Shown here: piece by piece, positions 1 to 64,000 of the stretch | Position numbering within the stretch: position 1 is the stretch's first letter | How the letters are laid out: each line of letters opens with the position of its first letter | From: a virus | Lineage: Duplodnaviria > Heunggongvirae > Uroviricota > Caudoviricetes | Reading direction: 5' to 3' (one strand) | IMG/VR virus record: IMGVR_UViG_3300035492_000070 | Length of the DNA: 64,000 bases | Translations under genes and position numbers: made by a program | The notes under the pieces: model-generated | What the model was told of the DNA's origin: nothing | Databases searched by the model: none | What the model saw: the letters and a program-made list of their open reading frames with translations, nothing else

Positions 1-1
1 T

Positions 2-883
2 GTTGCTGATGCTGGTGCTATTTTTGTAGATGAGACTCATACTGTAAATGGCCCAGTGTTAACTAACTTAATGGAAATGGCAATCAATTGCCCTATTCGT
101 CATGGGTTAACAGGTACACTTGATGGCTTTGAATGTAACGAATTAGCCGCCCAAGGTTTATTAGGACCCGCTGTCAAGATTATTTCAGCCAAAGAAAATA
201 TTGATGCAGGCCGAGCTACCCTTGTTGAAGTCAAATGTATTATTCTGGACTATGACAAAGAAACCAAGAAACGGTATAAAGCAGATCAGGATAACGTACC
301 TAAAACAAGAGCCCAATTAAAATATCAATCTGAAATCAGTTTCATTAATAATCTTAAATCCAGATTTGACTTTATTCAAGGTATGGTTAAAACTCTAAAA
401 GGCAATACCATAGTTCTATTTGATCGTGTCGACGATTACGGTATTCCTTTATACGAAGATATGAAAGCCAAACATGAAAATACCTTTCTGATTGTTGGTG
501 GTGTTGATGGTGAAGAACGCGAAGAAATACGTCTAAACCTAGAAAACTATGACAATGCAGTAGTATATGCTACAAGTCAAATCATGTCAACGGGTGTTAA
601 TATAAAGAACTTACATAACATTATATTGGCATCATCCAGCAAATCTAAAATTCGAATCCTACAAACCATAGGTCGATTGATGCGTTTACATGAGTCTAAA
701 AAGCACGCTACGTTAATTGACTTGGTAGACAAACTAGACTACAATGGTATACCTAACTTCACATTAAAGCACGTTGAAGAACGAATTAATCATTATTCAA
801 AAGAGAAACATCCAGTGAAGTTTTTAACTATTTCATTAAATGAAAAGAATAATACCGAGGATGTGACGTTAGATTCGTTTTAA
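2..883 (+). CDS. SF2 DExH helicase (UvsW-like), C-terminal part; 5' end lies outside window
   Basis: Frame is open from window start; motif II IFVDETH at nt 20-40; motif VI QTIGRLMR; VYATSQIMSTGVNI motif V. Confidence 0.6.
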   Translation, partial: VADAGAIFVDETHTVNGPVLTNLMEMAINCPIRHGLTGTLDGFECNELAAQGLLGPAVKIISAKENIDAGRATLVEVKCIILDYDKETKKRYKADQDNVPKTRAQLKYQSEISFINNLKSRFDFIQGMVKTLKGNTIVLFDRVDDYGIPLYEDMKAKHENTFLIVGGVDGEEREEIRLNLENYDNAVVYATSQIMSTGVNIKNLHNIILASSSKSKIRILQTIGRLMRLHESKKHATLIDLVDKLDYNGIPNFTLKHVEERINHYSKEKHPVKFLTISLNEKNNTEDVTLDSF

Positions 884-1001
884 ACCTCTTTATTTCTAAT
901 TCTAAGCGGTTCTATTAGAACACTAATACGTTGATATATGTTACATGGTAGAATCGCTTAGAATCGCTCACACAAAGCCCAAAATATTTCATTAAAACCT
1001 C

Positions 1002-1030
1002 TTGACATAACAATAATGACACATTATATT
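1002..1030 (+). promoter_or_regulatory. sigma70-like early promoter TTGACA-N17-TATATT inside an 820-nt noncoding region
   Basis: cttgacataacaataatgacacattatatt; flanked by inverted repeats gaatttgtgat / atcacaaactc. Confidence 0.35.
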
Positions 1031-1707
1031 ACATAATACGTTTCAAGAATTTCAAATTTAGTAAATAATCAAAAATCTAAGAAACAGTGAATTTGTGATG
1101 GACGTTTTCTACGCCCCGAACGTCTTAAAATACAAAGGGGTTTTACGTACGACATTTGTGATAATGGATGTAAAAAATCACAAACTCTATCCGTAAGTTT
1201 AAATGATTCAAATTCACAAGATTTTTCAACGCCTCAGTAGACGTAAAACTCGAAGACTGGCGCCGCAGAGCCGAAAATACAAGCTACACATTGCGGATAA
1301 ACGACGGGCTATGGTGATAATATATGATGAAAGTAACAAACAACGTTGTCCACATTCAACGAAGTGATATAATGTGGTGTCAGGGGTTGGTAACCCAGGA
1401 AACAGGAAAGGATAACTTGTTTCTCAACACACGGTCGATAAATTGAAGAATCTGTTTGAAGTGATTCTATTTGATAAGAGTAAAATCTAATCTTATAGTT
1501 TAGGCTCAATACGGAGTTCGGAAAGTGATTTAAAAGTGTTTTAAAACGATGAAAAGTTGGCGAAGCCAGGCCTTTATGTTTTTAAAACAACTCTTTGTGT
1601 ATCACCCCCGTCTTATTGATAATTATGACTTCTTTTTCAAAATAATACTTGACTTCTATACAACCTTCCTTTATACTTACCATACTGTTTCTAAGACCTA
1701 TTTGGAT

Positions 1708-2181
1708 ATGATTATGAAGTTTGAAATTTGGACTGATGGTGGTTTTGTAAGACAACCTGCTTTAGGTGCCTGGGCTTTTATTATTTTAAGTCCTTCTAAT
1801 GATAGAATAGAACGATATGCTTTAGTTGATCATCATAAACAGACTTCACAAGTCGCAGAGATTATGGCTATACTCAAGTCATTTCAATGTATGTTACATG
1901 ATGTATGTAAAGGTGATGAAAAGTTGGCTAGTAAGTTATCATTAGATGTATATTCCGACTCTCAATATTGCGTAAATAGCATAACGAGTTGGATGTATAG
2001 TTGGCAACGTTCTGATTGGCAGGTTGATAAGCATAATTTAGATTTATGGAAACAGGTTTACGACCTGAAACACAAATTCAAATCAGTTAAGATGAATTGG
2101 GTTAAAGGTCATGCAGGCATCGACTTGAATGAACAGGTCGATAAATTGACCAATATCCCATTAAAGGCTTATCGAAAATGA
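1708..2181 (+). CDS. RNase HI-type ribonuclease H
   Basis: EIWTDGG, VAEIMAIL, YSDSQY, NWVKGHAG match E. coli RnhA catalytic motifs; the ORF-track start (1549) adds 53 aa that do not look like protein; ATG at 1708 is in frame just before the domain. Confidence 0.7.
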   Translation: MIMKFEIWTDGGFVRQPALGAWAFIILSPSNDRIERYALVDHHKQTSQVAEIMAILKSFQCMLHDVCKGDEKLASKLSLDVYSDSQYCVNSITSWMYSWQRSDWQVDKHNLDLWKQVYDLKHKFKSVKMNWVKGHAGIDLNEQVDKLTNIPLKAYRK

Positions 2182-2819
2182 GTACCCTAATTGAAAACAT
2201 TACTGATTTAGAAATTGACAATTTAGAATTTGAGTTAGAAGAAGTCGAAGAAGCAATTCTACCAAAACAGAAAACTCAATACGTCAACAACAAAGAACTT
2301 CAAGCTGAATTTGTTGTATACTATGCCAAGAAGCAGCAATGGAAAGCCGAAGGAAAAGAAGGTAACCCTCCTCTAAGCGATAAAATAGGTAAAGCTATTC
2401 TTGACATCGCCCACCGTAGAACCTACTCTAGACAATTCATAGGTTATACAAATGCTTGGAAAGAGGAAATGATTTGTGATGCTATTGAAGTTTGTGTTCG
2501 ATATGCTCATAACTACAACCCTGAAAAATATGACAATCCATTTGCGTATATCACTCAGCTTGTGACTAATGCTTTAATTCAACGTATTAAGAAAGAGAAA
2601 AAGGAAACTTATACTAAATTCAAAGCATTTGAACAAATGGGCGGATTCCAGGCTTATGTTGATGAGAATTTAGATGCTAACGACGTAGAGTTGGCAAATG
2701 AAGCCTCTATGATGTATGCTGGTTATATGGAATACATCGCAGATTATGAAACCAAACAGGAAGCACGCAAATCAAGTGTTGACAAAGAGGACGATGGTCT
2801 GTTAGAATTCTTAGAATAA
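2178..2819 (+). CDS. 55: late-transcription sigma factor gp55 homologue
   Basis: QYVNNKELQAEF...GYTNAWKEEMICDAIE...NPFAYITQLVTNALIQRIKKEKKE aligns with T4 gp55 (KYNYVNNKELL...GYTQSWKQEMIADGIE...[24 protein letters not shown]). Confidence 0.75.
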   Translation: MSTLIENITDLEIDNLEFELEEVEEAILPKQKTQYVNNKELQAEFVVYYAKKQQWKAEGKEGNPPLSDKIGKAILDIAHRRTYSRQFIGYTNAWKEEMICDAIEVCVRYAHNYNPEKYDNPFAYITQLVTNALIQRIKKEKKETYTKFKAFEQMGGFQAYVDENLDANDVELANEASMMYAGYMEYIADYETKQEARKSSVDKEDDGLLEFLE

Positions 2820-2838
2820 TCAATCTAAGGATATCAAT

Positions 2839-3330
2839 ATGAATGTATGGTTTACAAGTGATTGGCATATAGGTCATCGAAACATTTTAAAGTATCGACC
2901 TGAATTTAGTAGTATTGAAGAACACGACAATACTCTTATTAATAACTTCAATGCTACTGTTGGTAAGAAAGATATTACCTACTTCTTAGGTGACATGGTT
3001 TTTACTGTTGAAGGGTTAGAGGCCATAAAGAAGCTGAAAGGGTATAAGATTCTCATTCTCGGTAATCACGACCTTTTAACTGCTAAAGAATACCTTACTG
3101 TTTTTGATGATATCAAAGGCCCTATAAAGTATAAGGGTTTATGGTTAACACATCATCCTATGCACCAACAAGAACTCTACGGTAAACCTAATGTTCATGG
3201 TCATACACATAATCAAAGTATTTTAGACGATAATATGAATCCTGATCCTAGGTACTTTCCTGTTTGTCCAGAGCATCATGTTTACAAACCCGTGAGTCTA
3301 AATTTCATTAAGGAATTTTATCAACTATGA
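2839..3330 (+). CDS. calcineurin-like metallophosphoesterase
   Basis: SDWHIGH, GDMVF, GNHD, HTH motifs. Confidence 0.55.
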   Translation: MNVWFTSDWHIGHRNILKYRPEFSSIEEHDNTLINNFNATVGKKDITYFLGDMVFTVEGLEAIKKLKGYKILILGNHDLLTAKEYLTVFDDIKGPIKYKGLWLTHHPMHQQELYGKPNVHGHTHNQSILDDNMNPDPRYFPVCPEHHVYKPVSLNFIKEFYQL

Positions 3331-4406
3331 TAGCTATTATCACCGATACCCATTGCGGAGCGAGATCAAGCTCTTCCATATTCCGTGAGTATATGCGTTT
3401 TTGGTATGACACTGTATTCTTCCCTGCATTAAAAGAAAAGAAATGCAGAACAGTTCTACACTTAGGCGACTTTTTCGATAACCGTAATGCAATCTCATTA
3501 CAGGATATTGACTTTGTTGTTAACTTCTTCGCTAAGAAACTGATTGAGTACGATATTCACTTTGTTGTTACCTTAGGTAACCATGATGTAGCGTTTAAGA
3601 ATACAAATAAAATTCATTCTCTTTCCATTTTACAGGCGGCTGCGCCTAAGAACGTTACCGTAATAGAGAAGGCAAAATTAACCGAATACGAAACCGTACC
3701 GTTTCTTCTTGTGCCATGGATCAATTCTGAGAACTATGATGAGACAATGCTGTTAATTGACAGTGTACAGGATAAAGAAAACGTTATCGTGGCCGGTCAT
3801 TTCGAGTTAAAGAATTTCAAGCACTATGCAAATTCAAGTCCTGCTGAACATGGTTTAGATGCGTCAATATTCAAAGACTTTAAAGAATTGTGGTCAGGGC
3901 ACTTTCATCATAAATCCAAAATTGGTAATGCGCGTTATATGGGCTCAGCATTCCACTTGAACTGGCAAGATTACAATGACGATAGAGGTTTCCATTTCTA
4001 TGATGGCGTTAACTTAACATTCGTGCCCAATGAACATTGTCTGTTTGTTCATGTACCATTCGACGAAGAAACGTTTAAAAAACTAAGTGACGATGAATAC
4101 AAAGAAATGTTCGAAGGTATGTTCGTTCGTGTTACAGTTAAAGGTGACTATAATAAAGTTTCTTTAATGGATACGATTACAAAAATCAATAGAGCCAAAC
4201 CTCACGATTTACAAATAATCAACGAGGCAATGATTAATGATGGTGATGTAACAAATGATGAAGTTGAAGAGCGTACCGCCAAAACGACATTGGAATACAT
4301 CGAAGGTTATATTGAGCAACGCTCGGAATTAAACACAACTGAGTTGAAAACGTTGGTGATGGAACTGTATAATGAATCAATTCAGCAAATGACAAAGGGT
4401 GAATAA
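3327..4406 (+). CDS. 47: Mre11/SbcD-like recombination nuclease gp47
   Basis: ITDTHCG, LGDFFD, GNHD, GHFH phosphoesterase motifs; directly upstream of Rad50-like gene as in T4. Confidence 0.8.
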   Translation: MIAIITDTHCGARSSSSIFREYMRFWYDTVFFPALKEKKCRTVLHLGDFFDNRNAISLQDIDFVVNFFAKKLIEYDIHFVVTLGNHDVAFKNTNKIHSLSILQAAAPKNVTVIEKAKLTEYETVPFLLVPWINSENYDETMLLIDSVQDKENVIVAGHFELKNFKHYANSSPAEHGLDASIFKDFKELWSGHFHHKSKIGNARYMGSAFHLNWQDYNDDRGFHFYDGVNLTFVPNEHCLFVHVPFDEETFKKLSDDEYKEMFEGMFVRVTVKGDYNKVSLMDTITKINRAKPHDLQIINEAMINDGDVTNDEVEERTAKTTLEYIEGYIEQRSELNTTELKTLVMELYNESIQQMTKGE

Positions 4407-4408
4407 TA

Positions 4409-6112
4409 ATGATAGAGTTTGAATACGTAACCTATAAGAATTTTCAGTCTGCTGGTAATACACCGATACGAATAGACTTAAACCGTTCACCATCAACAAT
4501 GATTTCAGGTGCTAACGGTTCAGGTAAGTCCAATGTACTCGAAAGCATTAGTTTTGCCTTGTTTGGTAAACCTCTTAAAAAGGTTAACCTTGGCGGACTC
4601 ATTAATACAATCAATAAGAAAAACCTGTTAGTTGAAATTGCATTTAAGAAGCAGGGTAAGAGTTATAAAATTCGTCGAGGACAGAAACCTAGCATATTAG
4701 AGTTTTATATTGATGATGAACTACAGGATCAAAGTGCTAACTCAAGAGACTACCAAGCCAAGATAGAATACGTTCTTGGTATGGACTATAAACTATTCAC
4801 TCAAATTGTTGTGTTGAATAAAGAGAAGTATGTTCCGTTTATGGAACTAGGTGCCGCTGACCGACGTAAAATTGTTGAAGACATTCTTGACATATCAGTA
4901 TTCTCTTATATGTCAGACAACCTTAAAACCCGTTTGTCTAGTCTTAATAACACTATCGAGGACTTGAAGTACGAACGCGGTAAAATCGAAACAAAGATTG
5001 TAGGACAACGTCGTTTAATTGCAGAAGCAAGCTCTAACGTCGATTCTCAAGTAGCCAATATCAGTGCTAGTATCAAGGTACTACTCAACAATAAGAATGC
5101 ATTAGAAAGCGATCTAGAAGGTTTAACTGATGTATTAAGAGCTGTTAGCAATGTAGAAACTGAATTAACCGATACAGAAAAACGTAAACGTGAATTTGAG
5201 TCTATTGCAACTAAATTTAGCGTTAATGTTGAAAACCTGAAAAAGACATTGTCGTTCTTTGAAGATAATGACAACTGCCCTACCTGCGGACAGGAAATCG
5301 CCGAGGATACGAAAAACACTAAGCGACATGAGTGTACATCTAAAATCGACGAGATTTCAAGTCACTCCTCGAAACTGGCTGTTAGTTACGGTGAAGTTAT
5401 AGCTAAAGTGAATGACTTAAAAACTAAGGTTCGTGACATTCAACAAAAAGAAGCCGAGGTTGGATCTTTACAAAATCAACTTAGAAACATTGACCGAGAA
5501 ATTCAAAACAAAAATAATGAGTTATCCAAACTCAACCAAGAGTCTAAGGTTCATCAATATGAGGAAGAATTAGACTATTTAGAAAACGAATTAGTCGATA
5601 AAACCGATGAATTGAACGGTTTAATGAAGTCGAAAGATGTTTACGAATTGGCCCGTTCTATTCTTAAGGATGATGGTATCAAGGCATCTATTGTTCGCGA
5701 CTATATTGAGTTCATCAATAATAGAGTAAATGAATATCTAGCTACTATGGAATTCTATATCAATATACAGTTGGATGAAAACTTCAACGACTCCATTAAA
5801 GCCGTGAACAGGGAAGGCTTCGTGTATGACAACTTGAGTACAGGTCAAAAGACCCGTGTATCAATGGCAGTGTACTTAGCTCTACTTGAGGTGGCATCTC
5901 TTAAGAACTCGGTTGTTACAAATTTGTTAATACTTGATGAAATCTTCGAGCCACTCGACCCGTTAGGTGTTCAACTGGTTATGAAGCTGTTAAAGGAAAA
6001 GTTTGCACATAAAAATATTTTCGTAATCACTCAGCGTTCGGAAGAATTTGCCGATATGTTTAGGAACGAAATTAAGTTCCGCCTTGTTGATGGGTTCACC
6101 GAAAAAGTATAA
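4409..6112 (+). CDS. 46: Rad50/SbcC-like ATPase gp46
   Basis: Walker A GANGSGKSN; coiled coil with CPTCGQ zinc hook; signature LSTGQK; Walker B LLILDEIFEPLD. Confidence 0.85.
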   Translation: MIEFEYVTYKNFQSAGNTPIRIDLNRSPSTMISGANGSGKSNVLESISFALFGKPLKKVNLGGLINTINKKNLLVEIAFKKQGKSYKIRRGQKPSILEFYIDDELQDQSANSRDYQAKIEYVLGMDYKLFTQIVVLNKEKYVPFMELGAADRRKIVEDILDISVFSYMSDNLKTRLSSLNNTIEDLKYERGKIETKIVGQRRLIAEASSNVDSQVANISASIKVLLNNKNALESDLEGLTDVLRAVSNVETELTDTEKRKREFESIATKFSVNVENLKKTLSFFEDNDNCPTCGQEIAEDTKNTKRHECTSKIDEISSHSSKLAVSYGEVIAKVNDLKTKVRDIQQKEAEVGSLQNQLRNIDREIQNKNNELSKLNQESKVHQYEEELDYLENELVDKTDELNGLMKSKDVYELARSILKDDGIKASIVRDYIEFINNRVNEYLATMEFYINIQLDENFNDSIKAVNREGFVYDNLSTGQKTRVSMAVYLALLEVASLKNSVVTNLLILDEIFEPLDPLGVQLVMKLLKEKFAHKNIFVITQRSEEFADMFRNEIKFRLVDGFTEKV

Positions 6113-6159
6113 CCTACTAAATAGTCCTAGTATCCTTCAATAAGAACTAGGACTTTTCC

Positions 6160-8901
6160 ATGACCGAATTAGAACAATTAAATGAGATGTTTGATCTCAA
6201 AACTGCTAAAGGGTATGAGTTTACCGAGTTACCTAAAGAGAAATGGGTAGGATGGGTAAATTTAACCTACGAAGCAACCTTTACCATTGATAACGGCAAG
6301 GAGTTTTCATTTCGAGTTCAACGTGCCAAAGAATATGGTAACTATGCTCGTCGAATTTTCTTAACATATAAAGCGGCAAACAAAACCAAGGCTTCTCAAA
6401 AGTTAGTGATTGATAAAGGCACTTTCAAGAAAGTTCTTGTAACCTTTATGCGTATTTACGACTCTTATAAGATGTCAGAAGATGGTATGAAGAGCGCAGG
6501 ATACGCATTAGTAATGCAACCGGGTTTCTCTCAGTACCTGCCTTTATTACATCGTGCATTACAAAGAGCTTTCAAAAATCAACCTAAGAAAAAGTTGAGT
6601 CTTGTAGGTGTAAACGAGGAAGCTAGTGGCAAGTCAATTGAAGTTTTTTATGAAGTCAAAGCAAGTCCATTCCCTGCATTCAACGGTAAAAAGTTTTCTT
6701 ACATTGACTACATTAGTAACGAAACCTATAAGCAGTTGGCTAATATTAAGGCCGAGGACCCGTCACCTGCCGCGGTTATCAATAGTGAAGAAGATGTGAA
6801 TGACATTGAATATGAGGTTGAAGAAGGAAAGCCTGATCCCGATGCAAGTTTTGCTGGCTATTACCAAATTAAAGATTCATCGTATCTCATAGGTCTTACC
6901 GGTGCGTCTAGCTTTTCCATTCTTTATGTTAAAAAATCATTGAAGTCATATTCAAAAGCGTTTAGTGATACAGTGTTTACTGTCGCTGAAGGAGATGCTA
7001 CAATTTATACGCCTGATGGTGAAGTTAAAAACAACTTTAGTTTTACCGTTTATCTTGGTGATATGGAATATGCGATAACATCTATGAGTTCTACCACTGC
7101 TAATTATTGGATTAACGACTATAAAGAAAAGAAAGCCAAACAAGAAACAACGGACTTAGCGGATAAGTTCAAAGCCGCTCCCAAGTATACCATTGACGAT
7201 CTTGAAGGCGTATTTGGATTTTTTGAAGTTCTTAACGGTGACTTAATTGTTCCTATGATTCCCGATAAGAGTGTTATTCGAATATATGGTTCTAATATTA
7301 AAATTATCGGTGACTATTTCGAATCAACCAAAACTAAAATTTATGATTCAATGGACGGCGAAGAGCGTTACGAAGATATATCATTTTTAATTAGTCACTA
7401 TAAAGATGGGGCCGTGTTGAAAAAAATTGATAGTGTTGATGCAAAACACTTGATAGATGCTTTCACTAAAGAAGAACCTATTGCCCCTGAAGATTCATAT
7501 GTTGAAATTCAAACTGAAGAGCCGTTTGACTTGACAAAACAAAAAGGCAAGTTTGTTAGAATGACCGCTGACTCAGGCTCAAGTAAATTGAAAGCAAGTG
7601 AAGTTGCTAAGATTGTTGACTACGGTATGAATGGTGATGACTTTGATACTGCCCTTGCTGTTTACGGTTTACCATCATCAACAAAAATCGACGAACCATT
7701 CTTAGTAGTTCAACCGGTAAAACATATTGAAAAGCACGTTCTGTTGAAATTAAGTGACAATGGTTCTACGTATAACATTCTTGATACATACGACGCAGAA
7801 AGCGATAGTGAAGTTTCAAGCAAAGCAAAAAATACTGGAGTGAACGCTTCAAACAAACCTGTGAAAAATGATAGTCCTGTTGTTGAATTATCCAAAACAC
7901 AAGAACAGCTACTTCGTGAATATGGAATGGAACCATTTAAGTTTGGCCCTATATCAATAGACTTAGCCGGTTTAAGTATTGTTGATCTTACAGATAAAAT
8001 CAAAGAGATACAGTCATATTTTCCTTCACTGGATACTGAAACTCTTAAGACTATGGTAACAAAAAATTACGAGCGCGTTGTAAATCTTAGCGAAAATATC
8101 GGCAATAGTATGCATCATATTATCATGCAACACGACTTAGAATTTAAAGGTGGCACTAAAGGTACTTCATCTATTAAAGCCTATTCCGGCAATGCGTACA
8201 ATAACATTAATAAGTATCTCCGTTTCGGCGAAGATCTAATCAACGGTGTATCCGGTTATGCTTTAGAGGATACCAAGAAGCATATTGAGGCACTTGATAA
8301 AGTTTTTGAAAAGCACGGTAAGAAATTCCCGGCAGACTTAAAGGTTTATCGTGGCGCATCTATGACGGCAGAAGAAATACAAATATTGGATGACGGTGGT
8401 TATTACGAGATGACCTCATACAGTTCAACTTCATTAAGACCTGAAGTGGCTCATAATTTTGCTAAGGTTGGATCTTACTCATTCGTTAAAGGTGCAACCG
8501 GCGATCAAGATGATATTTCTGTTGATACTCGTCAAGGCAATAAAGTCTTTATGGAAATTAGTGATCTTGATAAGTGCCTGTGCTTATACATTAATGAGGT
8601 TTCTGAATATAAGAATGAACGTGAAATGTTGATTAACCGGGGTACGATAGTTCAAGCTAAAGACAAATTGATTAAAGTGATGAACATCAAACAAGCAGGT
8701 GACATTAAGGGTGGTGTATGGGTAGGTCGTTTTAGAGTTGTTGAGGCTCTTAACGAAATGGCAATGCCAGTATACATGAAAGACTTCTTCAAGCTGTTGA
8801 GAGAACAATTAGAACCGTACGAAGACGCTTTGATGAACCTGGCAATTTTACAAATTGGTTTGATTGGTTTGGCAGAAGAGAACGGTTTTAACATAGAGTA
8901 A
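6160..8901 (+). CDS. Alt-like mono-ADP-ribosyltransferase (913 aa; R-S-EXE catalytic domain at C-terminus)
   Basis: KVYRG (Arg motif), TSYSSTSL (STS motif), NEREMLI (E-x-E motif) with typical spacing; large N-terminal region as in T4 Alt. Confidence 0.65.
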   Translation: MTELEQLNEMFDLKTAKGYEFTELPKEKWVGWVNLTYEATFTIDNGKEFSFRVQRAKEYGNYARRIFLTYKAANKTKASQKLVIDKGTFKKVLVTFMRIYDSYKMSEDGMKSAGYALVMQPGFSQYLPLLHRALQRAFKNQPKKKLSLVGVNEEASGKSIEVFYEVKASPFPAFNGKKFSYIDYISNETYKQLANIKAEDPSPAAVINSEEDVNDIEYEVEEGKPDPDASFAGYYQIKDSSYLIGLTGASSFSILYVKKSLKSYSKAFSDTVFTVAEGDATIYTPDGEVKNNFSFTVYLGDMEYAITSMSSTTANYWINDYKEKKAKQETTDLADKFKAAPKYTIDDLEGVFGFFEVLNGDLIVPMIPDKSVIRIYGSNIKIIGDYFESTKTKIYDSMDGEERYEDISFLISHYKDGAVLKKIDSVDAKHLIDAFTKEEPIAPEDSYVEIQTEEPFDLTKQKGKFVRMTADSGSSKLKASEVAKIVDYGMNGDDFDTALAVYGLPSSTKIDEPFLVVQPVKHIEKHVLLKLSDNGSTYNILDTYDAESDSEVSSKAKNTGVNASNKPVKNDSPVVELSKTQEQLLREYGMEPFKFGPISIDLAGLSIVDLTDKIKEIQSYFPSLDTETLKTMVTKNYERVVNLSENIGNSMHHIIMQHDLEFKGGTKGTSSIKAYSGNAYNNINKYLRFGEDLINGVSGYALEDTKKHIEALDKVFEKHGKKFPADLKVYRGASMTAEEIQILDDGGYYEMTSYSSTSLRPEVAHNFAKVGSYSFVKGATGDQDDISVDTRQGNKVFMEISDLDKCLCLYINEVSEYKNEREMLINRGTIVQAKDKLIKVMNIKQAGDIKGGVWVGRFRVVEALNEMAMPVYMKDFFKLLREQLEPYEDALMNLAILQIGLIGLAEENGFNIE

Positions 8902-8917
8902 AATTTACAAAACTTCG

Positions 8918-8950
8918 AAAAAGGGCTTGACATACAGGCCCTTTTCTTTT
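8918..8950 (+). terminator. rho-independent terminator
   Basis: aaaagggc...gccctttt hairpin followed by cttttctttt. Confidence 0.6.
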
Positions 8951-8993
8951 ATCATAATGAAAATTAGTTATGATTGTACCTTAGGAGGTATAT

Positions 8994-9212
8994 ATGAGTG
9001 AAGTAGCAAATATCTTTGTAAATGAAATTCGGAATGGTTTAAGTCAGTATAACGTTAATTTAGATTCCAGAGCGGCAATCGAATTCTTTATACGTCATGA
9101 ATATCAAGTGGCAGTGGATGAAAATATGTATGATGAGTTTATGCTCTACTTTCCGCACTACCATCTGTATAAAGATTATGAATCTGAGATTGTCGAGGCT
9201 CTACTAGCATGA
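8994..9212 (+). CDS. hypothetical protein (72 aa)
   Basis: ORF with SD taggagg 8 nt upstream. Confidence 0.35.
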   Translation: MSEVANIFVNEIRNGLSQYNVNLDSRAAIEFFIRHEYQVAVDENMYDEFMLYFPHYHLYKDYESEIVEALLA

Positions 9213-9943
9213 GGTTAGATGTTCATTCCGATATGCACTTAGAGCTTCAGGATTTCCCTGCATATTTCCTTTTTAATCAAGACTTTGATGTTTTGATTCT
9301 AGCAGGTGACATTGCAGATTATGAGAATTTACCTTGGGCACTAGAGCGTATGCGGGATTTCTGTCCTAACAAGCCAATTCTTTATGTACCTGGTAACCAT
9401 GACTATTATGGTAATGACATTGGTAATATTCAGTTCTATGAGCGAGTGTGTTCCGAATTTGATATTTTCTTAATGGAAAAGAATGAAACAACCATTAATG
9501 GTCAACATTTTGTTGGTTGTACATTATGGTCTAACCTAAGCTCTGTGAATGGGTTTTACGATCAATACGTAGGAAATCAAGTCAAGTCCCGCATTGCCGA
9601 TTTCTACCATATTAAGAACTTTACACTAGATTCAATTTTAGCAAAAGCTCGTGACCATTACCTGTTTTTACAAGAAAAGATTACACCCGAATCTGTCGTT
9701 ATTACACACTTCAGCCCTTTACTGTGTCTTGACAATGAAAGGTTTCCTACAAACGATCTTACGAATTATTTCTGTAACAACTACATGAATCTTTTTGATC
9801 TTAACCCTAAGGCATGGATCTACGGACATACGCACGGTAATAGAAAAGGTAAGTTTGGTAACACAGAAGTAATCACCAATCAACGTGGTTATTTTCGAGA
9901 GTGTGCTGGTGTGTATGACCCTAACTTCATTATAGAGATTTAA
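9209..9943 (+). CDS. metallophosphoesterase
   Basis: DMHLE, AGDIADYEN, GNHDYYG, GHTHG motifs. Confidence 0.6.
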   Translation: MRLDVHSDMHLELQDFPAYFLFNQDFDVLILAGDIADYENLPWALERMRDFCPNKPILYVPGNHDYYGNDIGNIQFYERVCSEFDIFLMEKNETTINGQHFVGCTLWSNLSSVNGFYDQYVGNQVKSRIADFYHIKNFTLDSILAKARDHYLFLQEKITPESVVITHFSPLLCLDNERFPTNDLTNYFCNNYMNLFDLNPKAWIYGHTHGNRKGKFGNTEVITNQRGYFRECAGVYDPNFIIEI

Positions 9944-9944
9944 C

Positions 9945-10586
9945 ATGGCAATTCTTTTTGACTTTGAAACATTGGATAACAAACCAACCGCAATCGTTCT
10001 AGATTTAGCGGTTGTTCATTTCGATGAAAACAAAATTGACAATTTCCAACAACTCGTAAACGACTCTAACAGAATTTTTTATCGTAAATTTGACACCGAT
10101 CAAAAAGGTAGAACCGCAGGTCATTCAACACTTGATTGGTGGAAACAACAAGAAGCAGAAGTAAGAAAAATTCTTAAACCTACACCTAATGATGTCTCAT
10201 TAGAACAGGGTATGCTTGAATTTAAAAGTTGGCTTGAAATGAAACGGCATTCGTTAAAGTGGGATAATGCTTACGTACGAGGACAATCTTTTGACTTTCC
10301 TTTAATGGCTGATATTACAGATAGACTTTTTGATACCTGGGGTTTAGGTTATTCCCTGTTTCCCTGTTCTTTTTGGAATCAGTTTGATGTTAGAACTGCA
10401 TTAAAGTTTGCTTTACATGATATTAAGTTGAAAAAAGTACCAGTAGCCAAAGGAACATTCAACGGGTTCATAAAACACAACGCAATTCATGACTGTGCTA
10501 AGGATGCAATCCTAATACAAACGGTTTTAGGTTATGCTAAAGGCACTGTACCTATTCCTGATTTAAATGATTGTGACTGGATTTAA
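9945..10586 (+). CDS. dexA: exonuclease A (DexA, DEDD 3'-5' exonuclease)
   Basis: FDFETLDNKPTAIVLDLAVVHFD, RGQSFDFPLMADI, HNAIHDCAKDAIL align with T4 DexA. Confidence 0.75.
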   Translation: MAILFDFETLDNKPTAIVLDLAVVHFDENKIDNFQQLVNDSNRIFYRKFDTDQKGRTAGHSTLDWWKQQEAEVRKILKPTPNDVSLEQGMLEFKSWLEMKRHSLKWDNAYVRGQSFDFPLMADITDRLFDTWGLGYSLFPCSFWNQFDVRTALKFALHDIKLKKVPVAKGTFNGFIKHNAIHDCAKDAILIQTVLGYAKGTVPIPDLNDCDWI

Positions 10587-10641
10587 GGTGGTTCAATTCA
10601 ATAAATAGTTCTGAGTTTATTAACTAACAAAGGCTATTTCT

Positions 10642-10986
10642 ATGCTACCCTTAAACGAATTTATTGAACTACAAGAAGATCTTAACTTGGTTCTAGAATC
10701 AGAACAGACTGAATTTACCGATGAACAAATTGAGAAGGCAGAATATTTTGACTTGAAATGGAATCCTGTTTCTGGTGGTACGAAACTTTGCATTTACGAT
10801 GAGTCGGGTGAAGCTTTGGCATTCGTCGAATATCCAGATGAGGACATTGCTATCGAAATGGCATTAGAAATGTTTGATTTCGACGAAGAAGATGTTCGCG
10901 ATATGGAATCTTACCGTTGGGCTAATAGTGACAACCTAGACGACCGTAAATGGGACGCATTACAAGACGACGGAACATCGGAATGA
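10642..10986 (+). CDS. hypothetical acidic protein
   Basis: ORF only. Confidence 0.3.
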   Translation: MLPLNEFIELQEDLNLVLESEQTEFTDEQIEKAEYFDLKWNPVSGGTKLCIYDESGEALAFVEYPDEDIAIEMALEMFDFDEEDVRDMESYRWANSDNLDDRKWDALQDDGTSE

Positions 10987-11315
10987 GGCTACTAATCATT
11001 CCATTAGTAACAATCTTCTTGTTAGCTTGTCAACCCAAGGAAAGTAATATCAACCCTGAATGGGATAGACAAGGACAAGAAATTGTCACCGTGTCTAAGT
11101 TTTATGATAACAAACACCAACTTCACAGTGCTCTAGAGAAAAGGCTAGGTAGAGATATTGATCCTGGTCTAGTTGGCTTGGCTATTATGAGTCCAAATGA
11201 TAACTTCTGCGAAATATTCAGTCTAAAACCTAACCGTATTGACGATGACGCAACTCTAACCTATGGTCACGAGGCACTTCATTGCGTGTACGGTCGCTAC
11301 CATCCCGAAAAATAA
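10983..11315 (+). CDS. small lipoprotein with HExxH motif
   Basis: MRLLIIPLVTIFLLAC lipobox signal; C-terminal YGHEALHCVYG; internal Met start chosen because the lipobox follows immediately. Confidence 0.4.
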   Translation: MRLLIIPLVTIFLLACQPKESNINPEWDRQGQEIVTVSKFYDNKHQLHSALEKRLGRDIDPGLVGLAIMSPNDNFCEIFSLKPNRIDDDATLTYGHEALHCVYGRYHPEK

Positions 11316-11318
11316 ATG

Positions 11319-11371
11319 TTGACAACCTGTTCTAGTTCATATATCGTAAAAGTGTTATGAACTAGAACAGG
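11319..11371 (+). promoter_or_regulatory. sigma70-like promoter overlapped by a perfect 15-bp inverted repeat
   Basis: ttgaca-N17-tatcgt; cctgttctagttcat ... atgaactagaacagg. Confidence 0.35.
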
Positions 11372-11379
11372 ACTTTGTT

Positions 11380-11652
11380 ATGAAAAATATTCAAATTTTA
11401 TCCACTGCTTTACACCACGTTAACCCTTTACACTTAATTCCACTGAAAGATGACTCTTATGACGAGTTCTCTAAAGTCTATCTTTTTAACGTTGACCAAA
11501 TAAGCGCAGCGACTTTGGCGGCTTATCTTACTCGTACTTTTAATGTTGAGCATTACTTACCTAACCTAATTGATGATTGTGGTAAGGTGTTAGAGCTTTA
11601 CATTAACAACGTCACAGAAAAATGTGAACTTCAACTTGACTTGTTGAACTAA
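11380..11652 (+). CDS. hypothetical protein
   Basis: ORF only. Confidence 0.3.
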   Translation: MKNIQILSTALHHVNPLHLIPLKDDSYDEFSKVYLFNVDQISAATLAAYLTRTFNVEHYLPNLIDDCGKVLELYINNVTEKCELQLDLLN

Positions 11653-11700
11653 GTCATTTACCATAGTTTTGTTACTAATAACATGAAGAGGTGAAATTTT

Positions 11701-12234
11701 ATGAAAGGTACAACTAAGTTAATTCGCGATGCTCACGGTCTTATCAACAACCGCGGTAAGTCAAAATACTGGGGTGTCACTACAGGTTTAGACGCAGAGA
11801 AAAATTATGAAGATATGTTTGTTGTATCTTATAAGGCTTTGGATTTAGACCAAACCCATACACTTCGACCGCATCGTTTCCGTTTTACTGAAGCTGATGC
11901 TGCCCGTGTAGCAGCTTATGTTCACGCCAAAGGCCAAATGTTTAAGAATTTATCAAATACTGATTGTATTTTATCAGCTGATGGTAAGTATGTATTTCAA
12001 GTATTCCGTGGGTCCAACGAAGTTTATCGACAGAAATACAAAAATCAAATTCTTTGGAATCCGCCTATTAACGTTACGCTTGTAACAGCAGATGAACCTA
12101 CCGCACAAGTCGAAACTCCAATGTTTGACGCGACTGACTCGTTCCCGTTAATTGTTAAGGTTATTTCTAAAATGCGTTTAACTAACGACCAATGTGACGC
12201 GTTAGCAGCATTAATCCAATCCAAGCGGACCTAA
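11701..12234 (+). CDS. hypothetical protein
   Basis: ORF with SD gaagagg. Confidence 0.35.
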   Translation: MKGTTKLIRDAHGLINNRGKSKYWGVTTGLDAEKNYEDMFVVSYKALDLDQTHTLRPHRFRFTEADAARVAAYVHAKGQMFKNLSNTDCILSADGKYVFQVFRGSNEVYRQKYKNQILWNPPINVTLVTADEPTAQVETPMFDATDSFPLIVKVISKMRLTNDQCDALAALIQSKRT

Positions 12235-12243
12235 ATACAAATG

Positions 12244-12270
12244 AGAGGAGTTGAAGCTCCTCTCATTTTC
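12244..12270 (+). terminator. rho-independent terminator
   Basis: gagaggagttgaagctcctctc + attttctgtt. Confidence 0.6.
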
Positions 12271-12311
12271 TGTTATAAACAGCACAACTGATTCACAAAG
12301 AGGAAAAACAA

Positions 12312-13229
12312 ATGCTGTTATCTGATAAAGAATATCGTTATAGTGAAATATTCGGCCAAACAATTCAGGGCGAGGGTTATTATACAGGTGTGCCCACTGC
12401 TTGGCTTCGTTTGTTTAGCTGTAATTTAGAATGTAAAGGCTTTGGGCAAAAAGACCCCACGGATCCTAGCACTTACGATTTACCTGCCGAAAATCTTGAC
12501 GTGTCTAACATTACTCGCATGGAAGACTTACCTGTATTCGAGCGTGGGTGTGATAGCTCATATTCATGGTCTAAGAAATTCCGTCACTTAGCATATAAAG
12601 CCAATGCTGCTACTATTGCTGAGCGTATCATCGACACTCTTAAAACTGAACATAACCCAGAAGGGTTGTTTAACATGAAAAACGGTGCTGAGATTCATTT
12701 AGCCTTTACTGGCGGTGAACCTATGATGCAACAAGATGCTATTGTTGACGTTTTGTCTTATATGGTTGACATTGACAATTATCCTCGGTTCGTGACTATC
12801 GAAACCAACGGTACTCAACATATTACTCAAAATTTCAAGGACTTTTTTAGTCGTCATTGGGATATTGAGTTGCTTTTTTCTATTAGCCCGAAGCTGTTCA
12901 ACGTTTCAGGTGAAAAAAATAGTAAAGCGATTCGTCCTAAAGTGATTCATGAATACTATGAATTTGCTGATATGGCTTATTTAAAATTCGTTCTAAATGG
13001 CAATGACGCAGCGTGGGCAGAGCTCGATGAAGTTATGAACAGTATTGGGTACAATGAGAGTGGTAAATTTACTCTATACCAATTACCTGTATGGATCATG
13101 CCTGTTGGTGCCACAGTTGAGGGTCAGGAAATTACGGCAGCAACTGTCGCGCGTAAAGCAATTTCACGTGGGTATAACGTAGCAGTTCGCGCCCATACCT
13201 ACTTATTTTCAAATGCAATGGGAACCTAA
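12312..13229 (+). CDS. queE: 7-carboxy-7-deazaguanine synthase QueE (radical SAM)
   Basis: IFGQTIQGEGYYTGVPTAWLRLFSCNLEC matches E. coli QueE N-terminus FQTLQGEGYFTGVPAIFIRLQGC. Confidence 0.8.
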   Translation: MLLSDKEYRYSEIFGQTIQGEGYYTGVPTAWLRLFSCNLECKGFGQKDPTDPSTYDLPAENLDVSNITRMEDLPVFERGCDSSYSWSKKFRHLAYKANAATIAERIIDTLKTEHNPEGLFNMKNGAEIHLAFTGGEPMMQQDAIVDVLSYMVDIDNYPRFVTIETNGTQHITQNFKDFFSRHWDIELLFSISPKLFNVSGEKNSKAIRPKVIHEYYEFADMAYLKFVLNGNDAAWAELDEVMNSIGYNESGKFTLYQLPVWIMPVGATVEGQEITAATVARKAISRGYNVAVRAHTYLFSNAMGT

Positions 13230-13231
13230 AA

Positions 13232-13819
13232 ATGGCTATTCGTGTTAAATCTACAAAAACTTTCCAAAACTTACCTTGCGCTCATGGTCAATATTTTGAT
13301 ATGACTCCTGGTGGCGAACCTGGTCATTGTGCATCGCTGCATGGTTATGACCGTGAAGTTACTTTGACATTCTCTGGTGAGATTGACGAGCATGGTTGGA
13401 TTTACCCGTTCGGTGATTTGAAAGAAGTAAAAAACTTTCTTGAATATTATTTTGACCACGTTACTGTATTGGCAGCAGATGATCCGCGTTTAGAATCTAT
13501 TCCAGAACAGATGTTAATGCCGGGCGGTATTTTAGGCACTCTTCGAGTGTTACCTTACGGGGTGAGCATGGAGATGTCAGCATTATTTGCATGGGAGATG
13601 ATTAACCCATACATTTACCATACCAGTGGTGGTCGAGTATTCTTAGAAAAAGTTGAGTTCCGTGAGCATGATCGTAACTCTGCCTTTATCGAAGTTGATC
13701 AAGAAACCGCTGTAAATCAAGCGAATAAGTTTAAATCTACTGCTAACTTTATGGAATTGAATCCAGTGTGGAATTTCGTTGCTCCTAAGGTAGCAAAAAA
13801 GAATTTAGAAAATTCATAA
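13232..13819 (+). CDS. queD: 6-carboxytetrahydropterin synthase QueD-like
   Basis: HCASLHGY...GEIDEHGWIYPFGDLKEV...FDHV parallels QueD CGRLHGHSF...GEVDPHTGWIIDFAELK...LDHHYL. Confidence 0.7.
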   Translation: MAIRVKSTKTFQNLPCAHGQYFDMTPGGEPGHCASLHGYDREVTLTFSGEIDEHGWIYPFGDLKEVKNFLEYYFDHVTVLAADDPRLESIPEQMLMPGGILGTLRVLPYGVSMEMSALFAWEMINPYIYHTSGGRVFLEKVEFREHDRNSAFIEVDQETAVNQANKFKSTANFMELNPVWNFVAPKVAKKNLENS

Positions 13820-13836
13820 TTTTTTAAAAATAGGTG

Positions 13837-13877
13837 TTGACATGCTATGTCGTAGGTATTAATATTACGACATAGCA
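13837..13877 (+). promoter_or_regulatory. sigma70-like promoter TTGACA-N17-TAATAT with 11-bp palindrome gctatgtcgta/tacgacatagc across the -10
   Basis: seen directly; upstream of the HTH gene. Confidence 0.45.
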
Positions 13878-13900
13878 ACAAACAACCTAAACAACGTGAA

Positions 13901-14341
13901 ATGAGGTACTATACTATGAACACAATCAATACTCCAATCGCACAAGAAGTTAAACTGGCAATCGCAGTAGAGTTCGTAAAAGCACAAACTAAACCAGCAG
14001 CACTAGCTGTCCAGTTTGGTGTTAGTGAGTCAACGGTACGCCGGGCAATTAAAACACTGGAAGCAGAAGCGAAAGCGGTAATTGCACAAGAGCAAGCACC
14101 GAAAAAAGCTAAGCGCGCCAGCAAGGCAGAAGTTATTCCAACTGGCCCTAAAGGTTACAAAGGTCGTAACGGTCGGTGGGGCGTATTGAACGTGATGTTT
14201 GCAAAACACGAAGAATATGCTACACGGGCAGAGCTTTACGAAGCGGTTAACAAAGAGTGCGTAGCAGTGGGTCTAACCAAACTGAATAAAAATAGCTTCC
14301 ACGCAATGTTTTCAATTTGGAAAAGGTCTCAAGCAGTTTAA
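13901..14341 (+). CDS. HTH DNA-binding protein, putative regulator
   Basis: AVQFGVSESTVRRAIKTL helix-turn-helix; basic C-terminus. Confidence 0.4.
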   Translation: MRYYTMNTINTPIAQEVKLAIAVEFVKAQTKPAALAVQFGVSESTVRRAIKTLEAEAKAVIAQEQAPKKAKRASKAEVIPTGPKGYKGRNGRWGVLNVMFAKHEEYATRAELYEAVNKECVAVGLTKLNKNSFHAMFSIWKRSQAV

Positions 14342-14356
14342 AATCAGATATAAATT

Positions 14357-14391
14357 GAAGAAAGGGTCAATAGGCCCTTTCTTATTTTCAA
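14357..14391 (+). terminator. rho-independent terminator
   Basis: gaagaaagggtcaataggccctttctt + attttc; overlaps the ORF-track start of the next gene. Confidence 0.6.
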
Positions 14392-14402
14392 GGAGAAACG
14401 AA

Positions 14403-15677
14403 TTGAATTTCGAGTACGTAGCGAGCGGTCTTGGACATACAAGAATTTTACAAAAATCGGTTGTAGAAGGCGGTGGTGCAGCAAAAATCAACGACATGAT
14501 TTCTTTAATGCAAGGAAAGCACGGTCATGGTTACAGCTGCCTTTTTAATGCACATACAGAAAAAGGTTTTGGTGCCGTTATAGAACGATCATATCCGGGT
14601 TGGTGTTCTGTGCATTCTGACTCAGGTGGTCTACAGATTATCACTCAAGGTTTGACTATTGATGACGCAATGAAAGAGTCGGTTTACGAGTACCAATCTA
14701 AGTGGTCCGACGTAGGTATGAGTTTTGACGAAATCCCTATTCAGTTGACCGGAGAAACTTCTAGTCGAAATGACGTTGACAATCGTTTCTTTGATGATTC
14801 CAATTATTTAGAATATGCCCGTTTAACAGGGGTCAACATTACCAAACAGATAGAATACTTTCTTAATAACCCAACCAATAGATGTAAGCCTTTATTGATT
14901 ATTCAGGGCAATTGCGTAGACACATATCGACGTTGGAATGATATGCTACTTAAAACAATTCCTTCAGACTTACATCAGTATATCGGTGGTATTTCTTTAG
15001 GGGCGGCGGGCTTAGGTACAGGACCATTAGAAGACATTGAACGCATGTTCGCTTTCACTCAATTAGAAGCCCCTGACCATGTCAAATCTAAGCTTCACAT
15101 CCTAGGCGTTGGTTCATCGGTTCGGTTGTTGCCTGCGATTATGCTTAAACGGAATGGCTTAATTGCTGATGTACATACCTCGTATGATTCCACTACCCAT
15201 ACCTCAGGTGTGAATATGGGCAATTTCTATTCATACGCAGAGAAGCGATTGACGTCATTCCCAATTAATTACTCTAACCAAACGCGATATGTTCTTGATA
15301 ACATCAAAGAGTATTTTGGTTTAGACTTCGACCCACAATTCTATATTGACTCTTTAAAATCAAACAATGCAAAATTCAGTGCTAAATATGGTGACTGTAA
15401 TGAATTGGCTGATAAGCGCGCACAGGCAATATTTGGTTTCGTTGGCGCGTCAATTTTAAATTTTACTCGTTATATTGACGAATTGGTTAAAGACGAGTAT
15501 ACTTTAACTGAACTGATACAGCGTAAGCGTTTACTCCCTATGCTACATCTACAAGACGTCGTTGATATGGCGTCATGGAAGAAATGGGAATCGAATTTTG
15601 GTAAGCGCGTCCCTAGTAAACGGGTCAAGAAAGTTTCCGATAAACAAGGTTCAAATTCGTTATTTGATTTTTTATAA
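14403..15677 (+). CDS. dpdA: DpdA-like 7-deazaguanine DNA transglycosylase (TGT family)
   Basis: HSDSGGLQ (TGT DSGGFQ), LHILGVGSS (TGT LMGVGTP), ADVHTSYDS (TGT DMFDCV region); TTG start with SD aaggag chosen because ORF-track start lies inside the upstream terminator. Confidence 0.65.
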   Translation: MNFEYVASGLGHTRILQKSVVEGGGAAKINDMISLMQGKHGHGYSCLFNAHTEKGFGAVIERSYPGWCSVHSDSGGLQIITQGLTIDDAMKESVYEYQSKWSDVGMSFDEIPIQLTGETSSRNDVDNRFFDDSNYLEYARLTGVNITKQIEYFLNNPTNRCKPLLIIQGNCVDTYRRWNDMLLKTIPSDLHQYIGGISLGAAGLGTGPLEDIERMFAFTQLEAPDHVKSKLHILGVGSSVRLLPAIMLKRNGLIADVHTSYDSTTHTSGVNMGNFYSYAEKRLTSFPINYSNQTRYVLDNIKEYFGLDFDPQFYIDSLKSNNAKFSAKYGDCNELADKRAQAIFGFVGASILNFTRYIDELVKDEYTLTELIQRKRLLPMLHLQDVVDMASWKKWESNFGKRVPSKRVKKVSDKQGSNSLFDFL

Positions 15678-15679
15678 GG

Positions 15680-16078
15680 TTGAACGTTATGTTAAAAAAG
15701 AAAAATATGATGATAGCAGTAACCTTCCAAAAAGAAGGCATTCACTGCTATCCACAAGCATTAACTGATCCTAAACTTGCTACTGGTAATGCCGATGATG
15801 TAAGTTTTTTAGGTTACCCTCATAGACATATTTTTTATTTCAAAGTAAAGATTCAAGTTTTTGAAGAGGATCGTGATTTAGAGTTTATTCAAGTTAAAAG
15901 ACAACTAGAAAACTGGTATAACACGAATACATTACAATTAGATTATAAGTCATGTGAAATGATTTCTGATGATTTAGCTCTAAAAATTCAGGACACTTGG
16001 CCTGGAAGAAATGTAGAGATTCATGTATATGAGGATAACGAAAACGGTTCCGAATCATTTTATGAATGGGTTGAGTAA
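15680..16078 (+). CDS. hypothetical protein within deazaguanine cluster
   Basis: ORF only; HCYP...GYPHRH. Confidence 0.3.
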   Translation: MNVMLKKKNMMIAVTFQKEGIHCYPQALTDPKLATGNADDVSFLGYPHRHIFYFKVKIQVFEEDRDLEFIQVKRQLENWYNTNTLQLDYKSCEMISDDLALKIQDTWPGRNVEIHVYEDNENGSESFYEWVE

Positions 16079-17409
16079 TGGCTAAGAAAAGATTATTATA
16101 TGTTATTGCATCTCAACATTTAAAAGTGGCTGGTGGTATTGGGCAATTTCTACGTGGCTTACAGGACTTTCAATATGAAATGGATCTGATTGTTGACGTT
16201 GCTATGGACCAAGCACCGAATGAAAAACAAAAATCATTTGTCCGGGGTAAGATTGTTTACCCCGATCAATCTTTATCTTACGGTGACCATAGAAAGTTTT
16301 TCGTGTTCAAAGATTCAATTTGTCATGAGTTGGTTACTAATTTTAGAAATGTTATCACTAAAGCATTTAAACATAACCTTTATACCCATGTTGTGCTGAA
16401 TACACCTGAAGCAAACATCGCAGCACAATCCTTAGGGTTAAAGAATGTGAAAGTTATTACTTACTCGCATCAAGAGTCTTACACCTTAGATGTCCCTGCT
16501 TGCTACTCTAGCCCTACATTCAGTCCCGAGTATCTGCATATTATCCGAAATCTTGATGGTATCGGTATTGGTTGTCAATCAGCATGGGTAGAGTCATGTG
16601 TGAAAAAGTTTAGTCCTAATGTAGAGTCTTATGTACTACCATTCTTTTTCCCTAAAGACGAGACCCCTACAGTCAACCAAAATGGGACAGGTGTACTTTT
16701 CATTGGTCGATGGGAAGATCGTAAAAACCCCAAGGCGTTCATTAAGCTGATCGCTGATACTAAGCTACCTGCTAAAGTCTTGACTAATAAAACTGGTCAT
16801 AAGAAATTTGAAGAAGCTTTAAAGGAAATAGATGCAACATATGAAATCCGTTCTGATATTATAGGCCAAGAGAAAACAGATTTTATTTCTTCTGCTAAAA
16901 TTGCATTTTGTCCTAATAAAGTAGAAACCGGGCCTTACTCTGTTTTTGAGTCTATGCTAAGAATGCCAACGGTTGTCCCGTCCAATGTAGGTTGGATCAA
17001 TAACTTCAACGGTTACCCTGTTGTTATCGTAGATTTAAAATCCAGCGACTGCGCGAGCAAGGTTCTAGAGTTATACAACTCAAATAAACCTTACAGTCCG
17101 CCTAAAATCGAAGATCTAAATAATGTGGCACTAGAAGCTTGGTCGGAATTCATTAACTGTGTGTATGATGAGACTAAATCTGTGATGTCTTATAAGAACG
17201 CTATTATGAGTCAAATACAGACAGGTAAACAGTTCAAACCTATTGACTTAATCCCTGATTCAATCTACAATCAGACTTCACTGAACCAACTGACCGAAGT
17301 TTTCTTATGTAACGATGTTAACGTGTCGTATGATGAAAATAATACCTATATTTCAATGGGTGATATAAAACCGGAGTCAGTTGAAACTGAGATAGTGACA
17401 TTATTTTAA
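16078..17409 (+). CDS. GT-B glycosyltransferase (GT4-like)
   Basis: FIGRWEDRKNPKAFIKL; E-x7-E motif ETGPYSVFESM. Confidence 0.6.
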   Translation: MAKKRLLYVIASQHLKVAGGIGQFLRGLQDFQYEMDLIVDVAMDQAPNEKQKSFVRGKIVYPDQSLSYGDHRKFFVFKDSICHELVTNFRNVITKAFKHNLYTHVVLNTPEANIAAQSLGLKNVKVITYSHQESYTLDVPACYSSPTFSPEYLHIIRNLDGIGIGCQSAWVESCVKKFSPNVESYVLPFFFPKDETPTVNQNGTGVLFIGRWEDRKNPKAFIKLIADTKLPAKVLTNKTGHKKFEEALKEIDATYEIRSDIIGQEKTDFISSAKIAFCPNKVETGPYSVFESMLRMPTVVPSNVGWINNFNGYPVVIVDLKSSDCASKVLELYNSNKPYSPPKIEDLNNVALEAWSEFINCVYDETKSVMSYKNAIMSQIQTGKQFKPIDLIPDSIYNQTSLNQLTEVFLCNDVNVSYDENNTYISMGDIKPESVETEIVTLF

Positions 17410-17417
17410 GGAATGGT

Positions 17418-18434
17418 ATGAGTAAAATATTTTTGGTTGAGTTGGAGAGTGTACCTACACGGTATACTTTCTATTGGAAAACGCATTTGCCTAAAATGCT
17501 CAAAGAAAAAACGGGTAAAGAAATAGTAGTTATTTCTGGTAATGACGGTTCCGGTATCGAGGCAACGACCGGTGCGTTTTTAAACTTTTCAGAAACGAAC
17601 AAATTCAAATCAGAGCAGGCCATAGAAATATCAAATTCATTCACTCAAGGTAAAGTTGAGGATGGCGATATATTCTTATTCGCTGATGCCTGGAACCCCG
17701 TGATTATCCAAACCCGTTATATGATTGATCTATTAGGGGTTGATGCTAAAATTGCGGGTATATGGCATGCAGGTAGTTATGACCCCGCGGATTTTCTGGG
17801 TCGGTTAATCGACAATAAAGAATGGTCTTATTCCTTTGAGCGTTCATTATACCATTCTATGGACTTCAACTTTTTTGCTACCGCTTTTCATATGCAAATG
17901 TTTAACTATACTTTGGGTATAGAGTCTTATAAATCGTATCTTACAGGGTTTCCAATGGAATATATGCTTGACGTATGTTCTAACAACCCAGAAAAGGATT
18001 TGATCGTATTCCCTCACCGACCGTCAGTAGAAAAGAACATTGATGTGTTTCGTAAGGTGGCTGAACTGTTACCACAATATAAATTTGTAGTCTGTCAAGA
18101 TAAGAAATTGACGAAAACAGAATACTACGATATAATGTCAAGAGCAAAAATAGTATTTTCTGCAAATACACAAGAAACATTGGGCATTTCTATGATGGAA
18201 GGATTATTATCAGGTGCCCGTATTATGGTCCCTGATTGCTTGTCTTACAATGAAATGTATGATACCGCGTTTAAATATGATCCTAGTTATAGAGAAAACC
18301 CTGAGGCTTTGGCATCTATCATAAAATCTATAATGGATAAACCTTTAGATTCTAACTCAATCCGTAAGGAATCTATGAGGGTTTATAAAGATTATTTCAC
18401 GGGCGATACTATGTATCGTATTTTATCAAATTGA
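17418..18434 (+). CDS. GT-B glycosyltransferase, second copy
   Basis: E-x7-E motif ETLGISMMEGLLSGARIMVP; FPHRPSVEKNIDVF. Confidence 0.5.
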   Translation: MSKIFLVELESVPTRYTFYWKTHLPKMLKEKTGKEIVVISGNDGSGIEATTGAFLNFSETNKFKSEQAIEISNSFTQGKVEDGDIFLFADAWNPVIIQTRYMIDLLGVDAKIAGIWHAGSYDPADFLGRLIDNKEWSYSFERSLYHSMDFNFFATAFHMQMFNYTLGIESYKSYLTGFPMEYMLDVCSNNPEKDLIVFPHRPSVEKNIDVFRKVAELLPQYKFVVCQDKKLTKTEYYDIMSRAKIVFSANTQETLGISMMEGLLSGARIMVPDCLSYNEMYDTAFKYDPSYRENPEALASIIKSIMDKPLDSNSIRKESMRVYKDYFTGDTMYRILSN

Positions 18435-18486
18435 CAATTAACAAGAGTCATGTTTTAATATGACTCTTTCAACAGAAGGAAATAAC

Positions 18487-19164
18487 ATGAGTAAAGTTAA
18501 CGCTGAACTAGGCAAAGAAGTCCATGCTTACCTGGTATCTAAAGGTATTGAAACCCCTATGGTTAACGTGTCGATGGATGAGCAAGATAAAATTGCCTAC
18601 ATTGAAAGTAAAATGACAGACGTCATGACTGCGTTAGGTTTAGACCTAAAAGACGATTCTTTAATCGAAACACCTAAACGCATTGCCAAGATGTATGTTC
18701 AGGAATTGTTCTACGGTTTAGACTATAACAAGTTCCCGAAAGCAACTACCGTAGAAAACAAAATGAACTACGATGAAATGGTTATTGAGCGATGCACGAT
18801 TAAATCGGTATGTGAACACCACTTCGTTTATTTTGGTACTGCACACAATACAGAAAAGCTGGGTTGTTATGTTGCCTATATGCCTAAAGATAAAGTATTG
18901 GGCCTAAGCAAGATTAACAGAATTGTTGACTTCTTCGCACGTCGACCACAGATTCAAGAGCGTTTGACTGCCCAAATTGCTTATGCACTTGAGTATATTT
19001 TAGGCACTGAAGATATTGCGGTTGTTATGAAGTCACAGCACTTCTGCGTATTAACTCGCGGCGTACAAGATGCGGACAGTAATTGTACCACGTCTTATGT
19101 CGGTGGCCGTTTCCGTCAAGACCCTGCACTGAAAGCAGAGTTAATGTCATTCCTGAACAAGTAA
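18487..19164 (+). CDS. folE: GTP cyclohydrolase I FolE
   Basis: TPKRIAKMY, CEHHFV zinc motif, GLSKINRIVDFFARRPQIQERLT; ATG with SD aaggaa chosen (track start 18460). Confidence 0.85.
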   Translation: MSKVNAELGKEVHAYLVSKGIETPMVNVSMDEQDKIAYIESKMTDVMTALGLDLKDDSLIETPKRIAKMYVQELFYGLDYNKFPKATTVENKMNYDEMVIERCTIKSVCEHHFVYFGTAHNTEKLGCYVAYMPKDKVLGLSKINRIVDFFARRPQIQERLTAQIAYALEYILGTEDIAVVMKSQHFCVLTRGVQDADSNCTTSYVGGRFRQDPALKAELMSFLNK

Positions 19165-19173
19165 GAGGTTATC

Positions 19174-19863
19174 ATGAATTTGAATCGTTTAACTGAACAG
19201 ATTAATGAAGTTGTCAAATGGAACTTGGTTTCGCTTAATGGTAAACATGATTTTAGTGACGATAAAAAAGCACGTCAGAATGATTTTACTATTTCCGAAG
19301 TAAAAGAAACACTGGCTGCTATTGCCCAGGACGATATTAAAGAAGTATTCGACGGTTTAGGTGACGTATTGGTTACCTACGCATATCGAGTGTTCTTACA
19401 ATACGAAGAAGCACCTACCTTACACGAACTCGACGAGTTTAACTCTATAGACACTTTTAACCAGTGCGAATGGAAGTGGATAAACGTAATTCAGTCCCTA
19501 AACACTATTGCTTGGGCTATCGACTGTAATTTTCATTGGCACGATTCAAGTGAATCTTGGTATAACCTAACAGAGTTGCTAGCTACCGCTGAACAGGTTT
19601 ATACTCAAATGGATATTCATGATGCCATTGACGAAGTGTTGCGTTCTAACTGGAGTAAATTTGTCAAGTTAGATGTTGGTACTGATATTAATGCGCTTGA
19701 AAGTGAATGTCGTTGGATTGAAGCTAACCGTGGTAAGAGCAACGTTTTCTATTCTATTGTTGAATTGGATGACGGTTCTCGTTATGCTGTATTCCGTGAC
19801 GATCACGGTAAAGGCAAAATTATGAAGCCTTCCGTATTCCAAGAGGTAGTTCTACCTCTGTAA
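19174..19863 (+). CDS. MazG-like NTP pyrophosphohydrolase
   Basis: SEVKETLAAIAQDD-IKEVFDGLGDVLVTYAY fits the MazG E-x2-E...E-x-D-GDVL motif. Confidence 0.55.
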   Translation: MNLNRLTEQINEVVKWNLVSLNGKHDFSDDKKARQNDFTISEVKETLAAIAQDDIKEVFDGLGDVLVTYAYRVFLQYEEAPTLHELDEFNSIDTFNQCEWKWINVIQSLNTIAWAIDCNFHWHDSSESWYNLTELLATAEQVYTQMDIHDAIDEVLRSNWSKFVKLDVGTDINALESECRWIEANRGKSNVFYSIVELDDGSRYAVFRDDHGKGKIMKPSVFQEVVLPL

Positions 19864-19987
19864 TTATAAAGTCGCTTAGAGTTAACAAATCTAATTCTAA
19901 GCGACTCTTATCATGAAGTAATACCTACGTTCGTATTTTCATTAAAAGTCTGTTAGAATTAGCGACAGGCTTTTCTAGGAGTATATA

Positions 19988-21528
19988 ATGAGTTTAGCAA
20001 ACGGTGTACTCTACACCTATTACAAACAGTGGGGAAATAAGATTCTATTCCGTTACAGAAAGAATCGTGTATCTCATACCACTATGGTTGATTTCTACAA
20101 ACCTTCCCTATTCATAAACGCGCAAAACAATGAGCCTGACGCGTACTCTATATTCGATGTTCCTTTAAGTCGTAAGCAGTTTGACTCTATCAAAGAAGCT
20201 AAAGGCTTTGTTGATACTTACAAAGACGTTGAGGGAATGGAGATTCATGGTAACTCTAACTTTGCAAATCAGTTTATTATTGATTTGTATGAAGGAAAGA
20301 TGCCTGAGTTTACAGTGAATGATATTCGCCAATGTATTCTAGATATTGAGGTTGATAGTCCTGATGGATTTCCTGAACCCGCTAAAGCTGACTGGCCTAT
20401 CAACGGTGTAACCATTTATGACAATTTCACAGATACATTCTATGCTATAGGTGACGTTGATTATGTTCATGATGTTAACCACAGTGATATAGGCAAATTA
20501 AATGTTCATTATACTCGTTGCTATAACGAGATTGAAATATTAAAAGCAATGCTTGAAAATATTTCTTTGTTTCAATACGACTTTACTTCGGGATGGAACT
20601 CGGGTAAATTTGATATGCCTTATATTGTTAACCGTTGTTATAAGATTTTAGGTGAGAAGTATACGGTTGACAAATTATCACCTTTTGGTAACATTCGTGT
20701 ATATTCATCGTATGATGACTTTGGTGGAGAAACCGTACAGGTTGATATTCAAGGTTTGCCTCATTTAGACTACCTTGACCTGTATAAGAAGCATATTTTC
20801 ACGCCACGTGAATCTTATCGGTTAGACTTTATTGCTGAATGTGAGTTAGGCGAAAACAAATTATCATACGAAGAAGCAGGGTCATTATCGAATTTGTATC
20901 GTACTGATCCACAGCGATTCCAGGAATATAATATACAGGACGTAAACCTAATTCGTAGATTGGATAACAAATTAGGCCTTTTCTCTATCACCTACACTCT
21001 TGCTTACTATACCTTGAGTAATTTTGAAGATACTTTAGGCACTACAAAAGCATGGGAGCAATTAGTTGCTAAATTCCTATACACAAAGAACAAAGTGCCA
21101 TTGTTCAAACAAAAGAAATCTCAGTCAAGACCGTTTGAGGGTGGTTATGTAAAAGATCCTATTGTAGGTAAGCATGATTGGGTATTTTCAATCGACTTAA
21201 ACTCGCTATACCCTCATATAGAAATGCAAGTGAACATTGGCCCTGAAACTCATATCCCAAGAGATCAATTACCCGTTGAAGTGGCCGAGTTAAAATCCAA
21301 ATATACCTTGGATGATTTAGTTTCAGGTAAAGCGGATTTAAGCCCTTTACAGAAACATGACATTTCTATGGCTGCTAACTTTGAATGTTACCGCAGAGAC
21401 AAAAAGAGTTTCTTCTCCGAAATTAAGTTCATGTTATACGCTGAACGAAAAATGTATAAGAAGAAAATGTTAGCGGCTGAGCAACAACTTGTTGACATTG
21501 AACAGGAGTTAAAGAGAAGAGGATTATC
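19988..21528 (+). CDS. 43: family B DNA polymerase gp43, exon 1 (exonuclease and N-terminal polymerase domains); 3' boundary approximate
   Basis: DIEVDS exo motif; ends ...KKKMLAAEQQLVDIEQELKRRG just before polymerase motif B. Confidence 0.8.
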
Positions 21529-23066
21529 ATAATGGAAGAATATATTGTCAAAGGCCTTGAAAGCATTTCGTGTAATAATTTTCTACTTGAAAGATACATG
21601 AAATTTATACGTTATCGTATCAGTAACCCTTTGACATCGGGTATATACGAAAAACATCACATATTACCAAAATGCATCTTTCCAGAATATGCTAAAGTTA
21701 AGTCGAATATAGTCAAATTAAAACTTCGGGAGCATTATTTAATTCACTGGATATTATTAAAAATGACATACAAACCATCTTTATGTTTTGCATTTAATGT
21801 AATGAAAAGGACAATACCAGGAGAAACTAAAAATTCAGCTCTATACGAGATGTCAAGAAAATACATTAGTAAAGCGGTATCTGAATCGAATAATGGTAGG
21901 CCTATGTCATATGAAAATAAAATAAAGGTATCAAAAAGAACCAAAGATACAGTGATAGTCAAAGATAAAGATGGAAACACTTTTAGAGTGAGTGTATTCG
22001 ATGAAAGATATAAATCTGGTGAATTAGTGTTCTATAGAAAAGGGCTTAAACATAAGAAAACTACTATAGAAAAAATGCTGAAAAATTCGTCTAAAGGTAA
22101 AGTTGCACATTACAACATACACACAAACGAGATTCGATATTTTACAATCGACGATAATGTAGATGATTGTTGGGTTAAAGGTGTTTCACAATACAATTTA
22201 GAACAGTATAAGTTATTAGCTGTACCTAAATTGAAAAATAAAATATGGTACTACAATAATAAAACAGGAAAACATAAAAGGTTTGATGTAAATGATCGTC
22301 CATCGAGTGACTGGGTGAAAGGAAGAAAATCTGGGTATAACCAAGGGATGAATGTAATGAATTCTAAAATTAAGGTGGTAGACTTGAAATACAGAGCAGT
22401 AAGAAAAGTTTTTCCTCATGAGGTTAGTTGGTTTCACGGCAAAGATAACGGTACATCCACCGATAAAACTGTTATATTTACTTTTAATATGGTTATATTC
22501 GTGGCACGATCTAGCCTAGATGAATATATGAAATCTCATAAACTTTACCCTACTATCACAACTTCCATAGAATCGAATATGAAGTATAGGGTACCTTCAC
22601 CTCATCATAACAATAAATTAGAGGTCAAGAACTTTAGGTATACTCATAAAGGAAAAACTCTTGAAGAGTTAGGAGTTAAATGTTACAATTTAACAGATTT
22701 TGAACTGGATAAACACGAGGGATATACTGTATATGGCAACTGATTATTCAAATATGAGTGATAATGAGTTATTATCACTCAAAAATAAATTAGAAAACGA
22801 ACAGTCGTTTTTTAATAATCTTCAAATGGCAATGAAGATCCTTTAATTAAGGAGGCTTCGAGTAGTGATACTCGTCGAAAATCGGGTGAATTGCTGGAAA
22901 CCTAAAGGATAGTAAATTATCCCATGGCAATCAGCAGCCAAGCCTCATGGATGAGGAAGGTTCAGAGACTAGCGGGGCTTGAGAGCTTAATAACCGCATT
23001 AGCGCCCGACATCTACATATGATAGATGATGATATAGTCCAATCCTTAGAGAAATCTAAGCCCCAG
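21526..23066 (+). mobile_element. group I intron (IA-type core) in the DNA polymerase gene with HNH ORF; splice sites approximate
   Basis: core elements P aattgctggaaa (22889-22900), Q aatcagcagcc (22929-39), R gttcagagactag (22960-72), S atgatatagtcc (23029-40); motif B resumes in frame at about 23050-23068. Confidence 0.7.
21532..22743 (+). CDS. intron-encoded HNH homing endonuclease with C-terminal RYKSGELV-type repeats
   Basis: EKHHILPK...N...EHYLIHW HNH motif; lies wholly inside the intron upstream of the catalytic core. Confidence 0.7.
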   Translation: MEEYIVKGLESISCNNFLLERYMKFIRYRISNPLTSGIYEKHHILPKCIFPEYAKVKSNIVKLKLREHYLIHWILLKMTYKPSLCFAFNVMKRTIPGETKNSALYEMSRKYISKAVSESNNGRPMSYENKIKVSKRTKDTVIVKDKDGNTFRVSVFDERYKSGELVFYRKGLKHKKTTIEKMLKNSSKGKVAHYNIHTNEIRYFTIDDNVDDCWVKGVSQYNLEQYKLLAVPKLKNKIWYYNNKTGKHKRFDVNDRPSSDWVKGRKSGYNQGMNVMNSKIKVVDLKYRAVRKVFPHEVSWFHGKDNGTSTDKTVIFTFNMVIFVARSSLDEYMKSHKLYPTITTSIESNMKYRVPSPHHNNKLEVKNFRYTHKGKTLEELGVKCYNLTDFELDKHEGYTVYGN

Positions 23067-24060
23067 ATTGCTAAATGGGGGCTACGGGGCACTCGCCAAC
23101 GAGCATTTCCTATACTTTATGATTGAAAACGCAGAGGCAATTACTCTTACAGGACAAATGGTTAACCGATATACGTCCACACGAGTAGATTCGTTCATCA
23201 TGAAAACGTTAGGGTTAGAAGATACTGTATGGATATACAGTGATACGGATTCAGGAATTTTTTCATTAAAAGCGTTTCATGATAATGTTCTATCAAATGT
23301 AAATGATGTACAGAAAAAGGTTGATGTGATTGACAAGTTTATTAAGACAACTATTGACCCCTATGTTAACTCTGTTACCGAGGATATCAAGAGTTACCTA
23401 AACTCAGTAGAAAATAAAATGGTTTGGGAAAGAGAGGTTATCGCGGAATCTGCAGTGTTCGTAGCCAAGAAACGTTATGCTATGGCTGTATGGGATTCTG
23501 AGGGTGTAAGATTTGACCCTGAACCGAAATTCAAAATCATGGGACTTGAATCTGTACGCTCATCGACCCCTGCATGGGCAAGGAAGTTTTTGAAGGAATG
23601 TTACAAAACGGTTTTAATGGGGACAGAGCAACAAATTCAGGATATGGTAGTAGAGTTCAAGAAAAAGTTCTACGAATATACACCTAGTGAAATAGCTACT
23701 CCTCGTGGCGTTAACGGTTTAGAAAAGTTCCACGACAAGACCTCCATTTATATTAAAGGAACACCTAAGCACGTCAAGGCGGCATTGGTTCATAATTGGT
23801 TGGTTGATAAAAAAGGAATGTCAACTGAAAAGATTAAGAGCGGCAATAAAATTAAATATATTGATTTGACCCGACCTAATCCCATTAACAGTGATGTAAT
23901 TGGATTCTCTGTTCATTTGCCTAAAGAGTTTGGTTTGGATTCTTACGTGGATTATAAAAGTATATTTGACACTGCTTTTATGTCACCCTTAAGAATATTC
24001 TTGAATGTGGTAGGGTGGACGGAAGAGCCGATAGTGTCATTAGAAGACTTCTTTTCTTGA
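23050..24060 (+). CDS. 43: family B DNA polymerase gp43, exon 2 (motifs B and C); 5' boundary approximate
   Basis: LLNGGYGALANEHF (Kx3NSxYG-like motif B); IYSDTDS (motif C YGDTDS). Confidence 0.8.
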   Translation, partial: RNLSPRLLNGGYGALANEHFLYFMIENAEAITLTGQMVNRYTSTRVDSFIMKTLGLEDTVWIYSDTDSGIFSLKAFHDNVLSNVNDVQKKVDVIDKFIKTTIDPYVNSVTEDIKSYLNSVENKMVWEREVIAESAVFVAKKRYAMAVWDSEGVRFDPEPKFKIMGLESVRSSTPAWARKFLKECYKTVLMGTEQQIQDMVVEFKKKFYEYTPSEIATPRGVNGLEKFHDKTSIYIKGTPKHVKAALVHNWLVDKKGMSTEKIKSGNKIKYIDLTRPNPINSDVIGFSVHLPKEFGLDSYVDYKSIFDTAFMSPLRIFLNVVGWTEEPIVSLEDFFS

Positions 24061-24066
24061 CTTGAA

Positions 24067-24110
24067 GTGCCTGTTCTTTTAAACTATATGAACAGGCACA
24101 ATTTTATTAG
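24067..24110 (+). terminator. rho-independent terminator
   Basis: gtgcctgttc...gaacaggcac + aattttatt. Confidence 0.55.
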
Positions 24111-24121
24111 GAGAACATTGA

Positions 24122-24907
24122 ATGTTGCCAAAATTGATAGGTATAGTAGGTTTAGCGGGGAGTGGTAAAGACACTTTAGCCGACTTACTATTAAAAACCC
24201 GGGTTGAATTTTGTAGTTATAATCGCTACGCATTTGCCGACCCTCTAAAAGAGTTTACAGCCGAAGTTTTTGACTTTGACATTTCGTACTGTTATGATCG
24301 AGATATAAAGGAACAGAAATTAGAGTTCCGTTGTACTCATACTGACCTTTATGCCCGTTTTCATGCAGCATTTAACAATTTATTGTTGAAGTACGCCAAG
24401 GCAACCAATCAACCACTTGAATTAGTCCATGCGGATCTATCACCAAAGGTTGAATTAGTTGAACCCTTCATGTTCAGTATCATGTTGAATGTTTTAAAAG
24501 ATCATATGCCCAAAATGGGCAAATGGGAATCATTATGGCATAAATGGATCACTCGTGACACGGTCTACATTTTCAACGTCAGTCCACGTATCCTGCTCCA
24601 GTTGCTAGGTACAGAATTCTTCCGTGATTATGTTGATCAAGCATTTTGGTCTACAATAGCACCAAAAGAAAAGGCAATTTTCACAGACGTAAGATTCTAC
24701 GAAGAATATGACCACGTTAAAGAGAACGGTGGTGTAATTATTCGAGTAACAAACCAATCACAAAAAACAATTAATGAATCTGGTCATGCCTCAGAAGCAT
24801 TAGCGAATTCATTTAAGGCGGACTTTGAGATCGTTAATAACGGCGTATCTTTAACTAATTTCATGAAAGAAGTTGACAAAATGGTAGTGCAAATGTATGG
24901 AAAATAA
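24122..24907 (+). CDS. 1: deoxynucleoside monophosphate kinase (gp1-like)
   Basis: N-terminal P-loop IGIVGLAGSGKDTLADLL resembles T4 gp1 IFLSGVKRSGKDTTADFI. Confidence 0.6.
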   Translation: MLPKLIGIVGLAGSGKDTLADLLLKTRVEFCSYNRYAFADPLKEFTAEVFDFDISYCYDRDIKEQKLEFRCTHTDLYARFHAAFNNLLLKYAKATNQPLELVHADLSPKVELVEPFMFSIMLNVLKDHMPKMGKWESLWHKWITRDTVYIFNVSPRILLQLLGTEFFRDYVDQAFWSTIAPKEKAIFTDVRFYEEYDHVKENGGVIIRVTNQSQKTINESGHASEALANSFKADFEIVNNGVSLTNFMKEVDKMVVQMYGK

Positions 24908-25421
24908 ATTATTCTCACTCAAACTAAAAATCCAGGATTCGGAAAATACCGACGAGCTGTACAAATACGCCTCTGACGTACTCTGCGCGGACCTGTCTTT
25001 ACCTACTACTGTTACTCAAGAAGAACGTTATGTCCTGGTAGAATCCACCTTAGACGTGTTAGAATTGATTGCAGAGAGGTTAATAGAGGACTACGCTACG
25101 TTAGGTTACGAGATTGAACAAGATCTTGATTTATTCGATCTGGTCGTATATTGTAATGAGCCAGAGTTGAACAATCATATTGTCCAAAATCGTATTAACA
25201 TCAATCAAGCACAGTTAGATGCGATCTGCGATTGTATGGGCGATACGAATAAGTCAATTGAAAAAGTAGGGCAACTTGCTACGCATATTGATGTACAAAA
25301 TACGTTCAATGGTGCTTATAAATTGCGTCATATCATCGGCTGTATGATTGACGCTTTAGAAAAGAAAGGTATATTTGTTGAAGAAGAAATCAACGACGGT
25401 ATGTTCGAAAACGTTCATTAG
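24897..25421 (+). CDS. hypothetical acidic protein
   Basis: ORF only. Confidence 0.3.
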   Translation: MENKLFSLKLKIQDSENTDELYKYASDVLCADLSLPTTVTQEERYVLVESTLDVLELIAERLIEDYATLGYEIEQDLDLFDLVVYCNEPELNNHIVQNRININQAQLDAICDCMGDTNKSIEKVGQLATHIDVQNTFNGAYKLRHIIGCMIDALEKKGIFVEEEINDGMFENVH

Positions 25422-25430
25422 GAGAAATAG

Positions 25431-26525
25431 ATGTCAAGTTTAATGAGTAAAATGCTTAAGACAGGTGCTATTAAAGAATCTGCGGTACTGTCTAAGTCTA
25501 AGTTTTTTGGTGATTTGGGTTTAATTAAGTTACCTGTGCCTATGATGAACGTATACTTCTCAGGTTCACTTGATGGTGGTATTGGTCCAGGTCTTCATAT
25601 GTTAGCTGGTCCAAGCAAACACTTCAAAAGCAACATGGGCCTAGTTACAGTCAAGGCATTCCAAGATGCCGAGCCAGAGGGAATTGTGATTTTCTATGAC
25701 AGTGAGTTTGGTTCAACCGAAGGCTATTTTAAAAACTTCGGTATTGATACTTCTCGCATTCTACATATTCCAATTATGAATGTCGAAGAATTAAAATTTG
25801 ATATTGTACAAAAACTAGAAGCCGTTGAAAAGGGAGATAAGATTTTCATTTTCATCGACTCCGTTGGTAATTTAGCTTCTAAGAAAGAAGTCGAAGATGC
25901 TAAAAATGAAAAGTCTGTAGCTGACATGACACGGGCAAAACAGTTGAAGAGTCTGTGGCGTATGGTTACACCTTATTTGACTGTGAAGCGTATCACTTGT
26001 GTGTGTATTAACCACACCTATGAGACAATCGAGATGTTTTCTAAACCTGTCATGTCAGGCGGAACAGGTGGTACATATAGTTCGAATTCAATTGCCATCA
26101 TCGGCAAACGCCAAATTAAAGATGGTGCCGAGTTAATGGGTTGGGAATTCGTCCTTAATGCTGAGAAGTCGCGTTATATTAAAGAAAAATCCTCGATTCC
26201 TATTACCGTTCTATACGATGGTGGTATTGACAAGTATTCAGGTCTGTTAGAAGTTGCAGAGGCTGTTGGGTTTGTTGAGAAACCAAAGCAAGGTTGGTTT
26301 ACTCGACCTACGGTTGAAGGTGATAAGAATTGGCGCCGCAAGGATACCAATACGGAAGAATTTTGGACTCCTTTATTAGGCGACCAAAGGTTCAAAGATA
26401 AAGTACAACAAATGTTCTCTTTAGGTAGTAAGGTGAAACCTATTGAGGAAGGGGATTTCGACCCTGAAACAGGTGAAGTTTTCGAAGAAGAAGATGATTT
26501 TAACCTGTTAGCCGAAGATAACTAA
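25431..26525 (+). CDS. uvsX: UvsX recombinase (RecA-like)
   Basis: near full-length colinearity with T4 UvsX: KFFGD...PMMNVYFSGSLDGG...LAGPSKHFKSN...FYDSEFG...INHTYETIEMFSKPVMSGGTG. Confidence 0.9.
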   Translation: MSSLMSKMLKTGAIKESAVLSKSKFFGDLGLIKLPVPMMNVYFSGSLDGGIGPGLHMLAGPSKHFKSNMGLVTVKAFQDAEPEGIVIFYDSEFGSTEGYFKNFGIDTSRILHIPIMNVEELKFDIVQKLEAVEKGDKIFIFIDSVGNLASKKEVEDAKNEKSVADMTRAKQLKSLWRMVTPYLTVKRITCVCINHTYETIEMFSKPVMSGGTGGTYSSNSIAIIGKRQIKDGAELMGWEFVLNAEKSRYIKEKSSIPITVLYDGGIDKYSGLLEVAEAVGFVEKPKQGWFTRPTVEGDKNWRRKDTNTEEFWTPLLGDQRFKDKVQQMFSLGSKVKPIEEGDFDPETGEVFEEEDDFNLLAEDN

Positions 26526-26537
26526 AAGTTGACCCAG

Positions 26538-26572
26538 GTGCCTATTGTTATAGAATAGGCATCTTTTTGTTG
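26538..26572 (+). terminator. rho-independent terminator
   Basis: gcctattgttatagaataggc + atctttttgttg. Confidence 0.6.
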
Positions 26573-26581
26573 TAGAAAGGG

Positions 26582-27967
26582 ATGATTATGATTTCGATTG
26601 AAAGTTCAATCGTGAAAGCGTTGTTATATGATGAAGAATATGCAAGAACTGTTGTACCTCACCTTAAACCAGAATTCTTTGATGGGCATTATAAGGAAAT
26701 CTTTGTAACTTATAATGATATTTTCGAGAAGTATCACAAGATCCCTACGGTTGAAGCGTTAGTTATTGGATTAAAAGGCAAGAACGTCCCCGAAGAAACG
26801 TTTGAGTCCGCTATTCAAGAATTGAGTGAGTGTTACAAGTCAAAAGATGAATCAGTTGACACAAAATGGCTAGTCGATGAAACTGAGAAGTATTGTGTTG
26901 ATAAAGCACTGTTTAATGCTATATACCAGTCAATCTCGATATTGGAAGGTAATGATAAGAAATTAGACAAACATGCCATTCCAACCATATTGGATGAAGC
27001 ACTGTCCGTTAGCTTCGACACAACGGTAGGTTCTGACTATTTCGAGGATTTGGAAAAACGATTAGATTATTACACTAACCCTGACAGCAAGCTACCCTTC
27101 CCGTTAAATGCGTTGAACATATTATCAAACAATGGTTTACCTCCTAAAACATTGTCGGCTGTATTGGCCTTTACTAATACGGGTAAAAGTGCGTTGATGT
27201 GTTACTTGTCGGGCGAATACCTTAAAGCGGGTAAGAACGTTCTTTATATCACTCTCGAAATGTCAGAGGAAGCTGTGCAAGAACGGGTTGATGCTAACCT
27301 CATGGACATGAAAACCGATGAATTCAAAAACAAGAATTTGAATAAAGACTTGATTCGTTCTAAAATGGCCGAGCTAAGAAAACGCACAACGGGTAGATTC
27401 ATAGTTAAGGAATACCCTACCGGGGCGGGTCATGTTGGTCATTTCAGGCACCTATTAAGAGAACTACAACAAAAGAAAAAGTTCAAGCCTGATATTATAT
27501 TCGTTGACTACATCAATATATGCGCTAGTTCTAGATATAAGACTGGTACAGGTGTCAACTCATATACATTGGTTAAGTCCATTGCTGAAGAGTTACGAGG
27601 TTTAGCTGTAGAGCAAAATCTGCCTATCTTTACTGCTACACAGACAAACAGAGATGCAGCAAACAACCAAAGTCCTGATATGACAGCCACAAGTGAATGT
27701 TTGACGTTAGATACTGTCGTAATAACGAATAAAGGCAAGAAGCAAATCAAAGATGTAAATGTGGGTGATAAGTTACTAGGTAGCGATGGATTTGTTACCG
27801 TATCAATGGTACATCACCCCAAAACAAAAAGGGTTTACGAGATCAAAACAAAGAGCGGGAAAGTTATAAGATGCTCTGCCGATCACGTATTCCCAACTAA
27901 TAACGGCCGACTGTCAATTAAATCGGGACTGGTTCCCGGTATGATTTTGAATAGTATCGACCTATAA
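26582..27967 (+). CDS. 41: replicative DnaB-family helicase gp41, N-extein fused to split-intein N-half
   Basis: Walker A FTNTGKSALM, ITLEMS; helicase sequence stops at ...DMTATSE and runs straight into an intein N-half, then a TAA stop. Confidence 0.85.
   Translation: MIMISIESSIVKALLYDEEYARTVVPHLKPEFFDGHYKEIFVTYNDIFEKYHKIPTVEALVIGLKGKNVPEETFESAIQELSECYKSKDESVDTKWLVDETEKYCVDKALFNAIYQSISILEGNDKKLDKHAIPTILDEALSVSFDTTVGSDYFEDLEKRLDYYTNPDSKLPFPLNALNILSNNGLPPKTLSAVLAFTNTGKSALMCYLSGEYLKAGKNVLYITLEMSEEAVQERVDANLMDMKTDEFKNKNLNKDLIRSKMAELRKRTTGRFIVKEYPTGAGHVGHFRHLLRELQQKKKFKPDIIFVDYINICASSRYKTGTGVNSYTLVKSIAEELRGLAVEQNLPIFTATQTNRDAANNQSPDMTATSECLTLDTVVITNKGKKQIKDVNVGDKLLGSDGFVTVSMVHHPKTKRVYEIKTKSGKVIRCSADHVFPTNNGRLSIKSGLVPGMILNSIDL
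27698..27964 (+). mobile_element. split intein N-half (IntN, 89 aa)
   Basis: CLTLDTVVITNKG (block A Cys1 + DTxV), CSADHVF (block B TxxH-like); inserted at the DnaB ESG|S site. Confidence 0.75.
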
Positions 27968-27970
27968 AGA

Positions 27971-28035
27971 ATAGCCCATTTTATAAATAATCTTTAGTTG
28001 GTGGTAATCCTAAAGAGGTTTTAAGAATGGGCTAT
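27971..28035 (+). promoter_or_regulatory. hairpin pairing atagcccat with atgggctat (includes the endonuclease start codon); loop holds late promoter TATAAATA (27982-27989)
   Basis: seen in sequence; reverse-complement arms 27971-79 and 28027-35. Confidence 0.5.
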
Positions 28036-29190
28036 AATATTTCAAAACAAAAATCTAAATCTGATAGTGAGTTATATGAATATATCTCAACAAAGAAAAG
28101 ATGGAAAAAAGAATGGGGTGGTATAACACCAACCCAAGAGCAAATAAGAAAAATAGCAGAATGTTTAAGGAAACTTGAAGTTTTAGGCGAAGGGTCAATT
28201 ACTCGTTTGGCTAGATTGATACGTTACGGTAACGACAATGATATTGAGGTTTATTGGTACGATGAATGTCTAATAATGAAAGGCGAAAGAAAACGAGGTT
28301 ACGGGTCAGCTTCGTTAGAATGTTTTCAAAAAAGTTATGGTGATGAGGAAGGTAAACGAAGATACGAACAACACTGTAACGAGGTAATAAAGCCAAATGC
28401 AAGAACATCAAGCCCAAGATGTGTTGAGTATTATATAAAGAGGGGATTTACTGAGACACAAGCAGAACAAAAGGTTAAAGATCATAACGCCAAAGTTTCA
28501 AAAGTTAGATGGGATAAAGTTAAAGAGTCTGGCGTCAATCTTTCAGAATATGCAAAAAGCATAAACCCTTTGTCTAAGTCATTTCAAGGTTATGTTGGCA
28601 TGGATAAGGAGGAATCCGAGGCTATACGCAAACGGCATCTAGAAAAGTGTATTAGAGGAAAAGATTTTTACATTCGGAAGTATGGCCAGTCGGAAGGTGC
28701 TAAAAGGTTTGAAGATAGAATGCAACGCAGAAAAGAAACAATGCTTAAAAACGGTACAGGTACATTTAACGTTAAAAAAGGTTGTGCTTCTGGTTGGTCT
28801 TTAAAATTATTGCTTCCTATATGTGAATGGTTACATTCTTTGGGGTATTCTAAAAAAGATATTCAAATGGGTTTACCTGAATACAGAGGAGAAAGGTGGA
28901 TTAGACACGGTAAAAATGAATATTTTATGTACGACTTCTGTTTTGTTCCTGGTAACATTCTCATAGAATATCATGGTGTGAAATGGCACCCTAAACCCAA
29001 CGGTGAGTTTCTTGAAGGTAGTCCTTTAGGACTAGATGGAAAATTAGCTAGACAAAGGGACGAGGCTAAAGTAAAATTAGCAGAGTCGCATGGATATAAG
29101 ATTATTGAAATATGGTCAGACGAGGACTTAAATGAATCAATTGAACGATGTAAACAATTTATCAGAGAACATGGATTACCTAAAGTATAA
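28027..29190 (+). CDS. free-standing homing-endonuclease-like protein: tandem basic DNA-binding repeats + C-terminal Vsr-like (PD-(D/E)xK) nuclease domain
   Basis: C-terminus IEYHGVKWHPKP...RDEAKVKLAESHGYKIIEIWSDE resembles Vsr FxHGCFWHxH...D...L..GW.V..VWE; sits between the two helicase/intein halves; paralogue at 62794. Confidence 0.55.
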   Translation: MGYNISKQKSKSDSELYEYISTKKRWKKEWGGITPTQEQIRKIAECLRKLEVLGEGSITRLARLIRYGNDNDIEVYWYDECLIMKGERKRGYGSASLECFQKSYGDEEGKRRYEQHCNEVIKPNARTSSPRCVEYYIKRGFTETQAEQKVKDHNAKVSKVRWDKVKESGVNLSEYAKSINPLSKSFQGYVGMDKEESEAIRKRHLEKCIRGKDFYIRKYGQSEGAKRFEDRMQRRKETMLKNGTGTFNVKKGCASGWSLKLLLPICEWLHSLGYSKKDIQMGLPEYRGERWIRHGKNEYFMYDFCFVPGNILIEYHGVKWHPKPNGEFLEGSPLGLDGKLARQRDEAKVKLAESHGYKIIEIWSDEDLNESIERCKQFIREHGLPKV

Positions 29191-29749
29191 AACCGAAGAG
29201 GAATTGTATGCTTTAGCATATACTTATGCCGTAAAAATGTTTGATGTGAGGTCGGCTCTAGGTATAGAGCTATCTACCGTGGGTGAGTTAACAGATCTAT
29301 TATTTGAGATGTTCAAAGACAAAGCAAAACAAGACTTTAAAACTGACCAATTAATAGATTACAATGATGAGATTGTTAGTATTGTTGAGTTATCTGACGA
29401 ACAAACTGTTGATATTACTGTTTCTAAAGATAGTCTGTTCTATGCCAATAATATACTAACAAAAAATTCGATTGGCCTTCCCCAAAGTTTGGACTTCTTC
29501 ATTGCTCTTGTAACTAATGAAGAGTTAATGGAAATGGGCAGACAGATGATGATTCTACTAAAGACTCGTTTTGGTAATAAACAAAACGCTAAGAGTCAAC
29601 TTGTGGGTATAGATTTTGATAAGATGCGTTACTATGACATAGAGAGCGATACAAGCAGTCAAGTCGCCGCGGTTGTGGGTAAACGCACCCCTGATACCGT
29701 CAAGAAGCCTATGGCAAGTGGTATTCCCAGTGATATTAGCTGGGATTAA
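29132..29749 (+). CDS. 41: split-intein C-half fused to gp41 helicase C-extein; true start uncertain (29132, 29171, 29237 or 29309)
   Basis: ...IVSIVELSDEQTVDITVSKDSLFYANNILTKN|SIGLPQSLDFFIALV...LKTRFGNKQNAKSQLVGIDFDKM; intein blocks F/G then +1 Ser and DnaB C-terminal motif; same frame as the N-part. Confidence 0.7.
   Translation: MNQLNDVNNLSENMDYLKYKTEEELYALAYTYAVKMFDVRSALGIELSTVGELTDLLFEMFKDKAKQDFKTDQLIDYNDEIVSIVELSDEQTVDITVSKDSLFYANNILTKNSIGLPQSLDFFIALVTNEELMEMGRQMMILLKTRFGNKQNAKSQLVGIDFDKMRYYDIESDTSSQVAAVVGKRTPDTVKKPMASGIPSDISWD
29309..29467 (+). mobile_element. split intein C-half (IntC), ends KN before Ser+1 at 29468
   Basis: LFYANNILTKN|S mirrors canonical LFYANDILTHN|S; start approximate. 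Confidence 0.65.
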
Positions 29750-29815
29750 AAAAACCAGTTGATTTCGTTCTAGGAATCAACTAATATAATTTTGTTTTTA
29801 AAACGGAGAAACACA

Positions 29816-30136
29816 ATGACAACTGAACGCACATCAATTATTATTCCTACTAGCCCAGCTGACTTAAAAGACATCTTTTTAGTGGTTCGGCAAATCAGTG
29901 ACAGTAAAACTCGCGCACAGGCCGAAGGCGACTATCAAAAAGAAGCCATTAAAGAACTGGCCGAGAAGTATAATCTTGAAGCGAAACATATTCGCCAAAT
30001 GGTTAATGATTACCATAAGCAACAATTTGACAAAAAGGCAGATGAGTTTGAGGAATATTCTGCCCTTTATGAAAAAGTAATGACGCAAGGCGCTAAAGCA
30101 GCGCAAGGCATTGTAAGTAGCGACGAAGAGGAATAA
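29816..30136 (+). CDS. hypothetical protein
   Basis: ORF with SD acggagaaac; internal ATG chosen. Confidence 0.3.
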   Translation: MTTERTSIIIPTSPADLKDIFLVVRQISDSKTRAQAEGDYQKEAIKELAEKYNLEAKHIRQMVNDYHKQQFDKKADEFEEYSALYEKVMTQGAKAAQGIVSSDEEE

Positions 30137-30140
30137 GTCG

Positions 30141-30338
30141 ATGAGCAACAAACAACCAAAGAATAAAGATTGGTCTAAGGACCGTGAAGGTGCGTTTAAC
30201 TTTGTTTTCCATACCCATCGTTGGGGTAACTCTGCGAACAGCGGCAAGGGAACTGGTTGGACTTACAACAACAAACAGAAAAAGACTCGTCCTGTTCAAC
30301 AGGTACAAAAGCCTAAGTCTGTAGCTGTAGAAGCGTAA
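30141..30338 (+). CDS. small basic hypothetical protein
   Basis: ORF with SD gaagagg. Confidence 0.3.
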   Translation: MSNKQPKNKDWSKDREGAFNFVFHTHRWGNSANSGKGTGWTYNNKQKKTRPVQQVQKPKSVAVEA

Positions 30339-30345
30339 ATCCAAT

Positions 30346-30401
30346 GGGCCGTTTGTTTTGGTTGAACGATCGAAGCATTGCGAATACGGCCCTTTCCTTT
30401 T
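30346..30401 (+). terminator. terminator-like hairpin
   Basis: gggccgt...acggccc + tttcctttt. Confidence 0.4.
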
Positions 30402-30413
30402 AGGAGAATTGTT

Positions 30414-31010
30414 ATGAAGAAACAAGGTGGAAGGTTAGAAAACTGGTATGTTGTACCTACTAATCGCGGAGGCGATAACAAAATTGTTTGGGGAAACATT
30501 TTCGATGATGCCCGTTTCAATAAAGGTGCCTTTATTCATACATCACTTGTAGAGTCACTTGATGTTGAAAATAGTATTCTTGAAACATTGAATACTATTT
30601 ACACTTTAGGCAAAAAGAGTGATCGAGCCGATGAAATTTGGCAAGATGTTTTAAATTCATTCAAACCACGCGTTCAACTACCTATCCCAATGTTCTGGAT
30701 CAAAGAAGAATATCTAACAGATGTACCAGTTACATTTTCTTACTTGGAATCTGTTCCAGAAGGTGTTAGTATAGAAGATGCCAATAAATCGTTCGGTTTT
30801 AGTCACGTTGAGCATCCATCGTTCGAGTCACTTAGATCAAGGCTAAAAGCCGATGAGCTTATACAAACTGAGCGCGGGTATTGGAACGGTGATAAAGTAC
30901 TCAAACCGTTCTACTTGAACGATGTATTATTTGAACCAGGTGAAACGTTCTACTGCTCAACTGCTTTGAAGAATGTAATTGAATTAAAACTGAAAGGTGA
31001 AGAGGTATAA
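30414..31010 (+). CDS. hypothetical protein
   Basis: ORF with SD taggagaatt. Confidence 0.35.
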   Translation: MKKQGGRLENWYVVPTNRGGDNKIVWGNIFDDARFNKGAFIHTSLVESLDVENSILETLNTIYTLGKKSDRADEIWQDVLNSFKPRVQLPIPMFWIKEEYLTDVPVTFSYLESVPEGVSIEDANKSFGFSHVEHPSFESLRSRLKADELIQTERGYWNGDKVLKPFYLNDVLFEPGETFYCSTALKNVIELKLKGEEV

Positions 31011-31011
31011 T

Positions 31012-31536
31012 ATGAAAATTTATTTTTCTACTCGTTTGGCCCGTAACAATGATCATATCGGCATCCATGTAAATGGTCGGTTCTTTGTATTTTCAAAGAA
31101 CAAGAATGACTTTTTGATTTCACATGGCGGATCAGGGCGGTACAAAATTAACAATATAACCTATGCAGGTTTTGAGTATAACACGAGTACATACGATAGT
31201 TGGACGGATGCCCAAATGTCTGTGTGGAAAAAGTATTCACTGACACCCGAGCAAGTCAAGCGTATCATTAACCACGTTCGCAAGGAAACCGAGGGTACTA
31301 AACAAGACATTGACGAACGCGCTTCTAGTGCTTCGAATGGTGGATGGATTGTGGTTGTATCGGAAAATGGTTTATTGAAGCCAAGCTCAAACCCTGTAAT
31401 TCATTTGACCGAGAAAACTGCTTTTGATGAAGCTCAGCGTTTAGCGACACTTCATACAGGTCAAGATTTTTATGTGCTAAAAATTATGGGTAAAGTAGGT
31501 TTACCTAAACCAGAAGTCACTGTTGTGAAATTCTAA
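31012..31536 (+). CDS. hypothetical protein
   Basis: ORF with SD gaagaggt. Confidence 0.35.
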   Translation: MKIYFSTRLARNNDHIGIHVNGRFFVFSKNKNDFLISHGGSGRYKINNITYAGFEYNTSTYDSWTDAQMSVWKKYSLTPEQVKRIINHVRKETEGTKQDIDERASSASNGGWIVVVSENGLLKPSSNPVIHLTEKTAFDEAQRLATLHTGQDFYVLKIMGKVGLPKPEVTVVKF

Positions 31537-31552
31537 TCAAGGAGAAACAAAA

Positions 31553-31624
31553 ATGAAATTAATCTAATTATTTGCTGTTGTTTTATTTGCTCTATTTTTA
31601 ACTGCCTGTGGACAGCGCGTAGAA
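31553..31624 (+). other. strongly initiated lipoprotein signal peptide (MKLI-stop-LFAVVLFALFLTAC) interrupted by an in-frame TAA at codon 5; in frame with the SPFH gene
   Basis: SD aaggagaaacaaaa then ATG at 31553; TAA at 31565-67; lipobox LTAC; same frame as 31625..32437. Confidence 0.5.
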
Positions 31625-32437
31625 GTGCCACCTGCTCACGTGGCTAAAATTATGACCAAAGACGGTTATCAAGAAGGTGTTATTGGTACATCTAAATTCC
31701 GGTTAGCACCTTGCTGGGCCTACTGCGATAAGTTAGTGGTGTTGGATGTGTCCGATAAGGCTCGTATTGAACCTTTAAAGATTTTCATCCCGACTGATAA
31801 GTTAGAACTTGAAGTTGATGTACAAACCACACTGAGCTTGAATGAGCGTAAAATTGAACCATTATTCGGTACTATTGCACCTCAAGAGAGTAAAGACCAC
31901 GACTATTCATTTATTGGATGGGATAGTATCTATCGCACTTATGCTCAACAAATTGTATTAACTACCACTCGTGAATATCTGTCACATTACTCTATTGGTG
32001 AAATTGCTTCTTCAATGGAAAAGGTTAATACAGATTTACGTAATCTTTTAACTGAGGCATTGGCAGCCAAAACACCGTTTGATGTGCGTTATGTTGGTAT
32101 TACTAAAATTCAGTATCCAAAGATTATTACCGAAGCTCAAGAAAATGCAGCACAACGTAGAGAGCAAATTCAACAAGAAGAAGCCCAATTACAGATCAGC
32201 AAAGTACGATTAGAGCGCGAATTACAAGAAGCTCGGTTACAGCGACAGATCGACTTTGAAAAGGCTGAAGGTGAAGCTGCTGCTCAAGTGGTACAACGTC
32301 AAGCAGTAGATGAGCGAGTATTACAGTTACGCAAGTTAGAAAACGAACGTATGTGGATTGAAAAGTGGGATGGAAAACTGCCAGTCACTGCGCTTGGCGA
32401 GTCAGTTCCAATGATCCATATCGGTCAAGGTAAGTGA
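31625..32437 (+). CDS. SPFH/band-7 (prohibitin-like) domain protein
   Basis: QQIVLTTTREYLSHYSIGEIAS...coiled coil EAQLQISKVRLERELQEARLQRQIDFEKAEGEAAAQ; GTG start per ORF track. Confidence 0.55.
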   Translation: MPPAHVAKIMTKDGYQEGVIGTSKFRLAPCWAYCDKLVVLDVSDKARIEPLKIFIPTDKLELEVDVQTTLSLNERKIEPLFGTIAPQESKDHDYSFIGWDSIYRTYAQQIVLTTTREYLSHYSIGEIASSMEKVNTDLRNLLTEALAAKTPFDVRYVGITKIQYPKIITEAQENAAQRREQIQQEEAQLQISKVRLERELQEARLQRQIDFEKAEGEAAAQVVQRQAVDERVLQLRKLENERMWIEKWDGKLPVTALGESVPMIHIGQGK

Positions 32438-32440
32438 AAC

Positions 32441-32466
32441 GAGGGGCTAAGCTCCCTCCTTTTTAG
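32441..32466 (+). terminator. rho-independent terminator
   Basis: gaggggctaagctccctc + ctttttagg. Confidence 0.5.
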
Positions 32467-32477
32467 GAGTTTTGAGA

Positions 32478-32831
32478 ATGATTGTAATATTAAATTTATT
32501 GTTACCTGTTATTTTAGCCACTATTGCTTATGTAGGTTTTCGTAATTCTAAAAAATACGAATCCATATTTGATAAGTGCAAAGTAGGTGGTATTACTGTT
32601 GGTATTATGGTGTTGGTTTTTATTGTGTATTCCACTATTCAACCATCATATATGCCTAAAGGCGGTGTACCAAATATGAGTAGGGTGCCTATCGAACATA
32701 GTGATGCTGTAATGCAGGACCGTTTACTCAAGCCTATGTCGGAAGAAGATAGACAAAAACGAGTCGAAGAAATTATTACTGTAAGAGAAGAAGTTAAGGC
32801 TGTATTGGAAAAGAACGACAATAACGATTGA
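32478..32831 (+). CDS. membrane protein (two TM helices), possibly NfeD-like partner of SPFH
   Basis: hydrophobic N-terminal segments; directly follows SPFH gene. Confidence 0.35.
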   Translation: MIVILNLLLPVILATIAYVGFRNSKKYESIFDKCKVGGITVGIMVLVFIVYSTIQPSYMPKGGVPNMSRVPIEHSDAVMQDRLLKPMSEEDRQKRVEEIITVREEVKAVLEKNDNND

Positions 32832-32886
32832 TTTCGTTTTAGATTCGCGTTAAAATGTATTTTGAATATTAAATGATGAAGGAAAT

Positions 32887-34104
32887 TTGAAAATGTCTAA
32901 GAAAACAATTCAGCAGTTCGCACACTTTGATAATAATATCTTCCCTTTCGTAGTTCAGGAAGGTACAATCATCACAAAGGTTCCACCTGCCTATTACCAT
33001 GTAACCGCTACTCCTACGGGGCAGATTTTCTTAACCAAGAAATCGGACAAGCTAAACCTACCAGAAAAGATTTACGGTTCAACAAATGAACGAGCTGCTC
33101 GTATGTGGCGTTCTTATGATAATGTAAGTGGTCCTTTAGCGGCAGGTCTGTTTGGTAGTAAAGGTGCAGGTAAAACATTATTGTCTAACGTAGTAGCGAA
33201 CCAGGCTATTGAACGTGGTATTCCAGTTATTGATGTTAGTTCATCATTCAGTACAGATAAGGACTACTTGGACTTCCTGAATTCTATTGGTGAGTGTGTA
33301 ATCATTTTCGACGAGTTCTTGAAACACCTTAGCAAGTTAGGTGATTCCACAGAGCACGACAAGCGTGAGATTGCTTCTGACCGCCAAGATGAAATGTTAA
33401 CCTTTTTCAGCGGTTCAAACAACAACAAGCGCATGGTTCTGTTAATTGACAATGAGTCAGGCCTACTGTCAAATTTCTTCAGAGACCGTCCAGGTCGTAT
33501 GCGTTACCTATACCAATACAAAGGTATTGAGTCTGATGTTGTACAGAATGTAGCAACCGACGCAGGTCTAAGTGTTGATAAAGTTGACTCATTAGTAACT
33601 TATGCAAAACGGTTCCAATGCACGTTTGACACGATTAACGAAATTGTAAAAGAATGGGTATTGTTTCCAAATGATACTATCGAATCAATCACCTCTATTA
33701 TGAACGTACCGTCAATGACACCTGACACGAAGTTAAAAGCAAAAATTGTTAGCTTTAAACATACAGATGGTGACTATATCATTGAAAATGAGTTGGCGAC
33801 TGTTAGTTCAAGAGGCACTGTATCTTTCACTGCCACTTATCCTAACCCATTCTACGGTAAAATTTACAGTAACGCTGAAGAGTTTGATACTGATAGTAAA
33901 ATGGATGCCTATAGTTACGAATATTATCTCGGCAACAAAGATAAACCAAGATTACATGATGAGTTTACCGTTCATGACTACCAGTTAGTTGCAGTTAAAG
34001 GTAACCGTCAAGCGTATATTGCACAAGGAGGAGACTTAGAATTGACTATCGAATTATTGGAGCAAGAAGAAGTCGCTCCAATGTTCAACTTCAATTTCCT
34101 ATAA
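32887..34104 (+). CDS. P-loop NTPase
   Basis: Walker A GLFGSKGAGKTLL; Walker B-like VIIFDEF. Confidence 0.45.
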   Translation: MKMSKKTIQQFAHFDNNIFPFVVQEGTIITKVPPAYYHVTATPTGQIFLTKKSDKLNLPEKIYGSTNERAARMWRSYDNVSGPLAAGLFGSKGAGKTLLSNVVANQAIERGIPVIDVSSSFSTDKDYLDFLNSIGECVIIFDEFLKHLSKLGDSTEHDKREIASDRQDEMLTFFSGSNNNKRMVLLIDNESGLLSNFFRDRPGRMRYLYQYKGIESDVVQNVATDAGLSVDKVDSLVTYAKRFQCTFDTINEIVKEWVLFPNDTIESITSIMNVPSMTPDTKLKAKIVSFKHTDGDYIIENELATVSSRGTVSFTATYPNPFYGKIYSNAEEFDTDSKMDAYSYEYYLGNKDKPRLHDEFTVHDYQLVAVKGNRQAYIAQGGDLELTIELLEQEEVAPMFNFNFL

Positions 34105-34113
34105 TTAAAATAT

Positions 34114-34154
34114 GGAAAGAAAGGTCAATTAACAGTTGACCTTTCTTTTCTTTC
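34114..34154 (+). terminator. rho-independent terminator
   Basis: gaaagaaaggtcaa...ttgacctttcttttctttc. Confidence 0.6.
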
Positions 34155-34195
34155 ATATATACTGTTATTAATGAAACGTGAAGAGGGATAACATT

Positions 34196-34501
34196 ATGAA
34201 TTTTTTAAGAGTTGATTACTACGCTAACCCTGCTTACCCATACGATGGTTTAACAGTTGTTAAAGATTTTGATCGGATCTTTGTTCCATGTGACCAAGGC
34301 AATTATACTTTGGAACAGTTACAGAACATGGACTTTGTTACAATTCTTGAATTAGACACAATGGCAAGCGGATACAAGCGTTTTAAAGTTAAAGGCGTAC
34401 CAGGCACAATGAAAGGCTACGGCTTTGTGTATTCAAGCGACAGTCGCTTTAACCGGCAATATGGTTCATACCCAATTGCTTTACATGATAGAAGGGAGTA
34501 A
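34196..34501 (+). CDS. hypothetical protein
   Basis: SD gaagaggga + ATG. Confidence 0.3.
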   Translation: MNFLRVDYYANPAYPYDGLTVVKDFDRIFVPCDQGNYTLEQLQNMDFVTILELDTMASGYKRFKVKGVPGTMKGYGFVYSSDSRFNRQYGSYPIALHDRRE

Positions 34502-34507
34502 CACAAT

Positions 34508-34735
34508 ATGAGTGAAAAAGTCCCTGCAGTATCAATTATCATTACCCCTGAAATGCAAAAATCAGCAGGTGTATTAGGTCCAGTATTTGACGAAGTATTA
34601 GGTACAACTATAGATGAACTCGGTGTTCATGTAGTAGTGAAAGACCATGTTCATACAGACCAGACCGTTCGGTATTTTTATCCTACGCACTCTGTTGCTC
34701 GTGTTAAATTCCGAATCGAAGAAGAGCAAGAGTAA
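34508..34735 (+). CDS. hypothetical protein
   Basis: ORF only. Confidence 0.3.
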   Translation: MSEKVPAVSIIITPEMQKSAGVLGPVFDEVLGTTIDELGVHVVVKDHVHTDQTVRYFYPTHSVARVKFRIEEEQE

Positions 34736-34956
34736 TGGGTGCGCCTACCATATCAGTAAATCAACAAGACATTGACCGTGCTATGGTAGGCACTCTTATT
34801 CAGGCAGAATTCTTCTTTGGTAAAAAGGAATTTAATAAAGAAGAATTAGGCTTTATAAATCATATGGCGACTTTGTTAGCGCATGAAAGAAAATGGAATG
34901 AATTTTATTCAAATCTTTTGCATTTTAGTGTTGACAATGACAAAACAAGTGTATAG
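34735..34956 (+). CDS. hypothetical protein
   Basis: ORF only. Confidence 0.3.
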   Translation: MGAPTISVNQQDIDRAMVGTLIQAEFFFGKKEFNKEELGFINHMATLLAHERKWNEFYSNLLHFSVDNDKTSV

Positions 34957-35011
34957 AATACACTAAATAAAGTTTTATTACTCTTTAACAAATTGGACAA
35001 GTCTTACTTGA

Positions 35012-35083
35012 TGCGGGTGGGAGGTAAGGTATCTCGCTGGTCTCATAAGCCAGAAGAACGTGATTCGATTTCACGACCCGCAT
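35012..35083 (+). tRNA. tRNA-Met/Ile2 (CAU), acceptor helix extended by 9 further base pairs in the precursor
   Basis: acceptor tgcgggt/acccgca; D gagg-taaggta-tctc; anticodon arm ctggt CTCATAA gccag; T arm cgtga TTCGATT tcacg; no encoded CCA. Confidence 0.6.
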
Positions 35084-35103
35084 CAAGTAGGACTTTAGAA
35101 TTA

Positions 35104-35161
35104 AAAGAACCGATACAGCAACAAAAAATCTTAAGAGTAGCGCGAATTGCGCACCGTAAAA
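35104..35161 (+). ncRNA. ACAGCAA-leader element D carrying only a tRNA 5'-half-like module (acceptor+D arm, ends CG-TAAAA); no 3' closure found
   Basis: aaa gaaccgat acagcaacaaaaaatc ttaagag ta gcgc gaatt gcgc a cg taaaa. Confidence 0.35.
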
Positions 35162-35248
35162 CCAATGTCGAGGAGTTGGCAAAGTTAGGTTTTCTCATGC
35201 TTCGGCTGCCGAGAAAACTGATCTGAGAAGGCGCGGTTCTGTAATATA

Positions 35249-35323
35249 GCCTTGTAAGCGTTGGTGATTGCGTACTTGCCTTCCAAGCAAGTGGATTGGG
35301 TTTGACTCCCAAACAAGGCTCCA
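35249..35323 (+). tRNA. tRNA-Gly (UCC)
   Basis: acceptor gccttgt/acaaggc; anticodon arm cttgc CTTCCAA gcaag; T arm ttggg TTTGACT cccaa (unusual T at 56); CCA encoded. Confidence 0.55.
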
Positions 35324-35481
35324 TATTTCTAATGATTTATTTGTTTTGGTGTTTGCGAAAAACTGGTGATCCTGAAAGTCTAGGCCAAGATTGTGTAAGG
35401 AAAGAAACTGCACTCCGTTTAGATAATCTGGCCAGATGTCAAAAACGGGTAGTAGAGACACCAAAATAAATAAATTATATT

Positions 35482-35557
35482 CTCGGTATAGCTCAGTTGG
35501 TAGAGCGGGTGGTTTGGGACCATCAGGTCGTCTGTTCGAATCGGACTATCGAGACCA
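35482..35557 (+). tRNA. tRNA-Pro (UGG)
   Basis: ctcggta ta gctc agttggta gagc g ggtgg TTTGGGA ccatc aggtc gtctg TTCGAAT cggac tatcgag a cca. Confidence 0.65.
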
Positions 35558-35564
35558 GATTTAT

Positions 35565-35650
35565 GGACGTCCGTCGGAGTTGGAGAGCCGAAGCCGGCTG
35601 TAACCCGGTTCCTTCATGGTGAGTGTGTTCGAATCACACGGCGTCCACCA
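35565..35650 (+). tRNA. tRNA-Tyr (GUA), class II with long variable arm
   Basis: acceptor ggacgtc/ggcgtcc; anticodon arm gccgg CTGTAAC ccggt; 13-nt variable arm; T arm gtgtg TTCGAAT cacac; CCA encoded. Confidence 0.65.
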
Positions 35651-35656
35651 TTTTAT

Positions 35657-35727
35657 GTTCCTATAGATGAATTGGTTACATCATATTTTCACTGTGAAGT
35701 TTGTGGGTTCGGGTCCCGATAGGAACT
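35657..35727 (+). ncRNA. tRNA-like element with canonical acceptor/D arm but a degenerate anticodon arm (4-bp stem, 5-nt loop) and TTCGGGT T-loop; probably a pseudo-tRNA or small stable RNA
   Basis: gttccta ta gatg aattggtta catc ... tttc actgt gaag ... gtggg ttcgggt cccga taggaac. Confidence 0.3.
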
Positions 35728-35741
35728 CAAATTTTATAGAG

Positions 35742-35816
35742 GGTGGTTAGCTCAGTTGGTTAGAGTAATCTCTTGATAAGGGATAGGTCGCTAGTTCGAA
35801 TCTAGCAAGTTCCACC
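35742..35816 (+). tRNA. tRNA-Ile (GAU)-like; acceptor stem pairs poorly (gggtggt vs aagttcc)
   Basis: D arm gctc agttggtta gagt; anticodon arm atctc TTGATAA gggat; T arm gctag TTCGAAT ctagc; CCA present; the 3' strand aagttcc pairs better with upstream ggaactc. Confidence 0.4.
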
Positions 35817-35836
35817 ATATTAGTTAGGAGTTAGTT

Positions 35837-36298
35837 ATGTTCAATGTAGAAATTGCATTTATTGATGCCGAGGGAATTGAATTTGTCAATAATACATTCC
35901 TAAGAAATCGTTTTCAATGGGATGTTGATGAAGACAATATTAATAAAGGAAAATGGTTGAAGAATAGCGGGCATCGTCTTGTATTAGAAACAGGTAACGG
36001 TGAAAATATTCATCTTGTTATTTTTAGTGAATATCTTGATGGGTGGTGGGAAGCCGCTATGAGTTGTTCTCCTAACGGTAAGCCTATAGATGTCGAAATT
36101 AAAGGTTTGAACAAGATAGTAGAATGTGTTCTTCTTCTATTAACTGAAGATATTTGGTATGTAGGGAATGCACAGTTTTGTACCATGAAAGAATATCGTT
36201 TAATCAACAAACTGCTAGAATCAGGTATCGTTAAATGTTGGACCTCACCCGATGTTGGGATTGAGAAAGATTCTAGCGGTTATAGCTATAGCACGTAG
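35837..36298 (+). CDS. hypothetical protein
   Basis: SD taggag + ATG. Confidence 0.35.
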   Translation: MFNVEIAFIDAEGIEFVNNTFLRNRFQWDVDEDNINKGKWLKNSGHRLVLETGNGENIHLVIFSEYLDGWWEAAMSCSPNGKPIDVEIKGLNKIVECVLLLLTEDIWYVGNAQFCTMKEYRLINKLLESGIVKCWTSPDVGIEKDSSGYSYST

Positions 36299-36508
36299 TC
36301 AATTAGAGGAAGCGCGTATGAAAGTAGGTGTTTGGGATATTGAACAAGATTTGGAATTTTCTGAAGGTTACATGGGCCTTGATAAGAACGAAACTTGGGT
36401 TTGACGGTAAAGGTAGGAAATAACTCCTATTCATCCGTAATTGGTGTTGTACCTATTAGCTATACGGTACAACCGTTGCCAACTACGAAAGTGTTGGGTT
36501 TAGTTTAC

Positions 36509-36590
36509 GCGCCGGTATCTCAACGGTCTTCTAAACCGTCGTTAATCGAGTAATTGGAGTATGGGGGTTCGAGTCCCTCCCGGTGCGCCA
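36509..36590 (+). ncRNA. tRNA-like element: good acceptor (gcgccgg/ccggtgc), T arm and CCA, one hairpin with loop CTTCTAA (UCU, Arg-like), no recognisable D arm
   Basis: acggt CTTCTAA accgt hairpin starts 5 nt after position 9; 23 nt of unassigned sequence before T arm ggggg TTCGAGT ccctc. Confidence 0.3.
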
Positions 36591-36595
36591 TATTT

Positions 36596-36672
36596 GCCCC
36601 GATAGTTTAATTGGCGAAAACAACGAACTCATAATTCGTCAGATGCAGGTTCGAGTCCTGCTTGGGGCACCA
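36596..36672 (+). tRNA. tRNA-Met/Ile2 (CAU)
   Basis: gccccga ta gttt aattggcga aaac a acgaa CTCATAA ttcgt cagat gcagg TTCGAGT cctgc ttggggc a cca. Confidence 0.65.
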
Positions 36673-36707
36673 TAAATAGATGTATCACCCATAACAAGGA
36701 TATTGAC

Positions 36708-36983
36708 ATGGATTCAATTAAATACTTTTTAGATTGGCTGATACCTAGGTTTGTTACAGATCATGTCGCTCTAGAATACGATAAAGAGAATGATCGATTT
36801 GTAATGTTTTGTCATGTCGACGAGTTAGAAAAATTAGAAGATTGTGATGCGTTTGCTATTGTGAAAGGTTTTAACTTCTTTGGTTACTCACTTTTCTCTA
36901 ATATTCGTGCCATACAGGTAGTGAATAAAAATTTAGTAGAAATGTTTAAAGAAGGTGTTGACATTGAAATAGAACTAATGTAG
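36708..36983 (+). CDS. hypothetical protein
   Basis: SD aaggatattgac + ATG. Confidence 0.35.
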   Translation: MDSIKYFLDWLIPRFVTDHVALEYDKENDRFVMFCHVDELEKLEDCDAFAIVKGFNFFGYSLFSNIRAIQVVNKNLVEMFKEGVDIEIELM

Positions 36984-37008
36984 AATGTCTTTTGTGAGTT
37001 AGGTAAAA

Positions 37009-37101
37009 CTAGATCTTATTAGTAAGGGCCTTTACCGCAAACCTAAAACAATTTTGACTTTTAATCAAAAAACGTTACGGGTCCTGTCTAATAAGATCTA
37101 G
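37009..37101 (+). repeat. perfect 14-bp inverted repeat (ctagatcttattag/ctaataagatctag) enclosing a 65-nt loop
   Basis: seen directly; immediately upstream of RNA element 0. Confidence 0.5.
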
Positions 37102-37106
37102 AGTAA

Positions 37107-37187
37107 CATTTAGAAAGAACAGTTACAGCAAACAAAAATATTGCAAACAATGGTAGCTTTGCGCTCAAAAACTGTTCTGTCTAAATG
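37107..37187 (+). ncRNA. stem-enclosed RNA element 0 (S1 catttag-AAA-S2 gaacagtt-ACAGCAAACAAAAA-cargo-AAAA-S2'-TGT-S1'), cargo not tRNA-like
   Basis: S1/S1' and S2/S2' are exact reverse complements. Confidence 0.5.
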
Positions 37188-37199
37188 TTATTTGAAGTG

Positions 37200-37331
37200 T
37201 GTATCGGAAAGGATAGTTACAGCAACAAAAACTTGCCTGTTAAGCACGGGGTCGTAGGTTCGAATCCTACTATAGGTGAAAGCCTGTATAGCTCAGCTGG
37301 TTAGAGCACGTAAAAACTATCCTGTCCGATA
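37200..37331 (+). ncRNA. stem-enclosed RNA element A carrying a circularly permuted tRNA-Asn (GUU): leader ACAGCAACAAAAACT, positions 29-73, AAA, positions 1-28, TAAAA
   Basis: S1 tatcgg/ccgata, S2 ggatagtt/aactatcc; 3' part tgc CTGTTAA gca cg gggtc gtagg TTCGAAT cctac tataggt g; 5' part gcctgta ta gctc agctggtta gagc a cg; joined at 28|29 gives a fully canonical 73-nt tRNA. Confidence 0.6.
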
Positions 37332-37363
37332 TGTACTTAAATTATGAAACCAGGAGAAATACC

Positions 37364-37687
37364 ATGTTAAAAGAAAAAGTGTTGAACTCAATTGATCCAT
37401 TCGTAGCAAAGCGTCTTGCTAATGCAGGCGAAGCAGCAGAACAAACCTTTGAACGTCGTTTCTTAGAGCGCAAGAAGTCTACCTTAGTAGCATTTCTTCT
37501 TAGCTTGTTTTCATTACACCGTTTCTATTACGGTCAAGTTGGATTAGGCATTCTGTTTATCATTTCCATGTTACTGGTTGTTGGTTGGGTATGGTTGATT
37601 TATGATTGGTGTACAATGAGTAAGCGGGTACGTCAAATGAATGATGACCTGGCTATGGACTTGTTACGACAAGTAGCACCGCAATAA
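37364..37687 (+). CDS. small membrane protein
   Basis: SD accaggagaaatacc + ATG; two hydrophobic helices; the ORF-track start lies inside RNA element A. Confidence 0.4.
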   Translation: MLKEKVLNSIDPFVAKRLANAGEAAEQTFERRFLERKKSTLVAFLLSLFSLHRFYYGQVGLGILFIISMLLVVGWVWLIYDWCTMSKRVRQMNDDLAMDLLRQVAPQ

Positions 37688-37740
37688 TTATTAGGACTCT
37701 AGAAATAGAGTCCTTTCAAGAAGTGATTGTTTAGTTATTT

Positions 37741-37868
37741 CTTGAAAGGGCTTCTACAGCAATTTAAACATCCAAGTGGTTCCGGGTTCGAGTCCCGGGA
37801 TTCATGAAAATGAATCTAGCTCAACTGGGAGAGCACATGGCCTTAATGTAAGTCCTGTTTCAATTTAG
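37741..37868 (+). ncRNA. RNA element B: ACAGCAA leader + T arm/acceptor 3' strand + AAA + acceptor 5' strand/D arm; anticodon part and 3' closure degenerate
   Basis: ccggg TTCGAGT cccgg gattcat g aaa atgaatc ta gctc aactggga gagc a; acceptor halves are perfect complements. Confidence 0.4.
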
Positions 37869-38010
37869 ATAGAGTTTTGGAAAGGTTTCATACAGCAACT
37901 AAAATATTCCATGCCAAGGACGAGACCCCTGTTCGAATCAGGGACTCCATCAAGATGGAGTTGGTGTAGTGGTTAGCACGCGTAAAAATGAAACCTGTCC
38001 AAAACTCTAT
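37869..38010 (+). ncRNA. stem-enclosed RNA element C carrying a circularly permuted tRNA-Gly (GCC): leader ACAGCAACTAAAATAT, positions 29-72, AAG, positions 1-28, TAAAA
   Basis: S1 atagagttttgg/ccaaaactctat, S2 ggtttcat/atgaaacc; 3' part tcc ATGCCAA gga cg agac ccctg TTCGAAT caggg actccat c; 5' part atggagt tg gtgt agtggtta gcac g cg. Confidence 0.6.
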
Positions 38011-38025
38011 TCCTTTCTTATTTTT

Positions 38026-38033
38026 TATAAATA
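38026..38033 (+). promoter_or_regulatory. T4-type late promoter box TATAAATA
   Basis: ttttttataaataaaag about 35 nt upstream of the ORF at 38069. Confidence 0.45.
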
Positions 38034-38068
38034 AAAGTTTGAAACTTTATTAACTAAGGTAACCAATC

Positions 38069-38239
38069 ATGAAACAGTTCAAAGAATTTATCAACGAAAC
38101 TCATTTGTCAGATGCTCGCGTCAAAGAGATTAAAGCATCAGACGACGAAAAGTTAAAGGCTAAGTACAAAGAGTATACCGACGCCGAAAAGGCAGGTGAC
38201 AAAGAAAAGGCTGATAAGTTGGCTAAACAGCTAAAATAA
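38069..38239 (+). CDS. small Lys/Glu-rich protein (56 aa) behind late promoter
   Basis: ATG with SD taaggt; not in ORF track (<60 aa); terminator follows. Confidence 0.35.
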   Translation: MKQFKEFINETHLSDARVKEIKASDDEKLKAKYKEYTDAEKAGDKEKADKLAKQLK

Positions 38240-38254
38240 TTATTGATTTTAATT

Positions 38255-38287
38255 GAAGCCTAGTTTAAACTAGGCTTCGTTGTTTTT
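38255..38287 (+). terminator. rho-independent terminator
   Basis: gaagcctag tttaaa ctaggcttc + gttgttttt. Confidence 0.6.
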
Positions 38288-38327
38288 AAAAGGTCAATTC
38301 TTGGCCTGCCAACGAAGGAGAAACATT

Positions 38328-39734
38328 ATGAGCAATTTATTTAACGCAGTGAACACTGGAATGTCATTAACTGATAACGGCTGTGTTACTAACACATCTA
38401 CTTTAGATTACTGTCTAGACCTATTCTTTACCATCGGTGCATCTCGTGGTAAAGATATCAGTTATCAGTTTGCTAAGGCATTTGCACAAGACAAACGTCT
38501 AGCAACCCAAATCCTTTTCCATGCTCGTGACATCCGTGGTGGTATGGGCGAACGTAAACTGTTCCGCGATAATCTATTATCAATCACTACCAAGAAAAAT
38601 GCCATCGAAGTAATGTTGAAAACAATTGAAGTTGGTCGGTTCGATGATCTTCATGTTTTCTTAGGCTCTAAGTTTGAAGATTTAGCAGTTTCCATTATCG
38701 CAGATGCGTTAGTGCAAGGTTCATCTTTAGCGGCTAAGTGGACGCCTCGCTCGGGTCCTATGTTCAACCTACTGCGTAAGAAGATGTCACTGGATCCTAA
38801 ATCACTTCGTAAGATGTTGGTTCAACTGTCTAATACAGTTGAGCAAAAAATGTCGGCTAAGCATTGGTCAGAGATTGACTATTCTAAATTACCTAGCTTG
38901 GCATCGGCTCGTTATATGACTGCATTTCACCGTAATGACCCTGCTCGTTACCAGGCTTACAAAGATGCTTTAACTAAAGGTGAAGTTAAGATTAATGCTG
39001 CGGCTGTTTACCCTTATGATGTGATTAAGGCTGCTCGTTATTCATCCGAGAACGTTGATGTCAGTGAAGCCCAATGGAAAGCACTACCTGACTATATCGG
39101 TAATAATGATGCTAATATTTTACCGGTAATTGACGTTTCTGGTTCTATGGATTGCCCTGCAGGTGGTAGTAAAAATTTAACTTGTATGGATGTTGCTGTG
39201 TCTTTAGGTATGTATGTAGCAGAGCGCAGTAAAGGTATTTTCAAAGATCAGTTCATTACATTCCACGAAAAACCACAAATGGTTAAAATGAATGGGTCAT
39301 TTACCCAACGCCTTAACCAGGTATATCGTGCTCCTTGGGGCGGTTCTACTAACCTAGAAGCAACCTTTCGACTGATTGCTGATGCAGCGGTTAAACACGG
39401 ACTGAAACAAGAAGATTTACCAACTCAGTTGTTAATCTTCTCAGATATGCAGTTTAACCGGATTGGCGGGTATAGAGGAAATAACCAAACTGCATTCCAG
39501 TTCGCGGAAAAGTATTTTAACGAGCGTGGTTATAAACTGCCTCAGGTTGTGTTCTGGAACCTGAATGCTGGTAATGATAACTTTCCTGTACAGAAAGACC
39601 AGACTGGTGCTTTGCTTGTTAGTGGATTTAGCCCATCTCTGATGAAGTCAGTCTTACGTGGTACAGAATACAACCCACGCCAATTAATGTTAGAATCAGT
39701 TGATAAAGAGCGTTACACTATCAACAAGTTCTAA
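38328..39734 (+). CDS. vWA-domain protein (helical N-terminal region + C-terminal von Willebrand A domain)
   Basis: MIDAS motif ILPVIDVSGSMD; ATG with SD gaaggagaaacatt chosen over track TTG at 38280, which overlaps the terminator. Confidence 0.5.
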   Translation: MSNLFNAVNTGMSLTDNGCVTNTSTLDYCLDLFFTIGASRGKDISYQFAKAFAQDKRLATQILFHARDIRGGMGERKLFRDNLLSITTKKNAIEVMLKTIEVGRFDDLHVFLGSKFEDLAVSIIADALVQGSSLAAKWTPRSGPMFNLLRKKMSLDPKSLRKMLVQLSNTVEQKMSAKHWSEIDYSKLPSLASARYMTAFHRNDPARYQAYKDALTKGEVKINAAAVYPYDVIKAARYSSENVDVSEAQWKALPDYIGNNDANILPVIDVSGSMDCPAGGSKNLTCMDVAVSLGMYVAERSKGIFKDQFITFHEKPQMVKMNGSFTQRLNQVYRAPWGGSTNLEATFRLIADAAVKHGLKQEDLPTQLLIFSDMQFNRIGGYRGNNQTAFQFAEKYFNERGYKLPQVVFWNLNAGNDNFPVQKDQTGALLVSGFSPSLMKSVLRGTEYNPRQLMLESVDKERYTINKF

Positions 39735-39742
39735 TCCAAATT

Positions 39743-39816
39743 TAGCGAAAGTGGCAATTCATACGTGACAGTTGAATTTTGTGTAAATAACGCCACTTTC
39801 GCTAATTCTTTTCTTG
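39743..39816 (+). terminator. long hairpin terminator
   Basis: tagcgaaagtggc...gccactttcgcta + attcttttctt. Confidence 0.5.
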
Positions 39817-39882
39817 ATTACTCTTTTCACCTCAACTATAATAAAAACAGTTAGGCAAACAACGTGAATAAGGAACTACATT

Positions 39883-40080
39883 ATGAACCCAGCAGCAAAA
39901 AGAATCCAAAACTACGTAAACGAAATGATCCGCGCTGAAATTTCAAAAGAGAAAGCCGTAAAAGAACATGGTATTTTCTCTGATGCAATTAATGGTGCTT
40001 GCGCTTCATTGAATAAAGAGGTAAAAGCTGCTTACCAACAAGCAGCTGATCGTTTAGCCCTTTATATCCAAAGTTTTTAA
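39883..40080 (+). CDS. hypothetical protein
   Basis: ORF with SD ataaggaac. Confidence 0.3.
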   Translation: MNPAAKRIQNYVNEMIRAEISKEKAVKEHGIFSDAINGACASLNKEVKAAYQQAADRLALYIQSF

Positions 40081-40085
40081 TCAAC

Positions 40086-40108
40086 GGGGAGTTAAGGCTC
40101 CCTCTTCT
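40086..40108 (+). terminator. rho-independent terminator
   Basis: ggggagttaaggctccc + tcttctt. Confidence 0.5.
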
Positions 40109-40125
40109 TAACCAGGAGAAATAAT

Positions 40126-40440
40126 ATGAAAAATGTAATGTACTGTCATAACCGACAAGGCTTTTTCGGTAACATTTCAGGTAAACGTGACTTCACTGTT
40201 GCTTATACCTATGATGAAGATACAGGTGTATTCCAAGCAGCATTTGCCTACTGCTCGCATAAAGACAATTACAATCGTAGAGTCGGCCGCGAGTTAGCGT
40301 TAGAGCGTTTGAAAACCGCTGACGTGATTGATTCGACGTCAAATGAGTTTTTCATTCGAATCGAAAACACTCAACGTATGTTCCCTGATCGCAACACTGC
40401 GCTGAAGTTTGCAATTAACTGGGCGAATCAATACGCTTAA
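40126..40440 (+). CDS. hypothetical protein
   Basis: SD accaggagaaataat + ATG. Confidence 0.35.
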   Translation: MKNVMYCHNRQGFFGNISGKRDFTVAYTYDEDTGVFQAAFAYCSHKDNYNRRVGRELALERLKTADVIDSTSNEFFIRIENTQRMFPDRNTALKFAINWANQYA

Positions 40441-40588
40441 AGGAATGACCGATGCTCTACGTGAAAGTTAAAATTTACAAAACAGGTGAAGTGGTAGATG
40501 CTCGGTCATATGGCTACGGTTGGGTGACTTGCGATGGCAGATTCATCCACCGAAGTCATGGAAAAGTGATCCTACAAGGAGCTTAGAT

Positions 40589-41542
40589 ATGAAAGGTTGT
40601 ACTAATATCGTAACCGTATTACATGGTAGTCATTTGTACGGTTTAAACACTGAAAACTCTGATAAAGATTTTAAATCTGTTTTCTTTAAACCTTTTCGTG
40701 ATGTGGTGTTAGGTAAAGGACCAGAGAACTTTTCTACTGGTACTGGATCAGTTCATGAAAAGAACACTAAAGACGATACTGACCATATGCACTTTAGCTT
40801 AAAGTCATTCTTCCAAATGCTTAGCAAAGGTGAAATGGTGGCAATGGATTTAATTCATTCTCCTAATACACATTGGGTAGGAGACACTCATCATGTATGG
40901 TCAATTATCCAACGAAATCGAGATTTGTTTTACTGTCGTGATATGCGTGCCTATTTAGGTTATTGTCGTAAACAGTCCGCCAAGTATGGTATCAAAGGTT
41001 CAAGAGTTGCCGCTCTAAGAGAAGCACTTGATGCAATGTCTTTGGTAAATGAGAATTGTAAATTCAAACTCATTGAAATTCGAAATGATTTGCCCGAAGG
41101 CGAATTCTTAATCAAACGAGAAACTGGTTATGAAATCTTAGGTAAGTTACATCAATGGACTGTAAATGCTTTTGAAGTGAAAGAACGGGCACAGAAAGCA
41201 TTTGATGAATATGGTCACCGTGCTTTACTGGCCGAACAGAATGAAGGTGTAGATTTTAAAGCTGTTAGTCATGCTTTCAGGGCCGGTTACCAACTGTTAG
41301 ATCTATTCCAGAAAGGTACAATGATTCTACCACTTTCCAAGGAAGTGCGAAATATTATTCTACCTATTAAACTAGGACAGTTAGACTTCAAGACTCAAAT
41401 ACAACCTGATCTAGAGCGTCTTATGGATAAGGTAGAAGCAGAGTCTAAAAAGGCTAACTTACCAGAATTTGTAGATCAAGATAAAGTCGATGAATTATTG
41501 ATCTGTGTTTATGAACATCTTTATGGAGTGAAATTCAAATGA
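40589..41542 (+). CDS. nucleotidyltransferase-fold protein (minimal Pol-beta-like NTase)
   Basis: VLHGSHLYGLNTENSDKDF fits the [GS]-x9-13-D-x-[DE] NTase signature; SD caaggagc; internal ATG chosen. Confidence 0.45.
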   Translation: MKGCTNIVTVLHGSHLYGLNTENSDKDFKSVFFKPFRDVVLGKGPENFSTGTGSVHEKNTKDDTDHMHFSLKSFFQMLSKGEMVAMDLIHSPNTHWVGDTHHVWSIIQRNRDLFYCRDMRAYLGYCRKQSAKYGIKGSRVAALREALDAMSLVNENCKFKLIEIRNDLPEGEFLIKRETGYEILGKLHQWTVNAFEVKERAQKAFDEYGHRALLAEQNEGVDFKAVSHAFRAGYQLLDLFQKGTMILPLSKEVRNIILPIKLGQLDFKTQIQPDLERLMDKVEAESKKANLPEFVDQDKVDELLICVYEHLYGVKFK

Positions 41543-41961
41543 GTAACTTGTATGAAGTTATTGTCAAAGAGCAATTAGATGCTCGTAAAAATCAAGACAA
41601 GATAAAGGCCAATTTATTAACTACTGTTTTGGGTGAGTTATTCCGTAAAACAGACGATGACTCAATTCTAAAAGTGTTAAAGAAAGCCAAGGAATCTGCA
41701 ACTGAAGTGATGTCAGTTTGCCCAAAAACCGATTCTCGATATTCTATTGCAGAAAGAGAAGTTGAAATTATCAATGACTATATGCCGGAGGAACTTCCAT
41801 CTGCTCGATTAGAGTTGATTGTGATCGGGTATAAACAATCTAACCCAGATGCAAAAATTAAAGACTTTATGTCGTATATTACAGATTGGTGCTCTACTCA
41901 TAAAATGACAGTTAATCGAAAAGCAGCGGCGTCATTGTTTAATTCTATTAAAGGGGCTTGA
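41539..41961 (+). CDS. hypothetical protein translationally coupled (ATGA) to the NTase
   Basis: 4-nt overlap with upstream gene. Confidence 0.35.
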   Translation: MSNLYEVIVKEQLDARKNQDKIKANLLTTVLGELFRKTDDDSILKVLKKAKESATEVMSVCPKTDSRYSIAEREVEIINDYMPEELPSARLELIVIGYKQSNPDAKIKDFMSYITDWCSTHKMTVNRKAAASLFNSIKGA

Positions 41962-42017
41962 TTGTCCCTTTCTTTTCATATACAATTTCTGTATCTTTTG
42001 TGAATGGAACCTTTATT

Positions 42018-42518
42018 ATGACTCGTATTAACATAATCGACCCCGAACTTTTATTAGACCAGCACTTAATGGCCGAGTATCGTGAACTTCCGCGTATGTT
42101 TACCTTTATTGAGCAACATTATAAAGGTGTTCCAATGGATAGATCTGACACATATACCCTTAATCGTGGACATATGAAGTTCTTCTATGATAAATTGGAA
42201 TATCTTAAGAAACGGCAACTGGCATTGTTTAAAGAGTTGTTGCTTAGAGATTATGGTGTGGTATTCGATATAAATGCGTTTCTAACACGCTACGACGCGT
42301 TGCCGTCGATTTTAAAGAATGACTATAGTCCTACTATTACTGAGCAGCTCGTTAACGTAGAGCGCATCGTAGAGCGTTTTAACGCGAAACCTGAATATTA
42401 TACATACTTACGGGAAAAAATGAAGAAAGCAGATTTGTCTTGTTTTAAAGACAGGCCTGAAGTCGAACCACTATATACCACCCTGGAAGAATATAAAAAT
42501 GAAAAATCGAGCTCGTAG
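42018..42518 (+). CDS. denV: endonuclease V (pyrimidine dimer DNA glycosylase, DenV)
   Basis: [28 protein letters not shown]...[17 protein letters not shown] closely matches T4 DenV [28 protein letters not shown]...GHVTFFYDKLEFLRKRQ. Confidence 0.8.
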   Translation: [166 protein letters not shown]

Positions 42519-42861
42519 ACAATTCGTAAACAACTATAAATGGTGGGACTACAGTTTTTTGCTTTATGCGATTAGAGATTGGTGTAACCATTCAAGTAAA
42601 ATGACATTGAAACATGGCATCTGTTTGAAGGGGCCTAGTGTAGCGAGAAAGATGAGAATTGCCGCTATTTTATGCGATAGAATTATCAATGAAGATTACA
42701 GCTCAACGAAAATCATTTGGAACGACCAAACAGATGTTTTAGGTAAACCCGATAGAAAACAAATTAAACGAATTTTAGATTACGAACAATGGCAAAAGCA
42801 ACGTGATCTTAATTACCTTATGGATCTTATGAAAAATGATCTTTTTAATTGGTGGGACTAA
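42499..42861 (+). CDS. hypothetical protein
   Basis: ORF only. Confidence 0.3.
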   Translation: MKNRARRQFVNNYKWWDYSFLLYAIRDWCNHSSKMTLKHGICLKGPSVARKMRIAAILCDRIINEDYSSTKIIWNDQTDVLGKPDRKQIKRILDYEQWQKQRDLNYLMDLMKNDLFNWWD

Positions 42862-43433
42862 TGGACAACAAACCTTACGCGATAATTGATATTGACTTAA
42901 CCTTAGTAGATTCAGTCACGGGGCCATATGGTTGGTTAGATTGGCTTAATTCTATGACCGGTAGAAATCATACAGCCGAGGAATTAGGTTATGATTATAA
43001 TTTAGGCAAATTCTATAAAGAGGACCTTGCTAAACTGAAAGTTGATCCCATGGATTGGTGGCGGTATCCTGGTATATACGATTGCATGAAACCTCTAGAA
43101 TACGCTCATGTCGCATTGTCAAGGTTGAAATTCTTAGGGTATGAAATTGTGTTTGTGTCTCATGTCAAAGGACAACACTCAAAATCCAAACACAATTTCT
43201 TAAAACGACATTTCTCGGATTTAGATTACTCGTATCTTGTTACTAAAGAAAAACATCGAGTTAATTCTGGTACAGGAAAAGATATTTTTGTTGATGATAG
43301 ACACGATTATATCAACAAGTCAAATGCCCGTCATGTATTTCTTTTCAATACTCCTTGGACCCAATTTGAGGAATTAAAAAGGCCCTATACAAGAGCCTTT
43401 AATTGGAAAGATATTTTAGAATACTTTGATTAA
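42849..43433 (+). CDS. HAD-superfamily hydrolase/phosphatase
   Basis: motif I AIIDIDLTLVD (DxDxT/V). Confidence 0.4.
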   Translation: MVGLMDNKPYAIIDIDLTLVDSVTGPYGWLDWLNSMTGRNHTAEELGYDYNLGKFYKEDLAKLKVDPMDWWRYPGIYDCMKPLEYAHVALSRLKFLGYEIVFVSHVKGQHSKSKHNFLKRHFSDLDYSYLVTKEKHRVNSGTGKDIFVDDRHDYINKSNARHVFLFNTPWTQFEELKRPYTRAFNWKDILEYFD

Positions 43434-44071
43434 GGTTCTTCCAAGCCCCTGTTAATATAAGAAGCGGTAAGTGTTGTTGTAACAGTTATACCATCACCCG
43501 ACTTACCGATTTCTCTTAAACTGATTCTAATACCTGTTGTTGCGTTGCCAGATGATGTATTAATAGAAACCGCTCTAGTAAAGTTGACTTGACCGAAAGA
43601 TCCTGTTGCACCGCTTACCGACCCTATACCATTCCAAGATACAATTTCAAATCTAACTTCAGTATTTGAAGAATTAGCAAGAGAGCCTGACCAGTTACCT
43701 AATACAGATTCCGAATCCGCCGTTCTTTGTCTTATTGTGCCATCAGCGAAGAATAATATCTCAGCTAACGAATAACCAGGAAACTGAGGAGAAGATCTAG
43801 AATCAACCACCCCTGCAGGTACAGCAGCTAAACTACCATCCCATGTTGAAACTGTTCCTTTTGCAGCAAACAACGAATTCAAGTCAGAGTTACCAGAATA
43901 AACGTTGGTAGGTCCTGCGGCTGAACCCTGACTCAAAGGTGCATAGACGTTGGCAAGATCATTTCCATTTGCATGAAATATATTAGTGGAACCTACTTTA
44001 GTTCCACTTGAATAGAATTCAAATACATTGTCTAAGTCAGCGCCACTTGAAGTGAATATTCCAGATGACAT
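43430..44071 (-). CDS. tail fibre distal/adhesin-like protein
   Basis: Gly/Ser/Asn-rich repetitive sequence following the long fibre gene. Confidence 0.4.
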   Translation of the reverse strand: MSSGIFTSSGADLDNVFEFYSSGTKVGSTNIFHANGNDLANVYAPLSQGSAAGPTNVYSGNSDLNSLFAAKGTVSTWDGSLAAVPAGVVDSRSSPQFPGYSLAEILFFADGTIRQRTADSESVLGNWSGSLANSSNTEVRFEIVSWNGIGSVSGATGSFGQVNFTRAVSINTSSGNATTGIRISLREIGKSGDGITVTTTLTASYINRGLEEP

Positions 44072-44072
44072 A

Positions 44073-45638
44073 TTACTTTCCCTCTAATACAGCGACTCGT
44101 TCCAACAGAGTTTCGATAATTTCTTGTTGTTTTGCGACGGCAGCGTACAGATCAGGAATTAGCTGGTTATAATCCATACCACCAATCAAGCCGTTCGTGT
44201 CTTTAGATACCACCTCTTCGCTGACTTTGGCCACTTCTTCTGCAATCAACCAACGGTTCAAACGGTTTTCTTGGTTTCGACAATGAGTTTTGTAATGACC
44301 TACCGATACACCTTTTCTACCAATTTCAATAACTCGACGCAAAGATTCATCCAATGAATCAACATATTCAACATTCTTATACCTTAATGATGATATTGCA
44401 TACAAGCGAGTTGCATAGAAATAACCATCATAGTTTAGTCTGGTAGCGTTCGTAGGGTTAGATGAACCGCCATATAATCTACCAGCGGCCTTGGCTGTGC
44501 CTGTAATAGCAATGGCACCCGTAAAAGTTTTGATACCGGCCGCTGACTGATCACCCGTGGTGTTTAATGTAGGTAGAGTAATATTAGCAGTGCCGTTGAA
44601 TGTAATACCGTTAATGGTACGATCATTCAATAGTCTTGTTGCTGTACCTGCGTTACCCGATATAGATCCACTTATGGTTTGGCTGAAAGTAATAGATCCA
44701 GATACAGTATAATTACCGCTAGTTTGAACCGCGCTCGTAGGAAGTTGACTTGAAGGCAAACGGGTCGATGAATCTAGTGTAGCAACACCACTAGCAGTCC
44801 CAGCATTTAATAGAGATGCTGTACCTAAACCTAAATCAGTATAGTTTAATGATACTGCACCGCCACCTTTCCCGTTCACGGTTTGGACGTTTGGATTAGA
44901 AACTACTCTATTCCAAGAACTTCCATTGCTAACAACCCAATCACCTACACGATAAAGAACACTATTGAATGTTCCTTGTGTAGACACTTCATAATACGCG
45001 CCTGTGTTAGCATTCGCGGCAGGCAAAGCAGGTGTATTGGTACTGGCATTCCACGTACCTACTCGACGAACACCCGAACCAAATGAGTCGGGTAAATGTA
45101 TTGCAGGCACCTTAGCATTCGCATCTAATGGAGCTACACCATTAACAACTGCTACATTTCTATTAGAAGCATTACCTAAAGCATTTAAACGGCTTTCAAC
45201 CGTTCCGCCACTGTAAGATATAGCAGCGGCAGTGTGTGAGTTCGCACTATTACGGTTAATTAATTTGGAGTGATCTAAAAAATTGCCAGACTGAATAGAT
45301 TCTGAATTTGTAACATCTAACCAAGCACCTGCGCCTATACCACCAGTAGAAGCAGGAGTTGACCCTGTCCCTACCGTCTTAGGAAAGCCGCCTTGCCAAA
45401 CATAAAATCTTTGATTTGATAATTGAACCAGTGCCTCACCAGGGTTTGCTAAGGTTGCCCCTTCCTCAAAACTTCGAATTACACTATATCCAGCAGCTAC
45501 CACTTTAGCGGCCGCGGCGGTTATAGTGGCATCATCGATAACATTTTTAAGTTCTCGGAAGTTGTTATCGGCTTCCAAGTATGTCATTGCACGACTGACA
45601 TCTTCTCTTATCGTGACGTTGTTTTTATTACTGAACAT
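44073..45638 (-). CDS. tail fibre protein with C-terminal intramolecular chaperone (peptidase S74-like) domain
   Basis: C-terminus ...SSLRYKNVEYVDSL...IGGMDYNQLIPDLYAAVAKQQEIIETLLERVAVLEG resembles endosialidase/T5 pb1 autoproteolytic chaperone modules. Confidence 0.55.
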   Translation of the reverse strand: MFSNKNNVTIREDVSRAMTYLEADNNFRELKNVIDDATITAAAAKVVAAGYSVIRSFEEGATLANPGEALVQLSNQRFYVWQGGFPKTVGTGSTPASTGGIGAGAWLDVTNSESIQSGNFLDHSKLINRNSANSHTAAAISYSGGTVESRLNALGNASNRNVAVVNGVAPLDANAKVPAIHLPDSFGSGVRRVGTWNASTNTPALPAANANTGAYYEVSTQGTFNSVLYRVGDWVVSNGSSWNRVVSNPNVQTVNGKGGGAVSLNYTDLGLGTASLLNAGTASGVATLDSSTRLPSSQLPTSAVQTSGNYTVSGSITFSQTISGSISGNAGTATRLLNDRTINGITFNGTANITLPTLNTTGDQSAAGIKTFTGAIAITGTAKAAGRLYGGSSNPTNATRLNYDGYFYATRLYAISSLRYKNVEYVDSLDESLRRVIEIGRKGVSVGHYKTHCRNQENRLNRWLIAEEVAKVSEEVVSKDTNGLIGGMDYNQLIPDLYAAVAKQQEIIETLLERVAVLEGK

Positions 45639-45669
45639 ATACGAATTCCTAATCTAATATGGTTATTTA

Positions 45670-47265
45670 TTATTGGAGCGCACAAATATCCCGCTCGTAT
45701 ATGGTATTACCAAAATATCCATCAGTGATATACCCTGGTTCAATATAATCACCTGCTATAATTCTATCAATCATAGTGAATGCTATATTGTAAGGCTCGG
45801 TATCAGGTAAAGTATAATCCTCGAAAATATCACCTGGTATAACATCCAAGAAGTGCTGTGTTTTGTACTCGAAGCAACTTAATTTATACTTCATGTCATC
45901 GATATAAGACAATCTTGTATAAAGGTTATTGTCAACAGCATTAATTGTTATCTGTTTAGGTGGTACAATAATATCAAAAGAATGATCCCGTATCATTAAA
46001 CGAATCAGTTCTAAGATGTTCACTTCACCTATCAACTTCATACCAGCAGGGTGCAATAAGTTAATAATCAAATCCCGGTACTGTTGAATGTCACGGCTTG
46101 AACGAATTACATAAGAAAATTCTTGATAATATTCAGAGTCTTGTAATTTATCTTTATCAGACAGAAAACCGTCAGAACCTACATAATAACCATCAACTGC
46201 TTTTAATGTACCAGGAGAAATGATAATAGATGCGCCCGATCCGCCCTCATTACCCAAATATTCTTGAGGGTGGGTTATACCAAAAGGTACGTCTAAAAAT
46301 TTGACTTCGGTTATACCGCCGAAAGAATCGATACCATTCCCTATTAAGTATCCTTCATAAACCGGATAATCAATTTCAATATAATCGCCAATAAGAATAT
46401 CAGGATGAGTAATTGTTTCCCCGTTATAACCAAACCCTAATAATTGTAAACCATTTCTTCTGACTGTAATTTCGTTAGATTGTAGTATAGTGGTATATCG
46501 ACCATTTACCTCTCCATCTCTTTGAGATAAAGACGTGACAGTAAACGTGGAATTTCCATTATACTGGAGTCTACTATCACTACTATAACCCATTCCCGAA
46601 GAAACTACTTCATATGTTGAGCCGATAGGCAATATCCACTCTTGAATATCACCTGCACCCACAGGATAATTATAATCAAATGTACCTTTAATGTCAGTCA
46701 AGAACAATTCAACAAATATAAAACCATTGATGTACCGTTTGGTTGCTCTAGAAACGGATGCAGTTGCGGTGGTGACATTGCCCGGACTCAACTCAATGGT
46801 TTGAGATATAGTACGATAAAGAAGTTCCTCTGCTCTACCTCGATCGGAAATTAACATTAATTGCTCAGTACCAAACCACTTACCGTTGGATGGCTTCAGC
46901 ATATCCTCTCTTGGATAGTAAACCTCGATGTCTTCGTTGTATAAAATTTTGAATACAAACTTAAAAGATTGTTCTGTACCAATCTTTTGGAAGAATTGTC
47001 TTGAATAACGAATTAGTAAACTTTTATCCGCAATTACAGACTCGGGCACGTTTGCAATGTATTCTCTTTTCAATAATTCAACGTATTCATCAACTGTATT
47101 TTCAAAATCCATGTACGATAAATGGTTACTTAGAACAGAAACGGGGTTTCCTTCAGCCTCAAGCCACTCATAGTAACCTTTAAGAAAATCTACGAATAAA
47201 GGGTAATCTTCTCTGATATAAGAAGAAAGTTGTCCTTCAATGTTATGATGAATAATCTTAGACAT
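45670..47265 (-). CDS. baseplate wedge protein (gpI/gp7-like position)
   Basis: position between gp6/J-like gene and tail fibre. Confidence 0.4.
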   Translation of the reverse strand: MSKIIHHNIEGQLSSYIREDYPLFVDFLKGYYEWLEAEGNPVSVLSNHLSYMDFENTVDEYVELLKREYIANVPESVIADKSLLIRYSRQFFQKIGTEQSFKFVFKILYNEDIEVYYPREDMLKPSNGKWFGTEQLMLISDRGRAEELLYRTISQTIELSPGNVTTATASVSRATKRYINGFIFVELFLTDIKGTFDYNYPVGAGDIQEWILPIGSTYEVVSSGMGYSSDSRLQYNGNSTFTVTSLSQRDGEVNGRYTTILQSNEITVRRNGLQLLGFGYNGETITHPDILIGDYIEIDYPVYEGYLIGNGIDSFGGITEVKFLDVPFGITHPQEYLGNEGGSGASIIISPGTLKAVDGYYVGSDGFLSDKDKLQDSEYYQEFSYVIRSSRDIQQYRDLIINLLHPAGMKLIGEVNILELIRLMIRDHSFDIIVPPKQITINAVDNNLYTRLSYIDDMKYKLSCFEYKTQHFLDVIPGDIFEDYTLPDTEPYNIAFTMIDRIIAGDYIEPGYITDGYFGNTIYERDICALQ

Positions 47266-47267
47266 AC

Positions 47268-48992
47268 TTAACTCCCAGGTCTCATAACATAAGTAGACAC
47301 TTGATCGATATTCACAACATTATTTCTTGATGTGTAAACGTTGTCTGTCGCGGATTTCGCTTTAGCGGTGAAATTACCATTATCAATGAACATAACACTG
47401 AATGAAATATTACCGGTTTCGTAATTAATTGAACCGATCGTTTCTACTCTATCAACGTTATTGATGGTTGTCTTGGATAGAATGTTTCCTTCGCCATCAT
47501 CATAAATTCGAGAAGTGGTAGCAAAAACATCAAGTTTAATGTTATTAATTTCAAACGTTTTAGGGACTATTTTATTATTGAAGTTCAAAACGTATAAAGC
47601 ATTTCTAGCTGGTTGATTTTCGCCTTGAATTTTCATACTAGGCACAATTTCAATTGACTCGACCGCTGGTACTGAGCTCTTGATTTTTCCTACCAAAGCA
47701 CTGTTGTTGAACCATTTGTCAAACGTTTTAATCTCATCTTTATACGAATTAATGACATTATTAATTTCAGAAGAAAGTTGAGTAAACGTCTTGTTGGTTT
47801 TTGACTGACTGTAAATGATGCCCACGCTAAGGTCTACATCAATGTATTCAACATCAACAACTTCTGTTTCTAGCATTGAGTACCGTTTCATTCTATTCTG
47901 GATGACAGATTTAATACTGTCGACAATGATAAACCCTTCTTGTGGAACAGCCGATAAAAACACTCTACCATAATAAGGAGGGATATTATCTTCGCCTCCC
48001 CATGCAATAGCAGATTTTAAAAACGGGAAGTCTCTCAACATTAAACTAGAAAAGTCTTGAGCTTTTACTGCTCGTTCTTGGGTTTCATAAATCTTTGGCG
48101 CAAGGAACTTAATCATTGAGTTGCTTGCTTTCTCTGAACCTCCATAAGCAGGTACAGTCACGTCAACTACAATGTTAGCAAATCCGCCTATTGATGTTGC
48201 TGCAAATACAGTGCTTAAGCCGTTGGCATGATCGGTTTCTGTTACGATATATTCAACTTCAATGACAGATAAATCTGCAGGCTCAAATCCTAAAATATCT
48301 TTACCAAATTCAATATCATATTGACCGCGAGTGTTTTCATGTAGAAAGTAAACAGAACTATCAGAATCAAGATTTGTGATGTTTGTATTAACCTGCATTT
48401 CGGTTCTTGACAATGATGATTGACTAGGTCTATAAAATACTCGAAGAGTGGAAGTATCAATATCTTTATTACTGATAGTGACTTTACCCAATAAACGGTT
48501 ATATAAGAATTGTTCTCTTGATAGTCCGCCTTGCTTCAACTCAACATCAAATGCGACATATCGACCACTGCTATTCAACGTCAATACAGTGTCTTCAAGT
48601 GTTACGAATGTGTAAGCAACACCACCTACGGTATTAGTAAATACGGAACCTTTCGGCGCTACAATAGAAGGCAATGTAGGTACAACAGAAGGAATTACCG
48701 TTAAATTGCATACAATAGTAGAAGCTGTTCTCGATTTAGGTGTATATGAAAGTTTTTGTGCATGGCTAACAATATTCGAACGAATTTGAGCAGAATCTAA
48801 GAAAGATTCAGTTGCCACCATATTGGCCATATAAGCAATGTAATGGGTATTGCGAACAAGGTTGTCGATTATTGTATTAATCGCAGAACCTTCGTAATTG
48901 ATATCCTCGAACCCAGGCCGAGACTGATAAAACTCAATCAAGCTGGCTTTAAGTTCATCCGGATCATAAGATGTTAGATTGATATTAGTCAT
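47268..48992 (-). CDS. baseplate wedge protein gp6/J-like
   Basis: follows gp25-like gene as in P2 W-J and T4 25...6 arrangement; size 574 aa. Confidence 0.55.
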   Translation of the reverse strand: MTNINLTSYDPDELKASLIEFYQSRPGFEDINYEGSAINTIIDNLVRNTHYIAYMANMVATESFLDSAQIRSNIVSHAQKLSYTPKSRTASTIVCNLTVIPSVVPTLPSIVAPKGSVFTNTVGGVAYTFVTLEDTVLTLNSSGRYVAFDVELKQGGLSREQFLYNRLLGKVTISNKDIDTSTLRVFYRPSQSSLSRTEMQVNTNITNLDSDSSVYFLHENTRGQYDIEFGKDILGFEPADLSVIEVEYIVTETDHANGLSTVFAATSIGGFANIVVDVTVPAYGGSEKASNSMIKFLAPKIYETQERAVKAQDFSSLMLRDFPFLKSAIAWGGEDNIPPYYGRVFLSAVPQEGFIIVDSIKSVIQNRMKRYSMLETEVVDVEYIDVDLSVGIIYSQSKTNKTFTQLSSEINNVINSYKDEIKTFDKWFNNSALVGKIKSSVPAVESIEIVPSMKIQGENQPARNALYVLNFNNKIVPKTFEINNIKLDVFATTSRIYDDGEGNILSKTTINNVDRVETIGSINYETGNISFSVMFIDNGNFTAKAKSATDNVYTSRNNVVNIDQVSTYVMRPGS

Positions 48993-49032
48993 GAAATAGC
49001 CTTAGTTCAAAAATATACTAAGACTATTTAGT

Positions 49033-49401
49033 TTACCTAACCACCGAAAGATCTATTGTCAGCGTTTTATCGCTGGGGTTATTAAGTTCATTATAATACA
49101 ATGTAATGCTTAGACCATTATCACCTGACTGATCAACCTTTACATCAATTAAACTGACTCTAGGTTCAAAGTTTGATACACTGTTTATAATATTATCTTT
49201 GAGTCTTTGTTGAGTTAGCGCGGTAATGTTCTCGAATAATGACCCATCAATGTTGGTACCTAACTCTACGTTGAACCCTCTATCATAGTAGTTTGTTCTG
49301 ATAATATTTTTGAGTGATTGGGCGATTGCAGCTGAACCCGTTTTAACGGCTACGTCGCCTGTCAGGGGATGAGGCCTAAATGAAAAGTCTATATCTTTCA
49401 T
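49033..49401 (-). CDS. 25: baseplate wedge protein gp25 (GPW family)
   Basis: GFNVELGTNIDGSLFENITALTQQRLKDNIINSVSNFEPRV parallels T4 gp25 FGCDLSDQLFENMTPLTADTVERNIESAVRNYEPRI. Confidence 0.75.
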   Translation of the reverse strand: MKDIDFSFRPHPLTGDVAVKTGSAAIAQSLKNIIRTNYYDRGFNVELGTNIDGSLFENITALTQQRLKDNIINSVSNFEPRVSLIDVKVDQSGDNGLSITLYYNELNNPSDKTLTIDLSVVR

Positions 49402-49826
49402 TCAACTGTCCTTGTACGAATAACGATATCCCATTCCTCTTGTTTGGACATCTCTTCCATGAATAAATCAAATGCCTTGGCGCTGTTAAGAATTGCCCAC
49501 GTATTGTTTACAACACCTAATCCCAAACCTACACCTATACAACCTTCAAAGTTAGATGCAACATTACCGATATGAACCATAATGAAAGTGCGATTATTGA
49601 CCTTGGTTACTTCCCACCCAATAGTATATTTTCCTCTCGATGTGCGATTAACTACACCAGATTCGCGTTTTTTCATTTTATATTTTCCGAGTGGAATACA
49701 TGATACGTTTTGAGCATTCTCTTTCCATGGTAATTCGATTGTATCTAATACTAGACCAGAAGGGAATTTCATTTTGCCTATAGTAGCAATATCAGTATAG
49801 GCCCGTTCTAATATAATTGTGTTCAT
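49398..49826 (-). CDS. hypothetical baseplate-associated protein (142 aa)
   Basis: internal ATG with SD aaagagg; the upstream part of the track ORF overlaps the gp5-like gene. Confidence 0.35.
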   Translation of the reverse strand: MNTIILERAYTDIATIGKMKFPSGLVLDTIELPWKENAQNVSCIPLGKYKMKKRESGVVNRTSRGKYTIGWEVTKVNNRTFIMVHIGNVASNFEGCIGVGLGLGVVNNTWAILNSAKAFDLFMEEMSKQEEWDIVIRTRTVE

Positions 49827-49887
49827 GGTTGCCTCTTTAGGATCAGTATCTCTAAACTTACTTTTATTTAGTTTCTGTTTAAGAATT

Positions 49888-50841
49888 CTACTGATTTGTA
49901 TTAACTTTAGAATAGACATTTCCACCTTTTGCTCCTGTACCAGGTATAAACCTACCCGCAGGCCCAACTCTAGCAGGTGACGTGGGCGAACCTGGACTCC
50001 CACTGATATGGTTATGTCGATTTAACCATGGTACCAACTCATTTTCAATCCAGGAGGCCAATTTATTACCTAGAACTGATGGTTCAACATTACCATCCTC
50101 TCCTAATTGAATTTTAGGTGCTCTTATTACAGTATCACCCTCAATGTCGTGAGTCGATTTACCGTTAATCTTAACATCATTATCGCCTAGCACATGAACA
50201 TTACAGTTTCCATCAACCACAACAAAATCACTTCCATTTATAATTTCATATTTATTAGAAACTACCCTTGTGACCATTTTTCCATCGGGATGAATTTCAT
50301 TCATAGTACCTGACTTATGAAAAACCTTGATTCTTTCCGCTCCCGGTGTATCATCAATTTCAATAATATGGCCTGAACGGGTTTGTATTACCTGATTATT
50401 AGGGTATTCTGCCGCATATGGCACACTAGGCTCAGACCAATTAGATCCGTTAGCCGTAGGTACATCCTTTCTTACAGAATCCATTAGGCTTTGAATGTGG
50501 CTGTTTTTAATGCCTCTTGCTAATTCGTTGACATCATTAACACCGTCTTTTGAAATGCCTGATATAGAACCTAATATTAATCCTTGCTGTCTATATTCGT
50601 CAAGGTAGATACCGAATACAAAAGAACCTACGACTAAACTTGTAGGGCTAATACCAACACCATTCAACGAACCTGCGTTTGGTATTGTCATAGGAAACCA
50701 TTTCAATGCTTCGGTTGGTAATATACCTTTATTATCAGAGTTGTATACAAGCACACGCACACGCACACGACCCAACTGTTCAGGGTCATTGACATCCTCA
50801 ACAAAACCAAAGAATCCTGTAAAGTTTAGGCTGTTAATCAT
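49888..50841 (-). CDS. 5: baseplate hub/spike protein gp5-like (OB-fold N-terminus, no lysozyme domain)
   Basis: FGFVEDVNDPEQLGRVRVRV matches gp5 N-terminal OB domain; C-terminal Gly/Asn beta-helix-like repeats. Confidence 0.65.
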   Translation of the reverse strand: MINSLNFTGFFGFVEDVNDPEQLGRVRVRVLVYNSDNKGILPTEALKWFPMTIPNAGSLNGVGISPTSLVVGSFVFGIYLDEYRQQGLILGSISGISKDGVNDVNELARGIKNSHIQSLMDSVRKDVPTANGSNWSEPSVPYAAEYPNNQVIQTRSGHIIEIDDTPGAERIKVFHKSGTMNEIHPDGKMVTRVVSNKYEIINGSDFVVVDGNCNVHVLGDNDVKINGKSTHDIEGDTVIRAPKIQLGEDGNVEPSVLGNKLASWIENELVPWLNRHNHISGSPGSPTSPARVGPAGRFIPGTGAKGGNVYSKVNTNQ

Positions 50842-52049
50842 GCTACTGTTTCCTCGAATGCGTCCTTCATAAACAATACTCTTTGGTTATATCCTTTAGC
50901 GGTTAGGATATGTTTTATCTCTACCAATAGAAATTTTCCCGAAATAAAGTCAACATGGTTTTGAGTAAAATCATTAGAGCTATAAGATGGTAATGACAAA
51001 TTACAAACATCACCTACCTTTAATTGGCTATTGCCATGTATACCCGCAACCACAGTGAAAGTATTCATTGCCATTTTAACTAATGTATTTTTATATAAAT
51101 CAATTTCAGATTGTCTGGGCAATACGTTAGCACCAACGGATATAACATAATTGAAATTAGGTTCAGTTTTAGATCTCATTGGAAACTTACCTAACGAATT
51201 TGACTCTTTGAATGTTTTTTCTATTGAGTCTTTATAAACTTCAACTTCTTTATGTTTTAATGAAATATGACATGATGTAGCACCATGTAACCCGTCGGCA
51301 ATTTCATCTAGAAATTTATTTGAATCCTCAACCTCATAATCCTGCAATACAGTAAAAGATTCTTCGGCGGCATTTTTAGGGTTATCATATACAGGTTGAC
51401 TTTGATATGTATACGATATAACAGGTTCTTGTCTATACAATTCTGCTAAAGGTACAAATTGAAACTTTTGGTTGTTCTCAAAAAAGACATATCCATATTC
51501 GCCGTGATTAGACACTGCGAGATTGATACATTGATTAATCGCATCATATACTCGATCACCCGTGAATACAATGTTCTCGATATATTTGCAAGGCTTTGTT
51601 TCTAGTTGTTTTTCTGCCTTGACTTTGTCAAACACTTTTTTAACTATTGAGTCGACATTTTCTTCATGCCCGGAATAAAGCCTGATTCCCATAGATTTAA
51701 AGGTTTCTCTTGACATAAAATGTAAAGTATACCCCGCACTATGATCATTAATGGCCGCTGGACCCGTTACATCGTAAACGACGCCTGTGTACTTAATATC
51801 AGCATTTTCCATACCCACGGTATACCATTCAACCTCAACTGTTTCACCATTACCTAAACCATATTCATTAACAATATTAGTAGAATCTACAAAAGAAACA
51901 GTACCTGACATTGTTTTGTCTATTATAGACTCGTATACCGTGACATCAGTATAAGAAGATGATAAATCAAGCTCAACTGGTTGATTACCTTTAGTGGTAA
52001 TTACCAATCGAACCAACTCAAATTGACCACTTCTTTTGTAATTTGACAT
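50838..52049 (-). CDS. baseplate hub protein gp27-like
   Basis: size (403 aa) and position immediately upstream of gp5-like spike. Confidence 0.5.
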   Translation of the reverse strand: MSNYKRSGQFELVRLVITTKGNQPVELDLSSSYTDVTVYESIIDKTMSGTVSFVDSTNIVNEYGLGNGETVEVEWYTVGMENADIKYTGVVYDVTGPAAINDHSAGYTLHFMSRETFKSMGIRLYSGHEENVDSIVKKVFDKVKAEKQLETKPCKYIENIVFTGDRVYDAINQCINLAVSNHGEYGYVFFENNQKFQFVPLAELYRQEPVISYTYQSQPVYDNPKNAAEESFTVLQDYEVEDSNKFLDEIADGLHGATSCHISLKHKEVEVYKDSIEKTFKESNSLGKFPMRSKTEPNFNYVISVGANVLPRQSEIDLYKNTLVKMAMNTFTVVAGIHGNSQLKVGDVCNLSLPSYSSNDFTQNHVDFISGKFLLVEIKHILTAKGYNQRVLFMKDAFEETVA

Positions 52050-52050
52050 A

Positions 52051-52536
52051 TTACACTCTCATCAATTCTTTTTGTCTGTTCATTACGATGCCCGTGAATT
52101 CCGGTAATAACAACTTGACGTTTCTTTTCTCGTCATTAAGATCCGTTTCATATTCATAATTAGTCACAGGGCGAGTGTCATATACAGGGTTCAATTGAGG
52201 GTCAACTCTATTGCCCGTTGAAACTGATATGTAATGGTTTATGCCATTTGGATTGTCATACTTTTCATTTATATAAGACTCTAACGCCAACTGACTCATA
52301 GGCCAATCATAAAAAGGGTTTAGGATATCATTCATTAAAAGAATGATCCAATGAAGCTGAGCATCATCATAGAACCTATCGGCAATCATTTCTGGAGTTT
52401 CGCCGTCCCTGACAGAATACTCCAGATAATATTTTTCATTTTGTTTGAACATTGAAGCAATATCGACTCTACGAGTTAGATTTACCTGTAAGGTGTTTTG
52501 GTAATTAACCAATGGAAAGTTACTGAAGTAAGCCAT
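52051..52536 (-). CDS. 53: baseplate wedge protein gp53
   Basis: EMIADRFYDDAQLHWIILLMNDILNPFYDWPMSQLALESY aligns with T4 gp53 ELANAIYGNPQLYWVLLMCNDNYDPYYGWITSQEAAYQ. Confidence 0.7.
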   Translation of the reverse strand: MAYFSNFPLVNYQNTLQVNLTRRVDIASMFKQNEKYYLEYSVRDGETPEMIADRFYDDAQLHWIILLMNDILNPFYDWPMSQLALESYINEKYDNPNGINHYISVSTGNRVDPQLNPVYDTRPVTNYEYETDLNDEKRNVKLLLPEFTGIVMNRQKELMRV

Positions 52537-53453
52537 TAGAAACCTCCATTCTCAATGCGTTCCTTGGTAAGCACCTCAAGTTCTGTGAACCCTAAAGTCA
52601 TTGTGGTCATAAAAGGACTTCCATCTTCGTGTGATGCATAATGACCATCGCCCCCTTGAGTAATACTAAATTCGGTTAAAGCACAAGTAGAAATCTTGAA
52701 CAACCAATCATTTTGTTGTCCATCTTTACGCAGAAATGAAATGTCAAATGTTGAAGGGTATGACCAATACAAATTAGCTCGCCCTAATTTCTTTTCAGGG
52801 GCTCTGTGAAACTTCAAGGTATCAATAATCTTTTTAATCATTGACTGTTCTTCTTTAGACTTGGCAATCATTTTGAAGCTGAAGTTGAATGTACGATTAG
52901 AAACTCCTTCAAATAGAACTTCTACATAAGGGTTTTCGACCATACGGTTTGCCCATGTATAAGCGCCTTTGATTTCACCTGGTAATAATGTGTCGGCTAC
53001 CTTAACCCCTGTCATTTTTAAAATTTCAGGCAGAGCTTCTTTGGTTGTTTCCCAATTTCTTTTCCAGTCATCGAAATTTGTAATATCACCTGAACCTTGC
53101 CAAGCATCTAGCACGGCACCCATCACACCCAAATTAGATGAACTCCAATTAGACTGATAAGAAGCCTCTACTGTTGGTGGCATATGAAGTGCAATAGCAG
53201 TATCAATTCTAACGGTGTTGCCTGTGTATGATCTTGCCAGAGAGTTAGAACCTTTTTGTTGCATTACTGGAACATCACCTTCAATTTGCCTGTATTTCTG
53301 GCCATTAAATTTAGATCCTGAAATTGCATTGATATTAATGAGCATGATGTTCTGTGTACCCTCTGACTCTAATTCCATAGGGTATTTCAAAAAGGTGTAA
53401 CCTCTTTTATTTTTATCTAATTTTTCTGTGAGTGACTTTATTCGAGATTTCAC
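52536..53453 (-). CDS. baseplate protein (gp48/gp54-like by position)
   Basis: position in baseplate operon only. Confidence 0.35.
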   Translation of the reverse strand: MKSRIKSLTEKLDKNKRGYTFLKYPMELESEGTQNIMLININAISGSKFNGQKYRQIEGDVPVMQQKGSNSLARSYTGNTVRIDTAIALHMPPTVEASYQSNWSSSNLGVMGAVLDAWQGSGDITNFDDWKRNWETTKEALPEILKMTGVKVADTLLPGEIKGAYTWANRMVENPYVEVLFEGVSNRTFNFSFKMIAKSKEEQSMIKKIIDTLKFHRAPEKKLGRANLYWSYPSTFDISFLRKDGQQNDWLFKISTCALTEFSITQGGDGHYASHEDGSPFMTTMTLGFTELEVLTKERIENGGF

Positions 53454-53926
53454 TTTTTAGCTCCTACGAATTGAGGCAATTCTTTTTCGGTGACAATCTT
53501 AAAGTGCCAACCTTTTTTCTTGCAATATTCTTCTGCTGCCTTCCACTTGGCTTGGTTAACAAGGTATGTCATTGTTTCATTAATGACGGTCTGTTTGTTC
53601 CTGCCTTTGCTATTTTTAGGTGGTAGTGTTTGAGCATATGGTTTAACTTCTATTAACGAAATAACTTTTGTATCATTAGGGCCTTTAGCAACAACCAAAA
53701 AGTCCATGAAATACCTGTGCATTTTACCATCAACAGGTGATAAGTAAGGTATGATTATTTCTTCACTAGCATACGCTAAAACAGAGTCCGACTCATCAAA
53801 CTTTTTAAGTAAACGCAACTCCCATGAAGACCTATAGATGATGTTTGTAGGGTCACCTAGGTACTTCTTAGGGTTAGTGGGTTTAAACTTACCTTGTTTA
53901 TATGCTCTAGCCATATTACCGCTCAT
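53450..53926 (-). CDS. PD-(D/E)xK nuclease-fold protein
   Basis: FMDFLVVAKGPNDTKVISLIEVKPY (D...E-V-K). Confidence 0.3.
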   Translation of the reverse strand: MSGNMARAYKQGKFKPTNPKKYLGDPTNIIYRSSWELRLLKKFDESDSVLAYASEEIIIPYLSPVDGKMHRYFMDFLVVAKGPNDTKVISLIEVKPYAQTLPPKNSKGRNKQTVINETMTYLVNQAKWKAAEEYCKKKGWHFKIVTEKELPQFVGAKK

Positions 53927-53954
53927 TATTTTCTTCCAACTATTTAGTGAGCAG

Positions 53955-54200
53955 GACTTGACAACTTCGCCTATAAAGTATATAACGAGCGTAGCGAGTG
54001 AGGTTAACTTTTCTAAAATATTTTCAAATTCTTCTTGACAACTTCAAAATCCTTTATATAATAGTGAGTGAAACGAACGAGGTTAACTAATATATTAAGA
54101 AGAAAATAAGATAAGAAGCTAACCTCACTCGCTACGCTCGTTATATAATAAGAAAAAGATTTAGAAGAAGTAACCTCACTCGTTTCACTCGTTATTAATT
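53955..54200 (+). promoter_or_regulatory. two tandem sigma70-like promoters (TTGACA-N17-TATAAC at 53958; TTGACA-N16-TATAAT at 54035) interleaved with four copies of a GAGTGAGGTTA(A)C-type motif in both orientations
   Basis: tataacgagcgtagcgagtgaggttaac (53985-54012) is the reverse complement of gttaacctcactcgctacgctcgttata (54120-54147); further copies at about 54072 and 54169. Confidence 0.45.
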
Positions 54201-54318
54201 ATAAGGCAGAACGCACTAGAAGCATTCTAAGTGATTCTACCAAGAGCTAATACGTTGGTACATAAATTCCATTAAAGTCTAACAGAGTTAGATAGAGAGC
54301 GAAATATAAGGTGTTTAC

Positions 54319-54798
54319 ATGAAAGAACAAATATTTATGAAAATGGCAAAAGACCTAGCAGAATTCAGTAAATGTATTTCACTGAAAGTTGGATGTCTCA
54401 TTGTCAATGAGAGAGATCGTATCATCTCTACAGGTGTGAATGGGTCTATACCAGGTTACCATAACTGCAATGAATTATTTCAAGATAGATGCAAAGAGCA
54501 TACTGAATGGTCATCCAAGTTTGAAATTCACGCAGAAATGAATTCCATATTAGAATTGGCTCGTAACCAATCTCAGTTTGAAAAACTTGATTTCTATGTC
54601 ACTCATTCTCCTTGCTCTAATTGCCTTAAACATATCATGGGTTTAAGGTCCAATAACCAATCTATAAATAGAATTGTCTACGGTGAGTTACACCGTCATA
54701 CCACAAAAGAATTGTTGACAGAACAAAAAGAGTTCTGTAACTTGTTTGGCACAACGCTTGTGTCCATAGAGGAATTAAATAATGTCGAAGTATCATAA
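54319..54798 (+). CDS. cd: dCMP deaminase
   Basis: HAEMNSIL and PCSNC zinc-binding motifs of the cytidine/dCMP deaminase family. Confidence 0.75.
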   Translation: MKEQIFMKMAKDLAEFSKCISLKVGCLIVNERDRIISTGVNGSIPGYHNCNELFQDRCKEHTEWSSKFEIHAEMNSILELARNQSQFEKLDFYVTHSPCSNCLKHIMGLRSNNQSINRIVYGELHRHTTKELLTEQKEFCNLFGTTLVSIEELNNVEVS

Positions 54799-55231
54799 CC
54801 CCAATCTGTCTTTACCTGAAATTTTTAATGTCGTTGCTAAAATGGAAGGTACAGTAGATGACAAAGCTAAATTTTTAAAAATGTATGGTCGACGTGACAT
54901 GCTATGGTTTGTCAACTTCCTATATAACGTGAATAAAGAGGGTCTGACTATTCCTGACTATACGCCAAGTCGTAAGCCTGTTGGTTTAAATTACATGACA
55001 ATCCTTAATGCGATTAATCAGTTGCAAGGTTGTATTGATCATCGTAACAATCCAAACGTCTATTCGCGTAACCTGCAACGAGTTTTAGAAAGTGTGTCTG
55101 CAGATGAAGCTGAGTTACTGGTACGTGCATTTTCTGGTCAGAAAGTAGAGGGGGTATCGAAAGCCGTATTCAAACGTGCTTTTCCCGGATATTTTCCCGG
55201 GAATGAGTCACACGATCTCGAATTGGTTTAA
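54782..55231 (+). CDS. hypothetical protein
   Basis: ORF only. Confidence 0.3.
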   Translation: MSKYHNPNLSLPEIFNVVAKMEGTVDDKAKFLKMYGRRDMLWFVNFLYNVNKEGLTIPDYTPSRKPVGLNYMTILNAINQLQGCIDHRNNPNVYSRNLQRVLESVSADEAELLVRAFSGQKVEGVSKAVFKRAFPGYFPGNESHDLELV

Positions 55232-55267
55232 AAATTTATTTTGAATTAGAGTAAGACTTAGAACACT

Positions 55268-56299
55268 CTAAGTCTTCTTTTTGTGTACTCTGCCTTTCTT
55301 CCATCCTTTAGGCATATCAGAGTCTTTTTCTATTTTTCTATTGATTTTACCATCAGTGATCCATATATTGCCTTTAGCAATGCCTACTAATTCACCAGAC
55401 AGGTATCTAGGATCGTTTATAGAAACTTTTGACTTATTGCCATCTTTATCTTTGACAGAAACTTTTCCTTTATTTATATGAACTAATTCACCTGATGCTA
55501 ATCTACTATCATTTTTAAGTACATGAAAACAATTCCCTTCGACATCTCTAACAGTAACTCTACCTTTAGCAATACCGACTAATTCACCTGAAATAACTCT
55601 AGGATCATTGGCATATACTTGGTGTACATTACCTAATTTATCTTTTGTGATTGTTTTGCCTTTTTGGCTACTAACTAATTCACCTGATAAATATCTTTGG
55701 TCTTTTCTATTAACTCTAATAATTTTACCAAATTTATCTATAACAGGAATAGTATCTTTATTAATATTTACCAATTTACCAGATATATAATCAGGGTTAG
55801 TTTTAAGAATCAAAGATATATTACCTTCATTATCTCGAGCGCAAAACTTACCTTTAGAAAAAACTGTTACCTCACCTGAAATATATCTAGGATCGTTAAG
55901 AGATACATTAAATTTATTACCATATTCATCTATTACTAAAATAGTACCCGATGTATCAAAACCTGTTGAAGTTTGGTTAGCTTTATTATAAAAATTTAAA
56001 TTCGTACCGACTTCAAATTTTTGGTGAAGTTTTATCTCTAACTTCATAGCAAGTTTTCTAGTATCAAAACAAGCAATAATTTTAAACTTGAATTGCTCTG
56101 GATTTTGTCTTACAATAGGCTGGAGTACACGACTTGAACTAAAATATTTTGTACCAAGATCATCATAAGGGTTAATCTTAGAAGTTCGAACACCGTAGTA
56201 GTGTTTGTTTTCTGTGATATTAGTAATGCGGTATGTGTAATGATATTTGTTATCAGAACCTTTTAGGATTTGACAACCATAAATAGTTTTGCTGGACAT
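55268..56299 (-). CDS. GIY-YIG-like homing endonuclease with about 8 tandem ~23-aa repeats (NDPRY-SGELV...KG)
   Basis: N-terminus YHYTYRITNITENKHYYGVRTS (GIY...YIG-like); repeats resemble intron-encoded nuclease repeat modules and the C-terminus of the intron HNH protein. Confidence 0.5.
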   Translation of the reverse strand: MSSKTIYGCQILKGSDNKYHYTYRITNITENKHYYGVRTSKINPYDDLGTKYFSSSRVLQPIVRQNPEQFKFKIIACFDTRKLAMKLEIKLHQKFEVGTNLNFYNKANQTSTGFDTSGTILVIDEYGNKFNVSLNDPRYISGEVTVFSKGKFCARDNEGNISLILKTNPDYISGKLVNINKDTIPVIDKFGKIIRVNRKDQRYLSGELVSSQKGKTITKDKLGNVHQVYANDPRVISGELVGIAKGRVTVRDVEGNCFHVLKNDSRLASGELVHINKGKVSVKDKDGNKSKVSINDPRYLSGELVGIAKGNIWITDGKINRKIEKDSDMPKGWKKGRVHKKKT

Positions 56300-56563
56300 A
56301 CAAGTTTCCTTAATTGTTGAGAAATGTCTAGAGACGGTGGGAATTGGCGTTCCGCGACCGTATAATTTATTTAGTAAATTGATTTTTCTTTCCCGACGTG
56401 GAAAGAAATGATCTTGAAATGGTTTAAAAGATTGCTATGAAACATGATCATGGTAGAGGTACAATCAAAGATAATGCAATGGCCGCATTAGTGACCTCTA
56501 CCCTGTTTCGGCCTAAGGTAGTTAAACCGAAAAAAGGAAAAGGTAGTTTTTCTCGAAAAGGTG

Positions 56564-56592
56564 TTGACAAGGTTGTCATAGACCACTAAAAT
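56564..56592 (+). promoter_or_regulatory. sigma70-like promoter TTGACA-N17-TAAAAT; -35 inside the palindrome TGACAAggTTGTCA
   Basis: seen directly, 30 nt upstream of 56625. Confidence 0.45.
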
Positions 56593-56624
56593 ACAAATAT
56601 GAACTGTGAAGCGAGACTTATATT

Positions 56625-57170
56625 ATGAACATGATCGAATTAATGAAAAAGTATGTTGAAGAGGCTAAAGTCATTCTAGCTACCCACAACATGGAACTTC
56701 CAAAAGATTTAATCCTTAACGTCAACAACCGCCTAAAAAAATCTTTAGGTCGTGCCAAGTACCGTACATCGTTAGGTGAAACATTCTACACCATTGAAAT
56801 AAACGGTAACGCTTTTACAAAAGACTCCGCAGAATTCAGAGAAACCATGTTACACGAAATTGCTCATGTGATGGGTCATTTTGTGTACGGTACATTAGAC
56901 CATGACAAATATTGGGCAAAATTCATGAGAACATTTGGTTTGGAGGCAAATGTGTTTGCCTCCAAAGAAAAAGTTGCTTCGATTGGTTATCAACTGCCTG
57001 ATACTAAGAAAAAGACTCGTACTGTTTGTGAATGTAGCAACTGCGGCGGCAGATTCTCAATAGCCAACAAGAAAGCACTCGAACTGTACCGTTTCAAATG
57101 CAGATGTGGTGGTAAAATCTTTTCTAAAGGTATTTACATTACACCTTACGATGACCCTCGTGATTTTTAA
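56625..57170 (+). CDS. SprT-like zinc metalloprotease with C-terminal zinc ribbon
   Basis: HEIAHVMGH; CECSNCGG...CRCGG. Confidence 0.5.
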   Translation: MNMIELMKKYVEEAKVILATHNMELPKDLILNVNNRLKKSLGRAKYRTSLGETFYTIEINGNAFTKDSAEFRETMLHEIAHVMGHFVYGTLDHDKYWAKFMRTFGLEANVFASKEKVASIGYQLPDTKKKTRTVCECSNCGGRFSIANKKALELYRFKCRCGGKIFSKGIYITPYDDPRDF

Positions 57171-57180
57171 AGAATAGTTG

Positions 57181-57209
57181 TTGACAACTCCTGCCTGATC
57201 GTGTATCAT
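57181..57209 (+). promoter_or_regulatory. sigma70-like promoter TTGACA-N17-TATCAT
   Basis: ttgacaactcctgcctgatcgtgtatcat. Confidence 0.4.
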
Positions 57210-57241
57210 TTAGGCATAAAGTGAAAGTTGGAGATTATATT

Positions 57242-57547
57242 ATGAACAAAACCGTATCAGACACAATTTTAACACAATTAGGCGGCTCTCGGTTTTTAAC
57301 AATGACCGGTGCCAAAAACCTAGCTACATCAGGTACAGATTTATCATTCCACTTACCCAAAGCCTTAAAGAAAGGTATTAATCTAGTAAAAGTTACATTA
57401 GAAGCAAATGATACCTACACTGTTAAATTCTACAAGTTTAGTCAAAGAAAATTTTTATTGAACGTTGTTCATGAAGAAGAAATGGTGTACACTGAAAACC
57501 TGCGCTCACTGTTTGAAGAGCAGACTGGTTACCTAACTGGTCTTTAA
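57242..57547 (+). CDS. hypothetical protein
   Basis: SD ggagatt + ATG. Confidence 0.3.
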   Translation: MNKTVSDTILTQLGGSRFLTMTGAKNLATSGTDLSFHLPKALKKGINLVKVTLEANDTYTVKFYKFSQRKFLLNVVHEEEMVYTENLRSLFEEQTGYLTGL

Positions 57548-57565
57548 TAACCAAGGAGAAACCTT

Positions 57566-59596
57566 ATGTTTGAAGTGGTAGAACTGGGCGGTGTGAAAAC
57601 CGTCACGTCTGTATCCAATCTCAACCACGTTTACGTTGTGGATTGCAGTGGATCTATGTATAGTGACTTGCCAAAAATTCGGCAGCACTTGAAAAACATC
57701 ATCAGCCTTGTACCTCAGCCGGGTGATACATTCAGTGTCATTTGGTTTAGTGGTCGCAATCAGTGTGGAGTTGTGTTTGAAAACCTGCCTGTCGATGATG
57801 CTGCTACCTTAGCAGTCGCACACAAAGCAATTGACAAGTACCTTGTACCAAGTGGTTTAACATCATTTGTTGATCCAATTGACCTTGCTTTGACGTTGTC
57901 GTTAAAACCGGGTAATTTGAACAACTTCATTTTCATGTCTGATGGTTATGACAATCAGTCTTCCAGAACCAAAATTCTAGAACGCACGGCTGAATTAAGC
58001 ACTGTTTACCATAACGTAGCATTCATTGAATATGGTTACTACGCTGACCGTGAAATGTTGACTGCAATGGCTGAATCTGTTAATGGTATTCATATGTTTG
58101 CCGAAGGCATGGTGAACTATGAGCAAGTGGTAGAAAGCGCCATTAAGTCTACTGCTCGTGTTAGTACCGTTGACGTGAACGTCAACAAACGAGCCAAACA
58201 CGCAATTTATCAATACAATGGACAAATTCGTATTGTATCGGTTGAAGATGGTGTTGCTAAGGTTCCTGAAGATGTTGCACGTGTTCACTCTATCGTTCCT
58301 ACTGATGTGTTGAACAAACAACTGAGCGTCGAACACCTGCTTATGATCCTGTTCTATGCAGCTAAAACAAACAATGTGAAACTGACATGGGATGCGTTAC
58401 AGGCAATCGGCGATGAAGACCTGGTTGAGTCTTACCAGAACGCCTTCACAAAACAAGAACAGTCAGTATTCTTAGATCATGTAGAAGCTGCTATTAAAGG
58501 CGAAGCTCCTATGTTCGTGAATGGTCGAAATACAGAGGCAGTACCTGCTAAGGGTGCTAAAACCATTGTTGGCTTGTTGAATACGCTTTCTATGGTAGGC
58601 GCAAGTCTTGTGTTAGATTCTCCGCATTGGGGTTATAACCGTACAACTAAAGCTAGCACCGCGGGCGATACACTCCCTCGATTCGTGAAATCTCCAATGC
58701 AACGCTCTTCTTTACGTGGTCTTGTGTTCAATAGCTCACGTCCTAATGTGAGTATTGGTATGACGCAGAACGGTGTAGTGGAATTACCAGAAAACGAATT
58801 TGGGTTGAAATCTGTTCCTAGCCATATTCACCGTAACTATACCATTATCCGTGACGGTATCAAGAACGTGAAAGAGTTGCCTGTAGTGTTACCTACTCAA
58901 GTGTACCTTGAACTGGAAACCGTGTATCCTGCGTTCGTTGTTGAGCAGAATGATAAAGAAACCTACGCTGTATTCAATTTGAACCGCATTCCAGTTATCA
59001 ACCGTAAGAAAGTTGAAGAAATTACATTGGAAAAGGTTGTATCTACAATTTCTCAGTTGGAAATTCATAAGGCTGCTCAAAAGGTTATCAATGCTCTTAT
59101 TAAAGAACAAGGCGGTTCTGATGTTAAGATCGCAGGTTTAATTGATACCTATGGTGAAGAAGCTGCTAAATGGTTATCTTCGATTGGTGTACGCGACTAC
59201 GGATTCAGTCCTGTTAATACCAAAACAGTTGAAGCAACCGATGCTTATATGTCAATTGAGTTTGATTATAAGATTAAAGGCATGTCAAGTCTGCCTAGCA
59301 TCGAAGCAGTTCGTAAGAAATTGTCGGAGAACAAGAAACTGACGTTAGGTGATAATATCATTGCAGGTCTACTAGCTATCTATGGTGCGGCTGATATGGA
59401 AATGTTAGAAGCGTCTAAGACTATTACAGTAGCAGCTAAACGTTCACTTGAACTTGAACTAGCTGATATGGTATATACAATTATTCTAGGTCGTGTATGG
59501 TGGGGCGATACAGACGAGTATGTGACCGAGATTACCATCAATGGCGAAACCGCTCCGTTAACGTTAATCAAAACACGGAAAGAAATCAAAATTTAA
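57566..59596 (+). CDS. large vWA-domain protein (676 aa)
   Basis: N-terminal MIDAS YVVDCSGSM...WFSG; SD accaaggagaaacctt. Confidence 0.5.
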   Translation: MFEVVELGGVKTVTSVSNLNHVYVVDCSGSMYSDLPKIRQHLKNIISLVPQPGDTFSVIWFSGRNQCGVVFENLPVDDAATLAVAHKAIDKYLVPSGLTSFVDPIDLALTLSLKPGNLNNFIFMSDGYDNQSSRTKILERTAELSTVYHNVAFIEYGYYADREMLTAMAESVNGIHMFAEGMVNYEQVVESAIKSTARVSTVDVNVNKRAKHAIYQYNGQIRIVSVEDGVAKVPEDVARVHSIVPTDVLNKQLSVEHLLMILFYAAKTNNVKLTWDALQAIGDEDLVESYQNAFTKQEQSVFLDHVEAAIKGEAPMFVNGRNTEAVPAKGAKTIVGLLNTLSMVGASLVLDSPHWGYNRTTKASTAGDTLPRFVKSPMQRSSLRGLVFNSSRPNVSIGMTQNGVVELPENEFGLKSVPSHIHRNYTIIRDGIKNVKELPVVLPTQVYLELETVYPAFVVEQNDKETYAVFNLNRIPVINRKKVEEITLEKVVSTISQLEIHKAAQKVINALIKEQGGSDVKIAGLIDTYGEEAAKWLSSIGVRDYGFSPVNTKTVEATDAYMSIEFDYKIKGMSSLPSIEAVRKKLSENKKLTLGDNIIAGLLAIYGAADMEMLEASKTITVAAKRSLELELADMVYTIILGRVWWGDTDEYVTEITINGETAPLTLIKTRKEIKI

Positions 59597-59672
59597 ACTT
59601 GACTTCGTTTCGTTGATGTTATATTCTAAGGACAAGTAGAGATACTTGTCCTTTTTAATTATGAGGTGACTT

Positions 59673-60047
59673 ATGGAAAATACAGAATTTGTAAATTTAG
59701 TGAAACAAGCTATTGAAGCGTTTAAAGAACAAAATACTAAGAGTGAATCATTTGGGGCTTGCAAGTATTTACGAGAAAACAACGACGGCACGAAATTATG
59801 TTGTATTGTGGGTCACATGATGCCCAATGATGAAGTTAGAAAACGTGCTGATAAGTGTCTAAGTGAAACAGGAATATATTCCTTATGGGAACATGGTTTT
59901 GAGTGGGCTCAACAGTTTTCTACCCCGCAAATTAAGTTTCTGGGTGGTATGCAAAATATTCATGATTCAATTTATATCACTTACACCGTTCAAGAGGCAG
60001 TTGAAATAATGGAAGAAAAATTAGAAGAATACATTTCCTCTCCTTAA
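59673..60047 (+). CDS. hypothetical protein
   Basis: ORF only. Confidence 0.3.
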   Translation: MENTEFVNLVKQAIEAFKEQNTKSESFGACKYLRENNDGTKLCCIVGHMMPNDEVRKRADKCLSETGIYSLWEHGFEWAQQFSTPQIKFLGGMQNIHDSIYITYTVQEAVEIMEEKLEEYISSP

Positions 60048-60065
60048 ATTAAGGAATCTTATATT

Positions 60066-60728
60066 ATGATTATCGCGAAAAATGATGTATTCAAAACAAA
60101 CGAATCTTTCAACCGTCGGCTTTTACAGGTATTGAAACCTCAGGCAGGAAACGGTCAAGGCGTGACTGACTGGTTGGTTGAGCCAATCAAAAAAGCACAC
60201 CAGTTAGGTTGGACCCTGGCACCTGAGGCATTAGCTCTATTAGGTAAATGTTTAGAAAATAACCCCGACCTAGGCTTAGAGTCGGTTTACTTTGAAATGA
60301 AAACTGCGCAGAACCAAGATCCAACCAAAGAAGAATCCAAAAACCCTCTAGATGGTTTGAAACGTTCTTTCGACGCATTCGCTGCTCGTAAATATGCCGT
60401 TAAATTTCAGAATGCGGCCAAACGTGGGATTGACTTCGACCTGTCGTTTACCGATATGAAGAAATTGTTGAAACAGAAGAAATGTTTCTACACTGGCGTA
60501 GATCTTGTATTCGGCGAAGATGAAAATGGTAACACTCAACCCAACCAATGGACACTTGACCGTGTGGATAACAATATTGGCTACACTAAACAGAATACCG
60601 TTGTGTGTTCGCATATTGCTAACCAATGGAAATGTAAAGCGATTGAAAGTCCAGAGATTAAACTACCTTTCGATCAAATCTTAGCAGTTGTAACCAAAAT
60701 GAATTCTTTAATCGGAGAAAAGAAATGA
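60066..60728 (+). CDS. HNH endonuclease
   Basis: CFYTGVDL...TLDRVDNNIGYTKQNTVVCSHIANQWK (HNH_3-like). Confidence 0.55.
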   Translation: MIIAKNDVFKTNESFNRRLLQVLKPQAGNGQGVTDWLVEPIKKAHQLGWTLAPEALALLGKCLENNPDLGLESVYFEMKTAQNQDPTKEESKNPLDGLKRSFDAFAARKYAVKFQNAAKRGIDFDLSFTDMKKLLKQKKCFYTGVDLVFGEDENGNTQPNQWTLDRVDNNIGYTKQNTVVCSHIANQWKCKAIESPEIKLPFDQILAVVTKMNSLIGEKK

Positions 60729-60946
60729 ATCAGTTTTTAATATCAATGTTTATATTAACCTATGCTTTGCCGTTGGTTGTCGTGTGGGGTTATGTCGCCT
60801 ATATGAGCTATATTGACCGCAAGAACGGTGTTGATAATCCGGTTTCTGATATTGCTCTTGCGTTAATTATGGGAGCAATTCCTTTAATGAACGTGGTTAT
60901 GATGAAAGAAGCCCTTGTTGATTTGTATGAGGTAAAACAAAGATGA
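60725..60946 (+). CDS. small membrane protein
   Basis: two hydrophobic helices. Confidence 0.3.
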   Translation: MNQFLISMFILTYALPLVVVWGYVAYMSYIDRKNGVDNPVSDIALALIMGAIPLMNVVMMKEALVDLYEVKQR

Positions 60947-61176
60947 GCAATCTAATACCTATTCCAAGTGAAGGCCATTGGGCATTAAAACATATCATGT
61001 TTGACCCTGCTACAGAAGAGTTCGTGGCTTTTGATGAAGCAGGTTTAGAGTATGGTTGTTATAAGAATGTAGGTGCAGCAATTTATGCACTAGAGGAATA
61101 TAATAAAATCTTAGACCTTGCTGCAGAAGATCGTGACCGGTATGACATTCAACATGAGCTTGACTCACTTCGTTGA
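60943..61176 (+). CDS. hypothetical protein
   Basis: ORF only. Confidence 0.3.
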   Translation: MSNLIPIPSEGHWALKHIMFDPATEEFVAFDEAGLEYGCYKNVGAAIYALEEYNKILDLAAEDRDRYDIQHELDSLR

Positions 61177-61221
61177 TTCTGTTTAAATACGTGAAATTGA
61201 CAAAGGGCATTAAGGAATAAA

Positions 61222-62730
61222 ATGACCGATTTAACAAAATACAAAAAACTCACCGAGTTAGAACATATCTTAGCACGACCAGGCATTTACATAGGCAACG
61301 TATCTAATACCACTATGCCTACCTGGGTTGTAGAAAACGGTAAAATGGTTGAACATGAAATTACATTCAACCCTGGTTTGTTAAAATTGTTCGACGAAAT
61401 TATTTCCAACTCAGTGGACGAACATATCCGTTCTGGAAAAGTCAAAAACATTTGGGTTGACCTGTTTCCAATGACGGGTGAAATTCGTATTCGAGACGAT
61501 GGTGGAATTCCAGTAGCAAAACATCCTGAATTTGGTACATACATTCCAGAAATGATTTTCGGCGAGTTGCGTACAGGTTCAAACTTTAATGATGATGACA
61601 GAACAACCGCTGGCGTAAACGGGTTAGGATCGAAATTGACATCCATCTTTTCAACCGAGTTTAAAGTTGAAACTGCCGATGGTAAAAATCGTTTTGTACA
61701 GAGTTTTCGTAACAATACACGAGATCGCGGTACGGCTGTGATACAGCCATCGAAAGACAATGGCACTACTATTACGTTCATTCCCGATTACAGTCGCTTA
61801 GATTGTGAATTAGACGAGCCTAACATTAAAAAGATTGAGCGTCGAGTGTATGACGTGGCTGGGTGCAATCCTGGCATCAACGTATTCTTGTATGGTAAAA
61901 AAATTGACATTAAGTCATTTAAAGACTACGTTGAATTGTTCACCGAAGAATATGTATTCGACGAAACCGATGATTACTCTATTGCGTTAAGTGCAAGAGA
62001 TGATTCTCAATTCAAGCACGTATCTTTTGTCAATGGTATTGATACCTACAACGGCGGAACTCATATTGACTATGTCATGTGGGGTATCGTCAATAAGCTA
62101 CGAGAACTGATTAAAAAGAAACATAAAATTGATGTAAAGCCTAATACCATACGTCAACAGATGTTCTTAATCATGAAATGTCGTGTTAATGCACCTGCGT
62201 TCAACTCACAAACCAAGGAATTCATGTGTTCTGAGGCTCGTGACTTTGGTACGTCATATACCCCTAATGACAAATTCATTAAGAAGTTGTTTGAATCTCC
62301 TGTCGTAGAAAAAGTATTGGATTGGGTTAATGCAGAAAAGCGTAAGGAAGAACTTGCCGAACTGCGTAAATTGAACAAACAAACCCAGAATAACAATTTC
62401 TTGAAACGCATTACCAAATTCGATGATGCCACTGGTAAAGACAGAAGCAAGTGTATTCTTGTATTGACTGAGGGTGATTCGGCAGCAACTACAATACTGT
62501 CGGCGCGTGACCCTGAAACGATTGGTGTGTTTCCGTTACGAGGTAAGTTCATTAACGTTCGTGACATTGAAGTTAAGAAGTTAGCCTCTAATGAAGAATT
62601 CCAAAACATCATGGCGATTATGGGATTGAAGATAGGTAAAAAGGTAGAACCCTTGCCGGATGGAAACGATGTGGTAGTCCTAATAGACGGTGTCGAATAT
62701 ATCATGAATGAGAACGACATACCAGTATAG
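61222..62730 (+). CDS. 39: DNA topoisomerase II large subunit gp39 (GyrB-like ATPase + first half of Toprim), ends at the T4 39/60 split site
   Basis: GHKL ATPase motifs (ELEHILARPGIYIG, DGGIPV, GLGSK), Toprim LTEGDSA; stops after ...MAIMGLKIGKK, before the expected IMTDADxDG motif. Confidence 0.8.
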   Translation: MTDLTKYKKLTELEHILARPGIYIGNVSNTTMPTWVVENGKMVEHEITFNPGLLKLFDEIISNSVDEHIRSGKVKNIWVDLFPMTGEIRIRDDGGIPVAKHPEFGTYIPEMIFGELRTGSNFNDDDRTTAGVNGLGSKLTSIFSTEFKVETADGKNRFVQSFRNNTRDRGTAVIQPSKDNGTTITFIPDYSRLDCELDEPNIKKIERRVYDVAGCNPGINVFLYGKKIDIKSFKDYVELFTEEYVFDETDDYSIALSARDDSQFKHVSFVNGIDTYNGGTHIDYVMWGIVNKLRELIKKKHKIDVKPNTIRQQMFLIMKCRVNAPAFNSQTKEFMCSEARDFGTSYTPNDKFIKKLFESPVVEKVLDWVNAEKRKEELAELRKLNKQTQNNNFLKRITKFDDATGKDRSKCILVLTEGDSAATTILSARDPETIGVFPLRGKFINVRDIEVKKLASNEEFQNIMAIMGLKIGKKVEPLPDGNDVVVLIDGVEYIMNENDIPV

Positions 62731-62752
62731 CCGTCTTAGTCCGAGTCTAGAA

Positions 62753-62790
62753 CGTCTCCTTTTATAAATAAATTTTTATAGAAGGAGACG
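62753..62790 (+). promoter_or_regulatory. hairpin cgtctcctt/aaggagacg burying the endonuclease SD; 20-nt loop holds late promoter TATAAATA (62763-62770)
   Basis: seen directly. Confidence 0.55.
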
Positions 62791-62793
62791 ATA

Positions 62794-63885
62794 ATGTTAT
62801 ATACAATTACAGTAGAAAATAAAACATTCACACACAAAAGTAAAAACCAGTTTGTTAGGTTACTGAATAAAGAGTTTGGATCGTTAGAAGCTCTTTATCG
62901 AAAGCATTTTGACGATGGTAGAGTATGTGCGTGGTCAGGTAAACCTATCAAGACAAACATAGTTTTTAAACAGGACGAAAGTGGTCAAATCGTTTTAATT
63001 AATGATTACAAACATCTAGCGTGCCGAGAGAGTGGGTGTGTATGTGTGACAATGAACCCTAGAAGTTATGAATGGTTAGTAATGGGTAGAGGTATGACCA
63101 AAGAAGAGGCGGAGATTTTTTCTCGGTCTATAGGAAAGAAGAGTCGATCTACATTAAACAAAAAAACTGAGGGTACCGTTAAACATAACCCTTATAGTAA
63201 AGAATATTATATGAGCAGGGGAATGACAGAAGAAGAAGCCCAAGCTAAAGTGAACGAGAGAAACAGAAGAAGAAAAGAATTCTGGCAAGCAAAAGGGTAC
63301 ACCGAAGAAAGAGCCAATAGAATGGCAAAATTTCATTCAGCAACAGGCACCTTTGAATTTCTAATGTACTTCATGGGGTATAGCGAAGAAGAGGCAAAGG
63401 AAGAGTTAAAAAGGCGTTCGGAAATATCATCGGCAAACGGTAAACATAACGAATTAGTTACAAATCGAAGTAGAAAGGGCAGCGTTGACGCGGATAATTT
63501 TTTCACTGAGTTATATACGGAGGTTTTTGAGCCTCTGGGTATATCTAAAGATGAGATATTCACAGAAGCCTTTGGCGGGAAAGAGTACTTTTTAAGGAAC
63601 CTTGACGGTATTGTATGGTACGATTTTTATATACCTTCATTAAAACTTATCATCGAGTATTGTGGCACTCATTGTCATGCTAAAGATCCCACCGACATGA
63701 ATTGGAAATGTTTATTCAGCGGCAGAACGGCCAAAGAATCTTACGATAAAGATCAAAGAAAAAAGAAATTGGCTAAAGAACAACTTGACGTCGGTCTTTA
63801 TTACTTATACTATACAGGCGACGATAAAGTTAAATTTATTAACGATTTAAAAATTAAAGTGGCAAAAGAATTGGAGAAATTTTAA
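62794..63885 (+). CDS. free-standing homing-endonuclease-like protein, paralogue of 28027..29190 (tandem G-MTEEEA repeats + Vsr-like C-terminal nuclease domain)
   Basis: LIIEYCGTHCHAKDP...KDQRKKKLAKEQLDVGLYYLYYTGDD; repeats YYMSRGMTEEEAQAK / VMGRGMTKEEAEIF / FMGYSEEEAKEEL. Confidence 0.55.
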   Translation: MLYTITVENKTFTHKSKNQFVRLLNKEFGSLEALYRKHFDDGRVCAWSGKPIKTNIVFKQDESGQIVLINDYKHLACRESGCVCVTMNPRSYEWLVMGRGMTKEEAEIFSRSIGKKSRSTLNKKTEGTVKHNPYSKEYYMSRGMTEEEAQAKVNERNRRRKEFWQAKGYTEERANRMAKFHSATGTFEFLMYFMGYSEEEAKEELKRRSEISSANGKHNELVTNRSRKGSVDADNFFTELYTEVFEPLGISKDEIFTEAFGGKEYFLRNLDGIVWYDFYIPSLKLIIEYCGTHCHAKDPTDMNWKCLFSGRTAKESYDKDQRKKKLAKEQLDVGLYYLYYTGDDKVKFINDLKIKVAKELEKF

Positions 63886-64000
63886 TGAAATACGAAATTC
63901 TAAGAGTTGCATCGGAAAAAGACTTAAAAACTCTTCCTCGGTATCAGAATGTCCGTCGGGCGCCAAATACTAGATTTTCACGTATTTTGTTAGCAACTGA
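63885..64000 (+). CDS. 60: topoisomerase II gp60-like fragment (Toprim second half), 3' end outside window
   Basis: MKYEILRVASEKDLKTLPRYQNVRRAPNTRFSRILLAT resembles T4 gp60 N-terminus (...KYKLQNNVRRSIKSS...VAIMTDAD); ATG overlaps the upstream stop (TAATG). Confidence 0.5.
   Translation, partial: MKYEILRVASEKDLKTLPRYQNVRRAPNTRFSRILLAT

Follow-up and report, generated by a model that had tools for sequence, protein, structure and literature searches.

FolE, QueD and QueE convert GTP into 7-carboxy-7-deazaguanine (CDG), an established pathway. In Cellulophaga phage phiST these three enzymes accompany DpdA and DpdL, a predicted CDG decarboxylase with the signature LxxxHRHxF, in a pathway without QueC, and the phage DNA was measured as 100% dDG (PMC10516641). 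As phiST has DpdL, no glycosyltransferase (GT) and plain dDG, DpdL alone implies no sugar; the actinomycete DpdA3-type loci also lack a GT. DpdL and DpdA alone, taken from ACP17 and phiST, formed no dDG in E. coli (PMC10516641). Phage PA5oct carries DpdL paired with a GT of the type described here; its DNA resists cleavage at G-containing restriction sites, and modified-G sensors target this phage (PMC12191111). T4-like phages classically glucosylate 5-hydroxymethylcytosine (hmC) or arabinosylate 5-hydroxycytosine (5hoC) by means of GT enzymes (PMC13326640).

The window, by which we mean the whole 64-kb stretch of DNA analysed, comes from a T4-like phage whose closest cultured relative is pf16, their DNA polymerases being 58% identical. 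Both phages have the frame QueE..QueD..HTH..FolE-DpdA-[..]-MazG-pol; in pf16, however, the bracketed part holds QueF-like, QueC and Gat genes, whereas the window phage has DpdL and two GTs, of which pf16 has none. L014, a metagenomic relative, shows the order FolE-DpdA-DpdL-(GT-A-like)-GT2-MazG-pol. The modification cluster sits within the replication module, adjoining the DNA polymerase. A sequence-only reading had described it as a 7-deazaguanine DNA-modification cluster, and all nine genes are present as plus-strand ORFs where that reading placed them, with identities (Pfam, PHROG, motifs and predicted structures) that support this designation. The features are as follows:

12239..12268, + strand: intrinsic-terminator-like hairpin, 13-bp stem then T-rich tail
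12312..13229, + strand: queE, CDG synthase, radical SAM (PHROG 2076 QueE-like, E 6.7e-55)
13232..13819, + strand: queD, CPH4 synthase, PTPS fold (Pfam PTPS 4.5e-15; PHROG QueD-like 6.3e-31)
13837-13865, + strand: sigma-70-type promoter TTGACA-17-TAATAT
13843-13854 / 13866-13877: perfect 12-nt inverted repeat overlapping this promoter
13901..14341, + strand: HTH gene, small DNA-binding protein with GntR/HTH_11-like N-terminus
14355..15677, + strand: dpdA, DNA guanine transglycosylase, TGT fold, family of T4-like phages
15680..16078, + strand: dpdL, 132 aa, QueD-like, predicted CDG decarboxylase; LGYPHRHIF corresponds to LxxxHRHxF
16078..17409, + strand: GT1, GT4-type GT-B glycosyltransferase, ~100-aa C-terminal extension, tail EIVTLF
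17418..18434, + strand: GT2, GT4-type GT-B glycosyltransferase, ExxxxxxxE at residues 253-261
18460..19164, + strand: folE, GTP cyclohydrolase I, first step from GTP (Pfam GTP_cyclohydroI 1.8e-53)
19174..19863, + strand: MazG-like gene, nucleotide pyrophosphohydrolase (PHROG 671, E 6.5e-18)
19870..19906, + strand: hairpin AGTCGCTTAGA ... TCTAAGCGACT, 11-bp stem, 3' of the last gene, read from the sequence

The region is best read as one operon-like unit. The terminator-like hairpin immediately 5' of queE would end the upstream unit, and the one following the last gene, uncalled by the terminator scan because of its weak T-run, may be the end of this one. The promoter is probably the head of an HTH-dpdA-dpdL-GT1-GT2-folE-mazG transcription unit. 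A palindromic operator lying over the promoter of the HTH gene had been proposed; the repeat and the promoter were both located, and the repeat, whose half-site has a single occurrence in the 64-kb window, would probably function as the operator of the HTH protein. This protein matches Pfam GntR (3.7e-6) and HTH_11 (9.8e-6), both at threshold, and has homologues at the equivalent position in L014 (44%) and pf16 (gp82, 26%). It is probably an autoregulator, which would repress its own promoter and hence the genes from dpdA to mazG.

Among the precursor enzymes, QueE is 38% identical to that of pf16 and 44% to that of L014, and the alignment of QueD shows the CxxxHGY motif. No QueC homologue was detected in the 64-kb window by tblastn with pf16 QueC as query, and none is flagged among the genes of the 8.9 kb past its right end. 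The expectation that the pathway would consequently stop at CDG does not hold, since the 132-aa protein between dpdA and the GT genes, previously listed as an unknown, is DpdL by signature and homology, a predicted CDG decarboxylase (PMC10516641). In tblastn comparisons it shows 30% identity to phiST DpdL (E 4e-6), 52-60% to the ACP17, PA5oct and Phosso proteins, and 37-65% overall to homologues other than that of phiST. Because DpdL belongs to the QueC-less dDG pathway, the absence of QueC is expected, and the product to be anticipated is 7-deazaguanine or one of its derivatives rather than CDG. The true start of dpdA is probably 14403, as P0176 is 100% identical over 424 aa. DpdA had no match in Pfam or PDB sequence searches; its AF2 model (pLDDT 92.5) was compared with the PDB by Foldseek, and the best 23 matches are all TGT/DpdA (E from 2.8e-7), among them the DNA preQ0 insertase DpdA 7ui4. 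DSGG lies at residue 89, the motifs DSGGLQ, FDEIP and SYDSTTHT are invariant in the family, and identity to the DpdA of BUCT-ZZ01, ACP17, pf16 and X1 is 31-39%.

The identification of the two embedded genes as GT-B glycosyltransferases is confirmed by ExxxxxxxE in both, by Pfam for the GT1 family and by predicted structure for GT2. In GT1 the motif spans residues 283-291, the family invariants are GRxExxK (residues 210-216), E283 and E291, and 29 of 33 family members match Glycos_transf_1. GT1 homologues lie inside deazaguanine clusters in BUCT-ZZ01 and two metagenomic loci (L182, L183), and the closest two (L013, L181; about 50% identity) have no deazaguanine genes within 10 kb. E253, R201 and K206 are invariant in the GT2 family, and the AF2 model of GT2 (pLDDT 91.4) finds its best PDB matches in the GT4-type GT-B enzymes GlgM, BshA, PimB', MshA and SenB.

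The most informative aspect of the locus is the pairing of GT2 with DpdL. In IMG/VR viral contigs anchored on GT2, DpdL lies directly upstream in 77 of 80, and 60 of 68 anchored on DpdL have a GT2-type gene, whose median distance downstream is 296 bp; the 160 viral GT2/DpdL contigs include many related marine phages, so that these counts represent non-independent events. The association of GT2 with DpdL is almost obligate. At least nine gene orders, with DpdA of three types, retain the pair (the window, L014, ACP17, BUCT-ZZ01, X1, PA5oct, Phosso, marine L010/L183 and Magnetospirillum-type bacterial islands), and they come from T4-like phages, from the jumbo phages PA5oct and Phosso, and from bacterial islands, the last holding only the minimal triad GT2-DpdL-DpdA, adjoining a nuclease. 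In ACP17 the GT gene sits between dpdL and dpdA, and this GT2 homologue is the sole detectable GT of the complete genome. The two GT genes of the operon are part of a module that hundreds of viruses have in common.

The C-termini offer a further indication. DpdA ends in SNSLFDFL, which resembles the sliding-clamp-binding peptide of the DNA polymerase; a tail of this kind is present in 93 of 120 DpdA family members, and a SLFEF/SLEDFF-type motif ends 37 of 42 long GT1 forms, with none among 120 GT2 members. In the window the same type of C-terminal motif occurs in the polymerase (SLEDFFS) and gp55; T4 gp43 ends in SLDFLFG. From this resemblance, the peptides would bind the sliding clamp. Since GT1 and the GT-A-like protein of L014 bear polymerase-like tails, an action on DNA is suggested, and GT1 probably acts there.

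We propose, with moderate confidence, a QueC-independent, DpdL-type pathway in which both GTs are integral and which is predicted to yield glycosylated 7-deazaguanine in DNA. FolE, QueD and QueE turn GTP into CDG, and DpdL would take CDG to C7-unsubstituted 7-deazaguanine, as predicted by Cui et al. 2023. DpdA would then swap DNA guanine for the deazaguanine base, its SLFDFL peptide probably holding a gp45-type sliding clamp. GT2, which is acidic, lacks a clamp tail and is structurally closest to small-molecule GT4 enzymes, may attach the first sugar, most likely at, or by way of, C7 of either the free base or a precursor; TGT-type pockets accept bulky C7 groups, for instance that of queuine. 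GT1, clamp-tailed like DpdA and the polymerase, would add or extend sugar on DNA, and the mono- or di-glycosylated 7-deazaguanine would shield the DNA from restriction and other nucleases. A sugar-decorated deazaguanine, already suggested by the sequence-only reading, receives strong comparative support from the GT2-DpdL adjacency, the clamp tails of DpdA and GT1, and the lack of an hmC or 5hoC route at the surveyed loci. Among cultured phages, the restriction resistance and sensor targeting of PA5oct and the failure of DpdL plus DpdA alone to form dDG in E. coli also speak in its favour. The MazG-like protein had been suggested to clear a competing canonical dNTP, for which we find no specific support: its gene adjoins the DNA polymerase also in L014 and in pf16, a phage that has QueC but lacks GTs, and about 158 of 160 other DpdL/GT2 loci have no such gene. 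The protein scores 18.3 bits against Pfam MazG, below the 22-bit cut-off, is 35-38% identical to pf16 gp76 and a 244-aa L014 protein at the equivalent position, and has no detectable kinship to T4 dCTPase gp56 or the phiST MazG-like gene. We regard the gene as a lineage-specific backbone neighbour of the polymerase gene, whose role in the pathway is uncertain.

Glycosylation of 7-deazaguanine faces a chemical difficulty. As this base has no hydroxyl, forming an O-glycoside would require an unexplained acceptor, and a GT4-type enzyme that makes C- or N-glycosides would, to our knowledge, be unusual. The missing acceptor favours plain dDG, made as in phiST from the same FolE, QueD, QueE, DpdL and DpdA, with the GTs working in the pathway and leaving no sugar in DNA: they could form a short-lived glycosyl or carrier intermediate required for decarboxylation or for delivering the base, or they could detoxify or recycle either the guanine that is released or the deazaguanine base. 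GT2, acidic (pI 5.3) and without a clamp tail, is indeed like the small-molecule enzymes BshA, MshA, GlgM and SenB, and a phosphoribosyltransferase, found alongside the module at 66 of 80 loci, suggests free-base traffic. However, phiST and the actinomycete loci need no GT, the tails of GT1 and the L014 GT-A-like protein suggest DNA as the target, and the dedicated NDP-sugar synthesis genes of many clusters would be a large outlay for a catalytic intermediate; plain dDG is therefore considered unlikely, while retaining some weight.

The GTs might alternatively glycosylate another, hydroxyl-bearing base (hmC, 5hoC or 5-hydroxymethyluracil), as in T4 and RB69, the locus then serving two independent modifications brought together by chance clustering of DNA-modification genes. 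The T4-like character of the phage, the dNMP kinase and dCMP deaminase encoded in the window, and the at least 45 kb of phage genome lying outside the examined sequence are in keeping with this, but pf16 shares the dNMP kinase and has no GT. The 64-kb window yielded no thymidylate-synthase homologue, and the Pfam families recorded for the genes of the 8.9-kb extension include none of this type; a gp42-like thymidylate-synthase homologue, like QueC and QueF, occurs in none of the 160 GT2/DpdL loci; and the complete ACP17 genome has ThyX only, with no gp42-like or beta-GT-like gene, so that no hmC or 5hoC synthase is seen near the surveyed loci or in ACP17. Neither GT1 nor GT2 is similar to T4 beta-GT, the best 50 structural matches of GT2 include no T4 alpha- or beta-GT, and the bacterial islands carry no more than GT2, DpdL and DpdA. 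A second sugar-based modification, also entertained earlier, is thus disfavoured, and we hold it to be improbable. Very improbable, in our estimation, is a function away from DNA, on surface polysaccharide of the host (LPS or capsule), on proteins of the phage or on another cellular glycan, parallel to proposals for clusters of GT and NDP-sugar genes in cyanophages and jumbo phages; Iyer et al. 2021 read phage clusters of GT and NDP-sugar genes as surface-polysaccharide modification (PMC7824862). The JGI annotation ("glycosyltransferase involved in cell wall biosynthesis"), the generic envelope or metabolite GT4 enzymes among the top structural matches of GT2 (PimB', TarM, PglA, BshA) and the location of the nearest GT1 homologues outside deazaguanine clusters agree with such a function; against it stand the almost constant pairing of neighbouring GT2 and DpdL genes on unrelated backbones, the placement in the replication module alongside the DNA polymerase, the clamp-type tail of GT1, the nuclease-adjoining bacterial triad, and the QueC-type relative pf16, which is without GTs. 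If glycosylated 7-deazaguanine is indeed the product of this pathway, these phages would carry a sugar-bearing modified guanine that has so far been chemically undescribed.

The central result of this analysis is that glycosyltransferases (GTs) are part of the deazaguanine module: the predicted decarboxylase DpdL is nearly always paired with a dedicated GT, across hundreds of viral contigs, cultured phages (PA5oct/Paride-like ones among them) and bacterial islands. The window itself has genes of the T4-like myovirus type, including a gp55 late sigma factor, gp46/gp47, an Alt-like ADP-ribosyltransferase, DexA, a split gp43 DNA polymerase, a gp1-type dNMP kinase, UvsX, gp41, baseplate proteins, a dCMP deaminase and topoisomerase II. 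Of cultured phages, Pseudomonas phage pf16 comes nearest, with a DNA polymerase 58% identical, and megablast among 50,697 phage records returned no nucleotide-level relative of the cluster. The comparison also took in L176, an identical Logan contig of 37.9 kb, and L184, which extends the sequence by 8.9 kb to the right. All nine genes located by an earlier sequence-only reading were found at its coordinates, co-oriented and closely packed between a terminator-like hairpin and the polymerase gene:

12239-12268: terminator-like hairpin
12312-19863, plus strand: nine-gene cluster comprising queE, queD, an HTH gene, dpdA, dpdL, GT1, GT2, folE and a MazG-like gene
17418-18434, plus strand: GT2, a GT-B glycosyltransferase gene

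Upstream of the HTH gene lies a TTGACA-17-TAATAT promoter, which is overlapped by a perfect 12-nt inverted repeat present as a single copy in the window. Homologues of the HTH protein head the same gene block in pf16 and in L014, a metagenomic relative, and the promoter upstream of the homologues is kept in L014, pf16 and the related viral locus L015; none of these three retains the palindromic operator there.

The DNA polymerase gene is in two pieces, the N-terminal one (19988-21532) and the C-terminal one being separated by a 403-aa homing-endonuclease-like ORF (21532-22743), and the polymerase gene of the Wroclawvirus jumbo phage PA5oct is likewise split. The gp41-type helicase is apparently split as well, one ORF (26582-27967) covering profile positions 159-523 and another (29132-29749) positions 522-588, with a 387-aa ORF without assigned function (28027-29190) between them. 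The topoisomerase II genes are broken up by inserted ORFs (61222-63885 in the window, 7046-13379 in L184), and one topoisomerase piece beyond the window carries an intein-splicing domain. With the polymerase and helicase split and the topoisomerase fragmented, the replication genes look heavily invaded by mobile elements. A 913-aa protein (6160-8901) matches Alt-like RNA polymerase ADP-ribosyltransferases in its C-terminal third, and its first ~600 residues are unassigned.

FolE, QueD and QueE together lead to 7-carboxy-7-deazaguanine (CDG), and the gene set for CDG synthesis from GTP, which belongs to phage 7-deazaguanine DNA-modification systems (Hutinet 2019; Cui 2023), is complete in the window (FolE, Pfam 1.8e-53; QueD, Pfam 4.5e-15 and PHROG 6.3e-31; QueE, PHROG 6.7e-55). 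The cluster also encodes a 132-aa protein bearing the motif LGYPHRHIF at residues 44-52, in agreement with the LxxxHRHxF signature that replaces the QueD motif CxxxHGH and defines DpdL (Cui, Hutinet et al., NAR 2023, PMC10516641). DpdL was proposed to decarboxylate CDG to 7-deazaguanine in phages that have FolE, QueD, QueE and DpdA but no QueC, the founding case being Cellulophaga phage phiST, in which all G is replaced by the 7-deazaguanine nucleoside, dDG (PMC10516641). By tblastn, the protein is 30% identical to phiST DpdL (CGPG_00067) over 85% of the query (E 4e-6); the identity is 52% with ACP17 and ranges from 52 to 60% over ACP17, PA5oct-like phages and Phosso. Alignment with phiST and ACP17 leaves H22, H48, H50, E68, E93 and E118 invariant, that is, three histidines and three glutamates, and three histidines with two glutamates are common to QueD and DpdL (Cui et al., PMC10516641). 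By its motif and alignment the 132-aa protein is DpdL, with CDG decarboxylation as its predicted function. It occurs in the window with FolE, QueD, QueE and DpdA; QueC has no homologue in the 64-kb window, none was flagged in the 8.9-kb extension, and none was found in 160 related loci, collected from IMG/VR around GT2 or DpdL. The lack of QueC is explained by a pathway of the DpdL type, and the earlier proposal that synthesis stops at CDG is therefore unsupported: the expected base is 7-deazaguanine or a derivative made from it, given the predicted activity of DpdL. Reconstitution failed, ACP17 DpdL with DpdA giving no product in E. coli (Cui et al., PMC10516641). This failure is suggestive, because the ACP17 GT gene lies between the two genes that were used, and DpdL in GT-bearing systems may not be a simple decarboxylase but may instead create the acceptor for the sugar.

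The transglycosylase, of 440 aa, was assigned by fold comparison only, searches of Pfam and the PDB with the single sequence or an 8-sequence profile having returned no match. Its AF2 model (pLDDT 92.5) has as its top 23 PDB matches TGT, QTRT1, ArcTGT and DpdA structure 7ui4, the DNA preQ0 insertase. DSGGLQ, FDEIP and SYDSTTHT are invariant, and the DSGG motif of the TGT fold contains a key active-site Asp in Z. mobilis TGT. On the model, the protein is DpdA, a TGT-fold guanine transglycosylase; such enzymes swap guanine in DNA. An identical product of 424 aa on the Logan contig suggests that the true dpdA start is at 14403. Membership of the DpdA3 subfamily (phiST, CP220), which is linked to complete G replacement, was rejected, blastp against phiST CGPG_00065 giving no significant alignment (E 1.8-3.1) and tblastn with the window DpdA finding no Cellulophaga or Campylobacter match. 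The protein groups with those of the T4-like phages BUCT-ZZ01, ACP17, pf16, Xanthomonas X1 and Stenotrophomonas phages, and is 38% identical over ~60% of the query to Schizotequatrovirus proteins (Vibrio phages phi-ST2, ValKK3 and others). The DpdA2 subfamily is that of Vibrio phages nt-1 and VH7D, and the window DpdA with its T4-like phage relatives is probably of this type. The PA5oct transglycosylase, of the 540-aa long type, has marginal similarity to it (E 0.001).

Two GT-B glycosyltransferases had been proposed from motifs alone, and this holds for both. The AF2 model of GT2 (pLDDT 91.4) is GT-B and matches the GT4-type enzymes GlgM, BshA, PimB', MshA and SenB in the PDB (E from 7.9e-11, TM 0.6-0.73). 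GT1 was assigned to GT-B from sequence, 29 of the 33 members of its family matching PF00534 (Glycos_transf_1); a PDB sequence search with it was uninformative. Both contain the E-x7-E motif. G210-R211-x-E213-x-x-K216, of the GRxxxxK / HRxxxEK nucleotide-sugar-binding type, is invariant in the GT1 family together with E283 and E291; the corresponding motif residues of the GT2 family are R201, K206 and E253, which are invariant, and E261, which is at least 90% conserved. GT1 and GT2 are accordingly described as GT4-type glycosyltransferases of GT-B fold, the former on its sequence and the latter on its model. One GT1-family member has a marginal match to Pfam QTMAN_N (E 0.01). Related clusters contain PMM, cytidylyl/guanylyltransferase-like and GDP-mannose-dehydratase-like genes, and the window has none of these. 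The closest GT1 homologues (L013 10001-11377 and L181 10001-11368; 49-51% identical, C-terminus SVFDSLFEM) stand in phage contigs without a deazaguanine gene within 10 kb, and close by are encoded a DNA ligase and a CTP_transf_like protein of 500 aa; clamp-tailed GTs of this type may therefore also serve other DNA modifications.

The window shares its frame with pf16, in which QueE, QueD, an HTH homologue, FolE, DpdA, a variable cassette, a MazG-like gene and the polymerase are likewise found. The cassette consists of a QueF-like protein, QueC and a glutamine amidotransferase, without DpdL or GT, in pf16, of DpdL, GT1 and GT2 in the window, and of DpdL, a GT-A-like protein and GT2 in L014, which is closer to the window than pf16 is. 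In pf16 (L002 6649-9005), QueC (gp78) is adjoined by gp77, which starts with MCGIF and is of the class-II glutamine amidotransferase type, and by gp79, a second 'GTP cyclohydrolase' that is probably QueF-like; as gp77-gp79 resemble a split Gat-QueC, the base made by pf16 is probably derived from preQ0, for instance dG+ or dPreQ1. Homologues of DpdL and GT2 match the same cultured phages, as neighbouring genes.

Gene order around DpdL and GT2 homologues in cultured phages
ACP17: DpdA-GT2-DpdL
Phosso: DpdL-GT2
PA5oct and relatives: TGT-like-GT2-DpdL
Xanthomonas X1: GT2-like-DpdA-DpdL
BUCT-ZZ01: FolE-GT1-DpdA-DpdL-GT2-like

At least 563 IMG/VR stretches carry GT2 relatives, and gene neighbours were counted in the best 80: DpdL is directly upstream in 77, and a long TGT-like gene (70), FolE (61) and QueE (48) are also frequent. 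NDP-sugar genes occur in many GT2-anchored loci. When DpdL was the anchor and enough downstream sequence was available, GT2 was present in 43 of the 68 loci and a divergent GT2 subfamily in a further 17, amounting to a GT2-type gene in 60/68, with a median distance of 296 bp downstream of DpdL; two of the other eight loci have a phiST-type DpdA3. The divergent subfamily (~390-407 aa, C-terminus ...YR..V....KY, 20-22% identical to GT2) replaces GT2 directly after DpdL in many marine viral contigs, among others:

L096 10604-11767: divergent GT2
L104 10798-11973: divergent GT2
L129 11359-12558: divergent GT2
L154 10608-11831: divergent GT2

Marine jumbo-phage-like clusters (L010 4110-6279, 11368-12848) combine DpdL-GT2 with a phosphoribosyltransferase, a HIT protein, a 2OG-Fe(II) oxygenase and GDP-sugar-type genes (cupin, cytidylyltransferase-like, PMM, epimerase/dehydratase), and the phosphoribosyltransferase stands beside the module in 66 of the 80 loci L015-L094. 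The oxygenase could make a hydroxyl acceptor, and the phosphoribosyltransferase may serve to salvage the guanine that is released or to form a deazaguanine nucleotide. In bare form, the triad GT2-DpdL-long TGT occurs in cultured Magnetospirillum, Methylobacterium and Aurantimonas. In Magnetospirillum aberrantis SpK (L206, NZ_JAAIYP010000038.1, 5173-14337) it adjoins a CoiA-like nuclease, QueD, a GT-A-like gene and an integrase, with a HEPN protein near and no FolE or QueE nearby; the same combination of GT2 homologue, DpdL and long TGT-like gene, with QueD and a GT-A-like gene in addition, is found in cultured alphaproteobacteria at L205, L207-L210, L213, L215 and L217. The alphaproteobacterial triad may be what is left of a prophage, or the module may be put to a cellular use that resembles restriction-modification. 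In actinomycete loci a DpdL-like gene adjoins one of DpdA3 type, and a GT is lacking.

Two DpdL classes can be distinguished. That of phiST combines DpdA3 with a divergent DpdL, lacks a GT and has a measured, plain dDG; the other, much larger, joins DpdL to a GT2-type enzyme and includes the window, and no published chemistry for it was found in the literature searched. The window and phiST are alike in FolE, QueD, QueE, the LxxxHRHxF DpdL, a TGT-fold transglycosylase and the lack of QueC, and even in a MazG-like gene beside folE, although the two MazG-like genes are not detectably related. They differ in the transglycosylase, which in the window is not DpdA3 but belongs to the family of T4-like phages (ACP17, pf16, Schizotequatrovirus-type), in the two embedded GT-B genes, of which phiST has neither, and in DpdL, only 30% identical.

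The C-termini of several proteins suggest where these enzymes would work. T4 DNA polymerase ends in SLDFLFG, which by established T4 and RB69 work is the sliding-clamp-binding peptide, and T4 gp55 also binds the clamp. Of the window proteins, the polymerase has the C-terminus SLEDFFS, gp55 GLLEFLE, DpdA SNSLFDFL and GT1 EIVTLF, and clamp-like C-termini were noted at the following positions:

56-883: clamp-like C-terminus
2178-2819: clamp-like C-terminus
14355-15677, plus strand: DpdA
16078-17409, plus strand: GT1
23068-24060: DNA polymerase, C-terminal part

Among relatives of each protein, a clamp-type motif terminates 93 of 120 for DpdA and 37 of 42 for GT1 in its long form, as against none of 120 for GT2, with variants such as GSLEDFFND in BUCT-ZZ01 and SLFEF or SLFSFE in others; the GT-A-like protein that takes the place of GT1 in L014 ends in DVITLM. 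The pI of GT2 proteins is acidic, 4.9-5.7 compared with 9.05 for T4 beta-GT, which is at best weak evidence on DNA binding because DpdA itself is not basic. The motifs suggest that DNA-modifying enzymes are tethered to the sliding clamp through polymerase-like tails, and we infer from them that DpdA and GT1 would act on DNA at or behind the replisome, and GT2 on a soluble substrate.

We propose a two-stage construction of a glycosylated 7-deazaguanine. DpdL would free C7 of the base; GT2 would glycosylate the free base or a precursor before insertion, at or through C7; clamp-tethered DpdA would put the sugar-bearing base into DNA; and clamp-tethered GT1, or the GT-A-like enzyme in relatives, would add or extend sugar on the DNA. 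TGT pockets accept large C7 substituents such as queuine, and not changes at N1, N2 or O6. The proposal draws on the observed gene identities, folds and motifs, the module swap with pf16, the DpdL-GT2 pairing, the absence of pyrimidine-hydroxylation genes and the C-terminal motifs; of these, the pairing, the clamp-type tails of DpdA and GT1 and the absent hydroxylation genes support the suggestion of the sequence-only reading that a deazaguanine is decorated with sugar. The chemistry is its weak point: 7-deazaguanine has no hydroxyl, so the linkage would need to be a C- or N-glycoside, unless the DpdL product differs from plain 7-deazaguanine. That such a base, built in two stages, is present in virion DNA of this phage and of many DpdL-GT2 phages and bacterial islands, PA5oct-like therapeutic jumbo phages among them, we rate at a little under an even chance; that the cluster marks an undescribed class of DNA base seems about evenly balanced, if anything leaning towards it.

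The sugar could in principle be destined for a pyrimidine, as in the hmC glucosylation of T4 (gp42, alpha-GT, beta-GT). T4 and RB69/DLP3, the latter with arabinosylated 5-hydroxycytosine (PMC13326640), share with the window a T4-like backbone, GT-B enzymes in the replication-gene region and the logic of covering a non-canonical base with one or more sugars after replication. The window differs in that its modified base would be a purine analogue acquired by base exchange, rather than a pyrimidine made as a nucleotide, and in the lack of a thymidylate-synthase homologue: no gp42-like gene, QueC or QueF was found in the window, the 8.9-kb extension or any of the 160 viral loci. The complete ACP17 genome has a ThyX but no ThyA-/gp42-like or beta-GT-like gene, and the GT2 homologue is its sole detectable GT. 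By tblastn, T4 beta-GT and gp42 have no similarity in the window, ACP17 or the 160 loci; the window GTs are unrelated in sequence to T4 beta-GT, and the top 50 structural matches of GT2 include no T4 GT. A role of GT1 and GT2 as T4-type hmC glucosyltransferases is disfavoured, beta-GT similarity and an accompanying dCMP hydroxymethylase both being absent from the DNA searched. A pre-replicative, nucleotide-level route, suggested by the phosphoribosyltransferase of related clusters, was not adopted, since almost all loci encode a TGT-type protein and the window lacks a phosphoribosyltransferase; guanine salvage would account for that enzyme equally well. The MazG-like protein scores 18.3 bits for Pfam MazG, against a cut-off of 22, and matches PHROG 671, a nucleotide pyrophosphohydrolase (E 6.5e-18), with no PDB sequence match. 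Its gene adjoins the polymerase in pf16 and L014 as well, whatever the cassette chemistry, and is missing from nearly all other DpdL/GT2 loci. The idea of a MazG clearing a competing dNTP finds neither support nor refutation. The protein has no similarity to T4 gp56 or to the phiST MazG-like gene, and a gp56-like dCTPase was rejected on the lack of similarity and on the synteny with pf16.

As for the glycosylated 7-deazaguanine that we favour, partial precedents exist outside DNA. QTMAN, a GT4-type enzyme, mannosylates queuosine in eukaryotic tRNA, that is, within a polynucleotide, the acceptor of mannosyl- and galactosyl-queuosine being the cyclopentenediol. In huimycin and dapiramicin a GT places the sugar on the 2-amino group of the deazapurine base, the acceptor being the N2 amine of O6-methylated preQ0, and HuiG, the huimycin enzyme, uses the free base (bioRxiv 10.64898/2026.04.15.718813). 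HuiG and QTMAN are precedents for GTs that use 7-deazaguanine derivatives as acceptors, although these enzymes have no demonstrable homology to the window GTs beyond the GT-B/GT4 fold and none involves DNA. The bacterial Dpd system (DpdA/B/C with restriction proteins DpdD-K) also places a deazaguanine into DNA with a TGT-fold enzyme, and in the bacterial DpdL-GT2 islands the module is accompanied by a nuclease and an integrase; the window differs in having GTs and neither DpdB nor DpdC, and, with DpdL in place and QueC missing, preQ0/ADG is not its substrate. PA5oct resembles the window in its GT2-DpdL pair (44% and 55% identical), in QueE and in a TGT-like protein beside a split DNA polymerase gene, and no GT1 homologue was seen in the PA5oct region fetched. 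PA5oct DNA resists cleavage at restriction sites that contain G, and nucleases for modified G sense it; the base is reported as a 'modified G' of undetermined structure (PMC12191111). A deazaguanine system without a GT was listed in PA5oct by Iyer et al. 2021, who read phage clusters of GT and NDP-sugar genes as surface-glycan modifiers (PMC7824862).

Among the guanine modifications known from phage DNA, the 7-deazaguanines form the main group, with eight derivatives described. To our knowledge, none of the eight bears a sugar and no glycosylated purine is known in any DNA, so that the proposed base, if confirmed, would be the first purine analogue with a sugar to be reported from any DNA. In the literature searched (the 2024 review of de Crécy-Lagard et al. 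excluded), no link was found between GTs and DpdL or any 7-deazaguanine DNA pathway, and no report of a glycosylated deazaguanine in DNA was found in the literature searched. Cui et al. do not mention glycosylation (PMC10516641), and DpdL has so far been linked to plain 7-deazaguanine only. The DpdL-GT2 pairing turns one odd cluster into a general, testable claim, which, if true, would explain why reconstitution with DpdL and DpdA alone failed. It also suggests a candidate for the 'modified G' of PA5oct-like phages; relatives of these phages are under study for their ability to kill dormant Pseudomonas. A glycosylated 7-deazaguanine would further predict new substrates for modification-dependent defence nucleases and glycosylases, and tethering to the sliding clamp is a possible way for DNA-modifying enzymes to bring modification to completion.

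What the first reader, a model, noticed from the sequence alone, without database searches (positions are those of the whole stretch)
37107..38010. Family of stem-enclosed structured RNAs; two carry complete tRNAs (Asn-GUU, Gly-GCC) in circularly permuted order
Five loci share the architecture S1 - AAA - S2 - ACAGCAA(C)AAAAA - cargo - CG-UAAAA - S2' - UGU - S1'. They are at about 35104, 37107, 37200, 37741 and 37869. The helices S1/S1' and S2/S2' differ in sequence at every copy but remain exact reverse complements. Examples are catttag/gaacagtt, tatcgg/ggatagtt and atagagttttgg/ggtttcat. This compensatory variation points to selection on RNA structure and argues against DNA repeats. In elements A and C the cargo is tRNA positions 29-73, then a 3-nt linker (AAA or AAG), then positions 1-28. 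The linker closes the acceptor stem into a hairpin. The two pieces are mutually complementary: both have matching acceptor and anticodon stems, including the 27-28 CG pair. Joined at 28|29 they give textbook cloverleafs with canonical anticodon loops (CU-GUU-AA and AU-GCC-AA). Identical breakpoints in two different tRNAs rule out random truncation. Two readings fit. One is circularly permuted tRNA genes whose nick in the anticodon stem is sealed by an RNA ligase. The other is Y-RNA/YrlA-like tRNA mimics, in which a protein-binding stem replaces the anticodon-stem closure. I do not know of either in a T4-like phage.
Basis: seen in the sequence. Interest (0 to 1): 0.92.

Follow-up and report, generated by a model that had tools for sequence, protein, structure and literature searches.

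The report
Phage Y-RNA-like tRNA mimics beside Ro60-like gene
A T4-like phage packs at least six small structured RNAs, sharing one conserved "handle", next to a gene for a Ro60-like ring protein; two of them are complete tRNA look-alikes written in circularly permuted order, and they belong to a large family in phage tRNA clusters that I could not find in Rfam 15 or in the papers I searched.

Summary
Five stem-enclosed elements sit at the stated places, and a sixth at 37009-37101 was missed. Rejoining the halves of two of them gives clean tRNA-Asn(GUU) and tRNA-Gly(GCC) cloverleaves. The universal part is a 6-8 bp helix, then NN-ACAGCAA, then cargo, then the complementary strand followed by UG.

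In 93 related loci this motif occurs 116 times on the gene strand and 0 times on the other strand. It clusters around a DUF2828 gene (window 38328-39734). The predicted fold of that protein matches Ro60/TROVE proteins over its full length.

A scan using RNA features alone found about 100 further tRNA-like members in viral contigs. At least 31 of 105 carry the same "nicked" anticodon arm, broken at 28|29, with U33, A37 and A38 conserved. Their anticodons differ between orthologues, sit on bodies of the wrong class, and usually duplicate a canonical tRNA in the same cluster. The same handle also encloses non-tRNA cargo. In some phages it sits as a closed hairpin inside normal-order tRNAs.

Best reading: Y-RNA/YrlA-like tRNA mimics that form RNPs with a Ro60-like protein, not decoding tRNAs. 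No element reaches Rfam's YrlA threshold. This is a new variant of a known kind. The permuted-tRNA-gene reading is unlikely but not excluded.

The parts
35100..35245 (+). E1: family member with 112-nt non-tRNA cargo. It lies between tRNA-Met (35012-35084) and tRNA-Gly (35249-35323). S1 ATTA/TAAT, S2 35107-35112 GAACCG, core ACAGCAA 35115-35121, S2' 35234-35239 CGGTTC, then UG.
   Evidence: Cargo-level relatives with the same or a similar S2 occur in L092, L090 and L089.
37009..37101 (+). Short cargo. S1 is 14 bp (37009-37022 with 37088-37101), then UAA, S2 GGGCCU 37026-37031, UU, variant core ACCGCAA 37034-37040, S2' GGGUCC 37079-37084, UGU.
   Evidence: z = -5.96; R1 12.3 bits, E = 0.53, which is weak on its own.
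37101..37193 (+). E2: short-cargo member. S2 GAACAG(UU) 37117-37124, core 37125-37131, S2' 37170-37177, UGU 37178-37180, long S1.
   Evidence: z = -5.47; R1 28.3 bits, E = 1e-5; handle only.
37195..37338 (+). E3: complete permuted tRNA mimic. S2 37211-37218, core 37219-37225, tRNA positions 29-73 at 37234-37278 (anticodon loop CUGUUAA), linker AAA 37279-37281, positions 1-28 at 37282-37310, UAAAA, S2' 37315-37322, UGU 37323-37325, and a 14-bp S1.
   Evidence: ARAGORN tRNA-Asn gtt; z = -4.70; YrlA 36.6 bits against a gathering score of 69.
37742..37863 (+). E4: YrlA-like tRNA mimic without an anticodon loop. It has a T arm, a 7-bp acceptor hairpin closed by GAAA, and a D arm. A CCAaGUG/CACaUGG stem leads to the handle. 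S2 GGGCUU 37748-37753, core 37756-37762, S2' AAGUCC 37850-37855, UGU.
   Evidence: YrlA 33.9 bits over the full model; R1 54.5 bits, E = 3e-13; E4 was not in the training set.
37868..38011 (+). E5: complete permuted tRNA mimic. S2 37884-37891, core 37892-37898, positions 29-73 at 37908-37951 (anticodon loop AUGCCAA), linker AAG 37952-37954, positions 1-28 at 37955-37982, UAAAA, S2' 37988-37995, UGU 37996-37998, and a 13-14 bp S1.
   Evidence: ARAGORN tRNA-Gly gcc; z = -6.28.
38328..39734 (+). Gene for a 468-aa DUF2828 + DUF7788 (vWA) protein with a Ro60/TROVE fold. It is the inferred protein partner of the RNAs.
   Evidence: Pfam. (AF2 pLDDT 87.8, pTM 0.87); the top 12 Foldseek PDB hits are all Ro60/TROVE proteins aligned over full length, E from 2e-9 to 1e-6, with TMq 0.39-0.63 (eight of the twelve at 0.5 or above); 711 phage records, some annotated 'Ro-like RNA binding protein'.
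36958..36986 (+). Near-consensus sigma-70-type promoter (TTGACA-17-TAGAAT) just upstream of E0-E5. A twin at 34931-34959 precedes the tRNA/E1 cluster.
   Evidence: 11 of 12 matches each. This is a consensus match only.
40520..41542 (+). Context: an RlaP-family RNA-repair nucleotidyltransferase gene. Band_7 (31625-32437) and an AAA ATPase (32887-34104) lie upstream.
   Evidence: RlaP function is taken from PMC12776372.

Best explanation
These are phage-encoded Y-RNA-like non-coding RNAs, the counterpart of bacterial YrlA/YrlB.

Proposed steps:
1. They are transcribed from early-type promoters as part of the phage tRNA-cluster transcripts and cut out by the tRNA-processing nucleases. This step is inferred.
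2. The conserved handle is a basal helix (S1, internal loop, S2), a single-stranded NN-ACAGCAA (minimal core ..GCAA) on the 5' strand, an A-rich 3' linker, and UG after S2'. It is the docking site for the ring-shaped Ro60-like DUF2828-vWA protein encoded next door. This is inferred from co-location, co-orientation and analogy with Ro60-Y RNA.
3. The variable module sits on top of the handle. In E4 it is a YrlA-type tRNA body whose anticodon stem runs into the handle.
4. In E3 and E5 the handle leaves from the side of the anticodon stem, between positions 28 and 29. A 3-bp hairpin with a 7-nt loop stacks on two trans pairs (27-28 with 42-43) and rebuilds a whole anticodon arm. The RNP therefore displays a full tRNA look-alike without being a contiguous tRNA. 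The structure is shown by covariation.
5. The likely job is to engage or divert tRNA-binding factors during infection, such as host anticodon nucleases or other defence and RNA-turnover enzymes like PNPase. This is speculative. It fits the report that the Ro60-like gp130 of phage Bas63 counters the Ppl defence system. That gp130 is a DUF2828 orthologue is itself an inference.
For: Protein partner:
- The adjacent protein has a Ro60 fold and carries DUF2828/DUF7788 domains.
- YrlA is the only Rfam family besides tRNA with E below 0.01 on the elements. It aligns in the order T arm, acceptor hairpin, D arm.

Association, protein to RNA:
- The strict handle motif occurs 116 times on the gene strand and 0 times on the other strand in 93 DUF2828 loci.
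- 68 of 111 lie within 500 nt of the gene.
- 43 of 44 covariance-model hits are on the gene strand.

Association, RNA to protein:
- Of 87 IMG/VR loci found from RNA features alone, 35 hold a DUF2828 homologue in the short stretch fetched. All 35 are co-oriented, and 20 lie within 1.4 kb.

The handle is independent of the cargo:
- It encloses short, 112-nt and 212-238-nt non-tRNA cargos, anticodon-less tRNA bodies and complete ones.
- It also occurs as a closed hairpin inserted in normal-order tRNAs in Ci1 and PX29.

Structure:
- 99.4% of cells are paired, against 63.7% after shuffling.
- The covariation score is 0.92, against 0.20 after shuffling and at most 0.14 when the partners are slid.
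- The acceptor helix, which was not used for selection, is 97.5% paired, and all 7 of its pairs change on both sides.

Nicked anticodon arm:
- It is present in 31 of 105 elements, against 1.4 expected.
- U33, A37 and A38 are each present in 30 of 31.

Against a decoding role:
- Anticodons differ among orthologues: GUU/GUU/GCU/GAU and GCC/ACC/CUG/UUC.
- GCU and UAA anticodons sit on short-variable-arm bodies.
- The anticodon duplicates a canonical tRNA in all 7 loci that hold 18 or more tRNAs.

Literature: YrlA next to Ro60, including in phages (PMC4201824). Phage phiLo Ro60 with Yrl1/2 and PNPase (PMC12135203). Bas63 gp130 is Ro60-like, lies upstream of tRNAs and counters Ppl (10.1101/2024.10.10.617714).
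Against: - No binding data exist. The protein-RNA link is by neighbourhood only.
- A strong terminator-like hairpin (38254-38279) separates the RNA cluster from the protein gene.
- The handle lacks the GNCGAA(N)G motif of YrlA, and no element reaches Rfam's gathering score.
- 52 of 87 RNA-anchored loci show no DUF2828 gene in the stretch held. Most of those stretches are short or consist of tRNA clusters.
- The very strong conservation of U33, A37, A38 and a 7-nt loop is what one expects of a real anticodon arm. It has no precedent in described Y RNAs.
- The shared use of one handle by 'intron-like' and permuted forms mirrors the BHB logic of archaeal and algal tRNA splicing.
Confidence: 0.68

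Rival explanations
1. These are true circularly permuted (and, in other phages, intron-like) tRNA genes. In this reading the handle is a processing signal. An endonuclease would cut at both linkers and an RNA ligase would join 28 to 29. For permuted forms this goes through a circle that RNase P and 3' trimming plus CCA addition then open. The products would be functional tRNAs.
For: - The rejoined cloverleaves are perfect.
- The breakpoint is identical in at least 29 divergent elements, with covarying 27-28/42-43 pairs.
- U33, A37 and A38 are conserved.
- E3 carries G73 and GUU, which I recall as the E. coli Asn identity set (from memory, not tested here).
- The same handle is used by normal-order 'intron' forms and permuted forms, as BHB is in Cyanidioschyzon and archaea.
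- RNA-repair genes such as RlaP lie nearby.
Against: - The handle also encloses non-tRNA cargo and tRNA bodies with no anticodon loop (E0, E1, E2, E4).
- Linker lengths vary: 8-17 nt on the 5' side and 6-18 nt on the 3' side. There is no BHB-like geometry.
- Anticodons are not conserved between orthologues.
- Ser(GCU) and Leu(UAA) anticodons sit on class-I bodies.
- By my recollection of the E. coli identity rules (not tested here), E5 lacks Gly identity elements: it has A1-U72 and C73.
- The elements are redundant with canonical tRNAs in the same cluster.
- CCA is encoded in 1 of 29, and many acceptor loops are only 3-4 nt.
- No RNA ligase was found among the 20 window ORFs scanned. This check was incomplete.
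Confidence: 0.1
2. They act as two-piece (split) tRNA-like molecules. In this reading RNase P opens the acceptor hairpin and CCA is added, as shown for M. smegmatis YrlA. The two strands stay held together by the handle and the tRNA helices, and they are aminoacylated or used by a tRNA-dependent enzyme without any ligation.
For: - 7-bp acceptor stems are present in 24 of the 31 parsed elements, i.e. of the 29 that parsed correctly. Chen et al. describe this as the RNase P determinant (PMC4201824).
- Mordin's element encodes G-CCA in the acceptor loop.
- A CCA-adding enzyme gene lies in the Ci1 locus.
Against: - CCA is encoded in only 1 of 29.
- Acceptor loops are often only 3-4 nt.
- The bodies do not match the identity sets of their anticodons.
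- There is no direct evidence.
Confidence: 0.1
3. They have no function of their own. In this reading they are decaying tRNA gene fragments from tandem-duplication or recombination events, flanked by RNase III-type processing hairpins or terminators of the tRNA operon.
For: - They sit inside tRNA clusters.
- Tandem arrays exist in which S2' of one unit can pair with S2 of the next (L173). This shows how permutation could arise by duplication.
- The S1+S2 stems of about 22 bp resemble RNase III sites (from memory).
Against: - Every helix shows pervasive compensatory change.
- The single-stranded core and the loop positions U33, A37 and A38 are conserved.
- The family spans Straboviridae and Ounavirinae.
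- The elements show strict strand and neighbourhood association with one protein family.
Confidence: 0.04

Closest known systems
YrlA / bacterial and phage Y RNA-like RNAs (Rfam RF02553; Chen et al. 2014, PMC4201824)
   Same: - Encoded close to a Ro60-fold protein gene and on the same strand.
- The 5' and 3' ends form a basal stem, with a conserved purine-rich single-stranded motif on the 5' strand.
- The tRNA-like module runs in the order T arm, closed acceptor stem, D arm.
- Shorter siblings without a tRNA module occur, like YrlB.
   Different: - The handle sequence is NN-ACAGCAA ... UG instead of GNCGAAN0-1G.
- The best Rfam scores are 36.6 and 33.9 bits against a gathering score of 69. None of 15 related loci passes it.
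- The partner protein is DUF2828/DUF7788, not a Pfam-TROVE protein.
- There are up to six or more copies per genome, embedded in tRNA clusters.
- A subclass keeps a complete anticodon arm through a 28|29 break.
- Both circular permutations exist.
Circularly permuted tRNA genes of Cyanidioschyzon merolae, some green algae and Thermofilum pendens (from memory; Soma 2014 review, cited in PMC10085705)
   Same: - The 3' half lies upstream of the 5' half, joined by a short linker at the acceptor ends.
- Leader and trailer pair with each other.
- The same flanking motif is also used by intron-containing, normal-order genes.
   Different: - There is no bulge-helix-bulge motif.
- I do not recall position 28|29 among the junction sites reported for these genes (from memory, not checked).
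- The setting is bacterial and phage, without a known splicing endonuclease.
- The handle also carries non-tRNA cargo.
- Anticodon and body are mismatched, and the elements are redundant with canonical tRNAs.
Thermus phage phiLo Ro60 with Yrl1/Yrl2 (PMC12135203)
   Same: A phage-encoded Ro60-fold ring protein (the best Foldseek hit of the window protein, 9kop/9l5y) with Y-like RNAs encoded just upstream.
   Different: - The phiLo RNAs carry the CGAA motif, and the paper does not describe them as tRNA-like (the term does not occur in its text).
- The protein is annotated as TROVE.
- Sequence identity to the window protein is only about 16-17%.
Bas63 gp130 (PhageMaP preprint, 10.1101/2024.10.10.617714)
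   Same: A Ro60-like protein gene lying directly upstream of the tRNA cluster of a FelixO1-like phage. This is the same arrangement as the DUF2828 gene of phage Mordin, where four handle RNAs lie between the tRNAs.
   Different: - The authors only speculated that some annotated tRNAs might be Y RNAs. No RNA was identified.
- That gp130 is a DUF2828 orthologue is my inference and was not tested.

Membership tests
YrlA (Rfam RF02553) | Score at or above the family's gathering threshold (69 bits). | tested here: not met
   E3 scores 36.6 bits and E4 33.9 bits. E5 has no hit at E up to 10. There is no YrlA hit at the gathering score in 15 related loci.
YrlA (Rfam RF02553) | tRNA-like domain in the order T arm, closed acceptor stem, D arm, enclosed by a stem formed by the RNA ends. 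| tested here: met
   cmscan alignments, ARAGORN on rejoined halves, and covariation in all helices.
YrlA (Rfam RF02553) | Encoded within about 4 kb of a Ro60 orthologue and on the same strand. | tested here: met
   E5 ends 317 nt upstream of a gene whose model matches Ro60 structures over its full length. Caveat: the protein is DUF2828, not Pfam TROVE.
YrlA (Rfam RF02553) | Conserved GNCGAAN0-1G motif in the presumed Ro60-binding region. | tested here: not met
   The conserved motif is ACAGCAA, with variants ACCGCAA, GCAGCAA and UCAGCAU. A CGAA-containing relative may exist at 35332-35475.
YrlA (Rfam RF02553) | Physical association with the Ro60 orthologue; tRNA-type modifications; RNase P and CCA processing. 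| not testable with these tools
   This needs co-immunoprecipitation or EMSA, and RNA end and modification mapping.
Circularly permuted tRNA genes | The 3' half precedes the 5' half, the two are joined at the acceptor ends, and rejoining gives a canonical cloverleaf. | tested here: met
   for E3 and E5. for 29 elements.
Circularly permuted tRNA genes | A bulge-helix-bulge motif is formed by leader and trailer at the junction. | tested here: not met
   The junction is flanked by single-stranded linkers of 8-17 nt and 6-18 nt, then a 6-8 bp helix. There is no arrangement of a 3-nt bulge, 4 bp and a 3-nt bulge.
Circularly permuted tRNA genes | The product is a functional tRNA: the anticodon matches the identity of the body, is conserved in orthologues, and fills a decoding need. 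| tested here: not met
   Anticodons vary among orthologues. GCU and UAA sit on class-I bodies. The anticodon is duplicated by a canonical tRNA in 7 of 7 large clusters.
Circularly permuted tRNA genes | The mature RNA carries a 28-29 phosphodiester, and a circular intermediate exists. | not testable with these tools
   This needs RNA sequencing of infected cells.
Ro60/TROVE proteins (the partner protein) | A ring of HEAT-like alpha-helical repeats followed by a vWA domain. | tested here: met
   AF2 model with pLDDT 87.8. The top 12 PDB matches are all Ro60/TROVE proteins, with alignments of 464-567 columns and TMq 0.39-0.63; four of the twelve fall below 0.5.
Ro60/TROVE proteins (the partner protein) | Sequence-level match to Pfam TROVE, or significant sequence similarity to solved Ro60 proteins. 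| tested here: not met
   Pfam gives DUF2828 and DUF7788, with only a weak vWA_Ro60 hit (18 bits against a cutoff of 27.7). A profile search against PDB sequences gives E = 0.05-0.7, in the vWA region only.

The most novel reading that the evidence does not exclude
The handle could be a phage-borne RNA splicing and permutation signal. One machinery, perhaps the Ro60-like ring acting with a nuclease and an RNA ligase, would excise the handle both from 'intron-type' tRNA precursors (Ci1, PX29) and from permuted precursors (this window). This would be a bacterial-virus analogue of BHB-dependent tRNA splicing. It would yield contiguous tRNAs or circular RNAs whose anticodons evolve fast under pressure from host anticodon nucleases.
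Probability: 0.1. Interest if true: 0.95.

Novelty: new variant of a known kind. Interest (0 to 1): 0.72.

Why it matters
- It gives RNA partners to a very common phage protein family of unknown function. DUF2828 is found in 711 GenBank phage records, from T4-like and FelixO1-like phages to Listeria, Staphylococcus, Campylobacter and mycobacteriophages.
- If Bas63 gp130 is a member of that family, as inferred here, one member has been reported to counter a bacterial defence system.
- It explains 'pseudo-tRNA' and 'intron-containing tRNA' annotations in phage genomes.
- It extends the Ro60-Y RNA paradigm to a new handle motif.
- It shows a natural circular permutation within one RNA family.
- It reveals tRNA mimics that keep a full, fast-evolving anticodon arm. 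This is a concrete, testable lead on how phages interfere with tRNA-directed immunity or RNA surveillance.
- Culturable phages that carry the system (Mordin, Ci1, PX29) make it directly testable. FelixO1 and Bas63 were not examined here.

Tried and rejected
- blastn of 37000-38100 against GenBank phages found no match.
- Rfam at the gathering score finds only tRNAs and a group I intron in the window. At E up to 10, no ribozyme or other family besides YrlA and tRNA is credible on the elements.
- A sequence search of the protein against PDB found nothing. A profile search gave only weak hits in the vWA region. The fold search was needed.
- The MAFFT alignment of short elements (A3) misaligned the 3' halves. 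I did not use it. I used fixed-register, normalised sequences instead (A4).
- S1 as a universal feature is rejected. It is only clade-specific.
- Pairing of ACAG with CUGU, as the YrlA alignment suggested, is rejected on topology by inference. The order of the strands is wrong for a helix or for a feasible pseudoknot.
- T4 rnaC and rnaD, the old 'species 1/2' RNAs of the T4 tRNA cluster, carry no handle.
- Large ORFs in RNA-anchored loci without a DUF2828 hit were inspected by eye only and not scanned. They did not look Ro-like: one resembled a terminase, one DnaK and one a radical-SAM enzyme.
- Literature searches for permuted tRNA in phages, DUF2828, and phage tRNA-like decoys found no description of this family.
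- No RNA ligase was found among the 20 window ORFs scanned. Most ORFs remain unscanned.
Full report
**1. What is in the window**

The + strand between 34.9 and 38.0 kb is a tRNA cluster. ARAGORN finds 7 tRNAs and Rfam finds one more. It lies downstream of two near-consensus promoters, TTGACA-17-TAGAAT, at 34931 and 36958.

Stem-enclosed elements are packed between and after the tRNAs. A sixth, E0 at 37009-37101, has the variant core ACCGCAA and was missed.

Each element reads S1 - (A)AA - S2 - NN - ACAGCAA - cargo - S2' - UG(U) - S1'. S1 and S2 differ in every copy but stay complementary. E0, E2 and E3 abut one another directly.

Folding z-scores are -6.0 (E0), -5.5 (E2), -4.7 (E3), -2.6 (E4), -6.3 (E5) and -0.5 (E1).

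**2. The permuted tRNAs**

Joining 37282-37310 to 37234-37278 gives ARAGORN tRNA-Asn(gtt). Joining 37955-37982 to 37908-37951 gives tRNA-Gly(gcc).

In genomic order, the 5' linker ends with a U. Then comes a 3-bp hairpin with a 7-nt loop (positions 29-41), then C42-G43, the variable loop, the T arm, a 7-bp acceptor stem closed by N73 plus AAA or AAG, then U8-A9, the D arm, N26 and C27-G28, and finally UAAAA. The two CG dinucleotides pair in trans, so the anticodon stem is complete but nicked at 28|29.

E4 has T, acceptor and D arms but no anticodon loop. Its anticodon-stem equivalent (CCAaGUG/CACaUGG) runs straight into the handle.

**3. The neighbour**

A 468-aa ORF (38328-39734) starts 317 nt after E5. 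It carries Pfam DUF2828 + DUF7788, with a weak vWA_Ro60 hit. An AlphaFold2 model built on 41 homologues has pLDDT 87.8 and pTM 0.87.

Foldseek against the PDB returns, as its top 12 hits, only Ro60/TROVE proteins aligned over their full length. These include the Ro60 of Thermus phage phiLo (9kop/9l5y, E = 2e-9), Xenopus Ro60 (1yvr, TM 0.63), Deinococcus Rsr and human Ro60. Query-normalised TM-scores across the twelve run from 0.39 to 0.63, and four fall below 0.5. Everything below those twelve is vWA domain only.

Sequence methods barely see this relationship.

The surroundings hold an RlaP RNA-repair nucleotidyltransferase, a Band_7 protein and an AAA ATPase. UvsX, gp5-like and gp47-like genes confirm a T4-like phage.

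**4. Rfam**

Apart from tRNA, the only family with a credible E-value on the elements is YrlA, the bacterial Y-RNA-like tRNA mimic. It scores 36.6 bits on E3 and 33.9 bits on E4 over the whole model. Both are below the gathering score of 69.

YrlA has exactly this topology: T arm, closed acceptor stem, D arm, enclosed by a stem made from the RNA ends. It is encoded next to Ro60 orthologues in bacteria and some phages (PMC4201824).

**5. The family is large and tied to DUF2828**

tblastn finds the protein in 711 GenBank phage records. They span Straboviridae, FelixO1-like Ounavirinae, and Campylobacter, Listeria, Staphylococcus, Bacillus, Enterococcus and mycobacteriophages, where it is annotated 'Ro-like RNA binding protein'. 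In each of the six related loci I scanned or saw annotated, the gene lay in or beside a tRNA cluster.

I fetched 92 loci anchored on the protein. A strict, fixed-register motif was then scanned. It requires a 6-nt S2 starting with G, 2 nt, ACAGCAA, a complementary S2' ending in C within 320 nt, and then [ACU]G.
- It occurs 116 times on the gene strand and never on the other strand.
- 68 of 111 occurrences lie within 500 nt of the gene.
- 111 of 137 eligible cores are closed, against 5.0 expected after shuffling the downstream sequence.
- 46 different S2 hexamers are used.

In Citrobacter phage Mordin, four copies lie between the tRNAs right after the gene. They read S1 - AGAA - S2 - NN - ACAGCAA ... 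S2' - UG - S1', and both helices show compensatory changes. None of the four is annotated.

The long S1 is clade-specific: 16 of 98 elements have 7 bp or more.

**6. The reverse test**

I scanned IMG/VR with RNA features only: ACAGCAA N20-45 GTTCGA N18-45 TAGCTCA. Of 124 matches, 98 have an S2 closure at 105-146 nt.

Of the 87 loci, 35 contain a DUF2828 homologue in the short stretch held. All 35 are on the RNA's strand, and 20 lie within 1.4 kb. The other stretches are mostly short, or are tRNA-cluster DNA without large ORFs. The 40% figure is therefore a lower bound.

**7. The nicked anticodon arm is a conserved subclass**

The elements were parsed by T arm and D arm. At least 31 of 105 unique tRNA-like elements have a 3-bp hairpin with a 7-nt loop, followed by two nucleotides that pair with positions 27-28. 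Shuffling the 5' region predicts 1.4 +/- 1.3.

Features that were not used for selection are nevertheless conserved. U33, A37 and A38 are each present in 30 of 31, and position 32 is mostly C.

The trans pairs covary: CU/AG in 15, CG/CG in 11, GG/CC in 2. Sixteen different hairpin stems occur.

On a fixed-register alignment of 29 elements (A4):
- 99.4% of cells pair, against 63.7% after shuffling.
- The covariation score is 0.92, against 0.20 after shuffling and at most 0.14 with slid partners.
- The acceptor helix, which played no part in selection, is 97.5% paired, and all seven of its pairs change on both sides.

A covariance model built from this alignment (R1) scores E4 at 54.5 bits and E2 at 28.3 bits (handle only). 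E4 was not in the training set. In the protein-anchored loci it finds 44 hits, 43 of them on the gene strand, including variant-core members.

**8. Why they are probably not decoding tRNAs**

- Orthologous trios upstream of the protein gene in close relatives (L007 at 70% amino-acid identity, L087 at 58%, L089 at 60%) keep the architecture but not the anticodon. The E3 group has GUU, GUU, GCU and GAU. The E5 group has GCC, ACC, CUG and UUC.
- Anticodons of class-II tRNAs (Ser GCU four times, Leu UAA once) sit on bodies with 4-5-nt variable loops.
- In all seven loci that hold 18 or more canonical tRNAs, the element's anticodon is already present on a canonical tRNA. In 5 of 11 pairs the 7-nt loop is identical while the stems differ.
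- The linkers between handle and tRNA body vary, at 8-17 nt and 6-18 nt. No bulge-helix-bulge can be drawn. CCA is encoded once in 29, and acceptor loops are often only 3-4 nt.
- The same handle encloses short cargos (E0, E2, and many others of 23-47 nt), a conserved 112-136-nt non-tRNA module (E1, with relatives in L089, L090 and L092), and 212-238-nt cargos in a large clade.

**9. A twist that keeps the other reading alive**

In the GenBank T4-like phages Ci1 and PX29 the handle appears as a closed hairpin, S2' - UG - AUAA/AGAA - S2 - NN - (A/U)CAGCA(A/U). It is inserted into normal-order tRNA-like genes at 28|29 or 31|32. Annotators called these 'tRNA-Pseudo' and 'tRNA-Leu' with an intron. 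About twenty more such forms occur in the IMG/VR loci.

The family therefore contains both circular permutations of the same three-dimensional object. For a protein-binding handle this is natural, because it does not matter where the chain ends lie. It is also the logic by which BHB motifs serve both intron-containing and permuted tRNA genes in archaea and algae. I therefore keep that reading at about 10%.

**10. Comparison with what is known**

Functionally and architecturally these are Y-RNA/YrlA-like RNAs paired with a Ro60-fold protein. They fail two defining tests of the curated YrlA family, the Rfam threshold and the GNCGAA motif. The partner protein is also not a sequence-level TROVE protein.

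Phage Ro60-Y RNA pairs are known in mycobacteriophages and others (PMC4201824) and in Thermus phage phiLo (PMC12135203).

For FelixO1-like phages, the PhageMaP preprint noted that Bas63 gp130 is Ro60-like, lies upstream of the tRNA cluster and counters the Ppl defence. It only guessed that some 'tRNAs' might be Y RNAs.

I found no description of the ACAGCAA handle, of the nicked anticodon arm, or of the permutation pair. Nothing in Rfam 15 matches.

**Verdict**

This is a new variant of a known kind, and the family is large and well supported by covariation. What is shown is the structure, the conservation and the gene association. What is inferred is binding to the DUF2828 protein and any role as a decoy or in counter-defence.

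Noticed in passing
window 37009-37101: A sixth member of the family that is not in the finding. It has a 14-bp S1, S2 GGGCCU/GGGUCC, the variant core ACCGCAA and then UGU. It abuts E2 directly.
   Followed up: yes
window 35332-35475: Another stem-enclosed structured RNA lies between tRNA-Gly and tRNA-Pro. It has a 20-bp closing stem and z = -6.5. The 5' strand of the stem is followed by UUUGCGAAAAAC, which contains the CGAA motif of canonical Y RNAs. It may be a seventh, divergent Y-like RNA.
   Followed up: partly
L004 (Citrobacter phage Ci1, OR515478) 7890-8015 and 8012-8125; L005 (Aeromonas phage PX29, NC_023688) 9919-10035: Normal-order tRNA-like genes carry the same handle as a closed hairpin inserted at 28|29 or 31|32. 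This is the circular permutation of the window's elements. GenBank annotates them as tRNA-Pseudo and as tRNA-Leu with an intron.
   Followed up: partly
L173 1085-1370 (- strand), also L169 and L130: There are tandem arrays of units with near-identical S2 sequences. In them S2' of one unit can pair with S2 of the next, so the permutation state is ambiguous. This is a plausible evolutionary route between the two topologies.
   Followed up: no
L021, L025, L027, L031, L034, L035, L038, L039, L045, L047, L048, L050, L056, L059, L060, L068 (just after the DUF2828 gene): In a large clade, a short handle element is followed at once by a second one that encloses a 212-238-nt cargo with no T-loop. This cargo is an uncharacterised large structured module.
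   Followed up: no
window 35122-35233 (E1 cargo); L092 3934-4090; L090 2639-2786; L089 12550-12696: The E1-type cargo is a conserved non-tRNA module. It includes a covarying hairpin, UAGGUU...AACUGA. It has no Rfam match.
   Followed up: partly
window 37331-37687; L007 6924-7250: A small TM2-domain membrane protein ORF is conserved in synteny in the middle of the RNA cluster, both here and in the closest relative.
   Followed up: no
window 22834-23061: A group I intron (Rfam, 101.8 bits) lies between ORFs 21532-22743 and 23068-24060. It probably splits one gene.
   Followed up: no
window 36509-36587: A 79-nt tRNA is called by Rfam (34 bits) but not by ARAGORN. It is an unusual tRNA or tRNA-like gene just upstream of tRNA-Met at 36596.
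   Followed up: no
L006 (Citrobacter phage Mordin) 8482-8611: The acceptor-closing loop of this tRNA-like element reads G-CCA-AACA, which is a discriminator plus an encoded CCA. This hints that the acceptor hairpin may be opened by RNase P, as in M. smegmatis YrlA.
   Followed up: no
window 38254-38279: A strong intrinsic-terminator-like hairpin (11 bp plus a T run) lies between the RNA cluster with its small ORF and the DUF2828 gene. RNA and protein may therefore be separate transcription units.
   Followed up: no

Follow-up and report, generated by a model that had tools for sequence, protein, structure and literature searches.

Described cassettes of the gene 39/60 type and the present locus

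Among the closest described relatives of the locus presented here is the T4 gene 39/mobA/gene 60 cassette, which carries a 50-nt translational bypass (Huang 1988; Weiss 1990; Bonocora 2011, as cited in 10.1101/2022.08.31.505936). Metagenomic cassettes of "clade 11", including MGS11 and MGS12, have been described by Manning and Atkins (bioRxiv 10.1101/2022.08.31.505936), and in these an endonuclease of the VSR family replaces MobA. Fractured genes, too, can contain free-standing Vsr-like endonucleases; one intein-less example, SbcD-like, is reported to have short additional tails where the gene is broken (Dassa et al. 2009, PMC2677866). Within a group I intron of recA lies the gene for I-Bth0305I, the prototype EDxHD-family homing endonuclease (Taylor et al. 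2011, PMC3239194; PDB 3r3p), whereas the gene described here is free-standing. A further parallel is the nrdA gene of Aeromonas phage Aeh1, split by mobE. As summarised in 10.1101/2022.08.31.505936, an essential gene is likewise split there by a free-standing endonuclease with no intron or intein and the reassembled enzyme is active only with its added tails, but the host gene and the endonuclease family are different and no translational bypass is involved.

The present locus lies at the end of the window, the 64,000-nt stretch of IMG/VR record IMGVR_UViG_3300035492_000070 that was analysed. The remainder of the locus, which the initial annotation lacked, was supplied by L003, a public Logan contig that agrees exactly with the window's final 9,824 bases (subtracting 54176 from a window coordinate gives the L003 coordinate) and is the sole source for the bypass region. 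From the gap, stem-loop and resumed homology found in L003, the locus is very probably a mobile homing-endonuclease cassette in the Toprim-coding part of a topoisomerase II large-subunit gene, i.e., a Vsr-endonuclease version of T4 gene 39/mobA/gene 60. Because its endonuclease is Vsr-like, it falls in the published clade 11 variant and not in the classical MobA form; this kind of element has already been described in the 2022 preprint, and the locus is a further example of it. The cassette, ~1.4 kb in length, extends from ~62650 in the window to window-equivalent 64065 and takes the place of a short host-gene segment. It supplies four items: a tail of 24 aa for the upstream fragment; an endonuclease gene that is intact and is preceded by a late-promoter-like motif of its own and a hairpin sequestering its ribosome binding site; for the downstream fragment, a 28-aa leader and the deleted Toprim residues in re-coded form; and an untranslated gap of 49 nt (Table 1).

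The host gene, the position of the break inside Toprim and the order of first fragment, endonuclease and second fragment are the same as in T4, as are the homologous C-terminal tail and leader of the two fragments, the stop codon directly after a Gly take-off codon, the matched landing codon and the homologous take-off stem-loop. The two cassettes differ in the endonuclease (Vsr-like here, HNH MobA in T4), the take-off and landing codons (GGU/GGU versus GGA/GGA), the loop (UGAG versus UUCG), the stem (13 bp versus 10 bp) and the gap (49 nt with an open +1 frame versus 50 nt). The endonuclease ORF here does not overlap the first fragment, and the phage itself is a relative of Pseudomonas phage pf16 and not a member of the Tevenvirinae. 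With MGS11 and MGS12 the locus shares a Vsr-type endonuclease between tail and leader, the bypass, and the tail motif DG..(I/L)(V/M)NEND, but its topoisomerase backbone comes from another phage lineage, closest to pf16. The supplementary files of Manning and Atkins contain none of four test strings taken from the locus (the N-termini of two proteins, 15 nt of gap sequence, and the run accession), and the pf16-like lineage is not listed in that preprint.

As in the fractured genes of Dassa et al. (2009), a replication gene is broken on one strand by a Vsr-like endonuclease with a short spacer, but the defining split intein is absent, and rescue would be by tails and translational bypass. True fractured genes are present in the same phage: the helicase gene (window 26582..29749) and the gene for the gp52-like medium subunit of the topoisomerase (L003 10523..13379), both with split inteins, the match in the helicase N-terminal fragment being weak. 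The initial annotation had rightly contrasted the helicase, split by an endonuclease of the same family between intein halves, with the topoisomerase, whose fragments have no intein match. Since the medium subunit is also intein-split, topoisomerase II in this phage would depend on hopping ribosomes, on trans-splicing and on non-covalent assembly at the same time, and the phage would be a compact example of tolerance towards selfish DNA within essential genes.

Homology to T4 is the basis on which bypassing, self-immunity, assembly of the fragments and the specificity of cleavage are proposed here. The endonuclease would cut intact alleles during co-infection, and repair would copy the cassette in, while the carrier phage would be self-immune, its own target site being disrupted by the gap and the re-coded segment. 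A ribosome on ORF2 would reach GGU-UAG; there, the take-off stem-loop and the nascent leader peptide would help peptidyl-tRNA(Gly) to leave GGU, skip 46 nt and re-pair at the second GGU, located 5-6 nt after an AGG/GGA mini-Shine-Dalgarno, to give a 161-aa gp60-like protein. The two tails would form a small extra domain holding the fragments together, and the held fragments with the gp52-like subunit would constitute the active enzyme. The endonuclease would be translated late, from transcripts without the 5' arm of the hairpin. Gene function would thus be rescued by gene-60-type translational bypass and cassette-encoded tails, a possibility not raised in the initial annotation.

Table 1. Features of the split topoisomerase locus. 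Coordinates are window positions unless given for contig L003.
Feature	Position	Strand	Basis
ORF1 (gp39-like), N-terminal fragment of topoisomerase II large subunit, 502 aa	61222..62730	+	
ORF1 host-derived part, residues 1-478: GHKL ATPase, transducer, start of Toprim to ...GLKIGKKVEPL	61222..62655	+	Pfam, pf16/L005 identity, codon-level comparison with L005
Cassette-encoded C-terminal extension (CTE) of ORF1, PDGNDVVVLIDGVEYIMNENDIPV, plus stop codon	62656..62730	+	tail alignment
16-bp hairpin upstream of endonuclease gene	62753..62790	+	fold
Hairpin 5' arm, holding most of TATAAATA	62753..62768	+	
TATAAATA	62763..62770	+	motif position
Hairpin 3' arm with Shine-Dalgarno AAGGAG (62782..62787)	62775..62790	+	
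Intact Vsr-like (EDxHD-type) putative homing endonuclease gene, 363 aa	62794..63885	+	
Endonuclease N-terminal beta/Cys-rich region	62794..63060	+	
Endonuclease, four helical ..EYW..RGMTEEEA repeats	63061..63408	+	
Endonuclease C-terminal nuclease domain	about 63475..63882	+	
Family-invariant D277	63622..63624	+	
Family-invariant E288	63655..63657	+	
Family-invariant H295	63676..63678	+	
Near-invariant D320	63751..63753	+	
Unique N-terminal extension (NTE), ORF2 residues 1-28, cassette-encoded: MKYEILRVASEKDLKTLPRYQNVRRAPN	63885..63968	+	translation, alignment
homR, start of cassette replacement for deleted Toprim segment (TRFSRILLAT...)	63969..64000, runs off window	+	
Take-off stem-loop, 13 bp	L003 9833-9862		
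Take-off GGU, then UAG	L003 9838-9840 (window-equivalent 64014-64016)		
49-nt gap	L003 9841-9889		
Landing GGU, last codon of 49-nt gap	L003 9887-9889		
ORF2 continuation after landing codon	to L003 10243		

The interrupted gene and its cassette-encoded tails

Up to ~residue 478, ORF1 is the N-terminal portion of a topoisomerase II large subunit of the T4 gp39 type; a 24-residue foreign tail follows. Its Pfam matches are HATPase_c, DNA_gyraseB and only the first 42 of the 96 Toprim profile positions, and the break falls after ...GLKIGKKVEPL and before the D-x-D-x-D element, within the Toprim-coding region. Codon-level comparison with the intact gene of contig L005 places the 5' edge of the insertion within ~62644..62655, the residues VEPL being ambiguous. 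The three ORFs of the initial annotation, the last beginning at the ATG at 63885, are present as listed in Table 1, and the large subunit is indeed split inside Toprim at the T4 39/60 position, with break-side tails homologous to those of T4. ORF1 was said to stop after ...GLKIGKK, but 28 further codons (VEPLPDGNDVVVLIDGVEYIMNENDIPV) precede the stop; what ends after ...GLKIGKK, at ~residue 478, is the homology to intact topoisomerases.

A contiguous gene of 612-620 aa is found in all seven relatives (Pseudomonas phage pf16 and six IMG/VR contigs, 59-80% identical), and ORF1 over residues 2-488 is 65% identical to pf16 and 80% to L005. As these seven relatives keep one contiguous gene, the split is a derived insertion. 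Alignment with these homologues, uninterrupted in every case, defines the break, and the same split without an endonuclease is not seen among them. Judged from these contiguous sequences, a chance stop codon is ruled out as the cause of the split. A megablast search of the region against 50,697 phage records returned no match.

The CTE of ORF1 is missing from the intact relatives and is homologous to the T4 gp39 tail (..ELNGDTIIVNENDEV..), although ~15 residues shorter. In an alignment that took in T4-type, MGS11, MGS12, L014 and L016 tails and the intact L005 gene, its 24 residues line up with the T4-type, MGS11 and MGS12 tails around a DG...NEND core, and it is shorter than the ~44 aa given for MobA elements. 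In T4, cryo-EM has shown the tails to form a pendant "assembly bracket" on Toprim (PMC11461880). Also considered was a reading in which the tails are remnants of a degenerate split intein and the fragments are united by protein splicing in the manner of the helicase and gp52, since the same endonuclease family usually lies between split-intein halves (PMC2677866), the tail ...VVVLIDG... is loosely like intein block A, and the leader ends in ...APN followed by T. This reading is extremely unlikely and was dropped: Pfam gave no Hint or intein match in ORF1, whereas the helicase and gp52 fragments do match; the tails (24 and 28 aa, ~52 residues in total) are far below the size of a Hint domain, with no Cys or Ser at the tail start; and their homologues in T4 form a pendant domain without splicing.

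ORF2, whose start overlaps the endonuclease stop (TAATG), reads MKYEILRVASEKDLKTLPRYQNVRRAPNTRFSRILLAT to the end of the window. The complete 44-aa ORF, MKYEIL...TRFSRILLATDADPDG, consists of the unique leader followed by the re-coded copy of the deleted Toprim residues, ending D-x-D-G. Its NTE, aligned with those of T4, Thanatos-1, S16, L014, L016, MGS11 and MGS12, is homologous to the T4 gp60 N-terminus, which had been recognised in the initial annotation and is the nascent-peptide bypass signal of T4. Identity of the leader is 38% to T4 and 58% to L016. Residues implicated in T4 bypassing are Y16, Q19, V22, R24, Y33 and T40, with Tyr16 reported as invariant (10.1101/2022.08.31.505936). Kept here are V22, R23, R24, Y33 (as F) and T40; the counterpart of Q19 is shifted by one position, a 3-residue deletion separates RR from the Y/F position, and T4 Tyr16 aligns with Leu in this cassette, L014 and L016. 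The nascent-peptide signal of ORF2 thus appears only partly conserved.

The Vsr-like endonuclease and its upstream hairpin

The 363-aa protein encoded next to ORF1, as initially annotated, contains four copies of a helix motif, ...(E/K)(Y/F)W..(R/K)G(M/Y)(T/S)EEEA, and a C-terminal nuclease domain of the Vsr/I-Bth0305I fold. Three residues (D277, E288, H295) are invariant among 37 family members, and two more, E264 and D320, nearly so. The putative endonuclease is 17% identical to I-Bth0305I, the N-terminal regions being unrelated by sequence, and its D-to-H spacing is 18 compared with 17 in I-Bth0305I, with the residue assignment to Vsr made by eye. A Pfam search with the endonuclease gave no match, PHROGs only the unnamed family phrog_22677, and a word-indexed protein search nothing; its relatives were obtained by an exhaustive HMMER search. 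The closest of these belong to L014 and L016, where they occupy the same cassette; L014 and L016 are further cassette members found here.

The initial annotation had described this protein as a paralogue of the helicase-splitting endonuclease (28027..29190), and the likeness stands at the family level: both carry the repeat motifs and both match phrog_22677. The relationship is a distant one, the two sharing 23% identity across 268 residues (E 9e-6). Recent copying of the helicase endonuclease within the genome, to which the shared repeat-plus-nuclease architecture and the same upstream TATAAATA/hairpin arrangement might point, is very improbable, as the topoisomerase-linked Vsr genes are closer, at 39-40% identity for P0002 and P0004 (same cassette context, in assemblies from other samples), 32% for MGS11_VSR (E 3e-36) and 28% for MGS12 (E 3e-21), and as the tails and gap arrived with the cassette and are homologous to those of T4.

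The 75-nt stretch containing the hairpin folds at -22.2 kcal/mol (z -4.3), and the same structure with different stem bases is found in L014. The helicase endonuclease is preceded by the same TATAAATA motif and a hairpin sequestering its start codon. TATAAATA is the T4 late-promoter consensus; it occurs five times in the whole window against eight expected and is not enriched, and is therefore only a candidate late promoter in this phage lineage. With the I-TevI-type control of T4 as its basis, the hairpin's proposed role would be to block endonuclease translation on read-through transcripts while allowing it on those started at the late-type promoter.

The probable bypass gap and the remainder of ORF2

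In L003, homR continues as DADPDG and ORF2 ends after 44 codons at GAU-GGU-UAG, so that the bypass would begin 14 nt beyond the end of the window. Take-off and landing codons are matched (GGU/GGU), the stop codon directly follows the take-off codon, and 46 nt would be skipped for a total gap of 49 nt; the criterion for a bypass gap was 20-50 nt, and gaps among the cassettes measured here span 43-52 nt. Topoisomerase homology resumes in the +1 frame at the landing GGT TCA CAT (GSHISGLIFNMINEFWPELF versus GQHIFGLIINMINEFWPELI in the intact protein). With the gap removed, the reconstructed 161-aa product matches TOPRIM_C (E 1.5e-18), and the downstream ORF is thus topoisomerase, as initially proposed. 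Separate initiation of the third piece was also considered and dropped, there being no in-frame ATG, GTG or TTG after the mini-SD.

A fold energy of -19.7 kcal/mol (z -5.2) was obtained for the take-off stem-loop (13-bp stem, UGAG loop). When six cassettes are compared, pairing is seen in 93.6% of stem cells, against at most 42% in slid controls, and five stem pairs are changed on both sides, including an A-U to U-A swap that accompanies the change of GGA to GGU. The stretch preceding the landing codon is 75% A+U and contains a mini Shine-Dalgarno, AAGGAAUAUC-GGU, with AGG placed 6 nt, or GGA 5 nt, ahead of that codon.

That the gene is simply decaying, with the large subunit inactivated by the insertion, little downstream fragment made and the host gyrase or topoisomerase IV used in its place, would fit the ORF2 stop after 44 codons with its change of frame, and the loss of some nascent-peptide residues important in T4. 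This is nonetheless unlikely: all three ORFs are intact, the 118 codons past the landing codon stay open and are conserved with the intact relatives, every RNA feature of the T4 bypass is kept, with compensatory changes, and the gp52-like partner is also maintained, via its split intein. The gap length of 3n+1 nt (49, not 50) and the +1 frame open throughout raise the alternative of a +1 ribosomal frameshift at GGU-UAG in place of a hop, by which 16 residues (SLRANYLNTSKLRNIG) would be inserted after DADPDG. This is quite improbable, as tRNA-Gly would be forced to re-pair on GUU, so that GGU-U does not qualify as a slippery +1 site, and as the insertion would interrupt the conserved DxDxDG-xHI element. 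Furthermore, an open stretch of 16 codons is expected by chance about half the time, the homologous T4 gap has stops in all frames (read by hand), and matched GGU codons, stem-loop and mini-SD are hallmarks of hopping.

To our knowledge, for over 30 years programmed translational bypassing was represented by the T4 gene 60 hop alone, and it is mainly from natural variants that the features that matter can be learned. The cassette described here would be a well-preserved variant with GGU/GGU codons, a UGAG loop, a longer stem and a 49-nt gap, together with a diverged nascent-peptide signal that lacks the supposedly invariant Tyr, a short tail on the first fragment and an intact Vsr-type endonuclease, and it permits a direct test of gap immunity against a Vsr-type nuclease. 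It is tentatively suggested that the tails and bypass together form an endonuclease-independent unit for "safe landing and immunity", captured repeatedly by unrelated nucleases (HNH, GIY-YIG and Vsr).

Rfam contains no family for the bypass region, and two gap patterns searched in IMG/VR gave no match; a metagenome scan yielded only one T4-type contig, with intact MobA (L013). By blastn with 11-mers Thanatos-1 and S16 were found and T4 was missed, because the longest word shared with T4 is 9 nt. The gap matches that of T4 gene 60 at 39/50 positions (78%), compared with 49-56% for the flanking coding DNA (leader, 84/149; downstream, 62/127), and other gaps at 44/53 (Thanatos-1), 34/49 (MGS11) and 32/50 (MGS12) positions. 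By nucleotide identity, therefore, it resembles the MobA-type gaps of Thanatos-1 and T4 more than those of MGS11 or MGS12. The combination of a gap closest to the MobA type with an endonuclease of the Vsr-type lineage would fit a separate nuclease swap on an old bypass scaffold; if this is true, protection by the 49-nt gap would extend to a Vsr-type enzyme as well as to MobA.

The split large-subunit gene

The split topoisomerase II locus is real. Three ORFs sharing one direction occupy the region from 61222 to the end of the window, and the ORFs and their Pfam domains confirm the layout proposed in the initial annotation, namely a split large subunit, an endonuclease and a gp60-like ORF. That interpretation was essentially correct, yet incomplete; it also ended the gp39-like ORF (fragment 1) after ...GLKIGKK, but 28 further codons precede the stop. 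A tblastn search with the large subunit returned its counterpart from over 2,000 phage topoisomerase II sequences, with Pseudomonas phage pf16 as the top match (65% identity to fragment 1). The pf16 large subunit is a single 617-aa ORF with the medium subunit gene directly after it, and six IMG/VR contigs (59-80% identity) carry an uninterrupted large-subunit gene of 612-620 aa and an intact medium subunit. Judged from these sequences, the split is a derived insertion. The alignment with contiguous gene-39 homologues that had been suggested as a check places the break, here by codon-level comparison with L005, an IMG/VR relative (80%) with an intact gene. Homology persists through ...MGLKIGKKV(EPL), is gone in the fragment 1 tail PDGNDVVVLIDGVEYIMNENDIPV, and resumes within the gp60-like ORF (fragment 2) at TRFSRILLATDADPDG (L005 counterpart LRFGKILVATDADPDG), indicating that ~24 residues ending fragment 1 and 28 residues opening fragment 2 are foreign.

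Coordinates of the split locus, neighbouring features and related cassettes (window coordinates unless a contig is named)
Feature	Coordinates	Length	Remarks
Fragment 1	61222..62730	502 aa	Pfam HATPase_c, DNA_gyraseB, Toprim (first 42 of 96 profile positions only)
Endonuclease	62794..63885	363 aa	Follows fragment 1
Fragment 2, start	ATG at 63885		Overlaps endonuclease stop as TAATG; MKYEILRVASEKDLKTLPRYQNVRRAPNTRFSRILLAT up to window end
Gap	L003 9841..9889 (window-equivalent 64017..64065)	49 nt	+1 frame open throughout
Hairpin, endonuclease	62753..62790	16 bp	-22.2 kcal/mol (75-nt stretch folded), z -4.3
TATAAATA	62763..62770		
Helicase gene, DnaB/gp41-type	26582..29749		
Helicase-splitting endonuclease	28027..29190	387 aa	Vsr-like; follows helicase N fragment
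Hairpin, helicase endonuclease	27971..28036		-25.1 kcal/mol, z -3.8
TTTTATAAATAA	27982..27989		Upstream of helicase-splitting endonuclease
TTTTTTATAAATAA	38026		Upstream of an ORF
220-aa ORF	60066..60728	220 aa	Two genes upstream of topoisomerase gene; ends ...WTLDRVDNNIGYTKQNTVVCSHIANQWK
gp52-like region	L003 10523..13379 (window-equivalent about 64699..67555, past window end)		
gp52-like N fragment	L003	158 aa	Ends in intein N-half (Intein_splicing E 4.6e-11)
Intervening ORF	L003	346 aa	Weak GIY-YIG match (E 0.001, short of Pfam cut-off)
gp52-like C fragment	L003	422 aa	Opens with 42-aa intein C-half (...IVHN/C)
P0003	L015 47..2946 (with the preceding large-subunit gene)		
Vsr-type cassette	L016 1..1546		Logan ERR12320415
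Vsr-type cassette	L014 700..2260		Logan SRR32932768
MobA ORF	L013 1380..2198	272 aa	T4-type, full-length

The probable bypass region and the foreign tails

Exact-protein look-up of the endonuclease recovered L003, an 18.6-kb public Logan contig in which the final 9,824 bases of the window are identical (L003 coordinate = window coordinate - 54176). This contig supplies the sequence beyond the window that the initial annotation had called for, and topoisomerase homology resumes in it. The gp60-like ORF has only 44 codons, ending ...GAT CCA GAT GGT TAG; a second GGT comes 46 nt further on, and from there the +1 frame reads SHISGLIFNMINEFWPELF..., which matches the intact relatives (GQHIFGLIINMINEFWPELI) and stays open for 118 codons. 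With the gap removed, the product is 161 aa, as compared to 160 aa for T4 gp60, and matches TOPRIM_C (E 1.5e-18). The bypass element is located just past the window end and is known from one public contig.

The region resembles that of T4 gene 60 at the nucleotide level, with identical positions at 39/50 between the 49-nt gap and the 50-nt T4 gap, 84/149 in the leader coding DNA and 62/127 in the 120 nt past the landing codon. A stem of 13 bp, capped by a UGAG loop, contains the take-off codon and folds at -19.7 kcal/mol (z -5.2). Across six cassettes (this locus with L003, T4, Thanatos-1, S16, L014 and MGS12), 93.6% of stem cells are paired, against at most 42% in slid controls, and five stem pairs have two-sided changes, one of them A-U to U-A accompanying GGA to GGU. 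An AGG/GGA triplet is found 5-6 nt ahead of the landing codon, where the sequence has an A+U content of 75%. A full-length product would also result from a +1 shift at GGU-UAG, carrying a 16-residue insertion that contains SLRANYLNTSKLRNIG; the gap has no stop in that frame, while by our own reading the T4 gap has stops in all three frames. A ribosomal hop would instead yield the junction tryptic peptide ILLATDADPDGSHISGLIFNMINEFWPELFTIGVMCK. Strong homology, together with covariation, supports a mechanism that includes this hop, in which a Vsr-like enzyme would carry out homing by cutting the intact allele close to the D-x-D-x-D coding site, the 49-nt gap would confer immunity, the ribosome would hop the gap, and the tails would assemble the fragments.

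The fragment 1 tail aligns with T4-type, MGS11 and MGS12 tails at a DG...(I/L)(V/M)NEND core, although it is shorter. The leader of fragment 2 shares 38% identity with that of T4, 58% with L016 and 45% with L014, and retains T4 residues V22, R23, R24, Y33 (as F) and T40; the T4 Tyr16 column is Leu in this locus, L014 and L016. Cryo-EM of the T4 enzyme showed both tails forming a pendant domain on Toprim that acts as an assembly bracket (PMC11461880). By analogy, we infer the same role for the tails described here.

Cassettes of this kind are already known, and this locus adds a further instance. Manning and Atkins reported dozens of gene-60-type cassettes, including a metagenomic "clade 11" (MGS11, MGS12) with a VSR-family endonuclease in place of MobA, and described the conserved tails, stem-loop, mini-SD and codon pairs (bioRxiv 10.1101/2022.08.31.505936). 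Four test strings from this locus were absent from their supplementary files. The backbone is pf16-like, a lineage absent from their list. Set against their cases, this locus differs by degree: it combines GGU/GGU with UAG, a UGAG loop and a 49-nt gap whose +1 frame is open; its tail is short and its endonuclease ORF does not overlap fragment 1; and the "invariant" Tyr is lost.

The endonuclease and its proposed regulation

The 363-aa endonuclease has no Pfam match and only weak matches by sequence alone and by Foldseek. An exhaustive HMMER search found 374 relatives (E<=1e-3), and in a 37-member alignment D277, E288, G291, H295 and K323 are invariant, with E264 and D320 nearly so. Structural comparison returned 3hrl_A (a putative endonuclease-like protein, 8.7), 1cw0_A (E. 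coli Vsr, 8.4), 3r3p_B (I-Bth0305I, 8.2) and 4par_B (AbaSI, 7.6). This agrees with membership of the Vsr-like (EDxHD) group of homing endonucleases described by Dassa 2009 and Taylor 2011. Identity is 32% to MGS11_VSR (E 3e-36) and 28% to MGS12_VSR (E 3e-21), both from published Vsr-type bypass cassettes, 39% and 40% to P0002 and P0004, encoded on L014 and L016 between tail and leader in bypass cassettes, and 39% to P0003 of L015. Since identity to the helicase-splitting endonuclease in the same window is 23% (E 9e-6), compared to 28-40% for these topoisomerase-linked relatives, the gene is not a recent duplicate of that one. P0003 is located directly 3' of, and outside, an intact 599-aa large-subunit gene, so this lineage also exists as an intergenic free-standing gene adjoining topoisomerase genes.

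The hairpin upstream of the endonuclease pairs the region bearing TATAAATA, a late-promoter-like motif, with the endonuclease Shine-Dalgarno, and L014 has a hairpin of equal structure with different stem bases. The same logic is shared by the helicase-splitting endonuclease, where sequence 5' of TTTTATAAATAA pairs with the start codon. By analogy with I-TevI-type control in T4, the endonuclease would be translated from late transcripts, predicted to start shortly after TATAAATA at about 62777, and not from read-through RNA. A third copy of the motif, TTTTTTATAAATAA, is likewise present in the window.

Other broken genes and related cassettes

The gp52-like medium-subunit gene is also broken in L003, and is unbroken in L005. 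Taking both subunits together, topoisomerase II would be encoded as four pieces. The helicase gene appears to be fractured as well, with weak Hint and intein matches at the end of its N fragment. The ORF after its endonuclease has no Pfam match; by eye, its ...LFYANNILTKN/S resembles an intein C-half. The 220-aa ORF, also lacking a Pfam match, has an end that looks HNH-like by eye and may be a further free-standing endonuclease.

Two more Vsr-type bypass cassettes were found in public assemblies. L016 has take-off GGA-UAG, a CC-UUCG-GG loop and landing codon GGA; L014 has GGU-UGA, a UUGC loop and GGU. For T4 itself, the reference record lists mobA only as a short, defective fragment. The MobA ORF of L013 (metagenome contig Ga0079226_10034289) is full-length, and the L013 gap agrees with that of T4 as far as position 2450, the limit of the stretch read.
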